Source of the DNA: a virus
Taxonomy: Duplodnaviria; Caudoviricetes
IMG/VR virus record: IMGVR_UViG_3300030376_004602
Coordinates: 1 to 64,000 of that record
DNA length: 64,000 bases
Direction: 5' to 3' (one strand)
Each line of letters opens with the position of its first letter. Positions within the stretch are counted from its first letter, which is position 1. Under the pieces are notes generated by a model. It saw only the letters and a program-made list of their open reading frames with translations. It searched no databases and had not been told where the DNA came from. The position numbers and the translations under genes were made by a program. This document shows, piece after piece, positions 1 to 64,000 of this stretch.

Positions 1-54
1 GAAGAAATCGCAGAAGCTATTGATGCTGCTAAGGGTAAAAAGAAAAAGAAATGA
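1..54 (+). CDS. 3' end of a CDS truncated by the window edge (EEIAEAIDAAKGKKKKK*)
   Basis: Open frame from base 1 to TGA 52-54, which overlaps the next ATG (ATGA). Confidence 0.5.
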   Translation, partial: EEIAEAIDAAKGKKKKK

Positions 55-200
55 AAGTAGCTGCACCTAAAGGATACCACTGGATGAAGTCTGGTAAATC
101 GTTCAAACTAATGAAGGACCCTAAGACAGGATACAAAAAGCATCCTGGTTCTTCTAAGTCTGCAAACTTCCCTATACAGAAGGTACATAAGAAAAAGTAA
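51..200 (+). CDS. 49-aa small basic protein (MKVAAPKGYHWMKSGKSFKLMKDPKTGYKKHPGSSKSANFPIQKVHKKK), not in the ORF track
   Basis: Translated by hand; ATGA overlap upstream and TAATG overlap downstream indicate translational coupling. Confidence 0.75.
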   Translation: MKVAAPKGYHWMKSGKSFKLMKDPKTGYKKHPGSSKSANFPIQKVHKKK

Positions 201-1291
201 TGAAGGACTCTCTATTTGTATTTCAGAATGGTACTATAGACTCCAACTCTGTTACAGAGCATGCTTCAGGTACAAATGTAGATTTTTTTGCAGTGCCAAC
301 AAGCAGTCTTACTAGCATCTCAGCTCTTGAGGGTAAGATTGTACTATACTTTAAATCTTCTAATGTTTTTGAAAACTCTAAAGCTAATCAAGCTAAGGTT
401 ACTCTTAATACAACGGAAGGATCAGAGTCAAGAGCTGCTATTGCCACATGGGCTCTTACATTAGAAGAGGGTAAGATTTATATCTATGATGATACAAGAT
501 CTACATACCCTAGTAACTATGGGACTACTATATCAGGTGTAGACTCTATTATAAGACCTATTACAGAAAGATTTGATGATGGAGGTATTTCAAATGTAGT
601 AGAAGACCTAACTCCACAATTAGGAGGAAGTCTCGATGTAAACGGTAAAAAAATTACTAGCGTCTCTAACGGAGACATTGACATTGAGCCTAACGGAACA
701 GGAGATGTCCTACTAGGAAACTTTAAGTTTGATGCAGACCAGTCTGTAGGAGCTGGGCAAGACAACCACGTTCTTACTTACGATAACAGCACACAAAAGA
801 TATCTTTAGAGGCATCTGCTGGAGGAGGTACTACCCCACAAAGTTTTCCAATAAGCTTTGAAACTGTTTTAACCAGTGGCGATTACTTCTTCGGAAACCT
901 TAGATATGGGTGGAATTATGTCGTATGGAATCGAAGCGATAACAACATGCAGTTGGGGTACTTCGAACTTGTATCGGCAATGGTAGCCGTAAACGATTAT
1001 ACGACTATTACCGTTAAGGGTATTGCTGGTAGTATGTTAACATCAAACTCTATCACGATTGAATTTTCCCTTTGGAAAGGAACTAATGCTGGAGGAACGG
1101 GAACATTCTCAAGTACACAACAAGGCTCAACTACTGTAGACTATGACACTAGCGACGTAATGAAACCACTTAGTTTTAGTGCTACGGGATTAACAATAAA
1201 TGAAGGGGATTACATTTTTTTCGCAGTAAGAAACACATCATACTCAGTAAGAGAGGATATTGCTTGTTCAACTACAATCACATTTAGCTAA
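200..1291 (+). CDS. virion structural / tail-fibre-like protein
   Basis: VVEDLTPQLGGSLDVNG...IEPNGTGDV motif typical of aquatic phage fibre proteins; beta-rich composition. Confidence 0.65.
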   Translation: MKDSLFVFQNGTIDSNSVTEHASGTNVDFFAVPTSSLTSISALEGKIVLYFKSSNVFENSKANQAKVTLNTTEGSESRAAIATWALTLEEGKIYIYDDTRSTYPSNYGTTISGVDSIIRPITERFDDGGISNVVEDLTPQLGGSLDVNGKKITSVSNGDIDIEPNGTGDVLLGNFKFDADQSVGAGQDNHVLTYDNSTQKISLEASAGGGTTPQSFPISFETVLTSGDYFFGNLRYGWNYVVWNRSDNNMQLGYFELVSAMVAVNDYTTITVKGIAGSMLTSNSITIEFSLWKGTNAGGTGTFSSTQQGSTTVDYDTSDVMKPLSFSATGLTINEGDYIFFAVRNTSYSVREDIACSTTITFS

Positions 1292-1295
1292 TAAG

Positions 1296-1442
1296 ATGGA
1301 AAAAAAAATTGACATAATTCCAGATACTTGGGAAGATTTAGAGTTATTAGATGCTGATGCAACTAATGAGGAGCTACTTGAAAGAATTAACGCCCTTACA
1401 GAATACATTAACTTTCTGTACAAGGGACAAACGGGTATTTAA
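1296..1442 (+). CDS. small acidic hypothetical protein (48 aa, ATG 1296)
   Basis: In-frame ATG 4 nt after the upstream stop; fills the gap before the amidase. Confidence 0.6.
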   Translation: MEKKIDIIPDTWEDLELLDADATNEELLERINALTEYINFLYKGQTGI

Positions 1443-1444
1443 TA

Positions 1445-1858
1445 ATGAGAGATATAAATAGAATCGTATTACACTGTTCAGCAACAGTAGAAGGAAAAGA
1501 TTACTCAGTAGACACTATTAGAAAGTGGCATACTAACAAAGGATGGTCAGACATCGGATACCATTACGTTATCCAACTAGATGGGACTATCTCACAAGGG
1601 AGACCTATAGATAAACAAGGTGCCCACGTAAGGGGTCACAACAAAGACTCTGTTGGTATCTGCTACATAGGAGGAGTAGACGCTGATATTAAACCAAAGG
1701 ACACAATGACTCCAGAGCAGAATAGTGCTTTTCGTATGTTAGTACGAAGCATTAGAATCTTGTTTGGGGAAGATATAACTATTCACGGACATAATGAATT
1801 TTCGTCCAAGGCTTGTCCTAGCTTCGAAGTTAAGGAGAAGTTTTTTGATATGTATTAA
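1445..1858 (+). CDS. endolysin, N-acetylmuramoyl-L-alanine amidase (Amidase_2, T7 lysozyme-like)
   Basis: IVLHCSAT, IGYHYVI, GAHVRGHN, GICYIGG and HGHNEFSSKACPSF motifs with Zn ligands His/His/Cys. Confidence 0.93.
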   Translation: MRDINRIVLHCSATVEGKDYSVDTIRKWHTNKGWSDIGYHYVIQLDGTISQGRPIDKQGAHVRGHNKDSVGICYIGGVDADIKPKDTMTPEQNSAFRMLVRSIRILFGEDITIHGHNEFSSKACPSFEVKEKFFDMY

Positions 1859-1876
1859 AACTTAGAATCATGATAA

Positions 1877-2122
1877 ATGAAAAATGCAATAACTGCCCTT
1901 TGCGTCCTTTTTGCCCTTTTTGTAGGCTGTAACAGTAAGTCTATAAGAACAGCTAGTATGACAGGTTATCATGCTACTGGTAGTTTTACAGAGGTAGAAT
2001 GGGATATAGAATTTGGGGAGACTGCTCAGATAGCTCTCTCTTGTGAGACTGTTTATGTAACAGCAATAAAAGAGAAAGACGGTAAGATTAAACTACTACT
2101 AAAAGCTAAGAAGTCTAACTAA
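1877..2122 (+). CDS. predicted lipoprotein (o-spanin candidate)
   Basis: Signal peptide MKNAITALCVLFALFVG followed by a lipobox Cys; directly after the endolysin. Confidence 0.55.
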   Translation: MKNAITALCVLFALFVGCNSKSIRTASMTGYHATGSFTEVEWDIEFGETAQIALSCETVYVTAIKEKDGKIKLLLKAKKSN

Positions 2123-2382
2123 TGAAAGCTCCGATTACCTTCGAGCAGTTTGTAAAGAATCCTACGATGGCCGTATTCTTCTTAGTAACACTAGCAGTTG
2201 GGTATCTATATATAGATAACAGGATGAACTACACTAGCCAGATAGAAGCATGCTCTGAACGCACAATCTATTTAGAAGGTAAGATAGAACAGCTTTCTAT
2301 GCGATTACACAAGAGTGATAGCATCCTAGCTAGGACTGCTGCAAGACTTGAAATACTTAACGAGCTTGCAGGTAGGGAATAA
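2122..2382 (+). CDS. single-TM membrane protein with C-terminal coiled coil (lysis accessory candidate)
   Basis: TM segment MAVFFLVTLAVGYLYI followed by a heptad-rich tail; lysis-cluster position. Confidence 0.5.
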   Translation: MKAPITFEQFVKNPTMAVFFLVTLAVGYLYIDNRMNYTSQIEACSERTIYLEGKIEQLSMRLHKSDSILARTAARLEILNELAGRE

Positions 2383-2851
2383 ACATATTATAGTTGCAGC
2401 TACAGTAGTTATTATCTGTATACTACTTACTCATACATGTAACCGTAAGGTTAATACAGTAGAACATACCTATGACCCAATTCCTAAGTATAAGTATGAA
2501 ACTATTAGGGATACAGTTACTACTACTGTAACAAAGACTAAGATTGATACTATAGTCATTGAGATAGAAGAGGCTATTAATAACATTATGAGTCAGACTG
2601 AGACTATTGTAAAAGAAGTAGTTAAAGAAAGAGACTCGATGGTTGTACGGATAGTAGAACTAGAACAGGTAACAAATATTACTGTGTACGATACCGTAAG
2701 AGTTTACGTGCCTACTTCGCCAGATAGCGTAACTATTTACAATGTTTGGGAGTATGAAAGCTTTGATGGCAAAGAGATAAGAAACACAAGAGATACGATA
2801 GAAACCAAAAGAGCGTACAAACACTATGCTCAAAAGTATATAATGGAATGA
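2348..2851 (+). CDS. N-terminal TM protein, i-spanin-like (TTG start at 2348 or 2366)
   Basis: TM HIIVAATVVIICILL then T/V/D-rich segments (YETIRDTVT, TKIDTIV, VYDTVRV). Confidence 0.5.
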   Translation: MKYLTSLQVGNKHIIVAATVVIICILLTHTCNRKVNTVEHTYDPIPKYKYETIRDTVTTTVTKTKIDTIVIEIEEAINNIMSQTETIVKEVVKERDSMVVRIVELEQVTNITVYDTVRVYVPTSPDSVTIYNVWEYESFDGKEIRNTRDTIETKRAYKHYAQKYIME

Positions 2852-2904
2852 AACAAGAAGAAAATGAAAACGAAACACCATACATCTTCCTCTATTGGGA
2901 TTAA
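2848..2904 (+). CDS. possible 18-aa microprotein MKQEENENETPYIFLYWD
   Basis: ATGA overlap with the upstream stop; ends just before the 2910 promoter-like motif. Confidence 0.3.
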   Translation: MKQEENENETPYIFLYWD

Positions 2905-2909
2905 ATGTT

Positions 2910-2918
2910 TAACTTTGT
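2910..2918 (+). promoter_or_regulatory. Bacteroidota primary-sigma -7 element TAACTTTGT
   Basis: Matches TAnnTTTG(Y), intergenic, about 20 nt before ATG 2938. Confidence 0.55.
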
Positions 2919-2937
2919 ACTTTAAAATAAATAGATA

Positions 2938-3393
2938 ATGGCAACAACGACATTAACGTTGGGTATCACAAGCGACATTTCATCAAACGCTCTTAATATC
3001 TCAACAAACTTCAATGTAACTACCGACGGTAGTACTGGAGTATCAGAAACTTCTGGAATTGCTAGACTAACGCTAGCGGATACCAATGTAAAGACACTTC
3101 TTGATCTCACTGCTAGTTCAGGGGGAGCAGCACCAGTATCATTAGTTGATAAGAAGGCAGTTCTCTATATCAAAAACTGTGATGCAACATTTACAGATCA
3201 CGTAGATGTTCGTTTTGGAGACACTGATAATGAACATGCTCGAGCACTTCGTATATACGGAGGACAATTTGCAGTCCTACCTCTTTTAAATGACGACAAT
3301 GTTTCAGGCGGCGCTACAGCAGACTGTGATGTTGAAGTTGTTGCAAATACTGCAGATACTACTATTGAATACGCACTCTTTTACGAGGCATAA
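2938..3393 (+). CDS. structural protein, paralog 1
   Basis: Beta-rich; N-terminus aligns with the next gene (MATTT...TSG.[A/N]RL). Confidence 0.7.
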   Translation: MATTTLTLGITSDISSNALNISTNFNVTTDGSTGVSETSGIARLTLADTNVKTLLDLTASSGGAAPVSLVDKKAVLYIKNCDATFTDHVDVRFGDTDNEHARALRIYGGQFAVLPLLNDDNVSGGATADCDVEVVANTADTTIEYALFYEA

Positions 3394-3403
3394 TACTTAA
3401 AAA

Positions 3404-3796
3404 ATGGCAACAACTACTGTTCGACTAACAATACAAAGTCCTGATTTAACATCAGATGTTCTCTCCATTAGTAAAGCGTTTAACCTGACTAGTGCATCTG
3501 GAACAGGTATTACACAAACTTCTGGGCTTAACCGTCTTGATGGATTAAATTCTATTACCACTATTTTCAAGGCAGCAGACTTCAGTAATGATGAAGCTTA
3601 CTTATTTGTAAGTAATCTAGCTGTTTCAAAAGCTGCAGGGTTTCAAGTAGAACTTACACAAGGGTCTCAGAAAGTAGCAGTAATACAGGCAGGAGATTCA
3701 ATACTTATGCCTATTGATCCTTCTGCACTTGATATTAAGCTTACTGCACCTACTGCTTCAACTGATGTAGAGTATCAACTATTTCATAACGGTTAA
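3404..3796 (+). CDS. structural protein, paralog 2
   Basis: MATTTVRLTIQSPDLTSD...TSGLNRL and C-terminal T.VEY.LF shared with 2938..3393. Confidence 0.7.
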   Translation: MATTTVRLTIQSPDLTSDVLSISKAFNLTSASGTGITQTSGLNRLDGLNSITTIFKAADFSNDEAYLFVSNLAVSKAAGFQVELTQGSQKVAVIQAGDSILMPIDPSALDIKLTAPTASTDVEYQLFHNG

Positions 3797-3801
3797 TAGT
3801 T

Positions 3802-4482
3802 ATGAACACTGTACCAGTTGGATTTAATGGGGCAATTAGTCCTAAGCTACAAGCGTGTGTTTCACAAGACTGTAAGAATATTACATTCTCGGATGTAACT
3901 CTTCTTTCTAGTGTAACAAATCCGTATGGCTGGACTACAGACCTTGCTGAAACTCCTCGTCCTAGAATACTTACTGCATTTAGTGAGATTAGAATTATTG
4001 TAACTAATACTTCTGGTACTGAGGTTATTAACCAAGTTGTATTTGGAGGTACTCTTAATCTTTTTCCAGCTATCGCAGACTTTAATGATAATATGCCATT
4101 ATCTACAGCAGTCTGGGGTCTGGACGACGGAGTATACTCTATTAACTACAAGTTTACTTACGCAGAAGTTCCTAGTTCTATTGGAGATCCTGATGATGAT
4201 CTAGCTCTAGCTGGTAAAGTAGTAGAAGCAAAAATGAATCAGGTAATAACCTGTAATGCTCAGAACGAGGTAAAAGACCTTTGGCTTAAATACCTTAATG
4301 ACTGCTGCAGTGCAAACAGAGATAAAGCTCTAGAAGCAGAAGCTCTGTTGTTTTCTGTAGAAGCTGCAGCTGCATGCGCTGATGAGTATAATGCCTCCCG
4401 CATAAAAGAAGCACTTGATAAGATTTTACTATTAGATTCAGATAAGTGCAATGTTTGTAAACACTCAAAATGTAAATGTTAA
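3802..4482 (+). CDS. structural protein with Cys-rich C-terminus
   Basis: Position in the late operon; ends KCNVCKHSKCKC. Confidence 0.65.
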   Translation: MNTVPVGFNGAISPKLQACVSQDCKNITFSDVTLLSSVTNPYGWTTDLAETPRPRILTAFSEIRIIVTNTSGTEVINQVVFGGTLNLFPAIADFNDNMPLSTAVWGLDDGVYSINYKFTYAEVPSSIGDPDDDLALAGKVVEAKMNQVITCNAQNEVKDLWLKYLNDCCSANRDKALEAEALLFSVEAAAACADEYNASRIKEALDKILLLDSDKCNVCKHSKCKC

Positions 4483-4484
4483 TC

Positions 4485-5471
4485 ATGGGCTGTAAAAACT
4501 GTAACGGAACTGTTTCCCAAAATATTCAACTACCCCCAGGGTGCGACTCTATTCAAGCTATAACTACTGATGTTACTGCTAAAGGTGATACTATTGTAAC
4601 AATTACTTTTTGTAGTGGAGCCCTTCAACAGTTTACTATTCCTGCTGGACAGTCTGGAGAAAATGGAGCTGATGGTGCTAACGGTGCTGATGGGGCTAAT
4701 GGAATAAGCATTGATGATATTACTTCCTCTGTAGAAGATAGTGTAGTAACTCTAACATTTACACTAAGCGATGGTAGTACCATTGTAGAGACGTTTGCTG
4801 TTGATACTCAAGAAGCACAAGCATATGTAATTGACCATGTCGGTTTAGATATACCTAATGAAGATAATATAGCTCCAACACTAAATGCTAATGGTCCTAA
4901 CTCTGTAATAGCTAAATCTCTTATTCCTGCCGGAAGCTTTCCAAACGGAGAGGATACTATTTACTTTGATATACTAATTAACCTGCAATATGCTGGTGCA
5001 TTAGCATTTGGAAAAGGTCGTGTTTCAAACATGTTTGAATTTCTTCGACTAGAGTTAAACTCTGATCCTAATCCAAGCACAAGTGGAATTGATTTACTTT
5101 TAGAATCTAACGATGCAAAAGTTACATTCCCTACTACTACTATTGCAGTAACAGGAGAAATAACTAAACGATCTGTAGAAGATAGACTAGGTAATCCTAA
5201 AGGAGAAGGTTTAGACCTCGTGGCAAACATGTCTGTCTACACAAATAGGACACAACCTAACAATACAGGGACTTTAACAGCTGTCGCTGGGAATCTTCAA
5301 AATCTTGTTTGGACTGTAAAAGATCAAACCGTAGATCTAAATGTAGACAATTATTTAAAAATTGTTGCTGCTCCTGGAGATTATATTGTAGACTCAGGAT
5401 CAACACAGACTGCTTATTCTGTATCTCCTACGCAAATTTATTTTACAACTAGATATCTACAAAGAAAATGA
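4485..5471 (+). CDS. structural/fibre protein with short collagen-like G-X-Y repeat
   Basis: GQSGENGADGANGADGANG; starts MGCKNC (ATG 4485 follows the upstream stop at 4482). Confidence 0.7.
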   Translation: MGCKNCNGTVSQNIQLPPGCDSIQAITTDVTAKGDTIVTITFCSGALQQFTIPAGQSGENGADGANGADGANGISIDDITSSVEDSVVTLTFTLSDGSTIVETFAVDTQEAQAYVIDHVGLDIPNEDNIAPTLNANGPNSVIAKSLIPAGSFPNGEDTIYFDILINLQYAGALAFGKGRVSNMFEFLRLELNSDPNPSTSGIDLLLESNDAKVTFPTTTIAVTGEITKRSVEDRLGNPKGEGLDLVANMSVYTNRTQPNNTGTLTAVAGNLQNLVWTVKDQTVDLNVDNYLKIVAAPGDYIVDSGSTQTAYSVSPTQIYFTTRYLQRK

Positions 5472-6343
5472 GCCGTAAAGCATCACAAACGTTATTAGTT
5501 ACCGCAACGGGTATACAAGTTAAAGGTAGTAATAATACACTTTCTCCCGCATTTGTAGTAGATCCTGATTCTACAATAGATTACTATGTTCTTACAACAG
5601 ATGGAGCTGTCACTCTTCTTGCTAATATTTCATTTACAAATGACTCAAAAATAACAGCGGTAGCAGGAGACTGTATTGAGATTAAGTATAGCGGAGATAT
5701 TACATTAAGCTCGTATAATCTTAGTTTCTTTGGTAATAACATGCCTGCACACCTAACATCTATAGACTGTATTATTCAAGCATACTATGACGGCACTAAC
5801 TGGAATACTGTATTCTTACCATCAGTAGTGGCAGCTATAGAAAGTGTAAACAATGATAATATTGTAGCTAACTCTATTACTGCTGGAGAGCTAGCAGCTA
5901 GTGCAGTTGAAGCTACAGAGTTGGCCGCAAATGCTGTAACTACAGCAAAGATTACCGATGCTAACGTTACTGTGGAGAAACTAGAAAACGAAGCACTAGA
6001 ATCAGTAATTGCCATTCCAGTCCAGTTTAACTACGCAGCTAAAGATACTTTTCATTTAGCTATTCCGACTAAGAGCACATTTGTAAGAATGACTTCTGTA
6101 GTATCAGGAACAGCTATTGATGGTTCTAATGCAGCTACTATGACTATAACAAATGGAGGTGCTTCAGTATTCTCAGGAACTACTCTGCATGCAGCAGGTA
6201 CAGGAGAAAACACTGTAGCAACTCTAACACCTTCTTCTAATACAGCAATCGCTCAAGGTAATGTCCTAGCATTTACACCTGACGGCTCTGCTAGTTCAGG
6301 AAAGGTGTTTTTGACAATAACTATTAGAAGGGTAGCTGACTAA
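5468..6343 (+). CDS. tail fibre/spike-like protein
   Basis: Repeats NSITAGELAASAVEATELAANAVTTAKITDANVTVEKL typical of phage fibres. Confidence 0.7.
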   Translation: MSRKASQTLLVTATGIQVKGSNNTLSPAFVVDPDSTIDYYVLTTDGAVTLLANISFTNDSKITAVAGDCIEIKYSGDITLSSYNLSFFGNNMPAHLTSIDCIIQAYYDGTNWNTVFLPSVVAAIESVNNDNIVANSITAGELAASAVEATELAANAVTTAKITDANVTVEKLENEALESVIAIPVQFNYAAKDTFHLAIPTKSTFVRMTSVVSGTAIDGSNAATMTITNGGASVFSGTTLHAAGTGENTVATLTPSSNTAIAQGNVLAFTPDGSASSGKVFLTITIRRVAD

Positions 6344-7017
6344 TGGGATGCAGTTGTTGTACATCATCGATAGCCGACGGAGCAATCACTCAGACAGAGC
6401 ATGATGCTAAAGTCTTTAACCTTCAGTGTAGGTTTAAAGATCTAGTAGCTAAGATTACTGATAAATGGCGCTACGGTATCTTTTGCCCAGAAGACTCTGA
6501 CACTATTATAGAAATTAGGGGACTGCTACGTCTCCTAATTTGTTATGGGAAAGAAACAGAAGAAGTACTACCAGATGACGCTCAAGTGCCAGAATGTTAT
6601 AATGATTATATACTCTTTAATGGTACTGACCTAAATACTGTTCCTACCCTTGCCGCAGCAAACATAGGCCCATTTGGAGGAGAGTACTTCTTGATTACCA
6701 GCCCATATACAGGTACCTACTATATTCTTAAATCTGTCCGATTAAACCCAAGTTTTTTTCCAAACTCTACTTTTCCAATTTCGTCTACTCTGTCTGAATT
6801 AATTTATTCTTTAGACCAAGGAGAGACTCCATATATTGGCGAGCCGATTATAACAAATGGGTCTATTTTTCGAATGGATATTTTATGTTCTGGAATTCAA
6901 GTAGATTTACTTAGTGCCTTAACTGCTTCACAAGGAGTAACTGTAACATCCTCAGGTTTGTCTGATGCTAACCTTTTATTGATAACTGAAAAAATCGAAA
7001 AGCTACTAGCATGTTAA
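6343..7017 (+). CDS. structural protein (N-terminus MGCSCC)
   Basis: TAATG coupling; late operon context. Confidence 0.65.
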   Translation: MGCSCCTSSIADGAITQTEHDAKVFNLQCRFKDLVAKITDKWRYGIFCPEDSDTIIEIRGLLRLLICYGKETEEVLPDDAQVPECYNDYILFNGTDLNTVPTLAAANIGPFGGEYFLITSPYTGTYYILKSVRLNPSFFPNSTFPISSTLSELIYSLDQGETPYIGEPIITNGSIFRMDILCSGIQVDLLSALTASQGVTVTSSGLSDANLLLITEKIEKLLAC

Positions 7018-7718
7018 CAATGAACCAGATGATCGGCCAGATTCAAGAAGCACTGAATCTAAACTCTGATGACTCTAATGTGTCAGATAGACTAATGATT
7101 GACCTTATCAATCAGTCTAGAGCGTTCCACCTTAGAAACGAGTTAAACAAGTTTAGAACAGCAGATGATACAGTAATCCAAAATCTACACTGTGTAGAAC
7201 TTGAGGTTAGTGACGCTACTCTGGTTCCTGGTTTATCATTGCCTACTGGTTGTAAAGTTTTAAAGTCTAAGAGACTTATACCAGATACAGTAGAACTACA
7301 TCATACTGACGGTATTGTTTCTGTGGGATCTGTACAGTTCCTAGAGATTCCTTTTAGCTACGTAGATTTTAAGAAGATACCTTATATAAACTACACTAGA
7401 TTTACTAGGAATGTAGTTTATTCTTTCTTACTAGACGGACACTTGTTTATGTACTCTCCAGGAAATACTAAGTACGGTCTGATAGAAAACGTTATGGTCC
7501 GAGGCATCTTTGAAGATCCTGTAGAAGCAGGTAACTACTGTGAGCCTTGTTTTGACTACGACTCTCCTTACCCTATTCAGTCTTGGATGTTTGAGACACT
7601 AGTAAAGCCACAAGTATTACAGCAACTAGCTATCAAAGGACAAAGTCCTCTAGACGATGAGAACGATGCTGCAGATAATAAGACTCCATCTGTTCCTATG
7701 AGTAAACCAAAGAGCTAA
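7011..7718 (+). CDS. crAss-like ring / head-tail adaptor protein
   Basis: Motifs LINQSRA...IQNL.CVELE and V.V.GIFEDP...YPI; position before the IHF-like and muzzle genes as in crAss-like tail modules. Confidence 0.6.
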   Translation: MLTMNQMIGQIQEALNLNSDDSNVSDRLMIDLINQSRAFHLRNELNKFRTADDTVIQNLHCVELEVSDATLVPGLSLPTGCKVLKSKRLIPDTVELHHTDGIVSVGSVQFLEIPFSYVDFKKIPYINYTRFTRNVVYSFLLDGHLFMYSPGNTKYGLIENVMVRGIFEDPVEAGNYCEPCFDYDSPYPIQSWMFETLVKPQVLQQLAIKGQSPLDDENDAADNKTPSVPMSKPKS

Positions 7719-7721
7719 GCC

Positions 7722-8243
7722 ATGAACAGAAAGCAAGGATCAAAAGGTAAATACAACGCCGATATAGCTACCCAGGACTTCTACAGATTCTACTATGACA
7801 ACTGTAGCAAGCCTATTCCTTATTCTATTGCTAAGGACCTATACAAGGACCTAATGCATGGACTATCTTCTCTTATGTTAGAAGGAGAAGAGATAGCAAT
7901 ACCTAGCTTAGGTAAGTTTAGTATAAAGGCATACATGCCTAAAAGGTTTGATAAGGATGGAAACTTTATTAAGCCGCCGATTGACTTTGGAAGAAGTTGG
8001 GAATACTGGAGAAAGAAGTATCCAGGTAAGACAGACGAAGAGATTGTAGCTATTAAGGATAAGCCTGTACTAAGATATGAGAATAGACACTCTAAAGGAT
8101 ATCAGTATAAGTTTATGTGGGACAAGTCAGACTTGGCTATTCCTGGCAAAAGAGTATATAAGTTTAAGCCAGCCTCTATGTATAAGAGAAAATTGGCTAA
8201 ATTGATTAAGAGCAATACTGATGTAATTTTTGAAAGCCTATAA
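7722..8243 (+). CDS. IHF/HU-like DNA-binding protein of the crAss-like tail module
   Basis: LEGEEIAIPSLGKFSIK resembles the HU/IHF core; C-terminal YKFKPA...KRKLAK; conserved gene position. Confidence 0.65.
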   Translation: MNRKQGSKGKYNADIATQDFYRFYYDNCSKPIPYSIAKDLYKDLMHGLSSLMLEGEEIAIPSLGKFSIKAYMPKRFDKDGNFIKPPIDFGRSWEYWRKKYPGKTDEEIVAIKDKPVLRYENRHSKGYQYKFMWDKSDLAIPGKRVYKFKPASMYKRKLAKLIKSNTDVIFESL

Positions 8244-8245
8244 CA

Positions 8246-9007
8246 ATGCATAACGGAAGGTTAGTATCATATAAAACAATAGCGTCTACCATTCAGAGAG
8301 ACTTCCCGTTTGTAACAGAGTCTGTTACTGATGAAGAAGTAATCGAGTGGTTAGGTTCTTTTATGGGCCTTACTAACTGTCCAGTTGTATTAGAGGATAA
8401 GATTGAGCATATCTCTGTATGTGACGGTAAAGGTCACTTACCTTGTGATCTACACTTGATTATGCAGGTAGGTAAACCAGATACAGATGTTTTGGAAGAA
8501 GCCCCATGTGCTGAACGTATGGCTCCTATGAGATGGAAAACGGATAGATTCCATACTAGATACCATGCTAGCGATAGCGACTTTCATTCAGACTCAATGT
8601 ATACATACACAGTTAGTGATAACTGTATCTATCCAAACTTCCATGAAGGTATAGTCTCTATCGCTTATAAAGCTATTCCTACTGATGATCAAGGGTTCCC
8701 AATGATCCCGGCAGATGAACAGTGGGTACAAGCTGCAGTCCATGATATTGCTTGGAAGACCGCTCGCAAACTTTGGTATTCCAATAAAATGTCTACGGAT
8801 AAGTTCCAGAAGATAGAGATGGAAAGAGACCACTACTTTGCTCAAGCTGTTACGTACTCTAAGATGCCATCGATTGACCAAAGAGAGTCAATCAAGAATG
8901 ACAGACTTAGAAGCTACACCAACATTGATCATCATCAGGACTTCTTCCGCAACTACCAGATGCCGGAACACAGATACTTTAGAGGACAATACTTTTCAGG
9001 GACTTAA
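8246..9007 (+). CDS. crAss-like ring / tail tubular protein (P22 gp4-like position)
   Basis: YKAIPTDDQGFPMIP motif; directly upstream of the muzzle gene. Confidence 0.65.
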   Translation: MHNGRLVSYKTIASTIQRDFPFVTESVTDEEVIEWLGSFMGLTNCPVVLEDKIEHISVCDGKGHLPCDLHLIMQVGKPDTDVLEEAPCAERMAPMRWKTDRFHTRYHASDSDFHSDSMYTYTVSDNCIYPNFHEGIVSIAYKAIPTDDQGFPMIPADEQWVQAAVHDIAWKTARKLWYSNKMSTDKFQKIEMERDHYFAQAVTYSKMPSIDQRESIKNDRLRSYTNIDHHQDFFRNYQMPEHRYFRGQYFSGT

Positions 9008-12000
9008 TGACTAATCAGAAGCCACATATTACATCGTATGAAAAGGGAATGAACAAAGACGTTAATGTCGAGTCATTACCTCAGAATGCATATGTAGACG
9101 CCCAGAACTTCAGACTGTTTACAACTGGAGACGGTGCATCTGTTGGAGGTATCCAGAACATCAAGGGTACTAGACTAGAGCATACTTTTACCAATCTTAA
9201 TGAGATGGTTATAGGGTCTACCCAGCTTAGAGACGCACTGATTGTCTTTACAGCAGTTTCTAAAGAAGACCCGTCTACTGGTAGAATTTATAAGCTACAG
9301 TTTGACTTCGAAACTGAAAACGTTTCTGTAGAGTTATTATACGAATCAGACGAATTACAGTTTACAGCTGCAGCTCCTATAGAGGCTATAGCAGTACACG
9401 AAACAAACTTTATTCAAAGGGTATACTTTTCAGACTTTGAAAGACCTACTCGGTCTATGAACATTGCTGACCCAGAGCTACAAAATTTACCTGTTAGCTC
9501 ATTCTCTTTGTTTCCTGCTCCTCCTATCAAAAAGCCACAGATTGATTTTATAGCAGAAAGTGGCAATCTACCTGTGGGCTTGTACAATTATACTTACTAC
9601 CTAGTAACTCCTGGAGGACAAAAAACATTACTAGCACCTGTTAGTAATCAGATTCATATAATAGTAGACTCAGAAGAGGAAGGTTCTACAGGTACTTATA
9701 GAGGCACTTTTACGGCTCCTGGAGAGACTGTATTTTCTAATAAGAGTGTAAGTATTAATGTAGACACTAGTAACCTAGAGGCTAATCAGTTTGAGAAGAT
9801 TGTTTTTGTAGGTATTTTCCTTGAGGAGATAGGGGGGACCCCTTCTATATTTGAGTTTGAAGAAATACTAATAACGGGTACTACCCAAAATGCAGTGCAC
9901 TCTGGTCAGGAAGATCAACTGACTATAACATTAGCAGACTTTTTATCTGAGAGATATGCATTCTTTACTAATAAGACTTTCTCTATTAAGGATGATACTC
10001 TGTTTGTAGGAAATGTAAAAACAGGAGGGTTTGTCTTAGAGGAAGAAGACATAGCAAAGGTACAGACAAAGAGGTATGATAGTGAACAAACAACCTACGA
10101 TGACCCTTATGCAAACCCTTTCAACGATGAGTCAGGTTTAAAGTTTGGAACTAATCCTGATGGTAGCTATGATTTTTGGCTTAACAACTATCAGTTCATG
10201 TTTCAGCCCGATGGAACTACTATTGGTGGAGCTGCTCCTTATCTAAGCTATAAGTTTACCCTAGAAGACATTCGAGGTTATCAGAATGAGTCTGGTGCTA
10301 ACCTTAGTAATATAAATGGTACAGAAACTCTTGATCTCAATGATCAGTATGCAGATGTCAACAGGTCTTTTCAAAACTTTGCATCTCCATATAATAGAAC
10401 CCTAAGAGGCTACAAAAGAGGAGAAGTATACAGATTTGGTATTGTCTTTTACGATAAGATTACAGGTCTACCATCTCCTGCATACTATGTTGGAGATATT
10501 AAGTTTCCAGAAATGTCTCAGCCATTTGGAACTGAGCTACCAGGTGGGCAGTCTATAACTAACCCATTCACAGGCTTACCTAGTGGGGATACTTTTGACC
10601 ACTATGCTATATCAAAAAGAGTAAGAATCGATGGGAGCCCCTCAGCAGCAACTCAGCTTTACAATCTCGGTATAGAGTTTTCATTTAACTTTCCTAACTC
10701 AATCCTAAATAATATTAAAGGATTCCAGGTAGTAAGAGTTCCTCGTACACCTAACGATAGAACCAGACTCTGTCAGGGTGCAATATCTAAGTATTATAAT
10801 ATTGATTGTAAAGAATTAACTGCAAAGGGCCCTACTTGGGATGGCGGTAATCACTGGGATGCAAGAAACACAGACAATGTAACACTTTGTCCAGTAACTG
10901 AGATGCCTTCTTTGTACGCACATCTTAATAGGTATAAGGTACATGATAACCAAGAAAACGATGTCCAAAATGCAAATATAGGAGAAAGCGTACACCTTGG
11001 CCTTAACTTTTTAAATACCGGAGCTATTCGACCTAGTCAGGCAGGTTTTCATAACGGAGTTAACGAGACAGCCTTTGTCGACTATCAAACAATGTTTTCT
11101 ACCCCAGGTCTAGTAAACTTTTTTACTCCAGAAGTAAGCTACGATTATGGTTTACCTGGTATGAGAAAAGGTATTGACTTTCTTAAAACTGTAGGAGTAT
11201 ACGGTAATACTCAGAAAATATCACAAGGACATACTGAAATAGGAGGGCCTACCGAAAAAAGATCACTAGGACATACATTTAGACCAAACTTTGCTAATAG
11301 TGATTCTCCTTTCTCAGGGTATAATAAATTCAGACCTAGAATATCCAACAATTCAACAGATGGAGCAGGCTTCTTTAAGTTTCCACATAATGCTGCGGAT
11401 GAAGACCAAAGAGAGTTCCTTACCAAAGTAATGAGCACTGATAGACTTGGTCAGCTAGGTAACCAAACTGCGTCTCAGGATATATCTAACCCAACTACAG
11501 CAGCGTTTAACTTAGAAGAAGCTTACGAAAAAATAGAAGGATATAGAATCCTTACTAACAATAGGCCTTTTAAAGCTGAACGAGCTGCTTCTGTTTCTGG
11601 TATGGATGTTATTAAAAAATGTTTCCATGCAGGTAATCCATTTGGTTACTTCCTAAAAGAAACAAGGCTAGCAAAAGAAGGTAAGTCTGCAGTTATTTCT
11701 CTTATGAGTAACTTTAAAGAGCCCGAACAATATTTTGGAAGTGGTTTATTTGTAGGAAGAACTTTACAATTTGACTCTGCTAATACAAACATAACACCCT
11801 TTTCCCAGTTTGGGTATGCGCCTACCTATCGAACTAGAGGAGATATCTTTATAGTAGAACATGTTCGTCGAGTAGGAGAACAGTATGGAGGTATTGGCGC
11901 TGATGCTGTATTTACCAATACATTCATCACCTGTTCAGATCCTGTAGAGATTGATGTAAACAACCCTGTACAGCCTTCTAATATTAGAGTATTCCAAGGA

Positions 12001-13539
12001 GATACATTTGTAGGCTTACACCAGTTTGCTAAAAACTTCTGGAATAATTACTACACTGATAATACTGATTGGAATGGTAATACTCCAGAAGACGGTTCCC
12101 TACCCCAGGCTTATAACGGTTCTAACAGCTCTAGTTATGAGTTTGTAACTATACCTGTAGAAACTGTTGTAAACATAGAGCTTGGGTCTGGAACTAGAAG
12201 AACAGAAGGAGCATTCTTTGACGGCACATCATATAGAGTACAAGAGTATCCTGACTATTTAGGAGTAGGTAACGACACTGCGGGAGATAGAAGTAAATTC
12301 TTTCACCAATACGATGGGGTATATTCTGAAGAAACTGTATCAAAAAACTACTTCTCACTGCCTCCTGGTCAAACAGAAGCAGAAACACGCTTTGATGTTA
12401 GAACTCATTTCTCTGGTACAAAAGTTCTTGGAGAAGAAAGAGACTCATTCTCAGACTTTTTAATAGGCGACTATAAAGACCTAGATCCTCAATACGGCCC
12501 TATCAATCGTATTATAAACTTCAAGGATACACTGTTTGCGTTCCAAGACAATGCAGTAGGTGCATACTTAATTAATACGCGTGAGCTCCTATCAGGACAA
12601 CAAGGAGCAGCCTTATCAATCGGTACGGGTCAAGGTATCTCAGACTACCAATACCTATCTACGGAATACGGATGTATTCACCAGTATGCTGTAGCTAAAA
12701 CAGATTCAGGTGTATACTTCTTAGATGCTCGCCGTCAAAAGTTCTTTTTATTAGGAAAAGGATTAACAGATCTATCTGAAGTTTTAGGTATGAATGATTT
12801 CTTAAGATCTAGAATACCAGACTCATTCTTAGTGACTAGAGAAGAAGGCGGAGATAATCCTCTACTTTATACAGGTCCTCATATGACCTACGATCCTCTC
12901 AACAAAGAAGTTTGGCTAACATCTGCAGAAATAGTTAGACCAGAGGTACCAGGTACAGGCCCAGGCGACCCTCCTTTGTCAAAACAAGTAGTAGGTGGAT
13001 TTACACTGTGTTTCTCTGAACCACTAAAAGCATTCTCATCTTTCTACTCACAGTTACCTAATATATACCTACAGAGCACAAGAAGAATACTTAGTCCTAA
13101 TCCAGGAGAATTTAGTGAGCTCCATCTTCATGATGTAGGAGACTATGGAGTTTTCTACGACACTGATCCAGAAGAAAGCTCTATTACTATTAGAGTTAAT
13201 TCACTAGGAGTTGCTAATAAAATTCTTAGGTTCTTAGAATACAACTCTGTAGTAAAAGACTTTAGTCTTGGGTCAGAGCCTGTAATACAAGATCAAGGTC
13301 TAAGCTCTATAAAGATAGAGAACGATTACCAGGACTCTGGTAAACAATCTTTAGATGAAAGACAAAAAAGAAGATTCCGTAAGTGGAGAATAAAACCTCC
13401 TAGAGATAATAAGTCTCAGAGTGCTCTAGGACGCTTTAGGGGAACATACTTTGATATTACGTTATATTTTGATAATTCCGTAAATTTGTCGATAATGCTG
13501 GAGAGAATTATGTCTTACTATGATGTTCATATTTATTAA
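9007..13539 (+). CDS. muzzle / tail stabilization protein (P22 gp10-like)
   Basis: N-terminal GMNKDV...YVDAQNFR, YKRGEVYRFGIVF, YGPINRI, YLSTEYG..HQY, RRFRKWR; size and position. Confidence 0.8.
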   Translation: MTNQKPHITSYEKGMNKDVNVESLPQNAYVDAQNFRLFTTGDGASVGGIQNIKGTRLEHTFTNLNEMVIGSTQLRDALIVFTAVSKEDPSTGRIYKLQFDFETENVSVELLYESDELQFTAAAPIEAIAVHETNFIQRVYFSDFERPTRSMNIADPELQNLPVSSFSLFPAPPIKKPQIDFIAESGNLPVGLYNYTYYLVTPGGQKTLLAPVSNQIHIIVDSEEEGSTGTYRGTFTAPGETVFSNKSVSINVDTSNLEANQFEKIVFVGIFLEEIGGTPSIFEFEEILITGTTQNAVHSGQEDQLTITLADFLSERYAFFTNKTFSIKDDTLFVGNVKTGGFVLEEEDIAKVQTKRYDSEQTTYDDPYANPFNDESGLKFGTNPDGSYDFWLNNYQFMFQPDGTTIGGAAPYLSYKFTLEDIRGYQNESGANLSNINGTETLDLNDQYADVNRSFQNFASPYNRTLRGYKRGEVYRFGIVFYDKITGLPSPAYYVGDIKFPEMSQPFGTELPGGQSITNPFTGLPSGDTFDHYAISKRVRIDGSPSAATQLYNLGIEFSFNFPNSILNNIKGFQVVRVPRTPNDRTRLCQGAISKYYNIDCKELTAKGPTWDGGNHWDARNTDNVTLCPVTEMPSLYAHLNRYKVHDNQENDVQNANIGESVHLGLNFLNTGAIRPSQAGFHNGVNETAFVDYQTMFSTPGLVNFFTPEVSYDYGLPGMRKGIDFLKTVGVYGNTQKISQGHTEIGGPTEKRSLGHTFRPNFANSDSPFSGYNKFRPRISNNSTDGAGFFKFPHNAADEDQREFLTKVMSTDRLGQLGNQTASQDISNPTTAAFNLEEAYEKIEGYRILTNNRPFKAERAASVSGMDVIKKCFHAGNPFGYFLKETRLAKEGKSAVISLMSNFKEPEQYFGSGLFVGRTLQFDSANTNITPFSQFGYAPTYRTRGDIFIVEHVRRVGEQYGGIGADAVFTNTFITCSDPVEIDVNNPVQPSNIRVFQGDTFVGLHQFAKNFWNNYYTDNTDWNGNTPEDGSLPQAYNGSNSSSYEFVTIPVETVVNIELGSGTRRTEGAFFDGTSYRVQEYPDYLGVGNDTAGDRSKFFHQYDGVYSEETVSKNYFSLPPGQTEAETRFDVRTHFSGTKVLGEERDSFSDFLIGDYKDLDPQYGPINRIINFKDTLFAFQDNAVGAYLINTRELLSGQQGAALSIGTGQGISDYQYLSTEYGCIHQYAVAKTDSGVYFLDARRQKFFLLGKGLTDLSEVLGMNDFLRSRIPDSFLVTREEGGDNPLLYTGPHMTYDPLNKEVWLTSAEIVRPEVPGTGPGDPPLSKQVVGGFTLCFSEPLKAFSSFYSQLPNIYLQSTRRILSPNPGEFSELHLHDVGDYGVFYDTDPEESSITIRVNSLGVANKILRFLEYNSVVKDFSLGSEPVIQDQGLSSIKIENDYQDSGKQSLDERQKRRFRKWRIKPPRDNKSQSALGRFRGTYFDITLYFDNSVNLSIMLERIMSYYDVHIY
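13481..13489 (+). promoter_or_regulatory. Bacteroidota -7 element TAAATTTGT upstream of the cargo-gene block
   Basis: Matches TAnnTTTG(Y), about 50 nt before ATG 13539, inside the muzzle gene 3' end. Confidence 0.4.
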
Positions 13540-16500
13540 TGGGTTGCGGTTGTTCAAAAGGTAGTAAACAGTATGGAGGAATAAAGAGACCTCCATTAAG
13601 CTATAAAGCTGGGGGTAAAAGCCCTAAAGCTTCAATGTCTTGTGGCCAAGTCAAAAGATCAAGCAGACCTGGTAAAAAGATAATGAAGCTTTACTGTATG
13701 GACGGTAAGAAAAAACTAGTACATGCAGGAGCTAAAGGATACGGACACAATTACTCATCAGCCGCTCGTAAGTCTTTTAAAGCCCGTCATAAGTGTTCAA
13801 CCGCAAAACCAGGTACAGCTAAACATTTAGCATGTACAGAACTATGGGCAGGTAAAGGCGGATCTAAGAAATCATCTCCTAAGGGCAGAAAAGGTAAGTA
13901 CGCAGTTGGTGGACCATACCTAAATATAGATCCTTACAACCCGCTTAATGAAAGCGACTTTGATAGTATATACAAAGGCAAGGGTATAGGAGAAATGGAT
14001 TTGTCCGATCAGGCACAGAGACAAATCAAAAGAAGACAAAGGGGTAGAAATATCGGAGCTACAGCTTACGGAGTCTTAGAAGGCTTAGTTGATACAGTTA
14101 CTTTTGGAGCAACCGATAAGCTTACCGATATGGGCTATGAAGCATTAGCTGGAACGGGTAGAGGACAGTCTGCAGCAAGAAGAGCTCAGTCTGATAGATA
14201 TAGAGTAGGGGTAGGACAAGTAATAGGAGCAACTACAGGTGCTATACTAACAGGAGGAGCAGCAACAGGATCTGCTATTGCTACCACAGACTTTGGCACA
14301 TTAGCTAATGAAGAATCTCAAGCTCTACAGACAGGTCTAAATGTTGCAGGAACGGTAGCAGGAGTTGCTGTAGGTAATACTAGTGGCCTTGAAGGAACTG
14401 GAGGAGCTTTTGGGGATACTGCAGTAGGAGATGTTTCAGCTAACCTTGGTAAGTCCTCAAGCTTTGGGGGAACAGGTACAGGCCCTGAAAATCTTCTAAA
14501 CGAATTTGCTCCAAATCTAAAAGAGGGTATTGACGGCTTCAGGGAGTTTCAAGAACTTAATCCAGAAGGAACTTTAAGAGAGTTCTTACAACAGAACCCT
14601 GAGATGTTCCAAAAAGTAGTAGAGGCTCTTGGAATAGGATCAGGAACTCAAGTTAATAAATATGGAGGTCCTGTTTCATACAAAGCAGGAGGTCGTATTC
14701 CTTACCAAAATGGAGGACCGCACAATGATGGCATTCTTCATATGGGTAATGCTGCTGATTACTTTAATAGTGCATCTGTATACCATGAAAATCCTAGATA
14801 TAACGATTTAATAAGACGAAGAGTATACGCAGGTACTCACGGTTATAATCCTCAAACAGGTGCACTAGTAAAACTAGATACCCCAGTAAAGGTAGATCCA
14901 GCTACTCAAGCAATGGCTACCAAAGAGTATACTAAAGCTACTGCTGGTACAAGAGGAGGAATCACAGATGCAAGAACAGACGCATATGTAAAATCTTTGC
15001 CAAAAGATCAAAGAGAAGCTGTAGAAGACAGATTCCAAGAACAACGTAGACAAGGAGTAGAAAGGGAGCTAGGTAAAATGTACCAGAATCCTATTACTTA
15101 CGCACCAGCAGCTATATATAGTGCAGGTCTAGCAGGTCCTGCTATTGGAGCTTTGGGTACAACAGCTAGATCATTAGCAACTGCCCCTCTTACTATCGGT
15201 AGCCGTACTGTTCCTTTTATTAACCCTACAACTCTTGTAGGAGCAGGCTTTGGAGTAAAAGGTGCTTACAACCTTGGGACAGATATAGATACAGGATACT
15301 ACAGTAATCCTAATATTCCTACTAGCCAAAAGGTAGAAAGAGGTGCTATTACAGCTCTAGATGTACTATCAGCTCCTGGAATGGGTAATGCCTTACTCCA
15401 AACAGGAAAAGGTGCTTATAATGTTGGTAAAACTGGTTTAAAAAATACTTATAAAATTAACCCTTTTGCTGAAAAACTAGGGCGATACAACAGAGTAATA
15501 GATGAGGGAGCAGTTTTAGATGCACAAACATCAGGAGTAATTAGATCAAAAGCTCCTGCAGATAAAATTAGTGGTCCAGGAGTAGTTAATCTTGATAGAA
15601 GAGGTACTACTCGTTATGCTTCATTTGGAGATGCACCTCCTATACAAGAGTACGCTGATAAAGTAATTAATCGGGGTGGCACTCCTTTTGTTGTTTCAAC
15701 TAATAGACCAATGCAAGTCTCTACTTTAGGCAGGCATGGAGCAGGAGTTACAATGTTTCCAGTTGACAAGTCTGGTAAATTTATAGAAGAATTTCCAGCA
15801 AGTGAAGCACAAATATTTGAATATCAACCACATTGGTTAAGAGGCTACAAAAAAGTTTCTGGACCTAAAGGAGAAGTAAAACCTTTCCAATCAGAAATTA
15901 ACTGGGCTGACTGGAATCCAGATACTCCCAAGTATCCTGAACTTATAAAAGAGTATAACGCTATAGAAAAGTCTACGAAAGAAGCAGGTACTTGGATGAA
16001 GAATGCAGACGGTACACCATTCCAAGGGCAGCCTGAGGAGTTTATACAGCAACAAAGTTCTCATTTTAAAAAGGCTTTTCCTAAGGGATTTGGGACCACA
16101 TATAGAGGCACAGGCTCAAACCGTCCTCTTCTTAAACAAGACCTTTATACTGCCGAACAAGAAAACTTTGCAGCAATGTATGCTCCAGGCGACCTAGGCG
16201 TTATAACAGGTCCTGGTCAAAAAGTTGGAGGTACACATAAACTTTACTATCCAAAATCAGAAAAATCTGCAGCTATAAATGTACAGGATCAAGATTGGTT
16301 AAACTTAACCTTAAACGATTTAAAATCAGCTGACGATTGGAAAGACCAAGTAAGAAGTAATATTAGGTTTCAAGAAAAACAATTAGCAAATCGTAAAGAG
16401 CAGCTTAAGAAAATAAATAAAAAAATTGAGGAGACAGGAGACCCTAATATCGGTGCTGGACCTTCTGGTGCGACTAAACGTAATATACTCGATCTTATAT

Positions 16501-17099
16501 CTTCTATAAATACAAGAATTGAACGTTTAAATGGTCAATTAACTAAACCTGCTTTTGAATCTACTAAAACCTTAGAACAATTAAAAAAAGCTTTTCCAGG
16601 AAAAACATCAACTGATGATATCATGGATTATATGTTAAAACATGATATTGATAATGTGAAATTAGACAATATTATAGACGAAGGATATGGTACAGAAGTT
16701 TTATTAAATAATAGACCTGGAAATAGAGTAAAGTCTACATTGGGTAATGTAGGATTTTTTGATATGACTAATCCTAATATCTATAAAGCTACAATCCCAG
16801 CAGTAGGGGGAGTTGCAGGATACGGCCTTCTACAAGACAGCCAGCCAGAAGGCTTTGCGTACGGAGGAGGACTACGTCGTTGGTTCAAAGAAAAATGGGT
16901 AGACGTTAAGACAGGTAAGCCATGTGGTAGATCAGGTAAAGAGAAATCAAAAAGAGCTTACCCATACTGCAGACCGTCAAGAAAAGTATCATCAAAAACT
17001 CCAGCTACTAGCAAGCACTCAGAGGCTAAGTCTAGAGCTAAACAAAAAACAGGGCCTGGTAGAGTAAAGCCTATCAGCCAACGTAAAAAGAAAAAGTAA
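13539..17099 (+). CDS. multidomain virion cargo (polyvalent) protein: basic Cys/His module, Gly-rich hydrophobic segments, two ART-like domains, basic C-terminal module
   Basis: YRG...LYTA...AAMYA...KSTLGNVGFFDMTNPNIY (ART-PolyVal-like); YNRVIDEGAVLDA..SG.IR...YAS; recurrent YxxGG; position between muzzle and vRNAP. Confidence 0.7.
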   Translation: MGCGCSKGSKQYGGIKRPPLSYKAGGKSPKASMSCGQVKRSSRPGKKIMKLYCMDGKKKLVHAGAKGYGHNYSSAARKSFKARHKCSTAKPGTAKHLACTELWAGKGGSKKSSPKGRKGKYAVGGPYLNIDPYNPLNESDFDSIYKGKGIGEMDLSDQAQRQIKRRQRGRNIGATAYGVLEGLVDTVTFGATDKLTDMGYEALAGTGRGQSAARRAQSDRYRVGVGQVIGATTGAILTGGAATGSAIATTDFGTLANEESQALQTGLNVAGTVAGVAVGNTSGLEGTGGAFGDTAVGDVSANLGKSSSFGGTGTGPENLLNEFAPNLKEGIDGFREFQELNPEGTLREFLQQNPEMFQKVVEALGIGSGTQVNKYGGPVSYKAGGRIPYQNGGPHNDGILHMGNAADYFNSASVYHENPRYNDLIRRRVYAGTHGYNPQTGALVKLDTPVKVDPATQAMATKEYTKATAGTRGGITDARTDAYVKSLPKDQREAVEDRFQEQRRQGVERELGKMYQNPITYAPAAIYSAGLAGPAIGALGTTARSLATAPLTIGSRTVPFINPTTLVGAGFGVKGAYNLGTDIDTGYYSNPNIPTSQKVERGAITALDVLSAPGMGNALLQTGKGAYNVGKTGLKNTYKINPFAEKLGRYNRVIDEGAVLDAQTSGVIRSKAPADKISGPGVVNLDRRGTTRYASFGDAPPIQEYADKVINRGGTPFVVSTNRPMQVSTLGRHGAGVTMFPVDKSGKFIEEFPASEAQIFEYQPHWLRGYKKVSGPKGEVKPFQSEINWADWNPDTPKYPELIKEYNAIEKSTKEAGTWMKNADGTPFQGQPEEFIQQQSSHFKKAFPKGFGTTYRGTGSNRPLLKQDLYTAEQENFAAMYAPGDLGVITGPGQKVGGTHKLYYPKSEKSAAINVQDQDWLNLTLNDLKSADDWKDQVRSNIRFQEKQLANRKEQLKKINKKIEETGDPNIGAGPSGATKRNILDLISSINTRIERLNGQLTKPAFESTKTLEQLKKAFPGKTSTDDIMDYMLKHDIDNVKLDNIIDEGYGTEVLLNNRPGNRVKSTLGNVGFFDMTNPNIYKATIPAVGGVAGYGLLQDSQPEGFAYGGGLRRWFKEKWVDVKTGKPCGRSGKEKSKRAYPYCRPSRKVSSKTPATSKHSEAKSRAKQKTGPGRVKPISQRKKKK

Positions 17100-17100
17100 T

Positions 17101-19914
17101 ATGTTGCCTAAGAATTACATGAAGCCTACCCAGTACAAGAAGGGAGGAAAACGCAAGAAGTCAAAAGGATCCGGTAAGCCTAAGCCTACCAATCCTTCTT
17201 TATGGTCTAGAGCTAAGTCAATGGCTAGACAAAAGTTTGATGTATACCCATCGGCATATGCCAACGCATGGGCAGCTAAATGGTACAAGTCAAAAGGCGG
17301 AGGCTGGAGAGGAGGCTCTAAGAAAAAGAAGGCAGAAGGCGGCTTTGTAGGTTTTGAAAAATTAGAGAACCCTCTTAATCAACAAATGCTTAATGGAGGG
17401 ACTATGGCACAAATGGATCCTTCTACTCAGATAATGAATCAAGCAATCATGGATAATCAGATGCTTGCTATGGGTGTTGATCCTGAAGATCCATACTATA
17501 ATAGACTTTATCAAGGAGGGGGATACAGGAATGTTATAATGGAACATGGGGGACCACACAGTAACCCAGGAGACTCATTAGCTTTTGAGCAATATCTTAA
17601 GCAAAGAGCAGAAGAGCAACTTAGAAATTATATAAGCCCAGTACGAACAGCTTCTAACTACACTCCAGACGCTATTCTAGAAGAACGAAGAGCTGAGGTA
17701 TCCAACCTTAAAGACCGAGGCAAGAAAATATCTGGTGTAGAATATCTAATGAAGGACGAAGAATTCCGTAATAGAATTAGGGAAGAGTATGAGAGCCAAA
17801 AACCTGCTGTTGGTAAGAAAATGATGAGAAGTAATAGAGAACTTAGAGAATTACCTCCAAACCAACAATATCTAAATGCACTTGTAGGAGCCTACCCAGC
17901 GCAACTAGCTGCAGGCGGTGAACTATTTGCTCCAGGAGGCAACAACGATAAGCTTACTCGTATTGATGCTGGCGGTACCCATGAAGAGAATCCTCTAGGA
18001 GGAGTACCTATGGGCCCTGATGCTTCAGTAGAAGAAAAAGAAACAATACAAAGAGGTATAGAACCAGGGACAGACTTTGTATTTTCTGAACGTCTACCTG
18101 AAGGAGGTATTACTCCAGAAATGGCACAGGATGAAGGGCTGCCTAAGTTTGTTATAGGTAAAAGTTTTGCAAAAGCATCTAAGATGGTTGAAGATAAATC
18201 ATCTAGATCTGGAGATATTCTTGACCGTAATACAAGAGAAGTAACTCTTGCAAGACTACGAGATGCTCAAGAAGAATATAAAGAAATGGAGTTCCAAAAT
18301 CAGCTATCTCAACTAGAGGATAAGTTCGGCAGACCTGCTATGCCTATGGAACAACCAGCTGGACAAGGTATGCAAATGCCAGGTATGGTACCAGCTTCTG
18401 AACAAGAAGCAATGTTGCAACAAATGCAAGCTAATCAAGGAATGGCTCCTCAGCCTTCTCCACAAGAGATGGCTATGATGCAACAAATGCAACAAGCAGG
18501 AATGGCAGGACAACAGCCTTCAATGCCTATGTACCATGGAGGTCCTCATATGTTTAACACACCTGCAGATGCAAATAGTTTACTAGCAGGTTTAGCACAA
18601 TTTCCTAGCAGCAACCCTAGTCAAGAAGATTACTCAAATTTAGCTAGAAACATATACGGAACTAATGATCTTAATACTCCTGGTCTTACTGATTTAGAAT
18701 TTGAAATGCAGTATGGAAATATGCTTAATAATATGCCTACTGCTGAAGTTGTAGCAGATACTTCTAGTCAAATAGACCCAGCAGCTATTCAACAAGCTCT
18801 TGCAGCAGGGATGAACTTAAACCCTATACAAGGTTCAGTTGTGGGAGAGACTATACCAGGAATGGGAACAGAAATGAATCTTGCAGCACTAGCTCCAGAA
18901 GTACCTGCTATAGCACCTACGCCTACTCCAGGCTTACAAGAAATGCCTGTGGGAGATACTTCTACTATGCCGACTATGGTCCAAGGAGATAACTTAAACT
19001 ATCAAGTAGGACCTGATGGATATCACTACTTTCCTAATGGCTTAATTGTAGATCCTACAACTGGGCAGCCTGTTTCAACTGGTCCAACCTATCCCCCACT
19101 AGATCCAATTACTTACGACTTCTCAGATGGGGTACAGGGTAATATAGATAATATAGTAGATGTACCTATGATAGATAGTGAAACTATAGACTACAATGCA
19201 GGTAACATGAGCATCTATACAGATCCTGAGACTGGAGAGCTAGTAGTTCCTAGCGGGTCTTTATCACAAGAAGAGTTTAGAGGTCTAATGGAAACAGCCA
19301 ATACTAAAGACGGTAAGACAGATCTAACTCTAGAAAAGTTTAACAACCCATACAGAGGTCAAATTTTATCTGATTCAGCTGCAAAGTTCCTACAAGGTAT
19401 TAAGGATATCAGAGAAAGAAAAGCAGCAGATTATATGCTGCACTCTGACTATGACCCAATGTTTTTCCCTATCGAAGAACAGAGAAAGGCAATATCTAAT
19501 ATGAGCGCTGCTACTAGAAAGCAACTATCTAGAAGAGTAAATAACCCAGCATTGTATCTAGCTATGGCAGGCACCATTAATGCTCAGGAGTCTGCAGATA
19601 CAGCTAAACTATTTGAGACTAAGTTCCAAGTAGAGGCAGCTGATAATGCTCGGATTAGAGATCTAATGAGACAAGATAGAGCAGCTAATGTTCAAATGAA
19701 GAGACTAGTCGATGAGCTCAACGAGAAGGATAAACAAGGTAAAGAACAACTTCTACTTGAAGCAGCTAACTCATTCTCTAATGCTTACTCAGGATTCTCT
19801 AAAGAAGAATTCTATGCATTTATGGGAGATCAATATCTAAAGAACGCTGATATACTTGCTCTAAATACACCAAATACAGCAGGCGGAACAGGGACAAAAA
19901 AACAAGGAAAATAA
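17101..19914 (+). CDS. virion cargo/internal protein with crAss-like GGTHEENPLGGV motif
   Basis: GGTHEENPLGGVPMG...ASVEEKETI...FVFSERL; N-terminal PSAYA basic module; M/Q/P-rich middle; coiled C-terminus. Confidence 0.7.
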   Translation: MLPKNYMKPTQYKKGGKRKKSKGSGKPKPTNPSLWSRAKSMARQKFDVYPSAYANAWAAKWYKSKGGGWRGGSKKKKAEGGFVGFEKLENPLNQQMLNGGTMAQMDPSTQIMNQAIMDNQMLAMGVDPEDPYYNRLYQGGGYRNVIMEHGGPHSNPGDSLAFEQYLKQRAEEQLRNYISPVRTASNYTPDAILEERRAEVSNLKDRGKKISGVEYLMKDEEFRNRIREEYESQKPAVGKKMMRSNRELRELPPNQQYLNALVGAYPAQLAAGGELFAPGGNNDKLTRIDAGGTHEENPLGGVPMGPDASVEEKETIQRGIEPGTDFVFSERLPEGGITPEMAQDEGLPKFVIGKSFAKASKMVEDKSSRSGDILDRNTREVTLARLRDAQEEYKEMEFQNQLSQLEDKFGRPAMPMEQPAGQGMQMPGMVPASEQEAMLQQMQANQGMAPQPSPQEMAMMQQMQQAGMAGQQPSMPMYHGGPHMFNTPADANSLLAGLAQFPSSNPSQEDYSNLARNIYGTNDLNTPGLTDLEFEMQYGNMLNNMPTAEVVADTSSQIDPAAIQQALAAGMNLNPIQGSVVGETIPGMGTEMNLAALAPEVPAIAPTPTPGLQEMPVGDTSTMPTMVQGDNLNYQVGPDGYHYFPNGLIVDPTTGQPVSTGPTYPPLDPITYDFSDGVQGNIDNIVDVPMIDSETIDYNAGNMSIYTDPETGELVVPSGSLSQEEFRGLMETANTKDGKTDLTLEKFNNPYRGQILSDSAAKFLQGIKDIRERKAADYMLHSDYDPMFFPIEEQRKAISNMSAATRKQLSRRVNNPALYLAMAGTINAQESADTAKLFETKFQVEAADNARIRDLMRQDRAANVQMKRLVDELNEKDKQGKEQLLLEAANSFSNAYSGFSKEEFYAFMGDQYLKNADILALNTPNTAGGTGTKKQGK

Positions 19915-19917
19915 CCA

Positions 19918-22900
19918 ATGGCACAGTATATACAGACACCAGATTTTAGCTACGAGCCTATGCCTATGGAGGCATATATGCAGATGGCAAAAGAAGTAGC
20001 AGCAGGATACGCTGAAGGTATTAACTCAGCTAATGCATACCTAGCATCGTTGCCTATTGCTACGGGGGCACTTGATGATCCTAATGGGGATAGAGCTGCT
20101 CAGTTTAGAGACCAGTACGGTTCTGAAGTAGAAGATGCTATCCAGTTGTATATGGACACTAAAGACAAAAGAAGTCTTGCTAGTGCCCTAACCAACGTTA
20201 CTAGAAAAATGCAATCTGATGAACAGCTCTTGGTACATAACTATTTGGCAGCTAGCTCAGAAGATATTCTTAAAAGGCATCAAGACAATCCTAATGGGTG
20301 GTTTGGATATACTTTAGATAATAGCGCTGACATAACAAAAAAGGACGAAAACGGAAACATAGTATCAAACCTTGTCTTACCTTCTGAAGGGGGAGGTCTT
20401 GGAGCTGCTAAAAGTCTCTATGGTAACTACTTATCTGGTTATGATATTGCTCAAGATACTTCTTGGATAGATAAGTTTGGAACTAGTGCTGTTAAGTTTA
20501 TAAATGAAGCTACTAGAACCTTTAACCCAGAAACAGGTAAGTATGAGTTTACTTTTCAAGAAAAGAAGTATTCCAATATTATGGATTACTTTAAAGGTAA
20601 TCCCTCTAATGAGTTTATGGAATCTGCTAGAACTCTATACAATAGCCAATCTAATGCTATGACTAGGGCTTACAGAGGTAAGTATGGATATGAAGAAGGT
20701 CTAAATAAATTTATTGAAGACTCATTTTCTTACAGACTTCCTATGGAATACAGTAGAGGTATGGGTTATGATGAAACAACACCTGGTCAGTATGCTAATA
20801 CAACAGGACAAACACAAACTCCTACAACTGAACTATATTCAGCAGATGTACTTGCTAATGTTTTCGGAGATTTTGGAGACGCCCTAAGCCCAGCTGCAAG
20901 AACACTTGTAGATGAAACATTAAAAGAAGCAAGAAGAAGAGAAAGAGAAACAGGAAAATCTCTTAGAGATATTGCTATGGAGGACGCTGAGTTTGGAAGA
21001 AGGCTAACAGAAGCACAACAAGCTTTAATGGCTGAACAAATTAGAGTAAATTATGATCAATCTGTAGAAGGCGGAAAACTTAAACAAGAATATACTCAAA
21101 ATATAACAAACTATTTTGATATAGATAAAACAGGAATTTGGCAACATGCTCAGGATTATGGAATTGATGCAGAACAACTCATAGAGTTTGATAGCAGATT
21201 TGAAATTCCGTTTATAAATCAAGATGTTAATGGTATAGGAGTTCCAAAGCCTATTGGTATGAGCATGGTAGACGGAAAATATCAAGTTTTGACAGATGAG
21301 GGAAAAAGAATAGCAAACGAAGTATCTATTCTTGGGAAAGGCTCTCAGTTGGCAGCTATGTTTTTTGGAGAGGATTTTCAAGTAACAAACGCTAACAAGT
21401 ATTCACAGAATGCAACATATTTACGGAACCTAGGTAGAACTCCTGGAGATTCTCCGCTACTTCCTACAAGAGAAGTAACAGTAGATGGTTTATTTACAGA
21501 AGGTATTTTAGATCCTGATAACCAAAAGGATAGGAATATGTATAACTTTCTTAAAGACCTACCCTCTCTCACAGTAAATAACGATGTTAGTGCGTATGAG
21601 GCTATGGCAGATAATTTTGATGAAGGTGTTTCAAATAAAACTCTTAAAACTCAAAAACGAGATATTTTTGAGGGAACCCCTAATCCCCTGTACTCTTTAT
21701 CTTTAGGTATAGCGCCTAGTGATGAAAGATTTTACAATGCTGGGCTTTACTTTGATGCTTTACTAGAACAAACAAAAATAACAGGTCTAAAAGCTACTGA
21801 CTATACTGAAAAACTAGCTGACTATATGAGATCCGGCAATGTAGCATCAGGAGAAACTCTTGTAACAGCAAATGCACAATATCAAAAAACACTAGATGAA
21901 ACAGAGGGAGTACAACTTGCTAAGGATTTATATGAAGCATCTACAGATAAAGATGCAGTATTCTTTTCACAGTATGACGTCTATAGACTTGATGATACAG
22001 ATGCAGAAGCAACCCCTTTTAGTAGATATAAGCAAAGTAAAATTGCTCCAGGTGATGACATTTTAAAGGAAGCACTAGACGATAAAGGAAGATCACAAGT
22101 ACGAATAAATGGATATTCTATTCCTAGCAGTGACAAACTAAGAGGCGGCATAAAAGCTACTATAGGCACTACCCCTATATTAGTAATTCCTAAAAACTCT
22201 GGACAGCCAGATAAATACACAGACTGGTTAAACAAAGGTCAAACTAGCTTAACAGGACCGAAAGTATATCCACAGGTTTTTTCCGGTCCTTTTGCAGGCA
22301 TAAGCGGGAGAGATGTGCTAGCTTACTCTGACTTTCATAATGTTATAGTAGAAACAGGAGTAATAGGATTTGGCTCGCCTAATAAGGGTGGATTTGACTC
22401 TAGACTTGCTAAAACCATAGCAGCGTCCCCTAATCTAGATAGCTCAGGAAAAAAACTAATTGATGGCAGAAATAATACTGCTCTTGAAAATGCAATACCT
22501 GTATCAGACCTGGACGATAGTGATCTTATATCTATACTTAACGAAGGAACAGCTGTAGGACAATCTGCTACTATATCTTTAAATTTAGGTTATGGGTATA
22601 GAAAAGAGGACGAGTCTATTTTTTCTTGGGACGATTACTTCGAAGGGTTTGATCAAAATAACTTTATTAGTTTAAGAGAGGCTGATGCTATTGCCCAGTC
22701 CCAACAAATTACTGATGATGTAGAAATAGGAAAAATAGCTGAGCTTATGAGTAAGGTTCAGACAAATCTAAAAACTAAACAAGGAGAAGACGGAAACTCA
22801 TACTCTGTAATTAAAGGTAAAGACTTTATAGATATGTATGAAGAGGTTGTAGGTAAGGAACCTGATTTTAGTCAACAAGTTAGATTTACAGATGCTAATG

Positions 22901-22962
22901 ATGCCATATTGATGTACGGTCTAAAGGTAGATCAATATAGGGGACCAGAGTCGGGAAATTAA
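19918..22962 (+). CDS. virion cargo (ejection) protein, 1014 aa; probable -1 frameshift extension
   Basis: Position directly before the vRNAP; ends in G_GGA_AAT followed by TAA. Confidence 0.75.
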   Translation: MAQYIQTPDFSYEPMPMEAYMQMAKEVAAGYAEGINSANAYLASLPIATGALDDPNGDRAAQFRDQYGSEVEDAIQLYMDTKDKRSLASALTNVTRKMQSDEQLLVHNYLAASSEDILKRHQDNPNGWFGYTLDNSADITKKDENGNIVSNLVLPSEGGGLGAAKSLYGNYLSGYDIAQDTSWIDKFGTSAVKFINEATRTFNPETGKYEFTFQEKKYSNIMDYFKGNPSNEFMESARTLYNSQSNAMTRAYRGKYGYEEGLNKFIEDSFSYRLPMEYSRGMGYDETTPGQYANTTGQTQTPTTELYSADVLANVFGDFGDALSPAARTLVDETLKEARRRERETGKSLRDIAMEDAEFGRRLTEAQQALMAEQIRVNYDQSVEGGKLKQEYTQNITNYFDIDKTGIWQHAQDYGIDAEQLIEFDSRFEIPFINQDVNGIGVPKPIGMSMVDGKYQVLTDEGKRIANEVSILGKGSQLAAMFFGEDFQVTNANKYSQNATYLRNLGRTPGDSPLLPTREVTVDGLFTEGILDPDNQKDRNMYNFLKDLPSLTVNNDVSAYEAMADNFDEGVSNKTLKTQKRDIFEGTPNPLYSLSLGIAPSDERFYNAGLYFDALLEQTKITGLKATDYTEKLADYMRSGNVASGETLVTANAQYQKTLDETEGVQLAKDLYEASTDKDAVFFSQYDVYRLDDTDAEATPFSRYKQSKIAPGDDILKEALDDKGRSQVRINGYSIPSSDKLRGGIKATIGTTPILVIPKNSGQPDKYTDWLNKGQTSLTGPKVYPQVFSGPFAGISGRDVLAYSDFHNVIVETGVIGFGSPNKGGFDSRLAKTIAASPNLDSSGKKLIDGRNNTALENAIPVSDLDDSDLISILNEGTAVGQSATISLNLGYGYRKEDESIFSWDDYFEGFDQNNFISLREADAIAQSQQITDDVEIGKIAELMSKVQTNLKTKQGEDGNSYSVIKGKDFIDMYEEVVGKEPDFSQQVRFTDANDAILMYGLKVDQYRGPESGN

Positions 22963-22995
22963 CGGCGGAGACTGAAGAGACAACAGAATCCGCTG
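22953..22995 (+). other. candidate programmed -1 ribosomal frameshift signal (slippery heptamer plus stem-loop)
   Basis: G GGA AAT at 22953-22959 in the X XXY YYZ register; CGGCGGA (22963-69) pairs with TCCGCTG (22989-95); the -1 frame is open to 23759. Confidence 0.7.
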
Positions 22996-23759
22996 AGCCT
23001 ACACCAGTCTCAGAGCCAGAACCAGAGCCTACTATACCAGAGGTGCCGGCTGTAGAAGAAGTAGTTATACCTGTAGAAGAAGCTATAGAAACAGCTGAAG
23101 AAGTAGTACAAGCAGTTCAAGAAGATTCAAACCCTGCAACTAATGAAGAAGTAGCAGCAGAAGTATTAGAAACTACTCCAGAGCTGCTTACTAATCCTAT
23201 ATCAGCTAGCCTTGACTTCTTAGGCATTACAGAAACAGATCCTACTCAGTATGATACAATAGCAAGCTTTTATCAGTCAGCCATTTCAGATACTACTCTC
23301 TTAGCAAAGACTAAGAAAAAACTTGCAACTGAAGTTGCCTGGTGCGCTGCTTTTGCTAACTATATTCTTAATGATGTAGGTATAGAAACTAAGCAAATGC
23401 TTGAAGATTATGATACTAAATATGCAAGAGTAAGGGCTAAAAACTTTATAGATTTAGGAACTCCTGTATATAACTCTTCTAAGAATACTAAAAAAGATTT
23501 GCAGTCTGCTAAGATTGGGAGCCTTGTAGTTAAAAAAGGAGAAGAGGGGTACCACGTAGGATTCTTTGCAGGTATCAATCCAGATAACGAGGATGAAGTT
23601 CTTATACTAGGCGGTAACCAAAACGATGAAGTAAATGTTACAACCTATCCTCTCAAGCAAATTGTAACTATAAACAGCTTAGAAAATGTTCAAGAAGCAG
23701 ACTCTAAGGTAGTTGAAAAAATCAGTAAAGATATTAAAGAAAGCGGCGCTACTAGATAA
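22959..23759 (+). CDS. NlpC/P60-like (TIGR02594-type) peptidoglycan hydrolase domain with E/P/T-rich linker; likely a frameshift extension of 19918..22962
   Basis: AWCAAF (Cys 23343), GYHVGFF (His 23553), LGGNQNDEV; no in-frame ATG before the catalytic Cys; the track start at 23043 is GTG. Confidence 0.8.
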   Translation, partial: LTAETEETTESAEPTPVSEPEPEPTIPEVPAVEEVVIPVEEAIETAEEVVQAVQEDSNPATNEEVAAEVLETTPELLTNPISASLDFLGITETDPTQYDTIASFYQSAISDTTLLAKTKKKLATEVAWCAAFANYILNDVGIETKQMLEDYDTKYARVRAKNFIDLGTPVYNSSKNTKKDLQSAKIGSLVVKKGEEGYHVGFFAGINPDNEDEVLILGGNQNDEVNVTTYPLKQIVTINSLENVQEADSKVVEKISKDIKESGATR

Positions 23760-23763
23760 ATCT

Positions 23764-23772
23764 TATCTTTGC
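23764..23772 (+). promoter_or_regulatory. Bacteroidota -7 element TATCTTTGC upstream of the vRNAP gene
   Basis: Matches TAnnTTTG(Y) inside the 29-nt intergenic gap, 16 nt before ATG 23789. Confidence 0.6.
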
Positions 23773-23788
23773 ATAATATAATTTTCCC

Positions 23789-26700
23789 ATGGCTAAGAAA
23801 AAAAAGACTCCTCCACCAATAACTTCTTTAGATAATAGCAGAGGGTACTCTGGCAGATTACATGCAGGAACCTTTTCAGGAGCTACTAGAGATGCTACAA
23901 GTCTTTTTGGAAATGCTGTATTTGCTGAAACTCTTAAGGGCCTTCAAGAAAATGCCGAGTCTAGATCTAATGACTATAAGATCCTTAGACAACAGGCTGC
24001 TAATGAACAAGGTGGATTTGAAAAGTTTGGAACTGCTTTAGTATCAGGAGTATCAAAAGGCCTTGTTAATGGTGTAAATGGAATTGTTTCTCTTGTACCC
24101 TACCCAGATGATGTATCTGCAGAAGGACTGCAAAACTGGAACTGGGATATTATGTCAGATGATTTTTCTGACAGATCTATGTTGTCTAATTATTTAGATG
24201 AAGGCTCTAAGGCTATAGGACTACAAATGCCTATATATGACGAAAATCCCTATAACTTCTATGCAGGTATGGACGCAGGTCTTACAAGTATTGGAGAGTT
24301 TGCTATTCCCGGTAAAATTATTAGTAAGGGAGTAGGTCTTGCTGCTAAAACAGTAGGAAGAGCACTTAGGGGAGTTGGTAGAGGTGTAAGAGGAGCTACT
24401 TCGTTAGGCAGAATGTCTACTAGATCTAGACTTGCAAAGTTTGGAGCTAGGACAGATGACTTTCTAACTAGGATGTCTATGAGTCCTAAAAATCAAGCTT
24501 TTCTACAAACCGGTGCTTCTGGTTTTGCTATGAATAGATTTGAGGGTACTGTTATGGGCCACCAGGTTTATGAAGAAACAATGCAAGAGCTAGCACCTGC
24601 AGTAGCAGCTGGCCAGCTTACAGAAGAAGAAGCTCAAAGCTATGCCAACCAAGCAGCATTATCTGTAAGAAATAAGAATGCTGGAATGATGATGACCGAC
24701 ATGTTTGCTATGTATGGCATCTTTAAGGCTAAAGGTATGACTAGGAATCTTCTTACTAAACCTGGTTTTACTTCTGCTGTTAAAAATAATCTTCTTAGTG
24801 CAAAAGCTTGGAATCCTCTTAAGAAAGCTGCAGCTACTAATCCTTTTTATCAAGCACTAGTAGAAGGTGGAGAAGAGATTATTCAAAGTAATATTCAAAA
24901 GCAATCTCAATATGATGCTTTAAAAGGAGCTGAAGCTTTAGCAGCATCTAGAGTAGGTAAAGAAGAAGAACTTGTATATGTTCCTGACTCAGACTCTTAC
25001 TACGAAAGATTAAAAGATAATCTATTTAGTAAGGATGCTGCTTTTGAAGGCGCTATTGGGTTCTTTTCCGGTCCTATACAAAGTGTTGCCCTTGAGCAAG
25101 GTATGGGCATAAAGCCTCTACTAGATAATCGTAAGTATAAAAATTACACTAAGGAAATTAATGCTCTGCAACAGAGTATTAAACCTGGAGGATCTGTAAC
25201 AGGATTAGCAAAAAAATTAAAAGTCCAGGAGCAGATTGAAGACCTTAAACTAAAGCGAGCACAAGAAACATCTAAAGGAGCATACGAAGAGCAGCAAAGA
25301 GTTATAGGCGAAGTTAAAGCTGATGTTAAAAATGCTCTGAAAGAAACTGTAAACATGGAGGACCTTATAGAAGAGGTTCAGGAAAAAGGAGTTGAAGGGG
25401 TAGAAGAGTTGCTAGAAGGAACTGCATTTGTAAATACTGCAGTAAAACATTTTCAGAATGGTACTACAGAAAATCTAGAACGTATGTTAAAAGACCTTGC
25501 AGAAGGCAAGGGAGACCCAGCTACGTTTGGAGAAAACACTCAGCAGAAAGCAGCTGATCTTTTAACTGAAATGTTAGAAATGGAGAAGCAATGGCTGCGT
25601 TACCATGACTTTGAAAACAAAGCATCTATTTTTGCAGCAATTCAGAATGAAAAAGAGATTGATAAAGCTATTAATCGTACACAGTCTCAGAAAGAAAATG
25701 CTCAAGCTAAAATTCTTACTCAGCTAAACGAGTATGCGCCTAGTAATAACTATGGTTTTGATGAGAATGGTAACCTTACTATTACCCCAAAGTCTGAAGA
25801 AGAGAAAAAGTTAGACGATGACCTACCCGGTCAACAAACATCTTTGTTTCCAACAAACGATGAAGTCCGTGCATTTTATGAAAGAATGCCAGAAAAAAAG
25901 GAACTGGATGAGGTTAACCAAACTCAAAACACTTTTAGAGAGGTTAAAGGCGAAGTATCAAAGTTCCTCAATAATATTGCTTCAGGCAAAGGACAGAGAG
26001 CTGCTAAGAAGCTTAGAAAGCAAAGAGAAAAAGCTGCAAGAAGAGCTGCAAAAAGAATTATGGCTACTAATAAGGTTGAGGCTGGAGAAAAAACTAAAGC
26101 CAAAACTAATTCTGAAAAGTCTGCTATATCTAACGCTCAAGCTAAGGTAAATTCTGACTCTAAGATTGTAGTAAAAAAAGTAAAGCCTAAGGCTCCTACA
26201 GCCCCACCGCCGCCTACTTCTGCTGAAAAGAAGTCAAAAGAAGAAAAAGAAATAGAAAAAGGGAAAGCTGCAGAAACAAACAGGAGAACTACTGCTAAAA
26301 ATGGCGAACCTCTAAAATCAGTTTTTGCAAAGGCAATAGCAAAAGCTGCAGCAAAGTCTAAAGAAAAAGAGCCTGTAAATGATGATAGTGCTTCCGAGGG
26401 GGAAAATTTTACAAAGTCTACAGAAAATAAATCTTCTCATATTCAAGGTAGAACAGACGGTGTTACTAATGATTCTGAAAATGCTTTCTGGACTCTTTCT
26501 GATCCTAGTCTTACAGCTGAAGGAGATGTAATAACTTTTCAGGTAGAGGACCAAAATATTGGGGCTGCAAATGACCCGACTAGCCCTACAAGAGGTCTTA
26601 AAGTAATTGATGTAAAAGGTCGTAAAAAAGAAATAGCAAAGCACGAAAACTCTACGTACGGATCTAATATTTCTGAGGACCAAGCTGCAGATGATGCCGA

Positions 26701-29700
26701 GGCTATTGCTATTTATAATGAAAGAGGCGACAGAATAGGGTATGTGGGATCTCCATTAGCTATTTCTTCTAAAAGAAGAAATATGACTACGGAAGAGATG
26801 CTAGAGGAAAAAGAAAACCTTCGTACAATAAGAGCTCAGATCCTATCTAAAACTCGTAATGGAGAAGCTGCAAAAGGTAAGATTAACTCTATAACCAAAC
26901 AGTATACTAACTTCAAAGAGGAAGGGTCTCCAGACTCAAGATCCATAGACGTATTTGGAACAGATGTTATTATTGGTGTTGCTACTGCAGAGGGAGTTAC
27001 ATTTGAGGGAGGCTCTAATAACCTTACTCAAGCTGCAGGCTCAAAAATAGAAGCTAAAATGGAGGACTCTGAAAGACTAGACGACCTTACACCAGGTCTT
27101 CCTTATGCTTTTGTCCCTGTTAGAAAAGATAACAAAGGAGCCATCTACTATGAGGCATTCCCCCTATTACCTCAGGATCTAAATGCAGGTTTTATTAATA
27201 CAGTTATCTATGCCCTAAAGTCTTGGGCAGGCGGTATCGATGCTAATATTGATAAACAAAATAGAGACGAGGCTTCAGCAACATTAGGGCTTAATCTTAA
27301 AAAGAATACTAAACTTCGCAGCTTGTCTATGCTGTTAGAAAGATTCTTTTTACCACGTACAGAACATCCTTACGTAGCAGATGATGAGACTAGAACTTAT
27401 ATCTATTTAAACCAATCTAATTCAGAAAATGAAGTAATTGAGCTTGTTGAAAATGTTGGAGGACAGCAGTTCGTAAGAGGGACAATTAGAAGAGGGGAAC
27501 AGTTAACTGAGGATACTATTGCTACCTTAGAACAGTTTCTTGCCAATGAGCAGGTACAGATTGACCTAAGAAATATTGATGGAATACCTTACATCATTAC
27601 AGACCGTGATGGTAATGTAAAAGAGTCAATCGAGTTGGCCGACTTTAAAACCCACGTTCTAAAGAATACTACTACAGGTCTTAATCCTGTGGAGTCTGTA
27701 CTTAACGCTACAGGCCGTACTATTTTTTATAAATCTCCTAAAGTTACCTTTTCTGTAGAGAGTGATAGATCTTTAGATACCTCAGCACCTGAAAATGAAC
27801 AGGAAGAAGAAAAGCCGCCATGGGATACTTCTAAAGAAAGTGACCTAACTATAGAGCAAATATCTAAACTACCATTTGTAGAAAGAATACCAGCCCTTAT
27901 TAAAGCAGGTATAATTGCATCTGATGTAACATATAACGTAGGTAAAAGATTTCCTATAATAGTAAATATTGGAGGAGTAAAAGTAGGATTCTACAGAAGC
28001 TCTGAAGGAACAGGAGGTAAGAAAAAAGGTGCTTGGACACCTATGTTTGGATACGGCGAGGATGGAGGTAATCCTTGGTTAATTAAAGGAAATATTGCTA
28101 CACAAGTAAATGTTAACTATGGCAGCAGTGCTATACAAGAGTATGCGGATATACTTAACAAAACTCTTAATTGGGACCTTAGTATAGATAAAGGACAAGT
28201 AAAAGATCACCCTTTTTATAAAGAACTTAGACTAGTTGAGAGCACGCAAGCATTTAACAAGGAGTTATATGGGGTGGAAAATCTAGGTATTATTAATGGT
28301 GAAACAGATGTTAGCGGTTTTATTAATTCTAAAGTACAAGAGATTAACGCCGCTACAGGTAAACCTTCATACGATGAGGCCGATCAAGTAGATCCTGATA
28401 TCCTAAGCGACCTAGAAACAGACGATGATTTGCCATCTTCATCCGAAGACTCTTTTATCCGAGGTATTGAAAAAGAGGAATATACGGAAGAAGAGAGGAA
28501 TGAATTAGAAGACATTATTTCAAGGTATGTTAAAGATCCAGAGGACGGTTATGATGCAGTAATATACTTTACCCAAGGGACTACACCCCCTGGACGCGGA
28601 ATAGAGGACTTTTTATCTGTTGAAGCTAATCTTAATAGAGACCCCCTCTATAAAAAATGGCAGGAAAAACATACTGAACGTATAAAAAAAGAATCAACTA
28701 GGGATACAGCTCCAGATGTTGACGATTTAGTAGGAGACGCTGTACCACCTGAAGTAAAAGAAGAGCACAATAAACGACATATTAAAGGCCTTACTCCTAC
28801 TCAAAACTTTGAGATAGTAGGGCACTTGGCTAATACTATGTTCAGAAAGCTAGTAGAGCTTACTACTGATCAAAGAGTTAAGAAAGTATCTAGAAATAAA
28901 CTATATCAAGAAGCGCTAGAAGAAACTATGGCTTCTTTTGATAAATATATTGCAAGACTAGAAAAAAACTTAGCCAGAAAGCAAGCTCAAGAAAACGAGG
29001 CTTTAAAGAATAAGATGGAGGCTAGAATAGCAGGTCTTAAAAAGTACAAGCAGGCTGTAGAAAACGAAGCTGCAAAGACTAAAGAGCTTGCTACTCAGAA
29101 GCTTAATCAGTTTGAGGGTGTTAAGGGCCAAAGGTCTGAAGAGGATTTAGAAAATATAGAAGAGACTGCACACGAAAGAAGAAACTTTAGCGAGGACTTT
29201 TTCTTGACTGTAGACAGTAAGAAGAGCACATCTAAAGCTCTAAGAAAGTTCCTAAGCAGCATACCTTTAATCAAGACTAAGACTCAGACTATTAAGAAGG
29301 GCGATGATAACATTACTGTGTCTAGTAAAGCTATGCCTGCCCGTACTACATTTGGTGCTCCAAAGTATGCAGACTTTGATTCTGTGTATAATAAACTACA
29401 CTCTCTTGAAGTAGGATCAGATGCTAATTTATCTAACCAACTTACTAAGCTAGCACAGCTGTACGTAGACTATCCAGGTATGAAGCAGGAGCTCAACTGG
29501 CTACCAGGTCTAATAGTAAGTCTAGGAATAGATAACTTGCAAGGCACTAAGAAAAATAATAGAGGAGAAGAAAAAACCCTAGCAGATGTATTTTTGGAAG
29601 AAGCTTTAGGGCCAGACGATGCTGACCTTAGTAATCTAGTTAAGCTTATGGCTTCTACTGACTTTGGAGTTCCGGCAGGAGAAAAAATCCAAAGACAGTT

Positions 29701-32700
29701 TGCTATTAATATGTCTAAGGCTAAGGTAAAGGCTCCACTAGTTCTTTATCGTGCTGTACAAAAAGGAGGCAAAATTAAGTTTGAGGTAAACCTTACAGAC
29801 CATAATAATACTGATAACTCTAAGCAGATCATAAATGAAATGCAGGAAGGCTTCCTAAATAAGCTGTATACATATAATCCTGAAACAGAAGAGTACGAGC
29901 CAGATGAGACTGCTTTCGAGAGAGCTATTCAGCTTTTAGAAAGCTACAAGAAGACTCCTCCAACCCAGAAAAATAGTGATAACTACAAGGACCTTAGAAA
30001 GCAACTACAAGAGGTCCTAGGTATATCCATCTCTACTCAAACTTTCCATACTCTTGCTACAAAAGGATATAGACTTGGAAGGCGTAAAGTTCTTCTTAAT
30101 AGAAAAAATAAGAACGTATTTAGTATTGACGGGGCTCCATTTAGAGTGTTATTAGACGCTCTTAAGAGTTCTAAAGGCAAGCCATTCAACCCTGAGGTAA
30201 ATGTCTTTACAGATAATGCTATTAAGAATCTAGCACAGATGGAATCTCTATCTCAGACAGCTACTCTTAGTAATGCTTTCCGTGTAGGCGATAAGACTAT
30301 CTATACATATACAGAGCATAACTATGCTACCTCTCAGATTCAGACTATTCTAACTGATCCAAAGTATAGAGAGCAGCTACAGAACACTGTCTTTGCAGGT
30401 GAAAGTCTTTGGCTACACATGATGTCTCCTATGGGAGGACAAGTCCTAGAGATAGACGGAGATGTTGATGCTGGTTCTAGTATTGAACTAGGTATTCTAA
30501 ACTTCCGCCCTGTCAAAGAAAGAAAGGAATCTAACCTAACTACTGATGACCTAGATGGTCAGAATATGGACGATAACCTCTTTACAAGGTTGGCTCTATT
30601 TACTGCAAATGCTAGTGCTAGTAGAAAGTCTATTGTAAAAAAGGACGAAAACAACAAAAATATTTACTCTTTTAAAAGCCGTAAAAGCACTACTGTACCT
30701 CTTGCTTACTCTGATAAACATTCAGTACTAACAGTAACAACAGCAATGCCTGTCTTTACTATTGGTAAGGGGGACGGGGTTACCTCGGATACCATTAATA
30801 TTTTTTACGAACATGTATTGATGGCAGAGATCTCTCGTATTCAAAATATGTTTGATATCGATGGAACTAACGATGCTGCATATGATGCCGGTAAGTCTGC
30901 TTTCCACCTAATGCCTGAGATGAATACTACTACGGTAAAAGATAGAGGTGGAGAAACAGACACTGTTGCAAACTATGCTGCTAGAGGAGCTTTTGATCCA
31001 ACATCTGTTAATTATGATGAAAAGGTTGTAGGAGCAACAAAGAGAGCACTGGGAGATCAACTTAATGTTCTTATTAATGAGCAGATAGAAGACTTTGCAA
31101 AAGCAGGTATTAACCAAGTAGCAGGAAAGAGTGAGGCTACTTTTGTATCTAGCGAGTACATCAAGATGCTAAAAGCCCAGCATAAAAATGCAGGAGTAAA
31201 ATTAGAAGGAAATAAGATTACTAAAGCTGTAGCTGCTGATTATGTGCTTAATCATATGCTGTCTACTGCAAACATGTTCCAAATGTTTGTAAAAGATCCA
31301 GCACTGTATACTAAAACAGATGGTGAAGGAAATGTAGACGCTGCTTCTACCTTAGAAAATATTCAGAAAAGACTTGCTGCAGTCATTGCACCAGGTACTG
31401 CTACTGCTATAGAAGAAGGTAATGATGCATATGTACAACTCTTTGCTAATGATGTTAAGTATTCTGAGTTCTTAGGAGAAGGAATTAAGGAGTACTTCAA
31501 AGGCATTAAGAATAAAAAGCACAGAGAGTCTTACAAGGGCGCTGAGATTACCGATGGTCAGGAGTTAATTACCTACCAGGAGTATCTAGGCACAATGGTT
31601 AGCCAAGGTCAGATTACAAAAGCAGAAAGAGCTCAGATAGAAGCTGTCGTAAAAGATCCAAATAAAAAGATTCCAGAGTGGATGATGGACGTTCTTTTTG
31701 GTGCAGAAAAACCAGTTGCTGTAGCTGATAAGTTCGTCACACTTAAAGATGGTCAGAGAATAGAAAAACGTGTCTATGTTAAAAGCTCGGGTCTACCTTT
31801 AATTCCTAAATTTACTAAAGGTACAGAGCTAGAAAATCTTAGAAAAGCTTTAGAACAAATACAAGAAAAAAGCGGTCTTCCGGTTAGACTTGCATTTAGT
31901 TCAGCAGTAAAAGTAGGATTGCCTGAAACTGCTAAAAACACTAATATCCAATATACAGAAAAGGATATAGAATCTCTAAAAGAGGAACTACCTGAAGGAC
32001 TATCTGCTGAAAGAAGGAATGAAGAAGAAGAAAAACTAGATGCTTTACTAGGTACTATTAAGCCTGTTAAGGAACTAGTGTCTATGTTTAATGGAGACCT
32101 TACAGAAAAAGAACTTAATAGTGATGAGGCTTTCTTAGAAGATGAATCTCTTCGACCTCCTAGGCAGATTCTACAACGTAAGTATTGGAGAATCCAGCAA
32201 GCTACTCCTAACAAGAATAAAGACATAGCTACTAGAGGTACTCAGGAGTCTAAGATTATTCTGTCTGAAGTAAAAGAAGCTTTTGGAGAAGAAGCAGGTA
32301 CTAAGCTTATTGAAGATTGGAACAGCCTACATAGTAAACTATTTGGTCTTCGTATTCACGAACTAGAAAGAGAGATTCTAAACCCAGACGGGTCTATAGA
32401 CAGAAAGGCCTTAGCTGAGTTCCTAGACAGAGATGCTAATGAAGGAGGAGTTAGTGTCAATACTAGATATGGATTAGAGGTAGATCAAAACGGAAAGTTC
32501 GTTATACCTCTGGATCTATCCGCTGGTACATTAGAATATCAAACTCTTATTAATGCTATAGCTAATAAGAGGATTGCTCAGAAGAAAGTAAAAGGACAGT
32601 CTACTGTATTAATGACTGAGTTTGGCTTCTCTATTAGAGAGGGCCAAGATCTATCAGACAGTGGTATTGTTTGGACTCAAGGGTTTGATTTTCAACATGG

Positions 32701-35700
32701 TAAGCTTAAGCCTGCTAGAGTAGAAAACGGAGTTGTTAAGCCTGCTCAGGTTATCGTGCCTAACAAGTTCTTTGTAAACGGTAAGAGGGTAAATCTTAAA
32801 AAGTACATTATCAAAGGTGAGCAAGGCCAGATGATTCTGGATACTAATCGTATGCCTGCTGAAATACTAAAAGGGTTTGGATTCCGTATTCCTACTCAAG
32901 GGTATAACTCTATGGCAGGTATTGAGATCGTAGGTTTCTTGCCAGAATCTATGGGAGACGTTGTCGTAGCCCCAGGTTCATTTGTAAACCAAATGGGATC
33001 TGACTTTGATATTGATAAAATGTTTAACTACTTCTATAAGCTAGAAAGAAGTACAATATCTCGAAGAGCGGTTACGGATGCAACTATTGCAATTAGTGAC
33101 GAAATAGCGGCAATAGAGTCTGGTAAGTCTAGCCTAGAAGACTTTAAGAAAAGAGGAGATAGTGAAGAAAATTACCAAGCTTATTTAGAAGATATTAATG
33201 ATCAGATAAAGTCTTTAGAAGAAGAGCTACAAAATCTGAAAAGTAAGAGTACTACTTTTGTAAAAGTAACAGCGGATGATTTAAAAGATAAACCTTTTAA
33301 TGAGCTTACTGAAAAGGAGATTGCTAGACTAGAAGATGCCTTGCTTAATGAAGGTCTCGACATGAGACTAAAGATTATGGGCAAGAATGAAATCTACCAG
33401 ACTATGTCTGCGCCTCTTGACTTTGGTCTATTAAAGTATAAAGACGAAGAAGGAAACGATACAGGTCTTAAGTTCTACTTTAAGGATAAGAGGATGTCTA
33501 CTAGAGCATCTAGCCGTAACCCTCTTGCACCTGGATATCATACACAGAAGTATCAAGATGCTAGGGGAGCAGGAGCAGGAGTTGGTGTATTTGCTAGAGG
33601 TATTACCTTCCAGTCAATGGCTCAATCAGGTGTAGATGTAATTCCAGGAGCTGACTTTAAGCTTGGTAGATTTAAGTCAAATAACATTACTGACTCAAAA
33701 ACTGTTACTAATAATAAACGCTCTAAGATAGAAGTCCTTACAGCATTCTTATCTGCCTCTCTTGATAATGAAAAAGAGCAGATCATGAACTACCTAAATA
33801 TTAATGATGATACTTTTAGTACAGCTACAGCTATGATTCACTCTGGCTTTGAGGAGGATCTTGTTTTGGCATTCTTGGAAAGTCCTGTTTTAAGACTACT
33901 AGCAGAAAATAAAAGATCAAGAACTAAAAAAACTCAGATAGCCTCATTTTCAATATTTAATAGGCTGGTATTAGACTTAGTGCCAAAAGATTATAAAAAC
34001 CTGACCGAAAAAGAAAAGGAAGAAGAAAGAGAAAAAATAATAGACGAGGCACGTAAAGAGCTAGCAGGCTCTTCTTTTGAAACTAAAGAAGAAACTTTTA
34101 ACAGGTTAATCCAAAACTCTGATGTTACTTTAAAATATACTCCTCCTAAGATAGGAGTAAGTAGTGCTAAAATACAGTTCTTAAATGAGGAAGGGAAGCC
34201 TTTAGAAAAAGATGAATTAAAAAGAGCAAAACTTTTAGCTATTGGGTCGCTAGATTTAACAGGACAATTCAAAGATATATCAACGGATATACTTGCAGCA
34301 CAAAGACTACTAAATGTAGATTCAGGAGGACTTGGTAAAAATGCTTATGAAGCGTATTCAAAACTAGAAGACTATATAGGCTTAGCAGATTTACAATTTG
34401 GAATATCGTTTCCTCACCCTATTTTTAAAGCTCTTATAGGAGAGCACAGGACTCTGGTTTATCCTGCAAAGATGGAAGGACAAGAAGAAGTAAATGCTGA
34501 AGAACTTGCAGAATATTTAACAAACGAAACTGAGCTAATAAATCAAGGCTTCATTAGGATAGCAAAAGCTCCAGGTAATACAGACGTATACTTTTTAAAA
34601 CCAGTTTCAACTCCAGCTACTATTTTTGCAGAGTCTATGGGGCTTACATCTCGTATATACGAGGATACAATGCCTGTATTAGTTGACTATGTTTTAAATA
34701 ATGTAGACCTATCCTATCCAGCAATTCCTAAAAGTCTTCGAAATCAGTTTCGTGCAGACAAAAAGGCTAAGATTGTACATGATACTCTTAGATCCATTCT
34801 ATTCTCTTCTACCGAAAACTGGATATCTGGTCAGTTTGAAGAGGCTACGGGACTAAGTACTCAGCCAACACAGCAAACTAGTGATACAATAAATATATAT
34901 GCAGGAACAAATGAGAATGCTGAGTTAAGTAATTTTGCTAACAGACCTGTAATGGATCCGTTAGGGGCTGAGTTCAAAAATGTAGAAGCAGCATTTCAAT
35001 ATGCTAAAACAAATTTTGCAGACGGAGACAATGAGTCTATCAAAATGAAACTCCAAAATGCTACTGGTGCACAAGCTAAGGCATTAGGTAGAAAGATTAA
35101 AGGTTTAGATGTAAAAGCTTGGGATGAAAACTCTGCAGCTATAATGAAGGGCCTCATAAAGGACTCTTTTGAGCAAAATCCTAAAGCTCTTGAAAAGCTA
35201 TTAGCTACAGGTAATGCTACATTAACTCATACACAAGATAAGACTAAGTACCGCGAATTGTTTCCTAAACTATTAATGGAAGTAAGACAGGAGTTAGGCG
35301 GTTCTCAATCAACAGCCTCAAGCCTGGTGCAGATTCGTAGAGCACTTATGTATGGAGATAACACTCTAGCACTGCGGGTTAAGGAAGCTATTAAAGATCG
35401 TAGACTTTCTAAGAACCCATTCCTAAAGTCTCTAGTTCTATCTACTAAAGCAGGCGAACGTCATAAGGTGACCTTTGCAAACTTTACTCCTGATGGTATG
35501 ATGGATGAGGACAAAGCAGATGCATTTGCTCAACTCTTTCTTATGCCTGACCAGAGTCCAATAGAGGGATTAAAACTAACTCCCGCACAGCTAGGAGCTC
35601 TTCTTGTAACTTACTCTATGGTAACAGGAGGTAACCAAAAGGCTCTGGAGTTTGTTAGGTTTGTTCCTAACTCTTATCTAGTAGGAACAGGTTTCTATAA

Positions 35701-38700
35701 AGCTATCAATGATAAGCTTACTGAAACTTTATCAACTCGTTCTGGAAAAACAAATCTTAGTATGTCTATTATGTCGCAGCTTGTTCAACACAATCCTACG
35801 TTAACTTATAGAAAGAAAAGAACTCAAACAATTAAGAAAATAGAAGGGTCAGATAACTTTACTATTTCTGGTTTAAAAGTAGAAGGATCAAAAAGTTTAG
35901 GCACCTTAAGAGCTGTTGATAAAAGCCAAAGGGTACCAGAAACCGTTCCCTTTTTACATACTATTTCTAAAAAAGGAAACATTTCCTTGTATTACTTTGA
36001 TGAAGATCTTAACACTCCTGGTAATAAAGCTATATATACTAAAATTGATGTTTTAGGAGATGGAGGAGACTTAAACGAGTTTTCTGCAGGTCTAATTAAT
36101 GCCCAGTCACAAAATGCATTTGGTATTTCTGTTGTACCGTCTAATAAAAAGGCATACGTAGAGGAGTCTCTTCAGCAAGAGGAAACTTCTGAGCCAGATG
36201 CTAAAGGAAAAATAGACTTAGAATCTCTTATACAGAAAGTAGTAAATAAAACAGTAGAAAAAGTAATCAAAGTAAATACAGAGCCTGGAGTTAAGGTATC
36301 AAGAAAACTAGAGTTAAATTCAAATGGAGAAAGTGATCCTATAAAAACTATAGAAGCAGTCGCTACAGGCTCTGACAGTCCTATGTTTAGACAACTTGCT
36401 GCGGCATTCTTAACTAGAAAAGACGATCTTAAAAATATAACGTTTAAAACCAAAGCTCTTAAAGATGGTAAAGATGCTGGAGGATCTTATACTTATGATA
36501 GCAAAACTATAGAGCTAAGCTACTCTAACGACAAGTTATATAATGAATATGCTATCCTTCATGAGTTTGGACATGCTTTGACTAAAGATGCTATAGTAGC
36601 ATTTGAAAAGGGGGGTACCTACCCTAATGCTAAGGTTAAGCAGGCAATGAAAAATATTGCCGAAGTTCAGAATCTATATGTTCAATACCTAGAAGCACTA
36701 AATCCTGTAGAGCTTGAGGCTTTCAAGAAAAAGTATGATGAGTATAGGAGAAGAAAGGGACTAAGCGGTAAAGATAGAGCTAAACTACCTCCTCTAGACT
36801 TTAGTAATAAAAAAGAACTAGGTAAGTACTACGGAGGTCTTAAGCTATCGGAGTTTGTTACTATGGTACTATCTGATGAGGTATTGCAAGCAGAGCTTGA
36901 TAAAGTAATGCCTACGTTAGAAGGAGCAGCTGCTGCATCTGAAAAGAGTTTGTTTAGAGAACTACTAGATGCTATTAAAGAAATTCTTGAAGGTCTTACA
37001 GGAGTTAGCCTGTCTAAGTATACTGTCGAGCAAGCAATGACTATTGTCACTCAAGGTATGGATACAAAAGTTCAAGGTAATCCTGGGTCTACTGCATCTA
37101 CAGATACTACTAATGATAGTGCTAAAGAATTTGCTAAAAAGTTTGCGCCTAAGATAAATCTTAAAATAAAGGGAGATAAGAATAAAGATTTATTACCAGG
37201 AAGTGAAGCCTCTAATGTGTTTGACTCTAATCCTAAACTAGCCAATCAAGTATATGGAGCTTTAGGACTTACTGTTGTGAACGAGTCTTCTACTAACATA
37301 GCTTCTACAATTTATGAGTTGATCCCAGATATTACAGAAAGCAAAATTGATGAAATATATAATAACTATGTTTCACTAATAGGAAAAGCCAGAAAGGATA
37401 AAGAAATATCTAAAGATGCTTTCAAAAAATTATTGAGAAAGTACCAAGTCTTTAACTACAAGGATACCTACATATTTGGGCAGTATGATATGGACAATGG
37501 GCTATTTGTAACTAGAATAAACTCATCTCCTACTTCTAAAGAGCTACTAGCTGAAGCTTTACCTACATTAGTAAAGCAAGGGATTGATTTTGCATCGTTT
37601 GTGCCTAAGGATGTAGCTCAGAAATATAAGAGAAGTGGGTACTCTCTAAGTAAAGAAGGTTTTGCCTATAACTTTAAGGGGGAAGATATGGTTAAATACC
37701 TAGCTGTTTCTAATCCAAACATATCTCTAAAAGTCTTTGGTAAAACTTTAGAAGAAATCTCTGCTAAAGAAATAAAAGACTTTAGCAAGGATCAGACACT
37801 AAGCTATAAACCAGTGGAGATAAAAGGAGAGCTAATAGAAAAGGCAGGTAATGATTTATCTAAGATACTAGAAACATACCTTAATCAATTTGGTATAGTA
37901 GTAAAGGATGTAAGTACTATAAAAAATGCTCTAAATATTGATGAATTAGGATTTGCTGATATCTTGTCTAAAGTTGCTTATGTAGAAAACAACAAGGATC
38001 TTCCTCCTATTGCAGGAGAGTTTATTGCCTACATGATGCAGTATAACCCTCTAGTATCTGAGATAATAAAAGAGCTATCACAAACAGAAAACTATAAAAA
38101 ATTAGACAAGTCAGAGTATTTTAAAATTGTAGGAGGATTAATCTCTGATGATCTACAAAATAAACTAGATGAAAATTATTCTCAGTCTTTACTACAAAAG
38201 TTAAAGCAGTTAATACAAGAGTTTTTCAGCCTACTAAGAGGTACTCGTATAGATTTAATAAACAAGAATGTAGGTATCATTTCTAACAATATTCTACAAC
38301 AAAATAAAAAGCTAATTACAGCTTCTTTGTATAAGCCTGGAGCTTATGGAAAGCCTACTAAACAAGTTAGTTTAAAAGAGGCAATGGCTTCTGATAAATT
38401 TGGTTCTTCTATCATCAACAAGTTAGCTAAGGAAGGCTTTATATTAACAGGTTCTACCTCTCTAGGAGAACAAGGTACTATACAAAGACCAGATGAAAAT
38501 CTACTGCATGATATTGACTGGGTAAGTCCTTTTAATAGAGAAAAGACTGCTGAAAAGTTTTTAAAACAGTATCCAGATGCTATAAAAATTAGAGACATAC
38601 AAGGAGATAGTTTTGTTACAGATACTTGGATTATATCCCCTGAAGGATATAGTATAAAAAATCTAAACAAACAATCTGATTACAATATAATTACTTCTTA

Positions 38701-39226
38701 CGATGTTGTTGATAACAAAGGAAATATTGCAGGTACATACAGACTAGAAAAAAAGGCTAAACAAAAAAGAAAAGAAGAAGTTGTATCAGGAGTTGAAGCT
38801 AAAGTTATAGACTTCTTCTCTTATGATGACTTCAATCAATTAACGCCTTTTGTAAAAGATAATGTGGAGCTTGCTAATTGGAAAGAAATTTTTAAAGCCA
38901 AGCTGCAGTTTGGAAGATATAAAGATATTTGGGACTTCAATAGATTTATACCTAATGAAAATCTTTCTGAAATAACTCCACAACAAAAGCAAATAGCTCA
39001 ACAAAGATATTCTGACTATGTAGCTCAGACTGGGAAACAAGATATAGAAGGGTTTAAAGACTTTGTCAGAGAACCAGCCCAGCAAAGAGATAGTTTACCA
39101 ACTTCAAATACTGTAGATTTGGGGGTAGATATAGTAGATTTCTTAAAACAACTAAGCCCAGAAGAGCGTAAGTTCTATAACAAGCTATTCCAAGAAGGAC
39201 AGTTCACAGTAAAATGTAGAAAATAA
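23789..39226 (+). CDS. virion-packaged two-barrel RNA polymerase of crAss-like phages, fused to accessory effector domains (5145 aa)
   Basis: FRIPTQGYNSM (RIP at 32885) and GSDFDIDK (DFDID 33002-33016); size and position between cargo genes. Confidence 0.92.
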   Translation: MAKKKKTPPPITSLDNSRGYSGRLHAGTFSGATRDATSLFGNAVFAETLKGLQENAESRSNDYKILRQQAANEQGGFEKFGTALVSGVSKGLVNGVNGIVSLVPYPDDVSAEGLQNWNWDIMSDDFSDRSMLSNYLDEGSKAIGLQMPIYDENPYNFYAGMDAGLTSIGEFAIPGKIISKGVGLAAKTVGRALRGVGRGVRGATSLGRMSTRSRLAKFGARTDDFLTRMSMSPKNQAFLQTGASGFAMNRFEGTVMGHQVYEETMQELAPAVAAGQLTEEEAQSYANQAALSVRNKNAGMMMTDMFAMYGIFKAKGMTRNLLTKPGFTSAVKNNLLSAKAWNPLKKAAATNPFYQALVEGGEEIIQSNIQKQSQYDALKGAEALAASRVGKEEELVYVPDSDSYYERLKDNLFSKDAAFEGAIGFFSGPIQSVALEQGMGIKPLLDNRKYKNYTKEINALQQSIKPGGSVTGLAKKLKVQEQIEDLKLKRAQETSKGAYEEQQRVIGEVKADVKNALKETVNMEDLIEEVQEKGVEGVEELLEGTAFVNTAVKHFQNGTTENLERMLKDLAEGKGDPATFGENTQQKAADLLTEMLEMEKQWLRYHDFENKASIFAAIQNEKEIDKAINRTQSQKENAQAKILTQLNEYAPSNNYGFDENGNLTITPKSEEEKKLDDDLPGQQTSLFPTNDEVRAFYERMPEKKELDEVNQTQNTFREVKGEVSKFLNNIASGKGQRAAKKLRKQREKAARRAAKRIMATNKVEAGEKTKAKTNSEKSAISNAQAKVNSDSKIVVKKVKPKAPTAPPPPTSAEKKSKEEKEIEKGKAAETNRRTTAKNGEPLKSVFAKAIAKAAAKSKEKEPVNDDSASEGENFTKSTENKSSHIQGRTDGVTNDSENAFWTLSDPSLTAEGDVITFQVEDQNIGAANDPTSPTRGLKVIDVKGRKKEIAKHENSTYGSNISEDQAADDAEAIAIYNERGDRIGYVGSPLAISSKRRNMTTEEMLEEKENLRTIRAQILSKTRNGEAAKGKINSITKQYTNFKEEGSPDSRSIDVFGTDVIIGVATAEGVTFEGGSNNLTQAAGSKIEAKMEDSERLDDLTPGLPYAFVPVRKDNKGAIYYEAFPLLPQDLNAGFINTVIYALKSWAGGIDANIDKQNRDEASATLGLNLKKNTKLRSLSMLLERFFLPRTEHPYVADDETRTYIYLNQSNSENEVIELVENVGGQQFVRGTIRRGEQLTEDTIATLEQFLANEQVQIDLRNIDGIPYIITDRDGNVKESIELADFKTHVLKNTTTGLNPVESVLNATGRTIFYKSPKVTFSVESDRSLDTSAPENEQEEEKPPWDTSKESDLTIEQISKLPFVERIPALIKAGIIASDVTYNVGKRFPIIVNIGGVKVGFYRSSEGTGGKKKGAWTPMFGYGEDGGNPWLIKGNIATQVNVNYGSSAIQEYADILNKTLNWDLSIDKGQVKDHPFYKELRLVESTQAFNKELYGVENLGIINGETDVSGFINSKVQEINAATGKPSYDEADQVDPDILSDLETDDDLPSSSEDSFIRGIEKEEYTEEERNELEDIISRYVKDPEDGYDAVIYFTQGTTPPGRGIEDFLSVEANLNRDPLYKKWQEKHTERIKKESTRDTAPDVDDLVGDAVPPEVKEEHNKRHIKGLTPTQNFEIVGHLANTMFRKLVELTTDQRVKKVSRNKLYQEALEETMASFDKYIARLEKNLARKQAQENEALKNKMEARIAGLKKYKQAVENEAAKTKELATQKLNQFEGVKGQRSEEDLENIEETAHERRNFSEDFFLTVDSKKSTSKALRKFLSSIPLIKTKTQTIKKGDDNITVSSKAMPARTTFGAPKYADFDSVYNKLHSLEVGSDANLSNQLTKLAQLYVDYPGMKQELNWLPGLIVSLGIDNLQGTKKNNRGEEKTLADVFLEEALGPDDADLSNLVKLMASTDFGVPAGEKIQRQFAINMSKAKVKAPLVLYRAVQKGGKIKFEVNLTDHNNTDNSKQIINEMQEGFLNKLYTYNPETEEYEPDETAFERAIQLLESYKKTPPTQKNSDNYKDLRKQLQEVLGISISTQTFHTLATKGYRLGRRKVLLNRKNKNVFSIDGAPFRVLLDALKSSKGKPFNPEVNVFTDNAIKNLAQMESLSQTATLSNAFRVGDKTIYTYTEHNYATSQIQTILTDPKYREQLQNTVFAGESLWLHMMSPMGGQVLEIDGDVDAGSSIELGILNFRPVKERKESNLTTDDLDGQNMDDNLFTRLALFTANASASRKSIVKKDENNKNIYSFKSRKSTTVPLAYSDKHSVLTVTTAMPVFTIGKGDGVTSDTINIFYEHVLMAEISRIQNMFDIDGTNDAAYDAGKSAFHLMPEMNTTTVKDRGGETDTVANYAARGAFDPTSVNYDEKVVGATKRALGDQLNVLINEQIEDFAKAGINQVAGKSEATFVSSEYIKMLKAQHKNAGVKLEGNKITKAVAADYVLNHMLSTANMFQMFVKDPALYTKTDGEGNVDAASTLENIQKRLAAVIAPGTATAIEEGNDAYVQLFANDVKYSEFLGEGIKEYFKGIKNKKHRESYKGAEITDGQELITYQEYLGTMVSQGQITKAERAQIEAVVKDPNKKIPEWMMDVLFGAEKPVAVADKFVTLKDGQRIEKRVYVKSSGLPLIPKFTKGTELENLRKALEQIQEKSGLPVRLAFSSAVKVGLPETAKNTNIQYTEKDIESLKEELPEGLSAERRNEEEEKLDALLGTIKPVKELVSMFNGDLTEKELNSDEAFLEDESLRPPRQILQRKYWRIQQATPNKNKDIATRGTQESKIILSEVKEAFGEEAGTKLIEDWNSLHSKLFGLRIHELEREILNPDGSIDRKALAEFLDRDANEGGVSVNTRYGLEVDQNGKFVIPLDLSAGTLEYQTLINAIANKRIAQKKVKGQSTVLMTEFGFSIREGQDLSDSGIVWTQGFDFQHGKLKPARVENGVVKPAQVIVPNKFFVNGKRVNLKKYIIKGEQGQMILDTNRMPAEILKGFGFRIPTQGYNSMAGIEIVGFLPESMGDVVVAPGSFVNQMGSDFDIDKMFNYFYKLERSTISRRAVTDATIAISDEIAAIESGKSSLEDFKKRGDSEENYQAYLEDINDQIKSLEEELQNLKSKSTTFVKVTADDLKDKPFNELTEKEIARLEDALLNEGLDMRLKIMGKNEIYQTMSAPLDFGLLKYKDEEGNDTGLKFYFKDKRMSTRASSRNPLAPGYHTQKYQDARGAGAGVGVFARGITFQSMAQSGVDVIPGADFKLGRFKSNNITDSKTVTNNKRSKIEVLTAFLSASLDNEKEQIMNYLNINDDTFSTATAMIHSGFEEDLVLAFLESPVLRLLAENKRSRTKKTQIASFSIFNRLVLDLVPKDYKNLTEKEKEEEREKIIDEARKELAGSSFETKEETFNRLIQNSDVTLKYTPPKIGVSSAKIQFLNEEGKPLEKDELKRAKLLAIGSLDLTGQFKDISTDILAAQRLLNVDSGGLGKNAYEAYSKLEDYIGLADLQFGISFPHPIFKALIGEHRTLVYPAKMEGQEEVNAEELAEYLTNETELINQGFIRIAKAPGNTDVYFLKPVSTPATIFAESMGLTSRIYEDTMPVLVDYVLNNVDLSYPAIPKSLRNQFRADKKAKIVHDTLRSILFSSTENWISGQFEEATGLSTQPTQQTSDTINIYAGTNENAELSNFANRPVMDPLGAEFKNVEAAFQYAKTNFADGDNESIKMKLQNATGAQAKALGRKIKGLDVKAWDENSAAIMKGLIKDSFEQNPKALEKLLATGNATLTHTQDKTKYRELFPKLLMEVRQELGGSQSTASSLVQIRRALMYGDNTLALRVKEAIKDRRLSKNPFLKSLVLSTKAGERHKVTFANFTPDGMMDEDKADAFAQLFLMPDQSPIEGLKLTPAQLGALLVTYSMVTGGNQKALEFVRFVPNSYLVGTGFYKAINDKLTETLSTRSGKTNLSMSIMSQLVQHNPTLTYRKKRTQTIKKIEGSDNFTISGLKVEGSKSLGTLRAVDKSQRVPETVPFLHTISKKGNISLYYFDEDLNTPGNKAIYTKIDVLGDGGDLNEFSAGLINAQSQNAFGISVVPSNKKAYVEESLQQEETSEPDAKGKIDLESLIQKVVNKTVEKVIKVNTEPGVKVSRKLELNSNGESDPIKTIEAVATGSDSPMFRQLAAAFLTRKDDLKNITFKTKALKDGKDAGGSYTYDSKTIELSYSNDKLYNEYAILHEFGHALTKDAIVAFEKGGTYPNAKVKQAMKNIAEVQNLYVQYLEALNPVELEAFKKKYDEYRRRKGLSGKDRAKLPPLDFSNKKELGKYYGGLKLSEFVTMVLSDEVLQAELDKVMPTLEGAAAASEKSLFRELLDAIKEILEGLTGVSLSKYTVEQAMTIVTQGMDTKVQGNPGSTASTDTTNDSAKEFAKKFAPKINLKIKGDKNKDLLPGSEASNVFDSNPKLANQVYGALGLTVVNESSTNIASTIYELIPDITESKIDEIYNNYVSLIGKARKDKEISKDAFKKLLRKYQVFNYKDTYIFGQYDMDNGLFVTRINSSPTSKELLAEALPTLVKQGIDFASFVPKDVAQKYKRSGYSLSKEGFAYNFKGEDMVKYLAVSNPNISLKVFGKTLEEISAKEIKDFSKDQTLSYKPVEIKGELIEKAGNDLSKILETYLNQFGIVVKDVSTIKNALNIDELGFADILSKVAYVENNKDLPPIAGEFIAYMMQYNPLVSEIIKELSQTENYKKLDKSEYFKIVGGLISDDLQNKLDENYSQSLLQKLKQLIQEFFSLLRGTRIDLINKNVGIISNNILQQNKKLITASLYKPGAYGKPTKQVSLKEAMASDKFGSSIINKLAKEGFILTGSTSLGEQGTIQRPDENLLHDIDWVSPFNREKTAEKFLKQYPDAIKIRDIQGDSFVTDTWIISPEGYSIKNLNKQSDYNIITSYDVVDNKGNIAGTYRLEKKAKQKRKEEVVSGVEAKVIDFFSYDDFNQLTPFVKDNVELANWKEIFKAKLQFGRYKDIWDFNRFIPNENLSEITPQQKQIAQQRYSDYVAQTGKQDIEGFKDFVREPAQQRDSLPTSNTVDLGVDIVDFLKQLSPEERKFYNKLFQEGQFTVKCRK
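34886..35300 (+). other. NADAR (YbiA/DUF1768) domain inserted in the vRNAP
   Basis: LSNF...FKNVEAAFQYAK...AKALGRKI...W...IM...FEQNP...LLATG...LTHTQD...LLMEVR; flanked by S/T/Q linkers. Confidence 0.85.
36338..37048 (+). other. zincin-like metallopeptidase domain in the vRNAP
   Basis: AGGSY...ILHEFGHAL (HExxH 36560-36574), downstream LSEFV as third-ligand motif. Confidence 0.8.
37438..37717 (+). other. GNAT-like domain in the vRNAP C-terminal region
   Basis: FVPKDVAQKYKRSGY resembles the GNAT C-terminal motif (A..Y.r.GF/Y) after a beta-helix-beta pattern. Confidence 0.4.
38380..38950 (+). other. Pol-beta-superfamily nucleotidyltransferase domain in the vRNAP C-terminal region
   Basis: LTGSTSL (GS 38450), HDID (38507-38518), VIDFF, and AK....RYKD.WD. 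Confidence 0.7.
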
Positions 39227-42200
39227 TGAGTAAGAAATGCAGCATAGACCATAAGAAGCCAACACTAGCCCGACTAATGCACAAGTTTGGGGATGTAAGA
39301 GGCTTTTCTATCTATTATAAAGAAAGTGCTAAGAATGGCCAACTAGACGATTGGATAGAAAATAAGTACTTGAAGGAGTATAATGATGCTACAGTAAACT
39401 CAAGAAATAAATATAAGACCCACCCAGAATCTGCTAGGGGGTATAGCGCACAAACAGAAGCCATAGAAGAAGCTCTTGGCCTAGCTAGCTGGACTGCTAA
39501 AGGAGGTTTAAATAAACGCTCTTACGATGAGTCTAACTCTGATCGTAAGATTAATGACTCTCTGCTAAAGGCTAGACAATACTTAGTAGAAGAAGGATTA
39601 CAAGATCAATATGAAGCTGTAAAAGGTTTAGCCAAAACTAGAGGAAAGCTACAGGTAAGGATTAGGCCTAGACAAGATTCCGACTTCTTAGTAGAAAACG
39701 CTAATGTACCTTTTGTAGATGAGCTAAGACGCCGTGCTCAAGCCCTTACTAGAGAAAATCAGAATCTTACTAATAAAAGAAAATCTGAAGGCATTACTGA
39801 AGCTGAAGAACGAAAGATTATTGCTAGACAACAAGTCCTAAATAACGAGCTAGAACAAATTGATCAAGAGATTTATAATTTTCATAAAAGCTTCAACATC
39901 AATAATTTGATGAAACAACTAGATGAAGATCATGCTTTTATGGAGGACTTTTTATCTCAGGAAGAGTTTGAATCTGATGAGTTTTATGAGAAGGTACGTC
40001 AGGCTGTAGATAAGTTAGAGGTCTGGGAAGCTGCATCTCAAGCTCCTATCCAGGGGGTACACCCATTTCTTGATGAAGCAGAAGTAAAAAATGAGAATGC
40101 AGTAAAAGAAGTTACTAGTAAATCAAGAGACTTCTATTTAAGATATGCTGACGCTATTGCTGAGAGAAGAAACACTGCTATTGTAGAATTTACTCGAGAG
40201 CATACTATTAGCGATAACATGAGTGATCAAGAAATCTTGTCTATTGTTGAAGATATGACGGGTTTAAGAGCTGGTGTTTTAAACCTTGGACAGGCTGAAC
40301 AGCCTTTACTACAAGGTGTATTTGCTGCTGTTACAAAGGCTAACCTAAAGTTTCAGCAACAAGCAGACACAGATTTACAAAGATTGTCTGAGCTGGCTAA
40401 GAATATATCTCAAGATACCCTTGACGCTATGTATCAAAAAGATGCTCAAGGTAGACATACTGGTAGACTAGTAAACCCATACTCTCTAGAATACTATAAT
40501 GAAAGACAGGGTGTAATCTCTGCAGTAGCAGATGCTAGGGCTGAGTTAGACTCTCTACCTGAGGATACTCCTGATGTTGTCTTTAACACAGTAAAGAAAA
40601 AACTACAAAACGCTTTTAAAAAGCAGGCTGCTTGGTATAAAAAGAATCAAATGAGTCTTAGTCCTGTAGGTATTATTGCAGATGAAGATACCACGGATGG
40701 TACTCTACCTGCTGAATATCTAGACGATAGAGCTGTAGATGATGATAGTGAAACCAAGATAAGAGAACAACTAGTAGAAAGAGTAGGAGAAAGACAGACT
40801 AATAATATTATCAAGAATATAAAGAAGAGGACTATACAGTTCCAAGCTGCGAGAGATGCTTACTATCTTGACCTGCTAGGTTCTCGTTCCCCCGAACAAG
40901 GACTTGATGAATATAGCAAACAACTATTCGAGTTTTGGCTTGAGCAAAATTCTCCATATAAAATACTAGAGCCGGGAAGAAAGCTAACCTCCTTCAAGGA
41001 TATAGACGGATTCACTCAGAAATCATATGCTAAGTATAAGTATGTATCTGCCATACCTAATCCAAATGAAGAAAGATTCTACGACCAGAACTACCAGGCT
41101 GTACTAGCTGATCCAAATGCTGCAGAACTATATGATATGTTCCGTACGTTTATGGCAGAAGGTAGAGATATGCTAGGAGATGTTGACGGATTTTTAACAG
41201 GTCTGTCTATTCCGCTTCTTGAAGAATCTCTACGTAAGCAGATGTTCCAAGAACAAGGCCTGATGGCAGCAAGAAGTTTTCTAACAGACTCAATTATAAA
41301 AAGTCTACGAGAAGCATCTAGCTCTAGCAACCAAAACCAAAGAATCAATCCTGCTACAAACAGGGAGACTAAGGTTATTAATGTATCTAATCTTTCTCAA
41401 AATATTATCTCTAAACAAGTAAAGGTTAGACAAGAGGAACTAATTGATGAGTATAAGCAGAATAATCCAGGTAAGCCTATTACACTGGAGCTAAAAAGAG
41501 AACTCAAAAAAGACGCACTCGATGATGTATACCGTAAATCTGCTACCAACATTATTGGAGCAATGGCATACTATAGAGTAAACTCTCTAATGGCAGGTAA
41601 TCGCCGTGTACTAGAGCCTCACATGGCTATCATTAAGAACTTTGTAGCTGAGCAGATGGTAGAGGAAAAGACTCTGGGTATAGTAGATAAGGTAAAACAA
41701 GTTACAGGTAAGCCTACAACTAAAGAAAAACAACAGGCTAACAATATGATAAAGGCGCTTGACCATTATCTAGATGAGAGCTTGTATGGAATTTCTACAA
41801 AGAAAAAAGGCGCTACTCTAGGTAAAGTACTTACCTCAGAAGAAAAGCAGAGAGCAGAGTCTATAAAAACTAGACTTGAAGAAATTAATGAGCAGTTAGA
41901 TAAGCTAAAGAAAAAACTAGCTACAGGAGAATATTTAACTGGAGAAGAGGAAGCTCTGTATGATAGACTAGAAGAGCGTAAGAATTTTCTAGAAAAAGAG
42001 TTTGAAAATATAGGAGGGGAGATATCAGCAACGAAAGCTGCAGACGGCTTGTTAAGATTAACACAAGCACTTGGTATTGGTTTTTCCGTGCCGTCAGCCG
42101 TTGCTAACACTGGGTTCGGATATATAGCCAATATGATTGAAGCAGGTAGGGGAAGAGATTACAATGTTCGTAACCTACAAAGATCGTATGCAATGACTAT

Positions 42201-43536
42201 GGGCTCTGTATCTACATCACCTGAAACATATTCAGGGGATAGAGTAGCTACAAAGAATACAATTACTGAACTTTCTAAAAAGTACGCCATTGGTACTCCA
42301 CCTGTAGAGCAGAGACCACAAACCAACTATAGAAAGTTTGGTAAGAAAAATATCTTTGGAAGAGTTAAGTCTGGTAAGAGTCTGGAAGAAAGAGCTTACG
42401 TAATGATGGAGAAGACTGAGTACATAAACCAAGCTACTCAGATGGCAGCCATAATGCTTTCTACTAAAGTCATTATGAAAGATGGTACTGAAACTAATCT
42501 TCTAGAAGTCTACAATAACTCAGACCTATCTATAGATGATGTTACTCAGTATAAAATTTATGGTGGAGATAACTTTAGAGACTTTGAGGAATTACAGTTT
42601 ATTGTCTACGTCAAGAATGTAATCCACAGAACTCATGGTGACTATGAGAATAAAATCATGTTCAAGAATAATCTACTGGGTAGGGCTCTATCCCAGTATA
42701 GAACTTGGATGTATAGAACTGTAGCTGATAGATTTGATATTGAACGCTATGATGGTATTGGAGGTTACACAACTAAAGGCCGCTATCGCTCAGCTGTACC
42801 AATGGGAGTAATGCCATTCTTTAATGCGCTTATTCCTCCGGTAATCTTTGCTCGTACTAAAGATCAGAAAAAGAAAAAAGAGGTGTCTATGAAAAATAAG
42901 GCAGGTACTACTTTAAGAAATACCCTGTCTACTACTAAGACATTTGCTTCATCTTTCCTTAGAAACCCTTTCAAGTTCAATAAGATCATGAAGGAAAAGC
43001 TACAGGATGAGTATGAAAAAGTAGATGCAGAAAACATTGCCGCAGCATACACTGAATGGATAGCATATCTTACAATTTCTCTAATGAGTAAGTTATTAAT
43101 ACTCTGGGCTAACTCTGCACTAGACGATGAGGATGAACTTACTGCACAGAAAGGAGCAGTAATCTTTGCACTAAATATGCTAAAGAGATTTGAAAACGAC
43201 CTTGGGTTCTATGTAAACCCACTAGAAGCTAGCCGTCTTGTAGATAATCCTATACCTGCGTATTACTTGCAGGAAAAAGGAACTAGACTATTTGATTCTA
43301 TTGGAAGAATCTTTGATGACAGACCAATGGAAATTCAGTCTGGTATTTATGAAGGTTGGAACTGGATAGGAAGAGATGCTTTAAAAGTTATTCCAGGCGC
43401 AATCGGAGTAGATAAAATTTACCGTAACATAACTGCAGATCTAGCAACAGGTAAGAAGGTTGAAGATGACTACAGCGTATTTTCTAGAGGAGACATCTAC
43501 GACAAGGCATTAGGTATAGATAAAAAAGAGGACTAA
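39226..43536 (+). CDS. virion cargo (ejection) protein, 1436 aa, vRNAP-associated
   Basis: TAATG-coupled to the vRNAP; helical/coiled composition with C-terminal hydrophobic helices; position matches the crAss-like cargo block. Confidence 0.75.
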   Translation: MSKKCSIDHKKPTLARLMHKFGDVRGFSIYYKESAKNGQLDDWIENKYLKEYNDATVNSRNKYKTHPESARGYSAQTEAIEEALGLASWTAKGGLNKRSYDESNSDRKINDSLLKARQYLVEEGLQDQYEAVKGLAKTRGKLQVRIRPRQDSDFLVENANVPFVDELRRRAQALTRENQNLTNKRKSEGITEAEERKIIARQQVLNNELEQIDQEIYNFHKSFNINNLMKQLDEDHAFMEDFLSQEEFESDEFYEKVRQAVDKLEVWEAASQAPIQGVHPFLDEAEVKNENAVKEVTSKSRDFYLRYADAIAERRNTAIVEFTREHTISDNMSDQEILSIVEDMTGLRAGVLNLGQAEQPLLQGVFAAVTKANLKFQQQADTDLQRLSELAKNISQDTLDAMYQKDAQGRHTGRLVNPYSLEYYNERQGVISAVADARAELDSLPEDTPDVVFNTVKKKLQNAFKKQAAWYKKNQMSLSPVGIIADEDTTDGTLPAEYLDDRAVDDDSETKIREQLVERVGERQTNNIIKNIKKRTIQFQAARDAYYLDLLGSRSPEQGLDEYSKQLFEFWLEQNSPYKILEPGRKLTSFKDIDGFTQKSYAKYKYVSAIPNPNEERFYDQNYQAVLADPNAAELYDMFRTFMAEGRDMLGDVDGFLTGLSIPLLEESLRKQMFQEQGLMAARSFLTDSIIKSLREASSSSNQNQRINPATNRETKVINVSNLSQNIISKQVKVRQEELIDEYKQNNPGKPITLELKRELKKDALDDVYRKSATNIIGAMAYYRVNSLMAGNRRVLEPHMAIIKNFVAEQMVEEKTLGIVDKVKQVTGKPTTKEKQQANNMIKALDHYLDESLYGISTKKKGATLGKVLTSEEKQRAESIKTRLEEINEQLDKLKKKLATGEYLTGEEEALYDRLEERKNFLEKEFENIGGEISATKAADGLLRLTQALGIGFSVPSAVANTGFGYIANMIEAGRGRDYNVRNLQRSYAMTMGSVSTSPETYSGDRVATKNTITELSKKYAIGTPPVEQRPQTNYRKFGKKNIFGRVKSGKSLEERAYVMMEKTEYINQATQMAAIMLSTKVIMKDGTETNLLEVYNNSDLSIDDVTQYKIYGGDNFRDFEELQFIVYVKNVIHRTHGDYENKIMFKNNLLGRALSQYRTWMYRTVADRFDIERYDGIGGYTTKGRYRSAVPMGVMPFFNALIPPVIFARTKDQKKKKEVSMKNKAGTTLRNTLSTTKTFASSFLRNPFKFNKIMKEKLQDEYEKVDAENIAAAYTEWIAYLTISLMSKLLILWANSALDDEDELTAQKGAVIFALNMLKRFENDLGFYVNPLEASRLVDNPIPAYYLQEKGTRLFDSIGRIFDDRPMEIQSGIYEGWNWIGRDALKVIPGAIGVDKIYRNITADLATGKKVEDDYSVFSRGDIYDKALGIDKKED

Positions 43537-43549
43537 AATAAGTCCTCTT
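43526..43549. terminator. hairpin at the junction of the convergent transcription units
   Basis: Perfect 9-bp inverted repeat AAGAGGACT-aaaata-AGTCCTCTT overlapping both stop codons. Confidence 0.6.
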
Positions 43550-43694
43550 CCTCGTCTCTCTTAATCAACAGTCTGGGCCTAGTAGACTTTGCATCAGCTG
43601 CGTCAGTCATACGTTGACTCATATCATCAGTATCTATCTGAGTATTCTTAACGGGCTTACCGTTAAAGATGTATCCTTTCTTTAAATGCTTCAT
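43533..43694 (-). CDS. 53-aa hypothetical protein (MKHLKKGYIFNGKPVKNT...DEEEDLF), not in the ORF track
   Basis: Translated by hand; ATG 2 nt after the stop of 43697..43924. Confidence 0.65.
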   Translation of the reverse strand: MKHLKKGYIFNGKPVKNTQIDTDDMSQRMTDAADAKSTRPRLLIKRDEEEDLF

Positions 43695-43696
43695 AT

Positions 43697-43924
43697 TTAA
43701 TAGTTTGGGGTATAAAACTCTCCAGAGGTATCTCTTAGCATTACGTCAATCTCTGTTCTATTGTACACTGTCTTAGAGCTAAACTCTGCAGGTACAGTTT
43801 CAAAACACATGAGTATATTCTTATCAACTCTACCATCAGTGCTTATTGCAGCAAGTCCTTTTACTCTTTCTATAGCATCAACAGAATGAAACTCTGATTC
43901 TGTTAGTATAATATAATTATCCAT
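43697..43924 (-). CDS. 75-aa hypothetical protein, usual companion of LamG-domain genes
   Basis: Coupled to the LamG gene; YIIL..SE...VD...V pattern. Confidence 0.65.
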   Translation of the reverse strand: MDNYIILTESEFHSVDAIERVKGLAAISTDGRVDKNILMCFETVPAEFSSKTVYNRTEIDVMLRDTSGEFYTPNY

Positions 43925-44712
43925 TATTCAGGTACATCAGTTGTGAATGTAGGAGAGTTTACACCAGTACCGTCACTAGTTCCAGTAGTATCTGTAAAGT
44001 CATCCTCAAATCTATAATAAAGTTCTAGGTTAGTAGCAGAGAAGTTGGACCCACCTAGAGTCAAATCAGTAGGAACTCCGCTATTATAAATCTCACTAAT
44101 ACCACTTGCGGAAAGAGCTTCTCTAAAGAAAGCAAATTCATCCATTTCTCCACCGTAAAAAGCAGTTGGAGATGTGTTAGTTGTATCCATATATCCTATA
44201 TTAAACTGTCCACTAGCACCAAAATCAGCACCATCTTGTTCAGATCCCGTTATTCCGCCATTACCAAGAACAGTTTGAGTAGCTATTGCTGAACCATTTA
44301 CATAAATATCAACTGTACCAGCATCACTATCTCCAACTCTTGTCCAAACAAATGCTATATGTGTCCAACTACTAGCGGGTCCGTCAGCAAATATTGTAGA
44401 AGTTGAGGCTTCAGTATGGGTATCGCCACCAATAGCAAACTGAAAAGTTAATTTGCCAGTATTACCTGTAGTTATGGATATGAGAAAAATCGGTGAAAAA
44501 GATGGTAAACTACCAAGAAAGGTACTAGTCGCTGTAGGTATACCATCGGCAGGTTTAACCCACATGCTAAAAGTAAAAGACCCTCTTACAGCGGCATCTA
44601 CACCATAACCTGTGTCTATCCCTTGGTTAGTTCCATTAAAGGTGACCGACTTAGTGTTTGTAAATCTCTCTATAAGTTTTTCGAGAGTTAATAGTTTGCC
44701 TAATCCTAACAT
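43924..44712 (-). CDS. LamG / concanavalin-A-like domain protein (virion accessory)
   Basis: SVTFNG, FTFSMWVKP, WTHIAFV, IYVNG, GEMDEFAFF..ALS, LYYRFE. Confidence 0.85.
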   Translation of the reverse strand: MLGLGKLLTLEKLIERFTNTKSVTFNGTNQGIDTGYGVDAAVRGSFTFSMWVKPADGIPTATSTFLGSLPSFSPIFLISITTGNTGKLTFQFAIGGDTHTEASTSTIFADGPASSWTHIAFVWTRVGDSDAGTVDIYVNGSAIATQTVLGNGGITGSEQDGADFGASGQFNIGYMDTTNTSPTAFYGGEMDEFAFFREALSASGISEIYNSGVPTDLTLGGSNFSATNLELYYRFEDDFTDTTGTSDGTGVNSPTFTTDVPE

Positions 44713-44714
44713 TG

Positions 44715-45167
44715 TTATCTACGATCTTGAGCACTTGTTCCATAATAGTAAGCAAAGATGTTACCGATAACAACTCCTTCGATCATACCCATAAGGTGAA
44801 CAAATAGGTCATTATCAGTAACGCCTTCTACATATACCACAGCATAAATTAGAAATACAAAAGATGCTAGGCCTATAAGACCTGTAATAAACATCATCCA
44901 GTCTTGCTTGCCTGCTTTCTTAACTTCTACCTCTCTCATACGGGCAGAGTCTCTATCAGCTACTTCTAGCTCATACATCTCTTTTACCATAGATTGGGCA
45001 GCAGCTCTGTCTTCAGAACTCAGGTCAGGAGTCTTGTCAATAATCTTTTTGACTATTCCAAGTGCACCTGCCTCTGGCAAAAAGTCTCCAACAGTATCTA
45101 AAATATCTGGAGCTTTGTCTTTTAGCCACTTACCTAGCTTTGTATCTTTAAATTTCTTCTTAGCCAT
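44715..45167 (-). CDS. holin-like membrane protein (3-TM holin type)
   Basis: DRDSARMRE motif, two C-terminal TM helices, ends YYYGTS. Confidence 0.7.
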   Translation of the reverse strand: MAKKKFKDTKLGKWLKDKAPDILDTVGDFLPEAGALGIVKKIIDKTPDLSSEDRAAAQSMVKEMYELEVADRDSARMREVEVKKAGKQDWMMFITGLIGLASFVFLIYAVVYVEGVTDNDLFVHLMGMIEGVVIGNIFAYYYGTSAQDRR

Positions 45168-45172
45168 AGACT

Positions 45173-45181
45173 ACAAAGTTA
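45173..45181 (-). promoter_or_regulatory. Bacteroidota -7 element TAACTTTGT upstream of the holin/LamG unit
   Basis: Identical 9-mer to the 2910 site; the G of TTTG is 6 nt before holin ATG 45167. Confidence 0.6.
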
Positions 45182-45865
45182 CCATAAAATGCGGTATTCT
45201 CCACCATTTGACTTCTCTAATATAGAATTAGCTTGGTCAAAGTTTGGACATTTCCAATCTATTTTCTTATAGCTAGCATATGCTGGATGCACAAACTCAA
45301 GAACATTGCAGTTCTTTATCAAAGGCTTGTACGCTTTAGCATGTCCACCCCATAGCATAAAGATGCAATCAGGTCTGTGCTCAGCTATAGTCTTCAACAC
45401 ACCTTCAGTAAACTTCTTCCAATACTTTGTATGAGAACCAGCTCGTCCTCTCTCTACAGTCAGAGCTGTATTAAGCATAAGCACTCCTTGCTCAGCCCAA
45501 GACTTCATAGACAGATCAAGCACAAAGTGAGAATGGCCAATAGCACCACTATGATGATAGTCCTCTATCTTTTTTAAAGATGGACTTACTTTTACATTAC
45601 TAGGACTCCAGGTATTAGCAAACGCTAGACCTGTAGCAGAACCATCGTGGTACGGGTCCTGACCTAGTATTACTACTCTTAGATCTTCCCAAGGGGTTTC
45701 TCTAAAAGCACGGAAAATATTCTTCTTACTTGGGTAGATAGTTTTCTGGGCCGACTCGCTCTTAATCTTATTAACAAGCTTATCAGCATACTCAGAAGAA
45801 AGAAGGTCAGCTAAAGCAGCTGACCATCCATCTCCGAGTTGTTTATTCCAAAACTCAGTTTTCAT
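45179..45865 (-). CDS. ung: uracil-DNA glycosylase, family 1
   Basis: VVILGQDPYH, GLAF, WAEQGVLMLNTALTV, MLWG, HP loop. Confidence 0.93.
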   Translation of the reverse strand: MKTEFWNKQLGDGWSAALADLLSSEYADKLVNKIKSESAQKTIYPSKKNIFRAFRETPWEDLRVVILGQDPYHDGSATGLAFANTWSPSNVKVSPSLKKIEDYHHSGAIGHSHFVLDLSMKSWAEQGVLMLNTALTVERGRAGSHTKYWKKFTEGVLKTIAEHRPDCIFMLWGGHAKAYKPLIKNCNVLEFVHPAYASYKKIDWKCPNFDQANSILEKSNGGEYRILW

Positions 45866-46446
45866 TCATTAAACATTTTATTAGGAGATAAAGAAGTAGC
45901 CTTGCTCTTAGCCCGTAAATAATCCTTCAAGTCTGGAGTTATTATATCATATCTGGGATTCCAGATAGACCATAACTCCTGCTCTTTAGATAGGCTAATA
46001 CCAAGATTTTTTTCTTTTAACTCTCTTAGTTTATCACTCTTTTTAAATACATGGTGTAGTACTCTGTTATCTTCCATAACTCCAAACTTAAAACAAGATC
46101 CTTTGGAGATAAGATCAAACGAAGAGTATTTACCCTGCTTAAAAGCTTCATAAGCATTCTTATATTTTTCATTAATACTAAAGACTTTAACACCAAAGAA
46201 AGTATCTACTATGTCGTAGCTGTTTACAAAGTTGTCTCTGTCTTCTAAGTACTTTTCAAATACATTAAAATGATTATCCTGCTTGTTACTATGTATAATA
46301 AATAGATGATCCTTCTTATACTTCATTACGTCTTCGTCGTACATATAAGCATTGATAAGTCTATTCTTAAACACTTCGGCAGGTATTTCTAACATTGGAA
46401 GAAGAAATACACTACAAGTATTTATATTACTATATTTCGAACTCAT
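45862..46446 (-). CDS. hypothetical protein
   Basis: 194-aa ORF overlapping both neighbours; no motif recognised. Confidence 0.75.
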   Translation of the reverse strand: MSSKYSNINTCSVFLLPMLEIPAEVFKNRLINAYMYDEDVMKYKKDHLFIIHSNKQDNHFNVFEKYLEDRDNFVNSYDIVDTFFGVKVFSINEKYKNAYEAFKQGKYSSFDLISKGSCFKFGVMEDNRVLHHVFKKSDKLRELKEKNLGISLSKEQELWSIWNPRYDIITPDLKDYLRAKSKATSLSPNKMFNE

Positions 46447-47365
46447 GGGTTTCTCCTGCTTCTATATAATCCATACTATGATCCCACTTATCATGTGTTG
46501 TATGATAAGCAAGAAGGTCAAAAGCATCGCTTACACCTTTGTAAGTTCTACCATTAACCTCAAAAGAATCGAAATTAGTTGGAATCGTATAAACTTCAGG
46601 AGAAAAGAATGTGTTTGAATCGAGAACAAGAAGCTGAGGGTCTAGTACAGTATAACCAGGTAAGCACTCTTCCATCAAAGCTATCGTGTAGAAAGCTAGC
46701 TGAAAGTCATAACGATACCTAAGTATTGAACTCTTGAAGCCTAGAAACTGGCTAGTAGTTTTAATATCGACTACCCGCATTGTCTTAGCCTCATGATCAA
46801 TATGTACAATATCTATCTCACCCTTACAGTTAAACCCTTTATAAAGAAAGGTAACAACATGTTTGAACTTATTATCCTTAGACAGATACTTAACCATACT
46901 AGGGTTTGATTCAACCATGATTGCAAGAGACTGAGCTTTATCATAGTCTTCCTGAGAGATAATAATTCTATCTCCAGTAGACGCAATAAAGTCTAGATAG
47001 TCAGAGCCCAATGCCTTAAGTTTATTGTAGGCAGTCTCTGCTTTCCACTTAGTCTGGTAGCCTGCTTCCATACGTATCTCATCTACAAGTGTAGCTTCAA
47101 TACTATCAAAGTCAGCAACTCCTCTAGCGGCATACAGTGCTTCAACAACCTCCTTGACTTTATCTGTAGGCATATCAACATCGCAGATAATATACTTATC
47201 ATCTATTTCTTCAGGACTCATTAACAAGACATCCTCTACAAACTGACCAAAAGTAAAATAGGACTTCTCCTCTCTTTCTTCTTGATGCATATACAACTTC
47301 GGATGTATAAGTATCTTCTTTAGGCGGGATTGATTAACCGCGTCTATCTTTCTATAATCACTCAT
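46430..47365 (-). CDS. PD-(D/E)xK exonuclease (RecB/Cas4-like)
   Basis: INQSRLK, KGEID...VVDIKTT, YDFQLAFY. Confidence 0.85.
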   Translation of the reverse strand: MSDYRKIDAVNQSRLKKILIHPKLYMHQEEREEKSYFTFGQFVEDVLLMSPEEIDDKYIICDVDMPTDKVKEVVEALYAARGVADFDSIEATLVDEIRMEAGYQTKWKAETAYNKLKALGSDYLDFIASTGDRIIISQEDYDKAQSLAIMVESNPSMVKYLSKDNKFKHVVTFLYKGFNCKGEIDIVHIDHEAKTMRVVDIKTTSQFLGFKSSILRYRYDFQLAFYTIALMEECLPGYTVLDPQLLVLDSNTFFSPEVYTIPTNFDSFEVNGRTYKGVSDAFDLLAYHTTHDKWDHSMDYIEAGETHEFEI

Positions 47366-47840
47366 CAGTGTTGTATTTTATTTCATAAACTAATTTTCTC
47401 TGCTCAAAATTCTTAACATAGTGAACAGAGTACGCCGTACTATTGAGATACTCTACAGTATCATCAGGCAGTACACCTGCCTTGACTAGACCGTCGTTCA
47501 AAGACTTTAACCATATGAACGCAAGGTTGTCAAGGTCCCAGTTGGGCTTATACCTATCATGGGGAGGTTTCCAAGTAATGTTTCCTTTAACCATTCTAAC
47601 AGATCCATAATTAATTGGGACATAGATTCGCAGATGCGTACCCACAGGAGCCGGAACTTCCAGCCCTGTAGGTATATGTGCATCTACAAAATCATGAATC
47701 TGTCGAATAGTCTTCTCTCGAACGAAATGATTAATGCCCGCATAAATCTTGTTGTAACCAAGCTTCATGCTTTTAGTCTTAGAAATCTTTACGTGAGAAG
47801 GAAACTTAGGAAGAACGATTTTAGTTTTCTTCCGAGCCAT
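47358..47840 (-). CDS. RusA-like Holliday junction resolvase (probable ATG 47840)
   Basis: WDLDNL...LNDGLVKAGVLPDD acidic motif of the RusA family. Confidence 0.7.
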   Translation of the reverse strand: MARKKTKIVLPKFPSHVKISKTKSMKLGYNKIYAGINHFVREKTIRQIHDFVDAHIPTGLEVPAPVGTHLRIYVPINYGSVRMVKGNITWKPPHDRYKPNWDLDNLAFIWLKSLNDGLVKAGVLPDDTVEYLNSTAYSVHYVKNFEQRKLVYEIKYNTDE

Positions 47841-49089
47841 ACAGACTATAAACTCTACCATCGGTGCGTCCCATCAACTCCTCCGGATCAATCTCAATAA
47901 TATTATTGAAGATAGATTGAATACTAGATTCGGTAATCTCGGTAGGAATTAGGTATTCATCGGAACATTCAGTAGTGTTTATATTCTTTAACATTGCCGC
48001 AATCTCGCTAGCAGTGATAGTCTGATAATCATGTTCGAAAGTTCTGGTTGGTACACCAATGATCTTTCCTTGATCGTCATACTTAGCTACACCAACAGCC
48101 ATGTATTCTTTGACACGCATTTTACCACGGTCAGCATAAGGAATAGCACGAACATTCATTGGGTTAACAAGACAGATCAAACCAGAATTACCAAAGTAGT
48201 TCTTAGTCAACCAGTTCTCACCAGCTACATGTAGACCTCTAGAACACTCATTACGAGGGTTGCTATCGATCTGAGACTCAGGTAAACTTACAGGCTTACC
48301 AAACTCAATATGAGTACGACGAGAGTAATGGTCAGTGTATACAACCTTTTGACCACTGTTCTCAAAGACATCTACAAGCTCAGCAACGTTACCAATAAAG
48401 GAACCGCCGTCTGTACCGCCTTCAGAGTATCCTGTATCCTCATCATGAACCTCGAACTTACCATCGTAATTACGAGAGATATTCATGTTGCTGATATCAA
48501 GACCCATACCTTTCCATACAGGTAGAGATGCATAGATAAAGTCATGAAGGTTGATGTCACTTACCATAGCATCTTTCTTGTCAGCGTTACGATAAACAAC
48601 CAAGTAACCTTTATCGGTTAGCTTGATACCATGCTTATCGCAGAACTCGAACAAACGATCTCTGGTATCTGGATTAGGGTTAAGACAAGCAAGGCTCCAG
48701 AACTTCATCAAAGCAGAAGTATCTTTCTCATTACCCTTACGAGCCATAAACTCTCGTACTACAGTTTCAGGCATTGCTATATCTATACCTCTAGCATAGA
48801 CACGATTGCCTTTGACTTCTAGATACTCATGACCATTCTGACGAATGTCTGTCATAAGTTCTACAATGTCTCGTTCTTCTTCGACCTTAGCATGTGCTTC
48901 AAGAGCCTGAGAGATTTGAGACTCAGCAGAGTAGCTGAATATTTCAGCTACTTCTACCAAGTTTAGATCCTCAGAGTCCTGTAATTTGCTAAGAGCAGAT
49001 TCAGTTTCTTCACCATTGGTGAAAGTCTTTTGGAAGGTAGTCCCTTCCACGACGGCAATCAAAGTATTGCCACTTCTAAAATACTGCAT
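47821..49089 (-). CDS. rIIB: rIIB-like protein
   Basis: NP.P..R..LF.F, IDSNPRNECSRGLHV, CLVNP..V.AIP...GKMRV..Y; directly downstream of rIIA. Confidence 0.8.
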   Translation of the reverse strand: MQYFRSGNTLIAVVEGTTFQKTFTNGEETESALSKLQDSEDLNLVEVAEIFSYSAESQISQALEAHAKVEEERDIVELMTDIRQNGHEYLEVKGNRVYARGIDIAMPETVVREFMARKGNEKDTSALMKFWSLACLNPNPDTRDRLFEFCDKHGIKLTDKGYLVVYRNADKKDAMVSDINLHDFIYASLPVWKGMGLDISNMNISRNYDGKFEVHDEDTGYSEGGTDGGSFIGNVAELVDVFENSGQKVVYTDHYSRRTHIEFGKPVSLPESQIDSNPRNECSRGLHVAGENWLTKNYFGNSGLICLVNPMNVRAIPYADRGKMRVKEYMAVGVAKYDDQGKIIGVPTRTFEHDYQTITASEIAAMLKNINTTECSDEYLIPTEITESSIQSIFNNIIEIDPEELMGRTDGRVYSLYGSEEN

Positions 49090-49093
49090 AGTA

Positions 49094-51328
49094 TTACAGA
49101 TTATTGATTAATAAATAAGATTTAATTTTACGATACTTAAGAGCCACAGGGCGATTTGGAAACATCCTACATGCAATGATTACTTTAGCATCAGTATTAT
49201 GTGCTCCTAGTCTATTACATGTATTCTCCAAAATAACATGATCCTTGTACCAAGACCTAAGAGCTGGAAACTTATCCATCTTCAGTTCCTTACCTTGAAG
49301 TTCAAAGATCTTAAGTAAGTGATCTATGAACTCTTTCGGCAACCTCCTCATATAGTCTCTAGAATATTTAGCATGTTGATGATACGGAATCTCACTAGGC
49401 TTCCTGAAGACAGAATGGATATTCCACAGATCCACTAATTTACCAAATTTACTGAAGAAAACAAAGGATTCAAGTATCTCATTTTCAGATAAATACCAGT
49501 TATTTAGGCTGATGATATTCTCATTCTGTTCCTCCAAGATCTCCATGACCTCAGCATCTTTTTTAGCTACCGAGATGAGCTTTATTCCAGCCCTAGCATG
49601 AAAGTTTTGGAGCATCCTATAGGTACACTTAAGAGCAAGATCGTCACTTCTAGTAGACCATATTACAAGATGCTTAGACTTGAGCTCATCTATCTTACTC
49701 TTTTCAAGGTCAGCAGTAACATGTATGTTTTCAAGCTGGCCCCAGCTAGTAGTCTCAGTCTCACGATAGTTCTTGTATCTGATCTCACCAGATCCTACAA
49801 CTACACGAGAAATACTAGCCTTAGCCTTCTTCTCAAAGTCATCAGGTACTTCGATCTCAGAATACTTGTAGTCAAAGAACAACTCAAAGTTCTCCTCTGC
49901 CCACTTCTGATGCCACTGTATCTGTTGTCTCCAAGTTGCCTTAGGAACAGCTTTGAGTTGTAACATATACTTGTAGTCAGCAAGCTTTAACTGATCACGG
50001 TTGTCTACAAATAAATCTGCATAGGGTGATATAAACTGAGAGATCCATCTGTTCTTTCTAGGATCAGAGGGCTCATCCATAAGGATTCTCTTCGTATGTT
50101 GATGACGACTTGTAGTAGTAGTCTTACGATACCTGTCAGCCACATTGTACCAGTTGCAAGATATGTTCCTACCATTCTGAAGCCTTCTAAGATTGGACAC
50201 AACTCTAGCAAACATGGAGCCTATAACAGTAGAACTATAATACTCTTTCTTCAAACACTTACTACTCAGATAAGGGTTAGGCCCATAAGTAATTCCAGAA
50301 ATATCTACCTGATTTGCTAAGAACTCGGGTAACACCAAAGAGTAAGAGTCGCTAAACCTTACTTGAACATTACCAGTCTTAGCATCGATATACGCTTGTA
50401 GATCATCTATCTCCTTAGTCTTAGGAGTAGCCAGGTCTATGAGCTCTTTCTCTGCTGCAGCAATCTTATTTCTAATCTTACTAACAGCATCATCAGTGTA
50501 ACGAATATCTTCACGAGTAAAGATTACAGGTAGATCCCCAATCTCAAATATAAGTGCTATAGGTATGTCTATCTCAGTCTTACCTATCGCTTCCCAGTTA
50601 ATAGGATAAGCTACATTGCCGATAACAAGATGCATAGCCTTCAAAGTACAGCTAGGCTTTACTTGAAAGTTTCTGCCCTTGTATACAACAAAGTCTTCGT
50701 TTAGTGAGTCAAGCTTACCGCCATAGTGCACATTGTCGAAGTAAGTCAGCTGTTGTTCAGTCTTACGAACAAACTTATCCTGCTCATCCCAGTTGTCTTT
50801 CAGGTAGATTTTAATCTGAGTACCATTACGCTTGTCTGTAGGATAGAAATCCATAAGAGCAAGGGTAGGAGCATCAGTAGTTTTGTGCAACATGTATCTG
50901 TACTCTGTTCCATCGAACCTAGTACGGATGTGCACAACATCAGTATAACCAAGACCAGACTTAGAGCCCATACCAAAGGCACCGATCTGATCATTAGTTT
51001 CTTCTTTAGTAGAAGTCAAATACTTCATGAAGATATTCTTGCACCTATCTTCCGATAGACCTACACCGAAATCTTCACAAGCCCAGTACCAACCAGACTG
51101 ATCTTCTTCTAAAGTAACATAAACAGGAGTGTTGACCCCAGCTTCTATGTGAGAGTCGAAGCAGTTGCTTACATACTCTCTAATCAAAGAGGCAATAGGA
51201 TCTCTGTACGGAGACTGTAGCAAGTCCCACATCTTGTGGAGTTTATCTTGCGCTAGTTCCGCTTTAATAGATGTCATCTGCATGTTCGTCTTTACGTCCA
51301 CTGCAGCTGACGAGGATTGTAGTTTCAT
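49094..51328 (-). CDS. rIIA: rIIA-like protein with N-terminal GHKL (Hsp90-like) ATPase
   Basis: IREYVSNCFDSH, EDFGVGLS, STK.ETNDQIG.FG.GSKS, NGT.I.I. Confidence 0.85.
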   Translation of the reverse strand: MKLQSSSAAVDVKTNMQMTSIKAELAQDKLHKMWDLLQSPYRDPIASLIREYVSNCFDSHIEAGVNTPVYVTLEEDQSGWYWACEDFGVGLSEDRCKNIFMKYLTSTKEETNDQIGAFGMGSKSGLGYTDVVHIRTRFDGTEYRYMLHKTTDAPTLALMDFYPTDKRNGTQIKIYLKDNWDEQDKFVRKTEQQLTYFDNVHYGGKLDSLNEDFVVYKGRNFQVKPSCTLKAMHLVIGNVAYPINWEAIGKTEIDIPIALIFEIGDLPVIFTREDIRYTDDAVSKIRNKIAAAEKELIDLATPKTKEIDDLQAYIDAKTGNVQVRFSDSYSLVLPEFLANQVDISGITYGPNPYLSSKCLKKEYYSSTVIGSMFARVVSNLRRLQNGRNISCNWYNVADRYRKTTTTSRHQHTKRILMDEPSDPRKNRWISQFISPYADLFVDNRDQLKLADYKYMLQLKAVPKATWRQQIQWHQKWAEENFELFFDYKYSEIEVPDDFEKKAKASISRVVVGSGEIRYKNYRETETTSWGQLENIHVTADLEKSKIDELKSKHLVIWSTRSDDLALKCTYRMLQNFHARAGIKLISVAKKDAEVMEILEEQNENIISLNNWYLSENEILESFVFFSKFGKLVDLWNIHSVFRKPSEIPYHQHAKYSRDYMRRLPKEFIDHLLKIFELQGKELKMDKFPALRSWYKDHVILENTCNRLGAHNTDAKVIIACRMFPNRPVALKYRKIKSYLLINNL

Positions 51329-52320
51329 ATCAGTAACTTTTGTAAAACACTATTAGCATTATACTTACCGTGTGTTTTAATCAGATCACTGAAATCCTTA
51401 GACTTGTAGTTGTCAGGTATTTCAATCTGAGTTAGATTAAACTCAGACGCTATCTTTTTACCTAAAGTTCTACCAGGGTTATTAGGATTATCAAAGTCAT
51501 TGTCGTATAGGACATAGACTTTATCAAACCTATCTTTTAATTGTTGAACGACATGTTGCTTAGGTTTCATAGCTTCGCCTTGTAGGGCTACAGCATTCAT
51601 ACCTGCAACATTTACGATACTCATTGTATCTTTTCTAGATGATGTGATGATCAAATGATCACCTGTCTCAGGGAGCTGAGACCAACCCTCCCATACGGAT
51701 TGGTTGTTATTACTTATCCATTTTCGTTCTTCACTAAAAGGCTGATAAATCTTGAAGGTCAAGACTTTGTCTTTGAGTTCACGGTAAACATACGAACAAT
51801 GGTCCGCCTTAACAGGATGACCATTGAAAAACATAAAATCAATAGGAGAAACCAAATATCTTTCAAGCGTTGGTTTATTAATTCCGAATTGCGTCCAAAA
51901 ATCTTTATCACGAGGCTTCCATTTACGAGTTCTTATTCCAATCTCTACCTGCTTTTTTTCTGGAACAGGTACTCTTTTGATGGAAGTTGCAATCTTTTTG
52001 AAATCAGCGCCTTGTCTGATTCCAAAATCTCTAGCTATCACTTGTAAAGCTCCGGTAAAATCGGTCCCCATAGACTGAGCTACAAGGGACCAAATGTTAC
52101 CATACTCGCCACTAGCAAAGTCTCTCCAATAAAGAAACCCTGTCCTCATCGTTACGCCGAACGACGGGACAGAGTCTTCTCTAAGTGGTGATTTATTTGC
52201 TACATCTAGCTGAAGTTTTGGAAAATAGTATTTAAGAATGTCATACTCTCCAACATGTCGGAGAATATCTTCTTTATATACTATAGGATCATACAGACTA
52301 CTGTTTAGATCAAATTCCAT
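51325..52320 (-). CDS. DNA primase (crAss-like, TOPRIM; zinc-finger ligands absent)
   Basis: SPLREDSVPSF, WRDF..GEYG, IITSSRKD, YDND; next to SSB and helicase genes. Confidence 0.85.
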   Translation of the reverse strand: MEFDLNSSLYDPIVYKEDILRHVGEYDILKYYFPKLQLDVANKSPLREDSVPSFGVTMRTGFLYWRDFASGEYGNIWSLVAQSMGTDFTGALQVIARDFGIRQGADFKKIATSIKRVPVPEKKQVEIGIRTRKWKPRDKDFWTQFGINKPTLERYLVSPIDFMFFNGHPVKADHCSYVYRELKDKVLTFKIYQPFSEERKWISNNNQSVWEGWSQLPETGDHLIITSSRKDTMSIVNVAGMNAVALQGEAMKPKQHVVQQLKDRFDKVYVLYDNDFDNPNNPGRTLGKKIASEFNLTQIEIPDNYKSKDFSDLIKTHGKYNANSVLQKLLI

Positions 52321-52325
52321 TGAGA

Positions 52326-52352
52326 CAAAAAAAGAGCCTAAGATAAGGCTCT
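52326..52352 (-). terminator. intrinsic terminator after the SSB gene
   Basis: AGAGCCT/AGGCTCT 7-bp stem, 6-nt loop, followed by a U-tract on the minus strand. Confidence 0.75.
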
Positions 52353-52359
52353 ATTTTGA

Positions 52360-52947
52360 TTAATCCCAATCGTCGTCATCTGATGTAGTAGACGTAGCTA
52401 CAGCACCAGATGTCTCTTCAGCAGCAGGGCGTTGGAAGTTTTCGATGTTACTATTACGTAGTCTAGTATCATCTTTAAGAACGCTCATTGGCTCGATGAA
52501 CGGCACAAAGTTACGAACACTTAGGTAGCGCTTCTCGTAACCATTAGTACCGTAGTTAGTCATTACACGAACTGGCATTGCTAGTCCAGTGTCTTTGACC
52601 ATCTTCATAACTCCGTCAAGGATAGCTTTCGGATTACCTGAAGGAAGCTGAGCATCATCACCACAGAAACAGTGGGCAATATGCTTAAGCTTTTTCAAGA
52701 AACGAATAATATTCTCGTCAGAGTCATCCTCTTTTGGATACCAGAAGGCCATGTTTACTTCTGCTCCGGCTGAATCAGCAAAGAAGATCTTGTAATCAGG
52801 AGCATTAGGATTCTCTTTATCGTCCTGCTTTGTACGCTCTAGTCGAGCCTTACAGTTATCAACTACACCAGCAACTCCATTGTTAAAGATTGCTGAATTT
52901 GAACCTGCATCATAAGATGCGTCGTTAAGATTGAATGTCTTAGCCAT
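52360..52947 (-). CDS. single-stranded DNA-binding protein (crAss-like)
   Basis: Acidic/aromatic tail DDDDWD; position between AAA ATPase and primase; strong terminator downstream. Confidence 0.65.
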   Translation of the reverse strand: MAKTFNLNDASYDAGSNSAIFNNGVAGVVDNCKARLERTKQDDKENPNAPDYKIFFADSAGAEVNMAFWYPKEDDSDENIIRFLKKLKHIAHCFCGDDAQLPSGNPKAILDGVMKMVKDTGLAMPVRVMTNYGTNGYEKRYLSVRNFVPFIEPMSVLKDDTRLRNSNIENFQRPAAEETSGAVATSTTSDDDDWD

Positions 52948-52966
52948 TCTTGTTAAAATTTAAGGA

Positions 52967-53500
52967 TTAATAATTATTAGATGTATAAGATACATCCGAC
53001 TCATTAGTTTGAGTATCTCCGTTAGAAGAGTACAAAGCTTCTTGAGGGATGTCTAAAATAGAAAGCTGATCTTCATTAGCCTTTTCTTCCAAACTAACTT
53101 GGATAGCTTTAGGATCATTGCTTAGCATATCTCCAAAGATAAAGTTGCTATCAGCAGTTTCATCTAAGTTGTATGTCTTTACAAAGTAAGCCCATAGCTT
53201 GCTGTCTCTCATAGTCAGACCGCCATATTCTTTCTTAGACTTGACAGTGTAAGCCTGACCCTTAGGTAGTTCCATACCAGTAGTATTAACTACAACTGGA
53301 GAAGACTTAGTAAAGTCAAAAGCAATACTGCCTCCGTCTTCCAAACCAAGGGACTCACATGCTTCAGCATTAAGAACCATTACTTTGCTAGTACGAGGAC
53401 CAGCATTCTTAAGTACTACAAGAGCTGGAGTACCTGTACAAAAATTAGTTGCAGCTGTTGATTTTCCCCGCTGCGAAGGGATTCCAAATGAAAACTCCAT
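52967..53500 (-). CDS. hypothetical protein
   Basis: 177-aa ORF with acidic tail in the replication operon. Confidence 0.7.
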   Translation of the reverse strand: MEFSFGIPSQRGKSTAATNFCTGTPALVVLKNAGPRTSKVMVLNAEACESLGLEDGGSIAFDFTKSSPVVVNTTGMELPKGQAYTVKSKKEYGGLTMRDSKLWAYFVKTYNLDETADSNFIFGDMLSNDPKAIQVSLEEKANEDQLSILDIPQEALYSSNGDTQTNESDVSYTSNNY

Positions 53501-53511
53501 TATTTAATTTA

Positions 53512-54213
53512 TTAGAGGTTATAGTATGTACGAATAGACTCATCAACTAGACCAAGGTCATTGGCGATAAAGTCGTCTTCGAATAATCCAATAGGACTTT
53601 TGCAGGTGTCTGCACCACTGTTAATAGTACGGAACCCAAACTTGATTCCTTGCCCAGCCATCTTAGAAGGCTCAGCATATAGAACAATAGAACTGAAAGA
53701 CTCAGGGACAAACTTCTTAAGTTGTTGACCTTGAACAGCAATACGTTCTTGAGGGAAACCATCCTCATCAAAGGTAGTCTCTGGGTGAGCAAAGAGGTAG
53801 ACAATGATATCATCTCTAAGCTTATCGTTTACAATGTTCAGTAGATCGTACTGAGCACCAGCAAACTCTGCCCACTTATCAAAACCAGAACGTTTGCGGA
53901 AACGAGTAGACATCACAGTGTCAGTCTGAAGACGAGACCAAGTATCGATAACAATACTCTTAACATTCTCCTTCTTATGACACGGCTTCAAGATGTTCTC
54001 GATAACCGCCAAGGTATCATTGGTTTTGTAATAGTTACCTTTATCCTCTCCATACATTTTTGTAAACCCAGGAGCAGGTAAAGGCTTTTGGTCCGTATTA
54101 ACAATCACAGTAGACTTAGGGTCAAGACCCTTGATACCTACTTGATCAATAGGACAAATAGAAGTAGACTTGCCGGAGCCAGATCTACCTACAACGTACA
54201 CTAGTGTAGCCAT
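53512..54213 (-). CDS. AAA ATPase (AAA_24 / Sak4-like)
   Basis: Walker A GRSGSGKS, IVIDT, LFAH, VPESF..VLY. Confidence 0.85.
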   Translation of the reverse strand: MATLVYVVGRSGSGKSTSICPIDQVGIKGLDPKSTVIVNTDQKPLPAPGFTKMYGEDKGNYYKTNDTLAVIENILKPCHKKENVKSIVIDTWSRLQTDTVMSTRFRKRSGFDKWAEFAGAQYDLLNIVNDKLRDDIIVYLFAHPETTFDEDGFPQERIAVQGQQLKKFVPESFSSIVLYAEPSKMAGQGIKFGFRTINSGADTCKSPIGLFEDDFIANDLGLVDESIRTYYNL

Positions 54214-55289
54214 TATGTATTTATATTAAAATAGTTTAGAACTTTTTTCACAAGATCAGGTCTTGCTTTTAACTCGTCTGCAGTTGGTAGCTCTTTTAGT
54301 TTACCGACTGCGCCAATAAAGCCCATGGCTATATCGACATTGTCTATACCGTCTCGATTCTTAAGGACAGAGATACCTCTGTAGAAAGAACCGAAGGTAT
54401 TCATATCATAGCCATTGTGATTAGCAAGCCTATGACGAATAGGATTGAACAAAGCAACAACAGTATCAGCATCTTGCGCTGGGTTACCACTGTCTTTGAA
54501 ATCTGATAACTGAGGGTCAGGGTGCGAATTAGATTTTCTATCCATACCCTCGATAGATCTGTTGAACTGACTAACCACAACAGGAGAAAAGCCACATCTG
54601 TTACGGAACTTAATAAGCATCTCCGATAAATCGTCAATAGCTTTCTTCTTATTTCCTCCATGATCTTTGTTAGGTGTAATCAAACCTACGTGGTCTATCA
54701 CTACTACAACGATAAGGTTAGGATCATGTTGAACAAAATCCCAGTGACCATTCTGTTGTTTAGTAACAGTACCAATCTCATTAGCTAGTTTAAGCAAGTC
54801 TTTGTAAACAAACAAAGGACTTACAGATCCATCCACAAACTCAACATGCTGAGTCAACATGTCAAAGTAATCTTGAGCTTCTCCTAGTAGTCTATCTTCT
54901 TCTGCAGATAGTCTATAGTTGCCTCGACCAAAGATTTTATTTACGCTAAGTAGATACTTACCTTCAGACTGTTCGAAAACTCTACGAGCCATTAGCTTAG
55001 CCATAAGAGGCATAGTCGCCATCTCTAGGTTGTAATACTTTACTCTAAGCTTCAGTGGTTGTTCGTTAGACAACATGTACTCAATAGGGTTAATCACATA
55101 TGCATCTAGGACAGCAGAAGATTTACCAGTACCAGTACCTCCGCCCCATAGATCATAGCGACCTCTCTGAACATTGCAAATAACTTTAGTCAGACGATTG
55201 AACCCCATAGGCAGACCCTCATTCAGGCCTTGCTTACCTCGTTCAACCTCTTTCCAAAAGCGATCTTTAGTTTTCTGGATATCGCTCAT
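54213..55289 (-). CDS. dnaB: DnaB-like SF4 replicative helicase
   Basis: GGTGTGKS, YNLEM, VIDHVGL, VSQFNR, SDFKDSG, VLKNRDG. Confidence 0.85.
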   Translation of the reverse strand: MSDIQKTKDRFWKEVERGKQGLNEGLPMGFNRLTKVICNVQRGRYDLWGGGTGTGKSSAVLDAYVINPIEYMLSNEQPLKLRVKYYNLEMATMPLMAKLMARRVFEQSEGKYLLSVNKIFGRGNYRLSAEEDRLLGEAQDYFDMLTQHVEFVDGSVSPLFVYKDLLKLANEIGTVTKQQNGHWDFVQHDPNLIVVVVIDHVGLITPNKDHGGNKKKAIDDLSEMLIKFRNRCGFSPVVVSQFNRSIEGMDRKSNSHPDPQLSDFKDSGNPAQDADTVVALFNPIRHRLANHNGYDMNTFGSFYRGISVLKNRDGIDNVDIAMGFIGAVGKLKELPTADELKARPDLVKKVLNYFNINT

Positions 55290-55419
55290 GCTTTGACATC
55301 TGTAGTTCTTGATACTCTAGTTCTCGCTGCTGTCTTTCTGCAGCAACAATGTCAATAGCTTCATCATAAGACCTCTGCTCTTCATGCATTAGTCTCCATA
55401 CTTCCTTCATCCATCCCAT
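55267..55419 (-). CDS. 50-aa hypothetical protein (MGWMKEVWRL...), not in the ORF track
   Basis: TAATG overlap with the upstream stop; overlaps the helicase start. Confidence 0.6.
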   Translation of the reverse strand: MGWMKEVWRLMHEEQRSYDEAIDIVAAERQQRELEYQELQMSKHERYPEN

Positions 55420-55646
55420 TATTCTTTTTGTTTACCGGTTAATAATAATTCATAGACTATGTCCAATACTTCTCCATCGGATATATCTATATCGCTTTCT
55501 GTCATCTCCGTAAGAAAAGCTTTAGCTAGTTCAGTCTTAGCGTTATTCTCTAACGCGTTGGCTATTCTTTCTAAAGCTGTTATCATACGAGGAACGTCAC
55601 CCTCTATGAGCTTTCTGCCCATAAGAGTTTCGTGTAACTCTGCCAT
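55419..55646 (-). CDS. hypothetical protein
   Basis: 75-aa ORF tightly packed in the operon. Confidence 0.7.
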   Translation of the reverse strand: MAELHETLMGRKLIEGDVPRMITALERIANALENNAKTELAKAFLTEMTESDIDISDGEVLDIVYELLLTGKQKE

Positions 55647-55652
55647 AATAAT

Positions 55653-56198
55653 CTAGATTGTCTGCCTTCCAGCAGGGTTAAACTTCTCTTGTTTGTCTTC
55701 TAGCTCAGCTACCTCTTCACAGAATGTAGCAAGCCTAGAGTTTACAGAGTCTACATCTTTCTTACTTATTACATAGTCTGCTCTCTGCAGATATGTGTAG
55801 TTGTTACGACTCTCACTATTGATATACCTTTGGGCTGCCCCTAGTATCAAGTCTACACTAGCATAAGTAGGATATTCTTCTATAAACTTTTTCATCTTAA
55901 ATACACAAGCTTTTCTAGAGCCCATTGCACCAGACTTTTTGTTCCTAAATAGTTTACGATAATCGTCTATCCAAGACTCAATGTCTTTTACATTGGACTT
56001 ATCCTTAGTAGATAAGATAATCTTGCTGGGATCATCACTAGTATTCATGATGACCCCAGCCTCTACCATACGTGTTAGATCAATAGGGTAGTCAAACTCT
56101 TGTAGTTTATCATAAGCTTTCTCCTGTAGTAACTGCAGGTATACTTGCTCATTCGGACTCAACAGTTTCTTTTGCGGAAATTCTATTGCATATCTCAT
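55653..56198 (-). CDS. hypothetical protein
   Basis: 181-aa ORF between the two helicases; no motif recognised. Confidence 0.7.
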   Translation of the reverse strand: MRYAIEFPQKKLLSPNEQVYLQLLQEKAYDKLQEFDYPIDLTRMVEAGVIMNTSDDPSKIILSTKDKSNVKDIESWIDDYRKLFRNKKSGAMGSRKACVFKMKKFIEEYPTYASVDLILGAAQRYINSESRNNYTYLQRADYVISKKDVDSVNSRLATFCEEVAELEDKQEKFNPAGRQTI

Positions 56199-57351
56199 AT
56201 AGCTCTTCTGTCTTCAAGTAAGTAACATTTTTATCGTCCTTCTGCCTCTGCTCTAACCAGCGTTTCTCTTGTGTTCCCTCGCTATATAGATTAACTATGA
56301 TAGCATCCTTACCTTCCTTAGCACGAACAGTACGACCTGTCCGTTGTATATTGGTAAGCTTACTACTATAGCCAGCAGCCACAACAGCAAGAGAAAGATC
56401 TACAAAGTCAAAGCCCGCATCCAAAGCTTGGACGGAGGAAATAACACGAGTAGAAGAGTCCTGATCCATGAAGTTCTCAAGGATCTCTTTCTGCTTTTTC
56501 TTTCCTAACTTACTGTGAAATGTTACAGCTTCTTCTCCGATGGATTCAGTGATCTCATCGGCGAAACCGATTGATTGCGAGAAGATTATCCCGTATCTGT
56601 CGGGGCATAAAGATACAATATTTTTTACAATTTCTATCTTATTTGGGTTGTTGATACATAGCTTTTTTCTAGCATTCATATGCTTGTAATACAGAGCACT
56701 GAGCTGCCTTTGTTTACCGTCGCCGTGTATCCTCCAGGTGTTGGCTACAGTCATCGAGGGACCATGCTGACTAAGCTTCATAGCTATTCCTCTGAACTGT
56801 CTATCAGCCTTGCCATACTCAGCCATAAGATCAGCAGGCATTTCAACAGGTACATTGTAAATCTTGTATGGACTAATCCATCCATTCTTTACACACTCGT
56901 CGAACTTAACCTCATCAAACACAGGATACCTATCTAGTATCTCTTGATGCCTACCATCTGTTCTCTCGATAGTAGCACTAAGACCTAGAAAGTATTTGTG
57001 CTTTATGTCTAGTATAACATCTCTAGTATCCGTCGGAACAGTATGTACCTCATCACAAATGAGAAGGTCACATGCGTATTCTTCAGGTCTCATAGCTGCT
57101 GTATTGTTTACCACTACAGTAGTAAAATCTTTGATTCCAAACTTTTGTAGTTCTTCTGTCCACTGATCTTTCAATACTATAGTAGGTACAGTAACAGTAG
57201 CTGTATCTATTAGGCCTTTCTTCTTCAAGCCTTTGATTGCCATCATAGCTATTCGAGTCTTACCAAAACCTGTTACAGCCTGTAAGCACCCTTGATAACC
57301 TTGTACGGTCCAAGCATTTAAAGACTGCTTTTGTCTTTCATCTCTAGTCAT
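56149..57351 (-). CDS. superfamily 2 helicase
   Basis: TGFGKT, ICDEVH, LSAT, DAGFD, QRTGRTVR. Confidence 0.92.
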   Translation of the reverse strand: MTRDERQKQSLNAWTVQGYQGCLQAVTGFGKTRIAMMAIKGLKKKGLIDTATVTVPTIVLKDQWTEELQKFGIKDFTTVVVNNTAAMRPEEYACDLLICDEVHTVPTDTRDVILDIKHKYFLGLSATIERTDGRHQEILDRYPVFDEVKFDECVKNGWISPYKIYNVPVEMPADLMAEYGKADRQFRGIAMKLSQHGPSMTVANTWRIHGDGKQRQLSALYYKHMNARKKLCINNPNKIEIVKNIVSLCPDRYGIIFSQSIGFADEITESIGEEAVTFHSKLGKKKQKEILENFMDQDSSTRVISSVQALDAGFDFVDLSLAVVAAGYSSKLTNIQRTGRTVRAKEGKDAIIVNLYSEGTQEKRWLEQRQKDDKNVTYLKTEELYEICNRISAKETVESE

Positions 57352-57752
57352 TCTAATAGATTTAGGTAATGTTCGTATTTATTTTTGTAGGCAGGGTATA
57401 CATCTATTCTACCCTCTATCTTTTGTACAGCATAGACAATAGTAGAATGATCTACAGAAGCAAAGTATGTAGCTATCTTCTTGAAGGTCATACCTGTAAG
57501 TTTTCTTAACAAAAACATACACCAGTGTCTAGGTGCAACAAGATGTCCTTTTCTAGATATACTAAGTACATCATCTACTCTTTCCTTATAGTCTCTACAG
57601 ACAATAGTTATTATTCTACAGCCTTCATCGTCGGTAGGATTGAGCAAAAAAGCGGGAGGCAAAACCTCCCGTGCTTTTATATCATAAACTACTTCTAATC
57701 TATCTGGCTTAGCCATACCTACAAAGAAGTATGGGTGTATTACTTTTGCCAA
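57348..57752 (-). CDS. stand-alone DnaA C-terminal (domain IV)-like HTH protein
   Basis: SRKGHLVAPRHWCMFLLRKLTGMTFKKIA.YF..VDHSTIVYAV.KI pattern of DnaA domain IV. Confidence 0.8.
   Translation of the reverse strand: MAKVIHPYFFVGMAKPDRLEVVYDIKAREVLPPAFLLNPTDDEGCRIITIVCRDYKERVDDVLSISRKGHLVAPRHWCMFLLRKLTGMTFKKIATYFASVDHSTIVYAVQKIEGRIDVYPAYKNKYEHYLNLLE
57646..57671 (-). terminator. intrinsic terminator-like hairpin about 70 nt after the polA stop, inside the DnaA-C gene
   Basis: CGGGAGG-ttttg-CCTCCCG stem then C-UUUUUU on the minus strand. Confidence 0.55.
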
Positions 57753-59725
57753 TGATCTGATATTTCTGGATCAGCAATCATAGGAATCCGTCGCATAAAT
57801 TTATTAGCGCCTTCTTCCATAAACTGCTTGACCTTTGGTTCAACAATAGTTACTAGTTCTTCAGGGCACTCGACAACTATCTCGTCATGGACTAGGTTAA
57901 CAACCTTAACCACTCCGAAGTAATTATTGTCAAGTATCCATTTGAATAGCTTGATACCAGCATACTTAGTCTGAGAAGCAGCAGTACCTTGAATCACATA
58001 GTTCAAACCTTTACGCTCGATCATACCTTTTAGTTTAAAGTATTCTCTAACAGTAGGTTTGTAATGATTCTTGAACTCTGCAGTCTCAAATGATTTATGC
58101 TGACGATAATCATCCCAGAAACCTGGTTCGTTTATAGTCGTATCTAGTTCCTGGTAGTCATCGAAGAAGTCGATGAATGACTTACGGCCACTAACAGAAT
58201 CAATAAGAACATACCCAAACTCTAGTGGTTTCTTCTTAGCCATCTCAAAATAACTCTTAAGTCCACTGAAGGCAGCGAAGTAATCCTCCTCTGCTTTCTT
58301 AGCTATATCAATAGGAATGTTCAGGTTTCTACTAACTGTTTCACCTGTCCCACCATAAGCTAGTGCAAAGTTGAAGCCCTTCATTACCTGCCTCTTATCC
58401 TTATGGAACTTCTTGATGTCCTCCAGTGTGACAGATGCTAGCTCCTTGTATACTACCTGGGCAGCATACGAATGAAGATCAGCCCCACCAGTTGTGTAGA
58501 ACTTCACAAGGTTAGGTTCATTAGATATATCAGCAAGTATTCTAGACTCTTGAGACGCATAGTCACAAACAATCATCTTGTTACCTTTCTCTGCAGTAAA
58601 ACAACTCCGATGTCTATCGTCACTAGGTATCTGCTGTAGATTAGGACTATTAGTACGTCTATCCCCGCAAGACATACGACCAGTATCTTTGATCTGTCTA
58701 AATGTAGTATGCACCCTACCAGTCTCAGAGTTTATTGACTTCAGGATACTTTCACCAAAGGCACTTACAAGCTTAGTAGCTTTACTGTAAGCACGATAGG
58801 TCTTCAGTATCTCGAACTTATCTATCTGAGATTCTAGTAGTCGTATATCTACACTGTGTTTGTTCTCCTTAGCATCATAGGTATCTATACCTACAGCCTT
58901 AAAGAGTTCCAACACTTGCTTATCAGACTTCCAGTTGATAGAGCACTTAAGTCCTTCAGAGAACAGATCTAGTTGGTTATCTACGAACTTGCTGTTAGGA
59001 TAATGTTTCATCACCCAATCGCCTAGTTCCTTTTCTAACCTAGCTTGTTCACTGCTATCTTCCTCCATCTTCTTAGACCAGCTCTGTGAGTCAAGATAGA
59101 TACCGAAGTACTCAATGTAAGCAAGAGCTACAACGAACTTATTCTCGAGAGCCATACATCTAGAAAGATCATTGTTATCAAGGGCTAGTTCCTGTGATTC
59201 TTTCAGACTGTGCAGATATTGCACGTCGGCTGCAGAATACTGGATAACTCTTGTCGAGTATCTTTCTTTATGTATTAGTCCTCGGATCTCTTTTTGTAGC
59301 TGTACTTTTAAGTATCTTCGCAGACATCCATCAAGACCACGGTAGCCAGCAGGCTTCTTCATACCAGTAGTCAGGACAGTCTCGGCTAGGAAAGTGTCAA
59401 AGACTTTGGTACATATGAAACCTTGTTTGAATAGAAACCGGAGATCGAACTTAGCATTATGCATAATAAGAGTTCGATTCTCCAGCACATTCTTAAGAGG
59501 GCTAATGTCTACTGTTGCAACATCAATCACATATTCATTAGTACCAGTGCCTATCTGTAAATAGATAAGCCCACAGGTATGAGGATCAAAGCCCTCAGTT
59601 TCTGTATCGACAGCGAGTACTCGGTAATCCGAGATATCATCTATCATAGCTGACAGAGACCTATGCTGAATAGTCGGGGGATAGGAACTAAAAAGCTCCA
59701 TCTGATTTGTTACAAAGTAAGTCAT
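57740..59725 (-). CDS. polA: family A DNA polymerase with 3'-5' exonuclease domain
   Basis: VDTETEG, HNAKFD, PNLQQIP, DYASQE, KGFNFALAYG (Phe at the E. coli 762 position), IQGTAA, VHDE. Confidence 0.95.
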   Translation of the reverse strand: MTYFVTNQMELFSSYPPTIQHRSLSAMIDDISDYRVLAVDTETEGFDPHTCGLIYLQIGTGTNEYVIDVATVDISPLKNVLENRTLIMHNAKFDLRFLFKQGFICTKVFDTFLAETVLTTGMKKPAGYRGLDGCLRRYLKVQLQKEIRGLIHKERYSTRVIQYSAADVQYLHSLKESQELALDNNDLSRCMALENKFVVALAYIEYFGIYLDSQSWSKKMEEDSSEQARLEKELGDWVMKHYPNSKFVDNQLDLFSEGLKCSINWKSDKQVLELFKAVGIDTYDAKENKHSVDIRLLESQIDKFEILKTYRAYSKATKLVSAFGESILKSINSETGRVHTTFRQIKDTGRMSCGDRRTNSPNLQQIPSDDRHRSCFTAEKGNKMIVCDYASQESRILADISNEPNLVKFYTTGGADLHSYAAQVVYKELASVTLEDIKKFHKDKRQVMKGFNFALAYGGTGETVSRNLNIPIDIAKKAEEDYFAAFSGLKSYFEMAKKKPLEFGYVLIDSVSGRKSFIDFFDDYQELDTTINEPGFWDDYRQHKSFETAEFKNHYKPTVREYFKLKGMIERKGLNYVIQGTAASQTKYAGIKLFKWILDNNYFGVVKVVNLVHDEIVVECPEELVTIVEPKVKQFMEEGANKFMRRIPMIADPEISDHWQK

Positions 59726-59727
59726 AG

Positions 59728-59949
59728 TTATAAGTTTTGTGAGTCTTCTAACTCTTCATAAAGTTCTTCTTCCATTCGAGATATCACAATAGGTGATATA
59801 ATCTCATAGATAGATTCTTCTTTATGAACTACGTCAATTATATCTACGTATCCATCTGACCCAGGATCAAGATGAGTTTGAGGTATAAACTTGTAAAAAT
59901 CAAGCTCGATGTCTAACTCTATGCCGTCGTATGTATGTGTTATTTTCAT
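59728..59949 (-). CDS. small acidic hypothetical protein
   Basis: 73-aa ORF, ATGA-coupled. Confidence 0.7.
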   Translation of the reverse strand: MKITHTYDGIELDIELDFYKFIPQTHLDPGSDGYVDIIDVVHKEESIYEIISPIVISRMEEELYEELEDSQNL

Positions 59950-60137
59950 AGTAGTTCAGCATTAGTTATGTAAACAGCTCTACCTGATCTCTCTAAACCT
60001 TCAGCATACTCTATTGCATCTTCCATCTTGTAGAAGCAGGTCGAGTATTGTACGTCATCAAATTTTGTGTATGTAACTATATGTACATAATTTTCTCTGG
60101 TGACGTTTCTCCACCAACGTGCAATCCATCTAAACAT
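59946..60137 (-). CDS. hypothetical protein (probable ATG 60137)
   Basis: ATG overlaps the end of the MazG-like gene. Confidence 0.6.
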   Translation of the reverse strand: MFRWIARWWRNVTRENYVHIVTYTKFDDVQYSTCFYKMEDAIEYAEGLERSGRAVYITNAELL

Positions 60138-60444
60138 CAGTATCATCCTTGATGAATACTCCATCGACGGTTTTACCTGTACGATTCTTAATCTCATTCC
60201 AAGCTTGGTTTAAACATTCCTGAGGAGTCATACCCAACTGGTGAGCTAGGATAATAAGAGTAACAAAAGTATCTCCAATACCATCTTTGATCTCCTCTTC
60301 TTTATTTTTAGCAATAGCACCTGCAGTCTCACCAAGTTCTTCTACTACTTTTAGCATCTGATGAGGTGCATTAAACGAAAACAGAAGACGCTTGTCTTCT
60401 GCCCACTTGCGAACATTCTCGCACAGTTGATCCATATTTTCCAT
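60130..60444 (-). CDS. MazG-like all-alpha NTP pyrophosphohydrolase
   Basis: QMLKVVEELGE...KDGIGD acidic motif; C-terminal AW.EIK.R.GK..DG.FIK. Confidence 0.85.
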   Translation of the reverse strand: MENMDQLCENVRKWAEDKRLLFSFNAPHQMLKVVEELGETAGAIAKNKEEEIKDGIGDTFVTLIILAHQLGMTPQECLNQAWNEIKNRTGKTVDGVFIKDDTDV

Positions 60445-60448
60445 AACC

Positions 60449-60616
60449 TTACTCTTCTTTTAGTGTGTATAACATATGTCCTAGCCAATCATGAATCTGT
60501 TCTAGAGTCATTACAGGCTTACCACCTTCATCTAAGAAGGCTAGATACTCGTAGATCTCCCTGCACACCTGGTCTGGTGTACTAGGATACTTATCGACTT
60601 CATTTACTTCAGTCAT
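60449..60616 (-). CDS. 55-aa hypothetical protein (MTEVNEVDKYP...), not in the ORF track
   Basis: Translated by hand; AT-rich leader; fills the gap. Confidence 0.65.
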   Translation of the reverse strand: MTEVNEVDKYPSTPDQVCREIYEYLAFLDEGGKPVMTLEQIHDWLGHMLYTLKEE

Positions 60617-60625
60617 AATCTTAAT

Positions 60626-60727
60626 TTAATTGGTTGTTAAATAAATAAGTAACCTCATAATAGCAGCTATCGCTATTATAAAAGTTATTGCTTGAATAAG
60701 AACTATTCTATTCTCTTGAGGATTCAT
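60626..60727 (-). CDS. 33-aa single-TM peptide (MNPQENRIVLIQAITFIIAIAAIMRLLIYLTTN)
   Basis: Translated by hand; hydrophobic core; AT-rich leader. Confidence 0.5.
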   Translation of the reverse strand: MNPQENRIVLIQAITFIIAIAAIMRLLIYLTTN

Positions 60728-60807
60728 CTCTAGTTTAGTTTAAAAATTTAGGGGAGGCTACTAAAGTATAACCAGCGACTGTTTTAAATTAGTATATATT
60801 CCTCCCC

Positions 60808-61023
60808 TTATTCTAGTGTATCTTCTAATGCTTTACCAGCATTCGACAAATATAAGCTAAGCTCATCACTTCCAATAGTTACATCTAACATCTTATCTAG
60901 ATCTTTCTGTAAGGTATTGATAGTATGTTTCAGCCTATGTTTAAACCTCGTATCATAAGATGCTTCATCTAACAGCTCTTGTAAGAGTGTAGATACTACG
61001 TATATTTTAACTTCAACGTTCAT
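60808..61023 (-). CDS. hypothetical helical protein
   Basis: 71-aa ORF, ATGA-coupled. Confidence 0.65.
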   Translation of the reverse strand: MNVEVKIYVVSTLLQELLDEASYDTRFKHRLKHTINTLQKDLDKMLDVTIGSDELSLYLSNAGKALEDTLE

Positions 61024-61352
61024 ACTCTTAGTCCTATTTCTTTCATAAACTTTTTAATTTTTAAAGGCTTAACCCCTGAAAGTCTACGCATTTTATTTTC
61101 TCTACTAAGCTTTTTCCACGCACGAGTACTTCCAACTAACTTAATCAATGTACGATCAACCCTACTTTTCTTAACTCCAAAGTAGTCTGCTACTTCTTGC
61201 ATAGTATATCCAGAAACATACATCCTAAAGTAGTTCTTAACCTCTTCAGGACTTCTAGGATCCTTTATTGCCCTAGCATGAGTTCTTATAGCCTTTACAG
61301 CTAAGTCTCTTTTTAATTTTTCAGGTAATTTTACCAGCTTTACTCTTTCCAT
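61020..61352 (-). CDS. HTH DNA-binding protein (sigma region-4-like)
   Basis: GYTMQEVADYFGVKKSRVDRTL helix-turn-helix. Confidence 0.7.
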   Translation of the reverse strand: MERVKLVKLPEKLKRDLAVKAIRTHARAIKDPRSPEEVKNYFRMYVSGYTMQEVADYFGVKKSRVDRTLIKLVGSTRAWKKLSRENKMRRLSGVKPLKIKKFMKEIGLRV

Positions 61353-61380
61353 AATATTTTAACTTCTAAGTTCGTTTTAG

Positions 61381-61389
61381 TAAATTTGT
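61381..61389 (+). promoter_or_regulatory. Bacteroidota -7 element TAAATTTGT for the lone plus-strand gene
   Basis: The G of TTTG is 5 nt before ATG 61394. Confidence 0.6.
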
Positions 61390-61393
61390 ATTT

Positions 61394-61711
61394 ATGCCGA
61401 AAAACTCATTAGCTGGTAAGCGAACAGGTAAGTCTAAGACAGCCAAGCACTATGCAAAGAATGCAAAGTCAAGAGCAAAGAAGAAGAAGTATGACAGTGA
61501 ATATAACAAGTCAAAGTCAGCTACCAAGAAAAGAGTAGAGGCCAACAAAGCTAATAAGAAAGCTGGTACCTACGGCAATAAAGATAAAAAGGATGCGTCC
61601 CATACAAAGTCAGGACGTATTGTTCAAGAATCTAGATCCAAGAATAGAGCAAGAAATGGAGCGACCAAAGGCCGCCCCAAAACTGCTCGGAGAAAGAATA
61701 CTAGGAAGTAA
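61394..61711 (+). CDS. highly basic 105-aa protein with degenerate HNH-like (His-Me finger) C-terminus
   Basis: K/R-rich; KDKKDASH.KSG...ES.S.NRARNG resembles the GDGKDv.H...NR.RN pattern of minimal phage HNH-like proteins. Confidence 0.65.
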   Translation: MPKNSLAGKRTGKSKTAKHYAKNAKSRAKKKKYDSEYNKSKSATKKRVEANKANKKAGTYGNKDKKDASHTKSGRIVQESRSKNRARNGATKGRPKTARRKNTRK

Positions 61712-62263
61712 TTACTTACCTACTATATCATCCAGATTCAAGGATTGTGGTACCTTACCAAACACAGCGTTAACTACATTTTGAGTAGGCGAGATAAACT
61801 TGTTCTCAGGCTGTCCTGCAACAAGATCAGTGTGACGATACACAGGCTCGTCTTCTCCTGTCTCAGCATTATAAGCCGTTACAATCTCACCAGTACCTGG
61901 ATTAATCTTAGGCTGATGAGAGTTAGAGTAAGGATTCGCAGTAAAGTTCTCAGTCACCTGAATATTTACCTCCTGACCAAACATGTCATTAGCCAATATA
62001 GGCTGACCGTCTGTAACGAAGCTACCCTCCGTGCTGCCCAAGTGAGCTTGAGCTACATCAGAATTAAAACTAAAGATGGCAGTAACAGATTGCTTATTGC
62101 TACTACCTTGAGCAATAGCAAGCAAGCTATTATTTTCACCTTCTTTTTCTATCTGTTGCATAAACTGAACAGATACTTGATCTTTATCGCTGTTGTTATT
62201 ATACCACCAACGACGAACGACTACTTTGCCTGAGTCCAAGGCATTTACGAACAATGGGTTCAT
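61712..62263 (-). CDS. hypothetical beta-rich protein, likely highly expressed
   Basis: 183 aa; long AT-rich leader directly after a terminator. Confidence 0.75.
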   Translation of the reverse strand: MNPLFVNALDSGKVVVRRWWYNNNSDKDQVSVQFMQQIEKEGENNSLLAIAQGSSNKQSVTAIFSFNSDVAQAHLGSTEGSFVTDGQPILANDMFGQEVNIQVTENFTANPYSNSHQPKINPGTGEIVTAYNAETGEDEPVYRHTDLVAGQPENKFISPTQNVVNAVFGKVPQSLNLDDIVGK

Positions 62264-62288
62264 AGTTATAAAAATTAAATAAATAAAT

Positions 62289-62321
62289 AAAAAAAAATGA
62301 AGAGGAACTTAATCCTCTTCA
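62289..62321 (-). terminator. intrinsic terminator after 62309..62542
   Basis: TGAAGAGGA/TCCTCTTCA stem containing the stop codon, followed by a long U-tract on the minus strand. Confidence 0.75.
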
Positions 62322-62542
62322 AAATCATCATGATCTTCAAGACACGAAAGAACTTCAAGAGAGCTACCATGTTCAAGTAGTTCATCTTCAGGTATAGTCC
62401 TATACATTTGATAAGTACGCACTAGATCATCATACTTGTCCTTAGCTGCCAGATACTTTAGTTCATGATATCCCATATCATGCTTCAGTCTATCAGCTTC
62501 TTGCTTGAAGAGTTCTTTTAAAATCTCATGTGCTACTACCAT
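62309..62542 (-). CDS. hypothetical early protein
   Basis: 77-aa ORF. Confidence 0.7.
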   Translation of the reverse strand: MVVAHEILKELFKQEADRLKHDMGYHELKYLAAKDKYDDLVRTYQMYRTIPEDELLEHGSSLEVLSCLEDHDDFEED

Positions 62543-62546
62543 AGGC

Positions 62547-62855
62547 TTAGAAATAAATTGTTATACTTTCGTTTGACTTATTGATTACAGCTGTAGTAGC
62601 CTTATCGAGTATAGCATCCATAAACCTACTATACTCTGACTTTGTAATTGTTTGAGTACGAGGTACTTCAACAACCTTAGTCTCAACAGGCTTAGTCAGC
62701 TGTCTGTATCGATCTATTACAGATCTCTCTGTACGTCCCATGCTTCTAGCAAATCTATAACGTTGCTTAGAAGTCATGTTATCTAGTCCAGACTCAGCTA
62801 ATACTTTGAGGTCTGCGTTAGACCATCTTCTCTTAAAGGATTTTTTAGTTCCCAT
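62547..62855 (-). CDS. hypothetical early protein with Myb/HTH-like N-terminus
   Basis: RRWSNADLKVL...FARSMGRTERSVIDRY pattern. Confidence 0.6.
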   Translation of the reverse strand: MGTKKSFKRRWSNADLKVLAESGLDNMTSKQRYRFARSMGRTERSVIDRYRQLTKPVETKVVEVPRTQTITKSEYSRFMDAILDKATTAVINKSNESITIYF

Positions 62856-62886
62856 AATAAATAAAAATTAAATGTTAATTAAAAGA

Positions 62887-63159
62887 TTAATCGTGGTCCC
62901 AGACCAAGTGATATTTTACACCGTTTAATAGGTGACTCCCATAGCTTGTACCTTCAGGCTTATCTCCACAATAGAATCTGAAGTTCCTAGCATTAGGATA
63001 GTTGTGGTCAAAAGACTTCATTGTCATAGGACAAGTCTGTGAATTTTTGACCTGGTTAAACATAGTGATCAGATAATCTTGATCACATTTCTCGAGGCTT
63101 GCGAATTTAAAGTTCTTACACATGCCTACAAATTTTCTCTCGAAGTATGTACCTTCCAT
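62887..63159 (-). CDS. hypothetical early protein (probable ATG 63159)
   Basis: ATG after an AT-rich leader; the track's GTG extension runs into the 63188 hairpin. Confidence 0.6.
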   Translation of the reverse strand: MEGTYFERKFVGMCKNFKFASLEKCDQDYLITMFNQVKNSQTCPMTMKSFDHNYPNARNFRFYCGDKPEGTSYGSHLLNGVKYHLVWDHD

Positions 63160-63187
63160 AATAAGAAAACTATATAAAAAAAGTAAC

Positions 63188-63210
63188 GTCCCCACTTGAT
63201 GGCAGGGGAC
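63188..63210. promoter_or_regulatory. conserved-loop hairpin, copy 1
   Basis: GTCCCC-ACTTGATGGCA-GGGGAC, intergenic. Confidence 0.55.
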
Positions 63211-63223
63211 TTCTCCATAACTA

Positions 63224-63700
63224 TTAAGCTGATGCCTTTTCTAAGAAAGGCTGTTCGACTTCCTGATCATATGGAATGCCTTCGATATCAAACAATACCT
63301 TTAGTACTGCTTGAAGTCTTATCCATTGTGATTTATGTATAGGCATATGCTCATCAAGTTCCGGCTCTATAGCACTCTCAAAAGCAAACTCAATGCGAGC
63401 AAGTTCTTTAACAGAGTAACCTGTTGCTGCTACTGCACATAACCCCATATTATATAAATCCAGCTCATACTGTAATTCCTCACAATCCGTCGGTTTATCA
63501 TAAAAGGTTTGATGAGGACCACCTATATCATCTCGCAAGTCAGTGCAAAATATATACCTCCAATCACTAGGTGCATTTGGATAACTTGAAGCTTCTACAA
63601 GATTCCCAACTGCACAAGCATCACAGTTCCCTGCTTTTAGTGTTTCTGTAAGGTATGCTCTTTGCAATACCTCAATACTTTTCTTTAGCCTACTATTCAT
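63224..63700 (-). CDS. hypothetical early protein with CxxC (probable ATG 63700)
   Basis: LKAGNCDACAVGNL; ATG after an AT-rich leader. Confidence 0.7.
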   Translation of the reverse strand: MNSRLKKSIEVLQRAYLTETLKAGNCDACAVGNLVEASSYPNAPSDWRYIFCTDLRDDIGGPHQTFYDKPTDCEELQYELDLYNMGLCAVAATGYSVKELARIEFAFESAIEPELDEHMPIHKSQWIRLQAVLKVLFDIEGIPYDQEVEQPFLEKASA

Positions 63701-63720
63701 AATGTAATAATATAAAATAC

Positions 63721-63743
63721 GAGGACACTTAGTGGTAGTCCTC
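63721..63743. promoter_or_regulatory. conserved-loop hairpin, copy 2
   Basis: GAGGAC-ACTTAGTGGTA-GTCCTC, intergenic. Confidence 0.55.
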
Positions 63744-63755
63744 CTCACCATTAGT

Positions 63756-63923
63756 TTAATCTTCAACTACACCAATAGTAATAAAGAACATAGGAGATTC
63801 CTCCCCATATTTTTCTTTTTCAGATGCAATTTTATTTACAGCTCCCTCCATTGTTTTATGGTAAGAGAGTATAGCAGAATCATCATCATAATGATACTGA
63901 CTATGGGCAATGTATAGTTCCAT
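63756..63923 (-). CDS. 55-aa hypothetical early protein (MELYIAHSQYHYDDD...), not in the ORF track
   Basis: Translated by hand; AT-rich leader. Confidence 0.6.
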   Translation of the reverse strand: MELYIAHSQYHYDDDSAILSYHKTMEGAVNKIASEKEKYGEESPMFFITIGVVED

Positions 63924-63941
63924 ATCTTTTATGTTTTAGTG

Positions 63942-64000
63942 TTAATTAAATCGTGCTAGATATCTATACATCCAGTCAATTCCAGCATCTCTACCCTCAT
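63942..64000 (-). CDS. 3' end of a CDS truncated by the window edge (...EGRDAGIDWMYRYLARFN*)
   Basis: Open frame ending at TAA 63944-63942. Confidence 0.45.
   Translation of the reverse strand, partial: EGRDAGIDWMYRYLARFN

Follow-up and report, generated by a model that had tools for sequence, protein, structure and literature searches.

Our analysis indicates that a putative cargo gene of an uncultured marine crAss-like phage very probably ends in a programmed -1 ribosomal frameshift site, from which the cargo protein would be made both with and without a C-terminal peptidoglycan hydrolase, the two products being inferred from nucleotide sequence. In the window, by which we mean the whole stretch of 64,000 nucleotides analysed, a classic slippery site is followed by the hydrolase domain with a displacement of one base in the reading frame and, for this reason, -1 slippage appears to be the most likely route to its expression. 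All the sequences compared here are metagenomic assemblies, with no protein, RNA or read-level data, and the slippage itself, as well as its efficiency, is an inference.

According to the mechanism that we propose, most ribosomes would read tcG GGA AAT and halt at the adjoining TAA, giving rise to the 1014-aa protein, and a fraction of them would slip back by one base on G_GGA_AAU, either by tandem slippage in the P and A sites or by P-site tRNA-Asn slippage with the stop codon waiting in the A site. A conserved RNA block located 3-4 nt downstream would probably aid the slip. The slipped ribosomes would then read ..PESGN-LTAETEE.. and continue through a flexible, acidic and proline-rich linker into a CHAP-type hydrolase, up to a total of ~1280 aa. 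Judging from the synteny with PhicrAss001, the fusion protein may be a packaged virion component that is expelled when the phage infects, in which case only a subset of the cargo copies would bear the wall-cutting domain.

Anatomy of the junction and its genomic context

The zero-frame gene (19918..22962, plus strand; ORF and translation) ends in TCG GGA AAT TAA. Its slippery heptamer G_GGA_AAT (22953..22959, plus strand), which fits the zero-frame X_XXY_YYZ pattern, is directly followed on its 3' side by the TAA stop (22960..22962, plus strand), a codon that is unvaried throughout the ten frameshift-type loci. The -1 frame stays open over 22941-23759, its upstream closure being a TAG at 22938-40, and it opens 12 nt 5' of the heptamer, with the zero-frame stop right behind the latter. 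It runs as ..GK/LTAETEETTESAEPTPVSEPEPEP.. on into the ORF called from a GTG (23043-23759), the linker being continuous, and it contains no ATG before the catalytic AWC, as the first one appears 435 nt past the stop and the AWC at +375. The sum of 1014 and 266 residues gives the predicted length of 1280 aa for the fusion. Past ..QYR, the fusion is predicted to contain neither K nor R over about 115 residues. The heptamer against the stop, the open -1 frame without an early ATG and the two product lengths had been put forward in a preliminary description of the locus, and our inspection of the sequence bears its statements out.

In-frame X_XXY_YYZ heptamers are found at 68 of the 18,690 codon positions (0.36%) in the 33 large genes of the window, among which only the 1014-aa gene has one within its last five codons. 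In view of this background and of this sole occurrence, the placement of the heptamer goes beyond chance. The A-site codon in the window is AAU (Asn) and not AAG, which is proven to be shift-prone in E. coli, and the translation apparatus of the host is unidentified. No promoter or terminator match was found between the two frames, nor were any phage tRNAs that could possibly affect slippage found in the 64-kb window. A Shine-Dalgarno-like AGGGGA (22939-44) was considered as an upstream stimulator and rejected, given that two frameshift-type relatives (L009 and L015) lack it. An alternative genetic code or stop-codon readthrough was discarded as well, since the hydrolase lies in a different frame and the genes of the window are all open in table 11.

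Regarding the genomic context, the 1014-aa gene is preceded by the genes for the muzzle protein (9007-13539; crAss_MUZ, E 7.6e-149) and for crassvirus cargo protein 1 (17101..19914, plus strand; Pfam crAss_CARG1, E 1.2e-13), and a giant 5145-aa gene of the ORF list, encoding a polyprotein of the virion RNA polymerase type (23789..39226, plus strand), lies downstream. With cargo protein 1 on one side of it and the giant virion RNA polymerase gene on the other, the 1014-aa gene occupies the position of cargo protein 2, and the block order muzzle, cargo 1, cargo 2 and virion RNA polymerase matches that of gp44-gp47 in PhicrAss001 (PMC10172136). In every related locus, whether its hydrolase is fused or frameshifted, the giant gene comes next; an apparent split of it in L004 was set aside as a run of N in the scaffold and not biology. 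On the basis of this synteny, the 1014-aa protein is regarded as a putative Crassvirales cargo (ejected) protein, its packaging and ejection being inferred. Its orthologues form a small family in marine crAss-like contigs with the same synteny. The protein has no match in Pfam, PHROG or NCBIfam, and none by tblastn against 50,697 GenBank phage records; sequence homology to a virion-proven cargo protein, such as PhicrAss001 gp46, was not found in Pfam, PHROG or GenBank phages, and searches of GenBank phages and IMG/VR returned nothing for either the cargo protein or the conserved block.

Linker, hydrolase and conservation of the frame offset

Starting at the codon TTA (22959-61), the -1 frame encodes a linker in which E, P, T and V abound (22959..23189, plus strand). 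This linker aligns with that of the in-frame fused orthologues, its indels with respect to the relative L001 (-6 and +48 nt) are each a multiple of 3, and its dN/dS is 0.21-0.26. The domain that follows (23190..23759, plus strand) matches TIGR02594 (E 1.2e-15), the tail lysozyme family phrog_1259 (E 3.7e-15) and CHAP (E 7.5e-4), the scores for TIGR02594 (58 bits vs 70.55) and CHAP (19.3-20.4 bits vs 26) being below the curated cut-offs. CHAP is matched by 40 of the 46 aligned relatives at E up to 0.01, with a best value of 4.7e-9. The catalytic Cys codon (23343-45, in AWCAAF), the His codon (23553-55, in HVGF) and a GGN motif are present, and all three are unvaried in the 46 aligned hydrolase sequences. 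On the grounds of these motifs and profile matches, the domain is a Cys-His peptidoglycan hydrolase of the CHAP/TIGR02594 type, whose enzymatic activity is inferred. The initial assignment to NlpC/P60 holds at the level of the clan, which is the same, but not for the domain itself, which is CHAP/TIGR02594-like. Weak sequence matches in the PDB (E 0.1-0.5) are all to NlpC/P60-type enzymes, namely Tae4, MepS and CwlO. Only distant matches to the hydrolase were found in GenBank phages and IMG/VR, and a structure model built from a shallow alignment reached a low pLDDT (52) and was not used.

The junction is identical in three further assemblies of the same phage (L004-L006, from JGI, TARA and another ENA assembly), and the -1 offset is retained in a further six of greater divergence, so that ten independent assemblies keep it. 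As a consequence, an assembly error as the source of the frame offset is excluded. The same data bear on the idea of a dead or decaying fusion, in which a one-base change, or else a sequencing artefact, would have broken an ancestral in-frame fusion and the hydrolase would no longer be made. The prevalence of in-frame fusions among the relatives speaks for this idea, but the junction is the same in four independent assemblies and the offset in six divergent ones, the heptamers have been maintained despite module exchange between relatives, the -1 ORF has 0 stops whereas the two remaining frames contain 24 and 33, and purifying selection acts on the hydrolase (dN/dS 0.12-0.15, with dS ~0.8-1.0). 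Judged by these conservation data, a dead fusion or an artefact is effectively refuted.

The slippery site itself is maintained in the homologues. All relatives with an out-of-frame hydrolase keep a heptamer against the stop, either G_GGA_AAT, which is unvaried in the window, L004-6, L001, L013 and L014 even where the codons just 5' differ, or A_AAA_AAG, which takes its position in L009/L010 and L015/L016. For the upstream gene, three lineages that are 31-34% identical to one another over the last 280 aa each carry a canonical heptamer abutting TAA (G_GGA_AAT in one, and A_AAA_AAG in the other two, within ATT AGA AAA AAG and CAT ATA AAA AAG, respectively). The heptamer of L009 is the very point at which its -1 frame becomes open. 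A 59%-identical orthologue without hydrolase (L002/L003) ends in ..QYR*, lacking both the GPESGN tail and the heptamer.

In addition, the gene found in the same position in six relatives ends in the same hydrolase domain without any change of frame, and in-frame fusion is more common among relatives than the frameshifted arrangement. Full-length orthologues make up four of the six (P0006, 1234 aa; P0007, 1270 aa; P0008, 1267 aa; L017, ~1272 aa), homologous from end to end to the 1014-aa protein plus the hydrolase and with the same synteny, and the conceptual frameshift product is colinear with them in the alignment. The upstream protein of the frameshift-type L009 (P0011) aligns to residues 1-934 of P0006, with RKK at the junction in both. 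In the other two, P0009 and P0010, the domain is in frame on other proteins, immediately before the giant gene.

These comparisons also bear on the possibility that cargo protein and hydrolase are two separate genes, the latter having a long disordered N-terminus and being translated independently from the GTG at 23043 or from another internal start, next to a heptamer that would be incidental. Gene callers do report a separate ORF of 231-250 aa in every assembly and, as Bacteroidota-type translation has no need of a Shine-Dalgarno sequence, the lack of one is uninformative. Yet this GTG lacks conservation: counted from the stop, the first one in frame is reached at +81, +90 or +147 nt depending on the relative, at positions that are not homologous, and GTA replaces GTG in L013. 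Furthermore, the absence of an ATG ahead of the catalytic Cys, the canonical heptamers against the stop in three divergent lineages, and an uninterrupted stretch from stop to GTG whose indels are multiples of 3 and which aligns to the linker of the in-frame orthologues argue against independent translation, and a linker of >80 aa would make little sense at a free N-terminus. We thus regard separate genes as unlikely.

Transcriptional slippage, by which some of the mRNAs would receive one extra base from RNA polymerase, appears still less plausible, indeed very improbable. Six-A runs are present in L009/L010 and L015/L016, and one of seven in the fused L007, A-runs being known slippage sites (review PMC5009743). 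Nevertheless, the GGGAAAT (G3A3) found in the window, L001, L013 and L014 is far too short for known polymerase slippage, and what is common to all sites is the codon-phased X_XXY_YYZ plus the conserved downstream block, a ribosomal signature.

As a side observation, the preliminary description had itself stated that an assembly error, the lack of the slippery site in homologues or an independent start at the GTG would refute it, and all three points were settled in its favour.

The conserved downstream block and its candidate folds

The block that follows the stop (22963..23017, plus strand) is a candidate frameshift-stimulating RNA on account of its conservation at nucleotide and synonymous sites. 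In the alignment of the window with L001, which spans 3.9 kb with a mean identity of 77%, positions 22951-23017 constitute the longest run with <=1 mismatch (67 nt, the next best being 43), and dS over the first 19 codons falls to 0.07 vs 0.67-1.2 elsewhere, a reduction of about ten-fold in synonymous change. Part of this invariance reflects recent module exchange, the whole module being 99.8% identical between L001 and L009 and 99.0% between L013 and L015, and the synonymous-site argument therefore amounts in effect to one comparison, that of the window type with the A/B types. The heptamers have persisted through such exchange, and the locus is in this regard a clean natural example of one candidate stimulatory element combined with two different heptamers.

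Two folds are predicted within the block. Hairpin A (22963-69 with 22989-95, plus 22972-74 with 22984-86; plus strand), the stem proposed earlier 3' of the heptamer, does exist, at -14.1 kcal/mol, but it is not the minimum free energy structure, which is instead the rival pairing B (22964-66 and 22968-74 with 23005-11 and 23015-17; plus strand), at -16.3 kcal/mol. Both are only modestly more stable than shuffled sequences (z -1.7 to -2.2), and the predicted stems begin 3-4 nt past the heptamer, vs the usual 5-9 nt. The few variable sites of the block all fall outside both candidate stems, and the block is so nearly invariant that no covariation test of the folds is possible. The conserved RNA block probably helps slippage; which fold acts is unresolved, and the spacer is short. 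An H-type pseudoknot made of both stems is possible as a topology, with arms that overlap at 22968-69 and a loop 1 of 0 nt.

Among the fused relatives, L007 presents A_AAA_AAA followed by a 5-nt spacer and a 9-bp stem, with a -1 stop after one codon; its hairpin (-21.4 kcal/mol) is stable and not better than shuffles (z -0.88). As a speculation, this phage may use the reverse, dnaX-like arrangement.

Comparison with known systems and implications

A close precedent is the tail-assembly chaperone pair gpG/gpGT of lambda, in which a -1 frameshift takes place on G_GGA_AAG and which belongs to the tail-chaperone frameshifts conserved in dsDNA phages (review PMC5009743, citing Levin 1993 and Xu 2004); G_GGA_AAC serves g-t frameshifting in haloarchaeal viruses (review PMC5009743). 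Both systems would share a -1 slip of the G_GGA_AAN type near the 3' end of a morphogenesis gene, the minor product being longer than the major one by an extension at its C-terminus and the ratio of the two being fixed. Unlike the putatively packaged and ejected cargo protein described here, however, the lambda proteins are chaperones absent from virions, and the present locus differs further in having an enzyme as the extension, a heptamer in direct contact with the stop and U as the Z base. In the dnaX gene of E. coli (tau/gamma), A_AAA_AAG acts together with a downstream stem-loop (PMC5009743); the heptamer of L009/L010 and L015/L016 is identical and is likewise followed by a downstream element, and one gene would again give two products, but the shift leads to the shorter product in dnaX and would lead to the longer one here.

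Another parallel is offered by the Ig-like domains that phage structural proteins receive at their C-terminus through programmed frameshifts (Fraser et al. 2006, discussed in PMC5009743), along with T7 capsid 10A/10B and, in SPP1 and PSA, the major capsid and tail proteins. As in our case, with six in-frame relatives vs a frameshift clade and with module exchange, a mobile domain at the C-terminus is encoded in frame by some phages, and others have it out of frame and rescue it by frameshifting. Their payload is nonetheless surface decoration or adhesion on capsid or tail proteins, whereas here an internal cargo protein would gain a catalytic domain, the wall hydrolase.

Large internal or ejection proteins with a TIGR02594/CHAP-type domain at their C-terminus are represented by T7 gp16, an ejected internal protein with an in-frame wall-hydrolase domain, and by the podophage-type proteins of ~1200 aa in L018, L020, L038, L101 and L102, where the domain is also in frame; in all of these, unlike here, every copy bears the enzyme and no recoding is involved. 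The tail-associated lysin Tal of the lactococcal phages TP901-1 and Tuc2009 reportedly occurs in two alternate forms (Stockdale et al. 2013, cited in PMC4493119). Tal is likewise a structural protein with and without a C-terminal peptidoglycan hydrolase, the virions being reportedly mixed and the ratio tuning infection, but its forms arise by proteolysis of one in-frame protein, in a siphovirus virion and with an M23 hydrolase.

Crassviruses are among the most abundant phages, and how they breach the wall and control the make-up of the ejected cargo is largely unknown. In this regard, a hydrolase dosed by frameshifting on a cargo protein encoded next to the virion RNA polymerase constitutes a concrete and testable model. 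If it is true, the small number of cargo copies with the enzyme in each virion would clear a way through the peptidoglycan for the ejection channel, up to ~12 small-cargo copies being present in PhicrAss001. With this locus, the C-terminal extensions that phage proteins acquire by frameshifting would include, beyond those of chaperones and the decoration domains, a catalytic domain carried by a protein that is internal and ejected. The literature search found no paper describing a frameshift-added hydrolase on a crAss-like cargo protein, and the structural atlas of PhicrAss001 makes no mention of a wall hydrolase or of recoding (PMC10172136).

Going further, we tentatively suggest, as a possibility for which the odds are not in its favour at present, that stop codon, stimulatory RNA block, linker and hydrolase may make up a mobile recoding cassette, swapped by recombination with its breakpoint exactly at TAA between recipient cargo genes that are ~32% identical and that would each supply their own heptamer; as part of the same suggestion, crassviruses in general might dose a wall-cutting domain on ejected cargo by recoding, some of them by a -1 shift into the enzyme as proposed for the present phage, with L007 perhaps doing so in reverse.

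In every assembly examined, gene callers split the locus into a cargo gene and an orphan "hypothetical protein" starting at GTG, and frameshift products are therefore missing from protein databases, which show the fused form only for the in-frame relatives.

A probable frameshift site at the end of a cargo-type gene

The window comes from a marine crAss-like phage, and its gene order on the plus strand is the same as that of PhicrAss001 gp44 (muzzle), gp45 (C1), gp46 (C2) and gp47 (RNA-polymerase-associated) (PMC10172136). A muzzle protein gene (9007-13539; crAss_MUZ, E 7.6e-149), whose product is ~25% identical to gut crassvirus and Cellulophaga phage muzzle proteins, is followed by a 1186-aa gene with DUF5872, a cargo-protein-1 gene (17101-19914; crAss_CARG1, E 1.2e-13), the 1014-aa gene (19918-22962), a short ORF and a giant 5145-aa gene of virion RNA polymerase type (23789-39226). 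Given this matching order, the 1014-aa protein is inferred to be the positional equivalent of cargo protein 2; its family is small, and no similarity to any named family or GenBank phage was detectable.

The 1014-aa gene ends TCG GGA AAT TAA, with the heptamer G_GGA_AAT (22953-59) abutting the zero-frame stop (22960-62), as the preliminary description had it. The -1 frame is closed upstream by a TAG (22938-40) and open from there to 23759, encoding ..LTAETEETTESAEPTPVSEPEPEPTIPEVPAVEE.. and then a domain with AWCAAF, HVGF and GGN motifs; the further claim that no ATG precedes the catalytic Cys was confirmed, GTG 23043 being the only candidate start. Across the genes of the window, 0.36% of codon positions hold a canonical heptamer in frame, and only this gene has one among its final five codons. 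The best explanation is -1 ribosomal frameshifting, which is considered very probable. Bacterial examples of G_GGA_AAU, which places an Asn codon in the A site, are less well documented, and the shift efficiency here may therefore be low or host-specific.

Essentially the same phage (98% protein identity) occurs in three other assemblies (L004-L006; JGI, TARA and another ENA assembly) with an identical junction, which rules out the assembly error that could have refuted the proposal. The giant gene appears split in the JGI contig L004 only because the scaffold has 10 consecutive N (8640-8649); there is no real interruption. Contigs L001, L013 and L014 carry the same upstream gene type (protein 68-72%, DNA 77% identical) and keep TCG GGA AAT TAA and the -1 offset, with varying codons immediately upstream. 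In L009/L010 and L015/L016, the last 280 residues of the upstream genes share only 31-34% identity with those of the window and with one another; these genes end ATT AGA AAA AAG TAA and CAT ATA AAA AAG TAA, respectively, so that the classic heptamer A_AAA_AAG abuts TAA and the hydrolase is once more in the -1 frame. Since a -1 frame TAG lies immediately 5' of the heptamer in L009, the seven bases themselves are the only place where its two frames can be joined. The 59%-identical orthologue in L002/L003 has no hydrolase, ends ..GQYR* directly before the giant gene, and lacks both the six-residue GPESGN tail and the heptamer. Heptamer and offset, whose recurrence in related genomes had been proposed as a check, are kept in all relatives with the out-of-frame hydrolase, the heptamer in one of two forms; the relative without the hydrolase lacks the heptamer. 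Transcriptional slippage as the source of the shift is plausible for the A6 relatives only, not for the G3A3 site, and is considered very unlikely.

Constraint on the -1 frame and the downstream RNA

The -1 ORF contains no stops, compared with 24 and 33 for the two remaining frames, and both linker indels (-6 and +48 nt) are multiples of three. With dS near-saturated, dN/dS is 0.21-0.26 in the linker and 0.12-0.15 in the hydrolase; the latter value, like the identical junction in L004-L006, contradicts a dead fusion or artefact, the least credible of the alternatives. Independent initiation of the hydrolase, from GTG 23043 or another internal start, is improbable: besides the missing ATG, the position of the first GTG varies among relatives (+81, +90 or +147 nt), and that of L001 is GTA in L013. 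No promoter-like or terminator-like site was found between the two frames. As judged from sequence comparison, the -1 ORF is inferred to be expressed without an independent start, and each of the three alternatives is contradicted by several results.

When the window is aligned with L001 over 3.9 kb, the longest run with no more than one mismatch covers 67 nt (22951-23017; next best 43). The first 19 codons past the shift site have a dS of 0.07; the corresponding values are 0.67 for the upstream gene, 1.1-1.2 for the remaining linker and 0.8-1.0 for the hydrolase. Within these 19 codons, one synonymous change was observed against ~6-7 expected (P ~0.002, our own binomial estimate). Such suppression in low-complexity linker-coding sequence points toward an RNA-level function. 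Variable sites among all loci are few (22981, 22998, 23001, 23016), and none falls in either candidate stem. The hairpin originally proposed (22963-69 with 22989-95, plus CUG/CAG) is foldable at -14.1 kcal/mol but competes with a longer-range helix (22964-74 with 23005-17; -16.3 kcal/mol); the folds are only modestly more stable than shuffles (z -1.7 to -2.2), and the choice between them remains undecided. For a classical stimulator, the 3-4 nt spacer between heptamer and stem is short. The TAA, invariant and adjoining the heptamer, may contribute by pausing the ribosome; in this regard, stop-codon effects near shift sites are documented, e.g. for PEMV (PMC5009743).

Relatives and inferred exchange of the hydrolase module

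The -1 frame domain matches TIGR02594 (E 1.2e-15) and PHROG 1259 "baseplate hub subunit and tail lysozyme" (E 3.7e-15); its match to Pfam CHAP is weak. Its AWCAAF (Cys codon 23343-45), HVGF (His codon 23553-55) and GGN motifs are invariant in 46 aligned relatives, 40 of which match CHAP and 6 NLPC_P60; the domain, initially assigned to NlpC/P60, is better described as CHAP/TIGR02594-like, in the same clan, and scores below the curated cut-offs. All hydrolase modules, frameshifted or fused, end right before the giant gene in a conserved tail ISKDIK..(S/T)TR with invariant terminal Thr-Arg (window 23739-23756; P0006-P0010 C-termini), a possible signal for packaging, interaction or processing.

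A search for longer hydrolase-bearing proteins and a contig scan retrieved four proteins that are homologous to the 1014-aa protein over its full length and carry linker and hydrolase in frame: P0006 (1234 aa), P0007 (1270 aa), P0008 (1267 aa) and, from the scan, L017 (about 1272 aa); the three fusions compared are 36%, 23% and 24% identical to it. Conceptual frameshift products align colinearly with these fusions across the junction, and the frameshift-type protein P0011 aligns with residues 1-934 of P0006, with ..RKK at the boundary in both. Where context was available (L007, L008), the fusion gene lies directly 5' of the giant gene. On more distant crAss-like contigs, different proteins at this position carry the domain in frame (P0009, P0010), and in unrelated marine podophage-like contigs (L101, L102, L018, L020, L038) the same TIGR02594/CHAP-like domain forms the C-terminus of ~1160-1300-aa internal-protein-like ORFs, which suggests that ejection or internal virion proteins widely share this module. 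From the fusions and podophage-type ORFs we infer that the domain's natural state is the C-terminus of a large virion-module protein rather than a free enzyme.

At the position exactly homologous to the frameshift site, fusion locus L007 (7057-7101) reads AGA AAA AAA (A_AAA_AAA, 7059-65), its -1 frame continuing AGC TGA, which ends it after a single codon; beyond a 5-nt spacer lies a stem of 9 bp, GGCAGCUGC with GCAGCUGCC, that is no better than shuffles (z -0.88). This could be a reverse, dnaX-like arrangement in which slippage yields a truncated, enzyme-free form, although the fold gives little support; the A7 run also permits transcriptional slippage.

In the downstream module, from TAA onwards, L001 and L009 are 99.8% identical and L013 and L015 99.0%, whereas the C-terminal parts of their upstream genes are only ~32-36% identical within pairs. 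Hence stop, RNA element, linker and hydrolase were recently exchanged as a block between deeply divergent cargo genes with the stop codon as breakpoint, and the RNA element gains no independent support from identity within these pairs. The heptamer is a property of the upstream partner, not of the exchanged block. This mirrors Ig-like domains, which land in or out of frame, the latter rescued by frameshifting (Atkins et al., PMC5009743).

Full-text searches found no paper on frameshifting in crass-like phage cargo proteins, nor any joining programmed frameshifting with virion-associated peptidoglycan hydrolases; "frameshift" and "peptidoglycan" are both absent from the PhicrAss001 atlas (PMC10172136), as are "peptidoglycan", "ejection" and "injected" from the accessible portion of the 2016 recoding review (PMC5009743). 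The putative mechanism is itself textbook and its payload unusual, with a comparative case that is well supported at the sequence level.

Neighboring cargo-type genes in L008 (947-4507) and L011 (1-1823) carry DUF2272 with crAss_CARG1, and an SLT lytic transglycosylase; some related phages may deliver more than one wall-degrading activity. About 10 nt ahead of the giant gene's ATG, the short spacer (window 23760-23788; L002:9030-9071) holds TTATCTTTGCATAATATAA, a motif that the 59%-identical relative shares with the window; a sigma-70-type scan scored it as TAGATA-18-TATAAT, and it may act as promoter of the virion RNA polymerase gene.

Follow-up and report, generated by a model that had tools for sequence, protein, structure and literature searches.

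Why does the giant virion RNA polymerase of a crAss-like phage carry a NADAR domain, and what would the domain do there? We addressed this question in a 64,000-nucleotide stretch (IMGVR_UViG_3300030376_004602:1-64000; hereafter 'the window', meaning the whole stretch of DNA analysed), which belongs to an IMG/VR virus record of 83 kb. The original prediction held that the domain is inserted into the polymerase, is delivered with it at injection, and erases the ADP-ribose marks left by the anti-phage enzyme DarT1.

The carrier polyprotein

The domain lies within a single plus-strand ORF of 5145 aa. The plus-strand block upstream of this ORF encodes the crassvirus muzzle (PF25731, 498 bits) and then a cargo-protein-1 domain. 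The main features of the ORF are as follows.

23789..39226, plus strand: virion RNA polymerase polyprotein, single ORF of 5145 aa (ORF call and gp67/gp66/gp65 homology)
33002..33016, plus strand: DFDID catalytic motif of the two-barrel RNA polymerase, aa 3072-3076 (identical to gp66 1361-DFDID-1365)
34856..35302, plus strand: inserted cassette, aa 3690-3838, made up of the STQPTQQTS linker and NADAR ending ...RQELGG (missing from relatives P0122-P0125)
36560..36574, plus strand: HEFGH zincin-like motif, aa 4258-4262, in the gp65-like part (kept in P0122-P0125)
37121..39088, plus strand: second variable slot, aa ~4445-5100 (P0122 has no slot; P0123 and P0124 have a cpYpsA SLOG domain instead)

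By homology, the ORF is a fusion of counterparts of gp67, gp66 and the N-terminal part of gp65 of Cellulophaga phage phi14:2, with accessory modules added. Identity to gp67 is 59% over residues 1357-1526, and identity to gp66 is 24% over residues 2121-3373. The latter protein is the catalytic virion RNA polymerase of phi14:2 (Drobysheva et al.), and its structure, PDB 6vr4, was matched by the ORF with an E-value of 4.8e-29. A profile built from the window protein and its close relatives aligned in hhalign to gp66 residues 1591-2113 (91%) and then to gp65 residues 35-360 (92.5%), and the homology spans ORF residues ~2121-4124. The DFDID motif, which is required for gp66 activity (bioRxiv 10.1101/2020.03.07.982082), occurs in both proteins. 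The gp66 family is recognized by homology to the two-barrel core and by a DFDxD motif whose fourth residue is Ile or Val. The ORF has Ile at this position along with the core homology, which 3293 protein clusters share. The gp67-gp66-gp65 neighbourhood of phi14:2, with muzzle and cargo genes upstream, also resembles that of the window. In contrast, gp66 of phi14:2 is a 2180-aa protein without NADAR; only in the window ORF do gp67, gp66 and part of gp65 form one chain, and the ORF additionally has the NADAR insertion and the second variable slot.

The polymerase gp66 is translocated into the host with the phage DNA and strongly prefers ssDNA templates over duplex (bioRxiv 10.1101/2020.03.07.982082), and both gp66 and gp67 are annotated as virion proteins by MS/MS. 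From these homologues, and from the position of the gene after those for the muzzle and cargo proteins, we infer that the 5145-aa protein is packaged and injected. In its general design it may be akin to the polyvalent proteins (Iyer et al. 2017, PMC5512222), giant multidomain proteins of the virion module that combine counter-defence enzymes and are recognized by several unrelated effector domains joined to a processing peptidase. The window protein joins an RNA polymerase, a NADAR domain and variable slots. The HEFGH motif is conserved, with a sub-threshold Pfam match to Peptidase_M78 (15 bits), and this module is a candidate processing peptidase. Neither PHROGs nor Pfam had a match for the next ORF or for the stretch of 356 aa C-terminal to the insert.

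Identity and fold of the domain

The Pfam search recommended with the original prediction was run on a 200-aa translation around the domain. It recovered PF08719 at 54.9 bits (E = 1.6e-14; gathering cut-off 35.1 bits), and a genome-wide scan gave 52.6 bits for the same family, so that the presence of a NADAR domain holds. The features of the domain are listed here.

34913..35239, plus strand: NADAR domain core, Pfam envelope (PF08719; AlphaFold2 and Foldseek)
34985..34987, plus strand: Glu3733, in VEAAFQ, aligned with catalytic E43 of the P. nicotianae NADAR and E88 of the E. coli C7 NADAR
35006..35008, plus strand: Lys3740, aligned with phosphate-binding K50 (P. nicotianae) and K95 (E. coli C7)
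35225..35230, plus strand: Thr3813-His3814, at the subfamily-distinguishing position of the last strand (both invariant in the clade alignment)

The fold was borne out as well. An AlphaFold2 model built on twenty-one clade members reached a pLDDT of 88.2 and a pTM of 0.83. Only two PDB entries were matched by Foldseek below an E-value of 0.001, 8bau (E = 3e-7) and 2b3w (E = 6e-6), both of which are NADAR structures (TM 0.74-0.76). The third match, 8bat, is also a NADAR (E = 0.049, TM 0.52), and all further matches had E-values above 2.

The quoted motifs are where they were said to be (VEAAFQ at aa 3732, THTQD at aa 3813 and DKTKY at aa 3817), as are the low-complexity linkers bounding the domain, STQPTQQTS (aa 3690, nt 34856) and SQSTAS (aa 3839, nt 35303). 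The domain also lies C-terminal of the catalytic DFDID (aa 3072), its linker starting 618 aa after the motif. Glu3733 and Lys3740 are invariant in twenty-one of twenty-one clade members and align with their counterparts in 8bau and YbiA. These residues (E43/K50 and E88/K95 in the two characterized proteins) are needed for the hydrolysis of ADP-ribosyl-guanine (Schuller et al., PMC11543638).

The placement within the NADAR family is mixed. YbiA (2b3w) and the eukaryotic-type NADAR (8bau) are the best matches in both sequence and structure, with profile scores of 61 bits against YbiA and 51 bits against eukaryotic NADAR, and both share with our domain the Glu and Lys that belong to the ADP-ribose site. 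YbiA, however, is a stand-alone protein with a signature Glu in its last strand, whereas the window domain has Thr there and is embedded in a 5145-aa virion protein. The residue at this point of the last strand distinguishes the subfamilies: Glu marks YbiA, Asp the DarT1-linked NADARs, and His the phage gp30.3 type. In the window domain, the position of the YbiA-subfamily Glu (E125 of P. nicotianae) is taken by the invariant Thr3813 (LTH versus VEH), and His3814 aligns both with the His of T4 gp30.3/AdfN (LKH) and with the His that follows the YbiA signature Glu (VEH). The DarT1-associated (BC4488/DarG1) type is marked by Asp at this position, an operon with DarT1 and an extra conserved Lys (K115 of C7). 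In our domain Thr stands in place of Asp, the Asp four residues later is not invariant, the search of the phage record detected no DarT, and the structural resemblance to 8bat is weak (TM 0.52). By its defining residue, then, the domain is neither YbiA-type nor DarG1-type; it is T4-like at that position and closer to YbiA overall.

One part of the original prediction needed adjustment here. Its reading of the last motif was right in that D.TKY (DKTKY) is present, but the invariant residues are Thr-His rather than the Asp of THTQD that had been singled out. The clade consensus of this motif is LTHTQDKxKWG, and the window copy and L007 have KYR for KWG, by sequence a conservative aromatic change. 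The likeness to T4 gp30.3 lies in the His-type last strand, the overall sequence being closer to YbiA and the eukaryotic NADARs; against T4 gp30.3 itself the domain gave 86% in hhalign, and PF08010 (Phage_30_3) scored 18 bits against a cut-off of 36.

The insertion site

The word 'inserted' proved to be literally true. A search with the 356 aa on the C-terminal side of the domain identified four closer full-length relatives (P0122-P0125) that have no NADAR and run contiguously across the site in BLAST alignments. P0122 is 79% identical to the window protein before the site and 71% after it, while identities are 54-58% for P0123 and P0124 and 32-40% for P0125. In these relatives the sequence ...FEEAMGL is followed by SDGTFSSPVQIRE. 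In the window, ...FEEATGL is followed by 149 extra residues (linker and NADAR) and then by SQSTASSLVQIRR. The junction was read by eye from the protein alignment and a DNA alignment, with the empty DNA site read in L040, as a global MAFFT alignment of the filled and empty DNA sites was misaligned; the 3' boundary of the cassette is ambiguous by one to two codons. The insertion point falls near residue 1872 of gp66 (2180 residues in all), in a gapped loop in the non-catalytic C-terminal part of the gp66-homologous region.

Lateral transfer and distribution

Positions 34862-35308 of the window are 92.6% identical in DNA to a second locus, L004, and the rest of the surrounding 2.2 kb is unmatched. 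In L004 the NADAR precedes the RNA polymerase catalytic region by about 1150 codons, and the protein identity of this region to its counterpart in the window is only 24.6%. Between the two cassettes (~450 nt), synonymous divergence is 0.225 and dN/dS is 0.19. Because the cassettes are 92.6% identical in DNA within RNA polymerases that are ~25% identical, and because dN/dS is 0.19, these data indicate a recent lateral transfer of the NADAR cassette, with purifying selection since. Across the giant homologues compared with the window, the NADAR domains are 50-82% identical, the RNA polymerase cores 24-51%, and the remainder cannot be aligned. One related NADAR copy, in L010, is frameshifted.

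A NADAR of the same type occurs in at least 358 clusters of giant proteins (2829-9004 aa) and in at least 354 clusters of shorter proteins, mostly fragments or mid-size multidomain proteins. The DFDxD motif is present in 106 of the 120 listed giants, with NADAR downstream of it in ~82 and upstream in ~24; the offsets range between -2800 and +1900 residues. Its distribution is nonetheless patchy and accessory-like: only two of the 150 nearest RNA polymerase-core cluster representatives (the best 150 of 3293 clusters) carry NADAR. The original prediction had described a single fusion in one polymerase; instead, the window holds one copy of a widespread, laterally moving cassette.

Published Crassvirales genomes also carry the domain. 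In cr126_1, NADAR forms the N-terminus of a 2402-aa protein, with an RNA polymerase subunit gene adjacent. NADAR is found within a 5801-aa protein in cr130_1 and is also present in cr131_1. Some of these proteins already have database labels ('DUF1768 domain-containing protein' for the cr126_1 protein, and YbiA labels at JGI). Among N4-like phages, the NADAR matches in Dinoroseobacter and Roseovarius phages are small annotated proteins near the left genome end and are not fused to the virion RNA polymerase.

Neighbouring modules

Other domains recur beside NADAR in the giant homologues. In ten of them, NADAR directly adjoins an AlkB-type dioxygenase, in either order. AlkB is a repair enzyme that acts on damaged bases in single-stranded nucleic acid. 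Longer arrays include NADAR-cpYpsA SLOG-AlkB (P0029) and NADAR-DUF7831-cpYpsA (P0300), and P0119 also has a cpYpsA SLOG array. Fusions of NADAR to cpYpsA-SLOG and DUF7831 are frequent. RecD/Pif1-type helicase domains were detected in ~18 of the 120 listed giants, and ART-PolyVal (PF18760) shares a protein with NADAR in eight (confirmed in P0019).

The borders of these units are marked by linkers. Gln/Thr/Pro-rich linkers of the TQPTQQTS type cluster at the NADAR borders, which make up ~3% of the sequence but hold thirty-nine of fifty-seven motif matches. In P0029, the SLOG domain has a copy of QPVVNTTN on either side, at the very place where P0024 carries a single copy. Because SLOG sits between the duplicated copies, recombination within linker-coding DNA is suggested. 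We tentatively propose, as an idea we would not yet put at even odds, that crAss-like phages exchange domain cassettes inside their injected RNA polymerase polyproteins. NADAR, AlkB, cpYpsA-SLOG, DUF7831, ART-PolyVal and helicase units, in frame and bounded by conserved linkers, would recombine between positions and between very distant phages. The exchange would take place by recombination in DNA coding for TQPTQQTS-type linkers, sometimes with duplication of the linker.

Predicted role of the domain

DarT1 targets guanine in ssDNA, and it is against enzymes of this kind that the domain may act. On balance, we think it most likely that the domain removes base-linked ADP-ribose from phage nucleic acid in a pre-delivered, anti-DarT1-like role, a reading in which we place moderate confidence. 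Under this model, a mobile cassette of ~450 nt entered, in frame, a surface linker in the C-terminal non-catalytic part of the polymerase. If the carrier is packaged and translocated with the DNA as its homologues are, NADAR would be inside the cell before any phage gene is expressed. It would then remove ADP-ribose from guanine (and possibly cytosine) in single-stranded phage DNA or nascent RNA, and erasure next to a polymerase transcribing ssDNA could neutralize DarT1-like DNA ADP-ribosyltransferase defences. The cassette would in effect be a pre-delivered, tethered version of the AdfN counter-defence of other phages.

We favour this role because of the combination of known NADAR activities, orphan status, purifying selection, patchy distribution and pairing with AlkB. 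In vitro, hydrolysis of ADPr-guanine DNA is common to all catalytically competent NADARs tested, whether DarT1-linked, sigma70-linked, YbiA, T4 or eukaryotic (PMC11543638, PMC11125620), and some of them act on ADP-ribosylated cytidine as well (PMC12945103). In vivo, DarTG1 is overcome by three phage NADARs (AdfN), each acquired independently (PMC11825919). Our search of the 83-kb phage record found no DarT, which suggests that NADAR is an orphan eraser here, and fourteen control genomes gave no match in the same search either, so that this negative is weakly validated. The AdfN proteins (T4 gp30.3, AdfN-Bas32 and AdfN-Bas60; Johannesman et al. 2025, PMC11825919) are likewise orphan phage NADARs without a cognate DarT. 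T4 AdfN shares the His-type last strand, and the three AdfN lineages and the window domain were all apparently acquired independently. AdfN proteins, however, stand alone and are synthesized after infection, while the window domain forms part, in frame, of an RNA polymerase that would be delivered in the virion, and it travels as a cassette.

Several points weigh against the eraser role. The Glu of YbiA, or Asp of the DarT1-linked NADARs, is replaced by Thr, then His, at a position that mutants of the E. coli C7 NADAR show to be essential. The frequent fusion to SLOG and DUF7831 modules, discussed below, is another. In addition, neither YbiA nor T4 gp30.3 alone rescued E. coli from DarT1 toxicity (PMC11125620), and activity in vitro is therefore no guarantee of protection. 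As for the host, a scan of genome contigs returned only five crAss-like contigs, binned in MAGs of five different labelled taxa; they are most likely mis-binned and so give no host clue.

A different substrate would fit some of the neighbouring modules. The injected NADAR might degrade soluble ADP-ribose derivatives (immune signals, toxins or by-products of RNA repair), working with ligand-binding SLOG modules, as the NADAR-cpYpsA SLOG and NADAR-DUF7831-cpYpsA arrays in P0029, P0300 and P0119 would allow. Relatives without NADAR carry cpYpsA in another slot, and such context has been read as evidence that soluble ADP-ribose derivatives are the substrates of phage NADARs (Iyer et al. 2022, PMC9503650). 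Yet the substrate in every biochemical test to date is base-linked ADPr on nucleic acids (PMC11543638, PMC11125620, PMC12945103), and action on an immune signal has been shown for no NADAR to date. No SLOG domain was detected in the window's own protein, and the adjacency to AlkB and the fusion to an ssDNA-reading RNA polymerase fit a nucleic-acid substrate better. We consider a soluble substrate, the leading alternative, unlikely.

It is less probable still that NADAR provides self-immunity, as the eraser half of a pair that guards phage DNA, RNA or proteins from an ADP-ribosyltransferase injected by the phage itself. Pairs of this sort exist as ART-NADAR toxin-antitoxin systems (DarT1-NADAR and YarT-YbiA; PMC11125620), and the eight listed homologues with ART-PolyVal in the NADAR-bearing protein would suit the idea. 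In the other 112 of the 120, however, an ART was not detected. Pfam searches of the 1186-aa cargo protein turned up no ART domain, even when one stretch of it was searched at an E-value of 10, and none was found in the 5145-aa protein; the phage record yielded no DarT, as noted above. A phmmer comparison of the cargo proteins with 125 giant homologues and phi14:2 gp65-67 produced no match. Self-immunity is thus possible in homologues with ART-PolyVal and unsupported in the window.

That the domain lacks any enzymatic role and is only carried along (as a structural spacer or a decaying insert), or that it is a YbiA-like metabolic N-glycosidase, is very improbable: the missing YbiA signature Glu, the YR in place of WG in the last motif of the window copy and the frameshift in L010 would agree with it, but dN/dS against the L004 copy is 0.19, the catalytic residues are invariant over twenty-one divergent copies, the domain is 50-82% conserved among carriers that have diverged to 25%, and a glycosidase of riboflavin intermediates has no obvious reason to be placed in a virion protein.

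Relation to earlier work and implications

Several elements of the preferred reading, a pre-delivered eraser of base-linked ADP-ribose, are already known: counter-defence by phage NADARs, polyvalent proteins (Iyer et al. 2017, PMC5512222), the virion RNA polymerase of crAss-like phages, and the general prediction that NADARs can be packaged in virions (Iyer et al. 2022, PMC9503650). Neither of the two Iyer papers mentions crAss-like phages, and NADAR and AlkB are absent from the 2017 paper. Both papers lack the fusion of NADAR to the RNA polymerase, the lateral movement as a cassette and the pairing of NADAR with AlkB, and in the searchable literature we found no description of NADAR in crAss-like virion RNA polymerases, of its lateral transfer or of its pairing with AlkB.

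The action of phage NADARs against DarTG1 has been shown only recently, and only for free proteins made after infection. An eraser built into an RNA polymerase that is injected, as homology predicts, would act before phage gene expression, at the very time when DarT-type defences strike. More than 700 protein clusters in Crassvirales-like phages share the design, which makes it a common one. These phages are the dominant viruses of the human gut and are abundant in the sea. The sharply bounded, transferred cassette is a well-defined example of a virion-protein domain that is mobile in frame, and natural pairs of polymerases with and without NADAR are available for experiments. If cassette exchange of the kind proposed here does take place, the polymerase would be an evolvable platform for delivering counter-defence enzymes made in advance, and NADAR would be the ADP-ribose eraser most often mounted on it.

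Variable regions of the giant RNA polymerase protein

Features of the window outside the NADAR cassette that bear on the architecture of the 5145-aa giant virion RNA polymerase and its neighbourhood are listed here.

13539-17099: 1186-aa cargo protein with a DUF5872 domain at its C-terminal end (41.8 bits)
23043-23759: 238-aa ORF directly upstream of the giant gene, with a weak, sub-threshold CHAP-like match
36560-36574: HEFGH zincin-like motif
37121-39088: second variable slot of the giant protein (aa ~4445-5100), from comparison with the homologous protein clusters P0122, P0123 and P0124

The HEFGH motif is kept in all four close relatives, and its surroundings align with the N-terminus (aa 35-360) of gp65 from Cellulophaga phage phi14:2. 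In that phage gp65, the 'RNA polymerase associated protein', is separate, whereas in the window the gp65-like N-terminal region lies within the giant protein. The position of the fusion boundary thus varies among phages.

Approximately 650 aa of the second slot are absent from P0122, and a cpYpsA SLOG domain takes their place in P0123 and P0124. Within the slot, aa 4744-5059 are common to P0013, P0121 and P0124; conservation resumes after it, over the final ~45 aa of the protein.

Relative to aa 4444-4455 of P0024, where the linker QPVVNTTN occurs once, the homologue P0029 has a cpYpsA SLOG module inserted between NADAR and AlkB (region aa 3036-3216) and carries that linker on either side of the module. 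This duplicated linker looks like the footprint of a cassette insertion. In many giant RNA polymerase proteins (P0008, P0018, P0027, P0036, P0046, P0057 and P0090) NADAR is C-terminal, followed by only 22-27 aa, a short tail with a single Cys.

Related NADAR cassettes in other contigs

Five crAss-like contigs with the same NADAR (L035-L039) are assigned to MAGs labelled Pseudomonadales, Dehalococcoidia, Clostridia, Bacilli and Saccharibacteria; these are almost certainly mis-binned phage contigs. The cassette at L010:10001-10470 is a near-duplicate of the copy in L007, and its reading frame changes around 10100-10180, reflecting either a decaying, frameshifted copy or a sequencing error.

In IMG/VR contigs L025-L030, the NADAR-coding stretches (e.g. 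L025:9971-10477, L026:9971-10450 and L029:9971-10486) contain three to five in-frame TAG codons, at positions that are Gln in other copies, and translate cleanly with TAG read as Gln. These contigs are therefore crAss-like phages that carry NADAR and use a recoded stop codon.

Follow-up and report, generated by a model that had tools for sequence, protein, structure and literature searches.

A candidate nucleotidyltransferase as the last domain of a mobile accessory cassette in a crAss-type virion RNA polymerase protein

In crAss-like phages the virion RNA polymerase is injected together with the DNA, so that whatever is fused to it arrives in the host ahead of all phage gene expression. Among the nucleotidyltransferases (NTases) of the Pol-beta fold, the AbiEii toxin was dissected by Dy et al. 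2014, who combined mutagenesis with motif definitions in which motif III reads KLxAaxxR and motif IV reads +DxxD (PMC3985639). In the related MenT3 the NTP is contacted by R76, K79, K189 and R205 (PMC11162799). A Pol-beta NTase is also known from polyvalent proteins, where it is a minimal domain built from four strands plus three helices, fused to ArdC-N and reported only from conjugative elements of Firmicutes (PMC5512222).

We analyzed a window of 64,000 nucleotides, positions 1 to 64,000 of the IMG/VR virus record IMGVR_UViG_3300030376_004602. The features that concern us here lie in a single ORF and are collected in Table 1. Residues 2784-3410 of this 5145-aa ORF match the RNA polymerase gp66 of the crAss-like phage phi14:2 (PDB 6VR4, E 3.6e-30), and the NTase domain of the same ORF stops 82 residues before the stop codon; the first-pass annotation was thus right in placing an NTase at the end of the virion RNA polymerase. 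The HEFGH motif gave a weak Peptidase_M78 match (Pfam, E 0.011) and is also conserved in a relative that has no cassette (P0117). The C-terminal tail of the polymerase protein likewise ends P0117 and a further relative without this cassette (P0116), and it was also found in P0090 and P0109. No tRNA genes were found in the window.

Table 1. Positions in the window of the polymerase protein, its accessory cassette and the motifs of the NTase domain. Residues with a letter and a number up to 212 follow domain numbering, to which 4837 is added for protein numbering (D71/D73 = D4908/D4910).
Feature	Residues	Position	Strand	Remarks
Virion RNA polymerase polyprotein carrying the cassette		23789..39226	+	5145-aa ORF, frame +2
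RNA polymerase catalytic region	2784-3410	32138..34018	+	PDB 6VR4 match; includes DFDID
DFDID	3072-3076	33002-33016	+	inside the RNA polymerase catalytic region
HEFGH zincin motif	4258-4262	36560..36574	+	upstream of the cassette; candidate processing protease
Accessory cassette	~4452-5054	37142..38950	+	bounded by comparison with cassette-less P0117
Cassette domain A, GNAT (acetyltransferase) fold	~4505-4670	37301..37798	+
Cassette domain B, all-helical	~4680-4837	37826..38299	+	conserved AG.(F/I)IA(Y/F)MMQ(H/Y)NPL motif
Cassette domain C, Pol-beta-fold nucleotidyltransferase	4838-5063	38300..38977	+	structured core 38357-38965
Motif I, G51-S52 (in FILTGS)	4888-4889	38450..38455	+	invariant in 133 copies; aligned to AbiEii fKGG
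Motif II, R63 ... H70-D71-I72-D73		38486..38518	+	two putative metal-binding Asp
H-D-I-D	4907-4910	38507-38518	+
Third carboxylate, D171 (Asp of VIDFF)	5008	38810..38812	+	invariant; strand E168-175 of the model
Motifs III+IV, K201-L-x-F-x-R206-x-K208-D209-x-W-D212	5038-5049	38900..38935	+	K, R, K, D, D invariant; aligned to AbiEii
Conserved C-terminal tail of the polymerase protein	5055-5145	38951..39223	+	outside the cassette

The GS, the HDID, the Asp of VIDFF and KLQFGRYKDIWD were all found where that annotation had put them, within residues 4888-5049 of the 5145-aa ORF, and the letters at 38900-38935 read K-L-Q-F-G-R-Y-K-D-I-W-D. The conservation of these positions was followed in 133 copies of the domain, obtained from 150 database homologues that are 25-70% identical. 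Eleven residues are invariant (G51, S52, H70, D71, D73, D171, K201, R206, K208, D209 and D212), and R63 is kept in 128 of the 133 copies. As a signature of NTases, the GS-x(n)-DxD pattern on which the annotation had relied is weak when taken alone, a second GS-x(10-22)-DxD occurring by chance at residue 2868 of the same protein. The motif set is nevertheless lifted above chance because it is conserved across the 133 copies.

The C-terminal motif had been called AbiEii/MenT-like, and profile-profile alignment upheld this for the motif itself: K..R.KD..D corresponds in register to AbiEii motif III plus motif IV, with A-K201-L-x-F-x-R206 and K208-D209-I-W-D212 aligned to AEKL ... R.RD.YD of 27 AbiEii sequences. 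The hhalign comparison with the AbiEii alignment gave a score of 26.8 (P 0.0067, with a probability of only 5.7%) over 190 collinear columns, motifs I-IV being in register; sixty column-shuffled controls scored 11.2 +/- 1.6, with a maximum of 16.6, and on the same scale AbiEii against NTP_transf_5 reached 39.2. R63 pairs in this alignment with the AbiEii Arg only by way of a 4-residue insertion, and the spacer between GS and DxD is 18 here vs 15. Membership of the AbiEii family, on the other hand, was not recovered, as PF08843 gave no match, neither by hmmscan (E <= 1) nor when all six frames of the entire 83-kb record were searched (E <= 10). Two other candidate home families were no better than AbiEii and were rejected: NTP_transf_5 (hhalign 21.5) left the C-terminal motif and the third Asp unaligned, and NTP_transf_2 (hhalign 23.0) covered 72 columns only, with the GS motif out of register.

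The AlphaFold2 model of the NTase domain (pLDDT 89.9, pTM 0.84) shows a nucleotidyltransferase fold of more than 10 strands and ~200 residues with a C-terminal helical motif. The features that define the Pol-beta superfamily are present in it: L-T-G51-S52 is followed by DxD on the next strand, the third carboxylate lies on a predicted strand, and the core is of the alpha-beta-alpha-beta-alpha-beta type. The strands concerned are E48-50, at G51-S52, E71-76, at D71/D73, and E168-175, which carries D171; between the last two, ~100 residues form six extra beta strands, a stretch longer than in solved relatives. All clear structural matches are NTases, which bears out the Pol-beta NTase fold that had been proposed, and MenT1, TglT/MenT3, MenT4 and JHP933 are among the best. 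In the Foldseek search against the PDB, JHP933 was found with E 9.8e-5 and MenT1 with 9.2e-4, together with TM1012 and TglT. The fold matches of LnuA, ANT(2'') and TM1012 equal those of the MenT proteins, and because MenT-type enzymes (RNA) and LnuA/ANT(2'')-type enzymes (small molecules) tie in this way, the fold gives no pointer to the substrate.

Sequence searches recovered far less. The NTase domain had no family match in Pfam (E <= 1), PHROGs or NCBIfam; the PADLOC defence models gave no NTase toxin match to it, only a chance match to PtuA (E 0.025). Searching PDB sequences with the single sequence (phmmer) returned chance matches only, and the cropped profile found JHP933 alone (E 0.29), in an alignment that reaches as far as the GS motif. 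Tblastn and megablast searches of 50,697 GenBank phage records gave no match. The domain was found at 33 viral loci in IMG/VR vs a single match in the 185,579 GTDB genomes of prokaryote species, the sole GTDB locus (L034) being on a contig binned as Myxococcales. The family is restricted almost only to phages, and there is no host signal, because GTDB gave one locus only. A length-restricted search of the homologues for stand-alone forms returned 14 proteins, which are mostly fragments at contig ends (P0043 is one such fragment); P0074 is a complete phage gene of 453 aa made of domain B and the NTase. Additionally, a literature search found no description of an NTase in crAss-like polymerase proteins, which does not prove that none exists.

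What the first-pass annotation had missed is that the NTase is the last third of a mobile cassette. In ~600 aa this cassette joins a GNAT-fold domain, a helical domain and the NTase, an order that is collinear in homologues. Domain A has R-x-N-S-S-P-S/T-S in place of the usual R/QxxGxG/A loop. Domain B stands before the NTase in 74 of the 156 proteins searched; it is predicted to be helical, but with a pLDDT of only ~50 its fold is uncertain. The limits of the cassette are given by P0117, which is ~70% identical on both flanks and in which residue ~4451 is joined directly to residue ~5055. A different module occupies the cassette site in P0116, and P0013 carries the cassette inside the polymerase. 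In other crAss-like phages it lies either within the polymerase or at the beginning of the giant virion protein that follows, and LysM and an NlpC/P60-like stretch occur in further carriers, which are giant proteins too. A crAss-type RNA polymerase catalytic segment lies less than 10 kb from the domain in 27 of the 33 IMG/VR loci, in the same ORF in 7 and in another ORF in 20. Because it is absent, replaced or relocated among relatives, the cassette is accessory, and it is probably an injected effector. The view of the NTase as a fixed partner of the polymerase was rejected, given the ~70% identical relative that does without it.

The best explanation of these data, to which as a whole we give a probability of roughly 0.55, has three parts. 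The stretch 38300-38977 would encode a catalytically competent Pol-beta NTase, as its sequence and model suggest; this NTase would form a family of its own, whose nearest neighbours in fold and motifs are the AbiEii/MenT (DUF1814) toxins and the LnuA/ANT(2'')/TM1012 enzymes; and the cassette that it closes would have been inserted by crAss-like phages into proteins of the block that is packaged in the virion and ejected into the host. The motifs with their invariance, the fold, the confinement of the family to viral sequence and the make-up and mobility of the cassette are observed here; catalysis, delivery into the host and processing by the zincin are steps that we infer, and phi14:2 and the gene order suggest by analogy that this particular protein may be packaged, ejected and processed. 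At infection the cassette would then enter the cell together with the polymerase, and the upstream HEFGH zincin may set it free. In the active site, D71, D73 and D171 would hold two Mg2+ ions, S52, R63, K201, R206 and K208 would hold the NTP triphosphate, as R76, K79, K189 and R205 do in MenT3, and an NMP would be passed on to a hydroxyl group on a target in the host. For this target our best guess is the 3' end of an RNA, such as the acceptor end of a tRNA, with the helical domain perhaps aiding its binding. By guesswork the RNA 3' end comes first, though short of even odds; a target of some further kind is a less probable choice, and a small molecule and a protein, which we put level, are each a little less probable again. 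The motifs common to AbiEii/MenT bind the NTP and not the acceptor. Extension of tRNAs in the manner of MenT would also hurt the phage's own translation.

The domain might instead be an LnuA/ANT(2'')-like enzyme that, with the GNAT domain, inactivates a host or community small molecule blocking infection at DNA entry, such as a compound resembling aminoglycosides or lincosamides, or a defence signal derived from a nucleotide. We hold this to be unlikely. The domain is short like LnuA and ANT(2''), without a C-terminal helical bundle, and an Atlas feature search led to a Bacteroidota cluster of 'nucleotidyltransferase family protein' with PF10706 in 40% of its members (score 0.92); however, this score, with 119 shared features, is a lead only, the PF10706 model itself gave no match (Pfam, E <= 1), and the K..R.KD..D motif aligns to motifs III and IV of AbiEii. 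A search of 201 genomes for PF10706 sequences yielded one. Moreover, the matches to the GNAT domain are generic, those to acetyltransferases of proteins and amino acids rank higher, and a few injected enzyme molecules would face the whole pool of the small molecule. In a bolder form the cassette would be a virion-delivered countermeasure of two enzymes, which on entering with the DNA would acetylate and nucleotidylate a small molecule (an inhibitor or a defence signalling nucleotide) that would else halt infection at its first step. We regard this as a long shot; if true, crAss-like phages would be trading among themselves, as a cassette, an injected, phage-borne counterpart of the AAC and ANT resistance enzymes.

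A protein target is about as doubtful as the small-molecule enzyme in its simpler form. The NTase would here AMPylate or nucleotidylate a host defence protein or a transcription or translation factor, and the GNAT domain would acetylate either that protein or a different one. The injected ADP-ribosyltransferase Alt of phage T4 is a comparable protein-modifying enzyme, and an accessory, swappable cassette suits an arms-race effector. Iyer et al. 2017 argued for proteins as the targets of the GNAT and Pol-beta NTase domains in polyvalent proteins, citing RimI-like GNATs and the minimal NTases of HEPN-MNT systems (PMC5512222). Their NTase, however, is the minimal four-strand form of conjugative elements, whereas the present domain has ~200 residues and AbiEii-type C-terminal motifs; minimal MNT-type NTases are absent from the top structural matches, and the hhalign alignment to NTP_transf_2 is the short one described above, in which G[GS] is out of register.

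Giant viruses and poxviruses package poly(A) polymerases that tail transcripts, and the domain could likewise act on the phage's own nucleic acid, as a poly(A) or terminal transferase tailing early transcripts or adding nucleotides to the ends of the incoming genome. Models of the NCLDV 'poly(A) polymerase catalytic subunit' do match in a viral structure library (E 4e-3 to 3e-2), an Atlas viral cluster has Poly_A_pol_cat in 11% of its members, and in the 27 loci counted above the domain is tethered to the virion RNA polymerase or encoded beside it. The poly(A) polymerase matches nevertheless rank below MenT1, TM1012 and LnuA, and in 20 loci the NTase is borne by another giant protein, which has cell-wall-binding domains. 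One relative of the polymerase, ~70% identical, lacks the cassette and another has a different module there, so that the NTase does not belong permanently to the transcription machinery, which weakens transcript tailing in particular; we consider action on phage nucleic acid quite improbable. Least probable is that the domain has lost catalysis or is purely structural, serving the giant protein as a module for packaging or spacing that has retained an NTase-like fold: this would fit the failure of every family HMM to recognize the domain and the long stretch between the DxD strand and the third-Asp strand, but all residues expected to bind metal and NTP are the same in the 133 copies, against a drift to 25-35% identity elsewhere in the domain, as is typical of an active enzyme.

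If the preferred reading of an injected, active NTase is right, the locus provides a concrete case of first-minute effectors in an abundant and poorly cultured group of phages. A relative of the MenT/AbiEii toxin fold, apparently active, travels in a cassette that is present, absent or replaced among close relatives and that moves between the polymerase and the giant virion protein next to it. Were its target the tRNA end, the phage would wield the chemistry of a bacterial anti-phage toxin; were it a small molecule, a new kind of counter-defence would be at hand. The enzyme list of phage-type polyvalent proteins would also be widened, the 2017 survey having placed Pol-beta NTases in conjugative elements only (PMC5512222). 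The natural polymerases with and without the cassette are ready controls.

Four known systems can be compared with this locus. The polyadenylate synthases of Megavirus and Mimivirus (PDB 4p37/4wse), virion enzymes of eukaryotic viruses, are two-domain proteins of ~500 aa and a weaker match, and in contrast to these packaged poly(A) polymerases the cassette is dispensable for the polymerase here. LnuA, ANT(2'')-Ia and TM1012 (PF10706 Aminoglyc_resit type) are alike in fold; they are cellular or resistance proteins acting on antibiotics, whereas here the fold is a domain of a phage virion protein. The polyvalent proteins, compared by their published description, also contain an NTase in a multi-domain protein delivered with mobile-element DNA, an 'effector on a string' that includes a zincin protease, but the present domain is found in phage virion proteins with a crAss-type polymerase and has motifs III and IV of AbiEii type (PMC5512222). 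The AbiEii/MenT group (DUF1814, PF08843), with S. agalactiae AbiEii, M. tuberculosis MenT1, MenT3/TglT and MenT4 and H. pylori JHP933, has signature motifs in common with the domain, namely hG[GS], KL..R and +DxxD and, probably as a fourth, an Arg and DhD with an unusually long spacer, and like MenT1 the domain is a short form without the C-terminal helical bundle. Motifs III and IV, on the other hand, are contiguous here (K-x4-R-x-KD), whereas AbiEii has ~13 residues from the Lys to the RD, a distance longer by ~6 residues. From D73 to D171 there are 97 residues, with the six extra strands, vs 63 from D82 to E146 in MenT3, and the position two residues before the first Asp, at which MenT3 is phosphorylated (S78), is a Leu here and not Ser/Thr. 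Whereas AbiEii/MenT is the toxin of a two-gene system with an antitoxin (AbiEi/MenA), here there is no antitoxin gene and the NTase is a fused domain of a 5145-aa phage virion protein, preceded by a family-specific helical domain that AbiEii/MenT does not have; its homologues occur either as domains within giant phage proteins or as the 453-aa phage gene P0074, and not as toxins of toxin-antitoxin systems.

The nucleotidyltransferase (NTase) proposed in the first-pass annotation lies within residues 4865-5054 of the 5145-aa ORF, and all the motifs on which it was based, namely GS, HDID, the Asp of VIDFF and KLQFGRYKDIWD, were found where they had been placed (see the table). The bare motif is little proof, because GS-x(10-22)-DxD also arises once by chance elsewhere in the same protein. 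Residues 4838-5145 were used as the query of a full HMMER scan against 1.84 billion representative proteins; 295 of these matched at E <= 1e-3, of which 55 reached E <= 1e-30. Almost all of the homologues are giants, and the median length is 2205 aa where the full domain is present. In 133 extracted copies, whose overall identity falls to 25-35%, G51, S52, H70, D71, D73, D171, K201, R206, K208, D209 and D212 (domain numbering; add 4837 for the protein) are invariant. These are exactly the residues that had been singled out, and the original observation is thus confirmed. The same pattern was observed in the cropped alignment A2 (31 copies from IMG/VR loci). As judged from these alignments, the region is shown to be a real, conserved domain, whose predicted active site is intact and under strong constraint.

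Coordinates of the NTase motifs and of associated features in the window
Feature	Window positions	Residues	Strand	Basis
Virion RNA polymerase ORF, 5145 aa	23789..39226	1-5145	+	ORF call
NADAR module	34859-35287	3691-3833	+	Pfam and comparison with P0116/P0117
NADAR Pfam match (PF08719, E 8.7e-13)	34913-35236			Pfam
Cassette	37142-38950	4452-5054
Junction peptide FDSNPKLANQVYGALGL	37220-37270	4478-4494
GS motif	38450-38455		+	translation
HDID motif	38507-38518		+	translation
Asp of VIDFF	38810-38812		+	translation
KLQFGRYKDIWD	38900-38935		+	translation
C-terminal tail	38951-39223	5055-5145
Next ORF, 1436 aa	39226-43536

A search of 185,579 prokaryotic species genomes turned up the NTase domain in a single one, and the domain is therefore essentially a viral-sequence feature in the data searched. 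The sole match is on a 138.8-kb contig (CAZBMJ010000002.1, locus L034) binned as an uncultured Myxococcales MAG. On this contig a segment of a crAss-type polymerase is encoded downstream of the NTase, and mis-binning of a phage contig may explain the match. The ORF analyzed here encodes a crAss-type virion RNA polymerase; its residues 2784-3410, including DFDID at 3072, match phi14:2 gp66 (PDB 6VR4, E 3.6e-30).

The whole protein was compared with 150 homologues, in which approximately 340 residues ahead of the NTase usually travel with it; this collinearity was borne out by tblastn on 33 IMG/VR loci. Folding of residues 4495-4840 with alignment A3 gave two parts, the second being a helical domain predicted with low confidence. 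The GNAT domain contains a motif-B-like A..Y.RSGY, and R-x-N-S-S-P-S/T-S takes the place of the R/QxxGxG/A pyrophosphate loop. The helical domain precedes the NTase in 74 of the 156 proteins searched, 45 of which also have the GNAT domain, and a complete 453-aa gene on a 91.7-kb phage contig (P0074) consists of the helical domain and NTase only; the helical domain is therefore the usual companion of the NTase, and the GNAT domain is optional. One marine (TARA) homologue, P0085, has a 2H phosphoesterase domain of the tRNA-ligase CPD type after its NTase (residues 287-341; PF08302, E 4.4e-7, a score that passes the curated cut-off). The pairing would be consistent with chemistry on RNA ends or nucleotide signals, and may just as well reflect two independent domains strung together.

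The cassette formed by these three domains is accessory and mobile. Homologue P0117 shares about 70% identity with the protein studied here across residues 3236-3690, 3834-4451 and 5055-5145 and lacks the entire cassette. In P0116, whose flanks are equally close, the site is occupied by another module, approximately 370 aa long (P0116 residues 1071-1443), for which a Pfam search gave no match; this position behaves like a hotspot for module swaps. The NADAR domain is a second presence/absence module: in both P0116 and P0117 residue 3690 is joined directly to about 3834-3843, with flanks about 70% identical. In P0013 (locus L012) the cassette is internal to the polymerase and is flanked by the equivalents of residues 1963-2714 and 2960-3421. 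The crAss-type catalytic segment is found within 10 kb of the NTase in 27 of the 33 viral loci, in the same ORF in seven and in another ORF in 20; in most of the latter it is in an upstream ORF, and the cassette begins a separate protein, in many loci of approximately 2200-3200 aa. Cassette-led giant proteins of about 2630 aa are encoded after the polymerase gene at L005:5608-13542 and L017:8408-16303. LysM was found in both of these, the two that were scanned, with an additional NlpC/P60 (LytE-like) stretch in that of L017; these features fit a putative ejected, cell-wall-acting virion protein. What is shown is that the NTase sits on a swappable module, carried by proteins of the block that crAss-like phages package and eject.

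A conserved junction peptide, KPGVEELFDSNPELANQVYEALGF, can be observed at module boundaries of several giant phage proteins, before and after the cassette (P0008:118, P0026:329, P0049:690, P0058:3050, and right after the NTase in L024); it might act as linker, cleavage site or recombination seam. Another short motif, ITPQQK, comes after the NTase here (residue 5062) and is also present in the L005 and L023 crops. The last ~70 residues of the C-terminal tail (…DLPTSNTVDLGVDIVDFLKQLSPEERKFYNKLFQEGQFTVKCRK) are conserved, and the tail is kept at the C-termini of cassette-less relatives and in short database fragments (P0090, P0109, P0116, P0117), a pattern suggesting that the polymerase protein ends in an element with a separate function. 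The next ORF begins at the polymerase stop codon; Pfam and PHROG searches gave no match for it, and weak similarity links it to the proteins encoded after the cassette in L012, L016 and L023.

By analogy to phi14:2 gp66, whose delivery with the DNA has been demonstrated in the literature, the cassette would enter with DNA; the upstream HEFGH zincin may release it, and during the first minutes of infection the NTase would use an NTP to attach an NMP to a hydroxyl group on a host target. Among enzymes of solved structure, the nearest modify tRNA 3' ends (MenT1/3/4) or antibiotics (LnuA, ANT(2'')), and giant-virus poly(A) polymerases are weaker structural matches. We favour an RNA 3' end as the acceptor, with a probability of roughly one in three. 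A small molecule, as in the antibiotic-modifying enzymes, and a protein, the target favoured in the polyvalent-protein literature (PMC5512222), are less likely and equally so. Phage transcripts or DNA ends are improbable: the suggestion that the NTase tails transcripts is weakened by the close polymerase relative without the cassette, which also makes a housekeeping role in transcription unlikely. Some other acceptor is just as improbable, and an inactive domain is very improbable.

The fold and chemistry are already known. What is new is an NTase family that current models fail to recognize, its fixed pairing with the helical domain and frequent pairing with the GNAT domain, and its use by crAss-like phages as a mobile cassette carried on injected virion proteins; our literature search found no description of the family, its pairings or this use. 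The 2017 polyvalent-protein survey (PMC5512222) placed Pol-beta NTases only in conjugative elements.

None of the curated sequence models (Pfam, NCBIfam, PADLOC, PHROGs) recognizes the domain. The 133-sequence family alignment was compared by hhalign with an alignment of 27 PF08843 (AbiEii) genes from Myxococcota genomes, whose consensus is fkGG ... R...D.D ... AEKL ... R.RD.yD. One collinear local alignment of 190 columns was obtained (score 26.8, P 0.0067, probability 5.7%), with LTGS on fKGG, R..HDlD on R..DlD with a 4-residue insertion, and AKL..R.KDIWD on AEKL..R.RD.YD. Sixty column-shuffled AbiEii alignments scored 11.2 +/- 1.6 (maximum 16.6), and the reversed alignment 12.0. The phage family scored 21.5 against NTP_transf_5, with the C-terminal motif unaligned, and 23.0 against NTP_transf_2, over 72 columns only and with GS out of register; AbiEii against NTP_transf_5, as a scale for two recognized families, scored 39.2. 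As described by Dy et al. (2014; PMC3985639), AbiEii motifs I-IV are hG[GS], R..DhD with x=15, KLxAaxxR and +DxxD; mutation of each abolishes toxicity, and GTP binding is lost for I, II or IV. In MenT3, the Lys and Arg at the corresponding positions bind the triphosphate of CTP (PMC11162799). "AbiEii/MenT-like" was therefore a fair description of the C-terminal motif; such motifs bind NTP and are uninformative on the acceptor.

The AlphaFold2 model of the NTase domain, built with alignment A1, has a pLDDT of 89.9 and a pTM of 0.84. Its clear structural matches in the PDB by Foldseek are all Pol-beta nucleotidyltransferases (JHP933, E 9.8e-5; MenT1, 9.2e-4; also TM1012, giant-virus poly(A) synthases and TglT/MenT3), which supports the structural reading of the first-pass annotation. 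We place the domain in a family of its own, within the portion of the superfamily that comprises AbiEii/MenT and LnuA/ANT(2'')/TM1012, and not in PF08843. Whereas AbiEii/MenT toxins have an antitoxin partner, the phage domain has none, and where MenT3 is phosphorylated, at the second residue ahead of the first Asp, it has Leu and no Ser/Thr. In the model, one helix and six further beta strands lie between the DxD strand (E71-76) and the D171 strand (E168-175); the 97 residues from D73 to D171, compared with 63 from D82 to E146 in MenT3, point to a predicted beta-rich insertion that is specific to the phage family.
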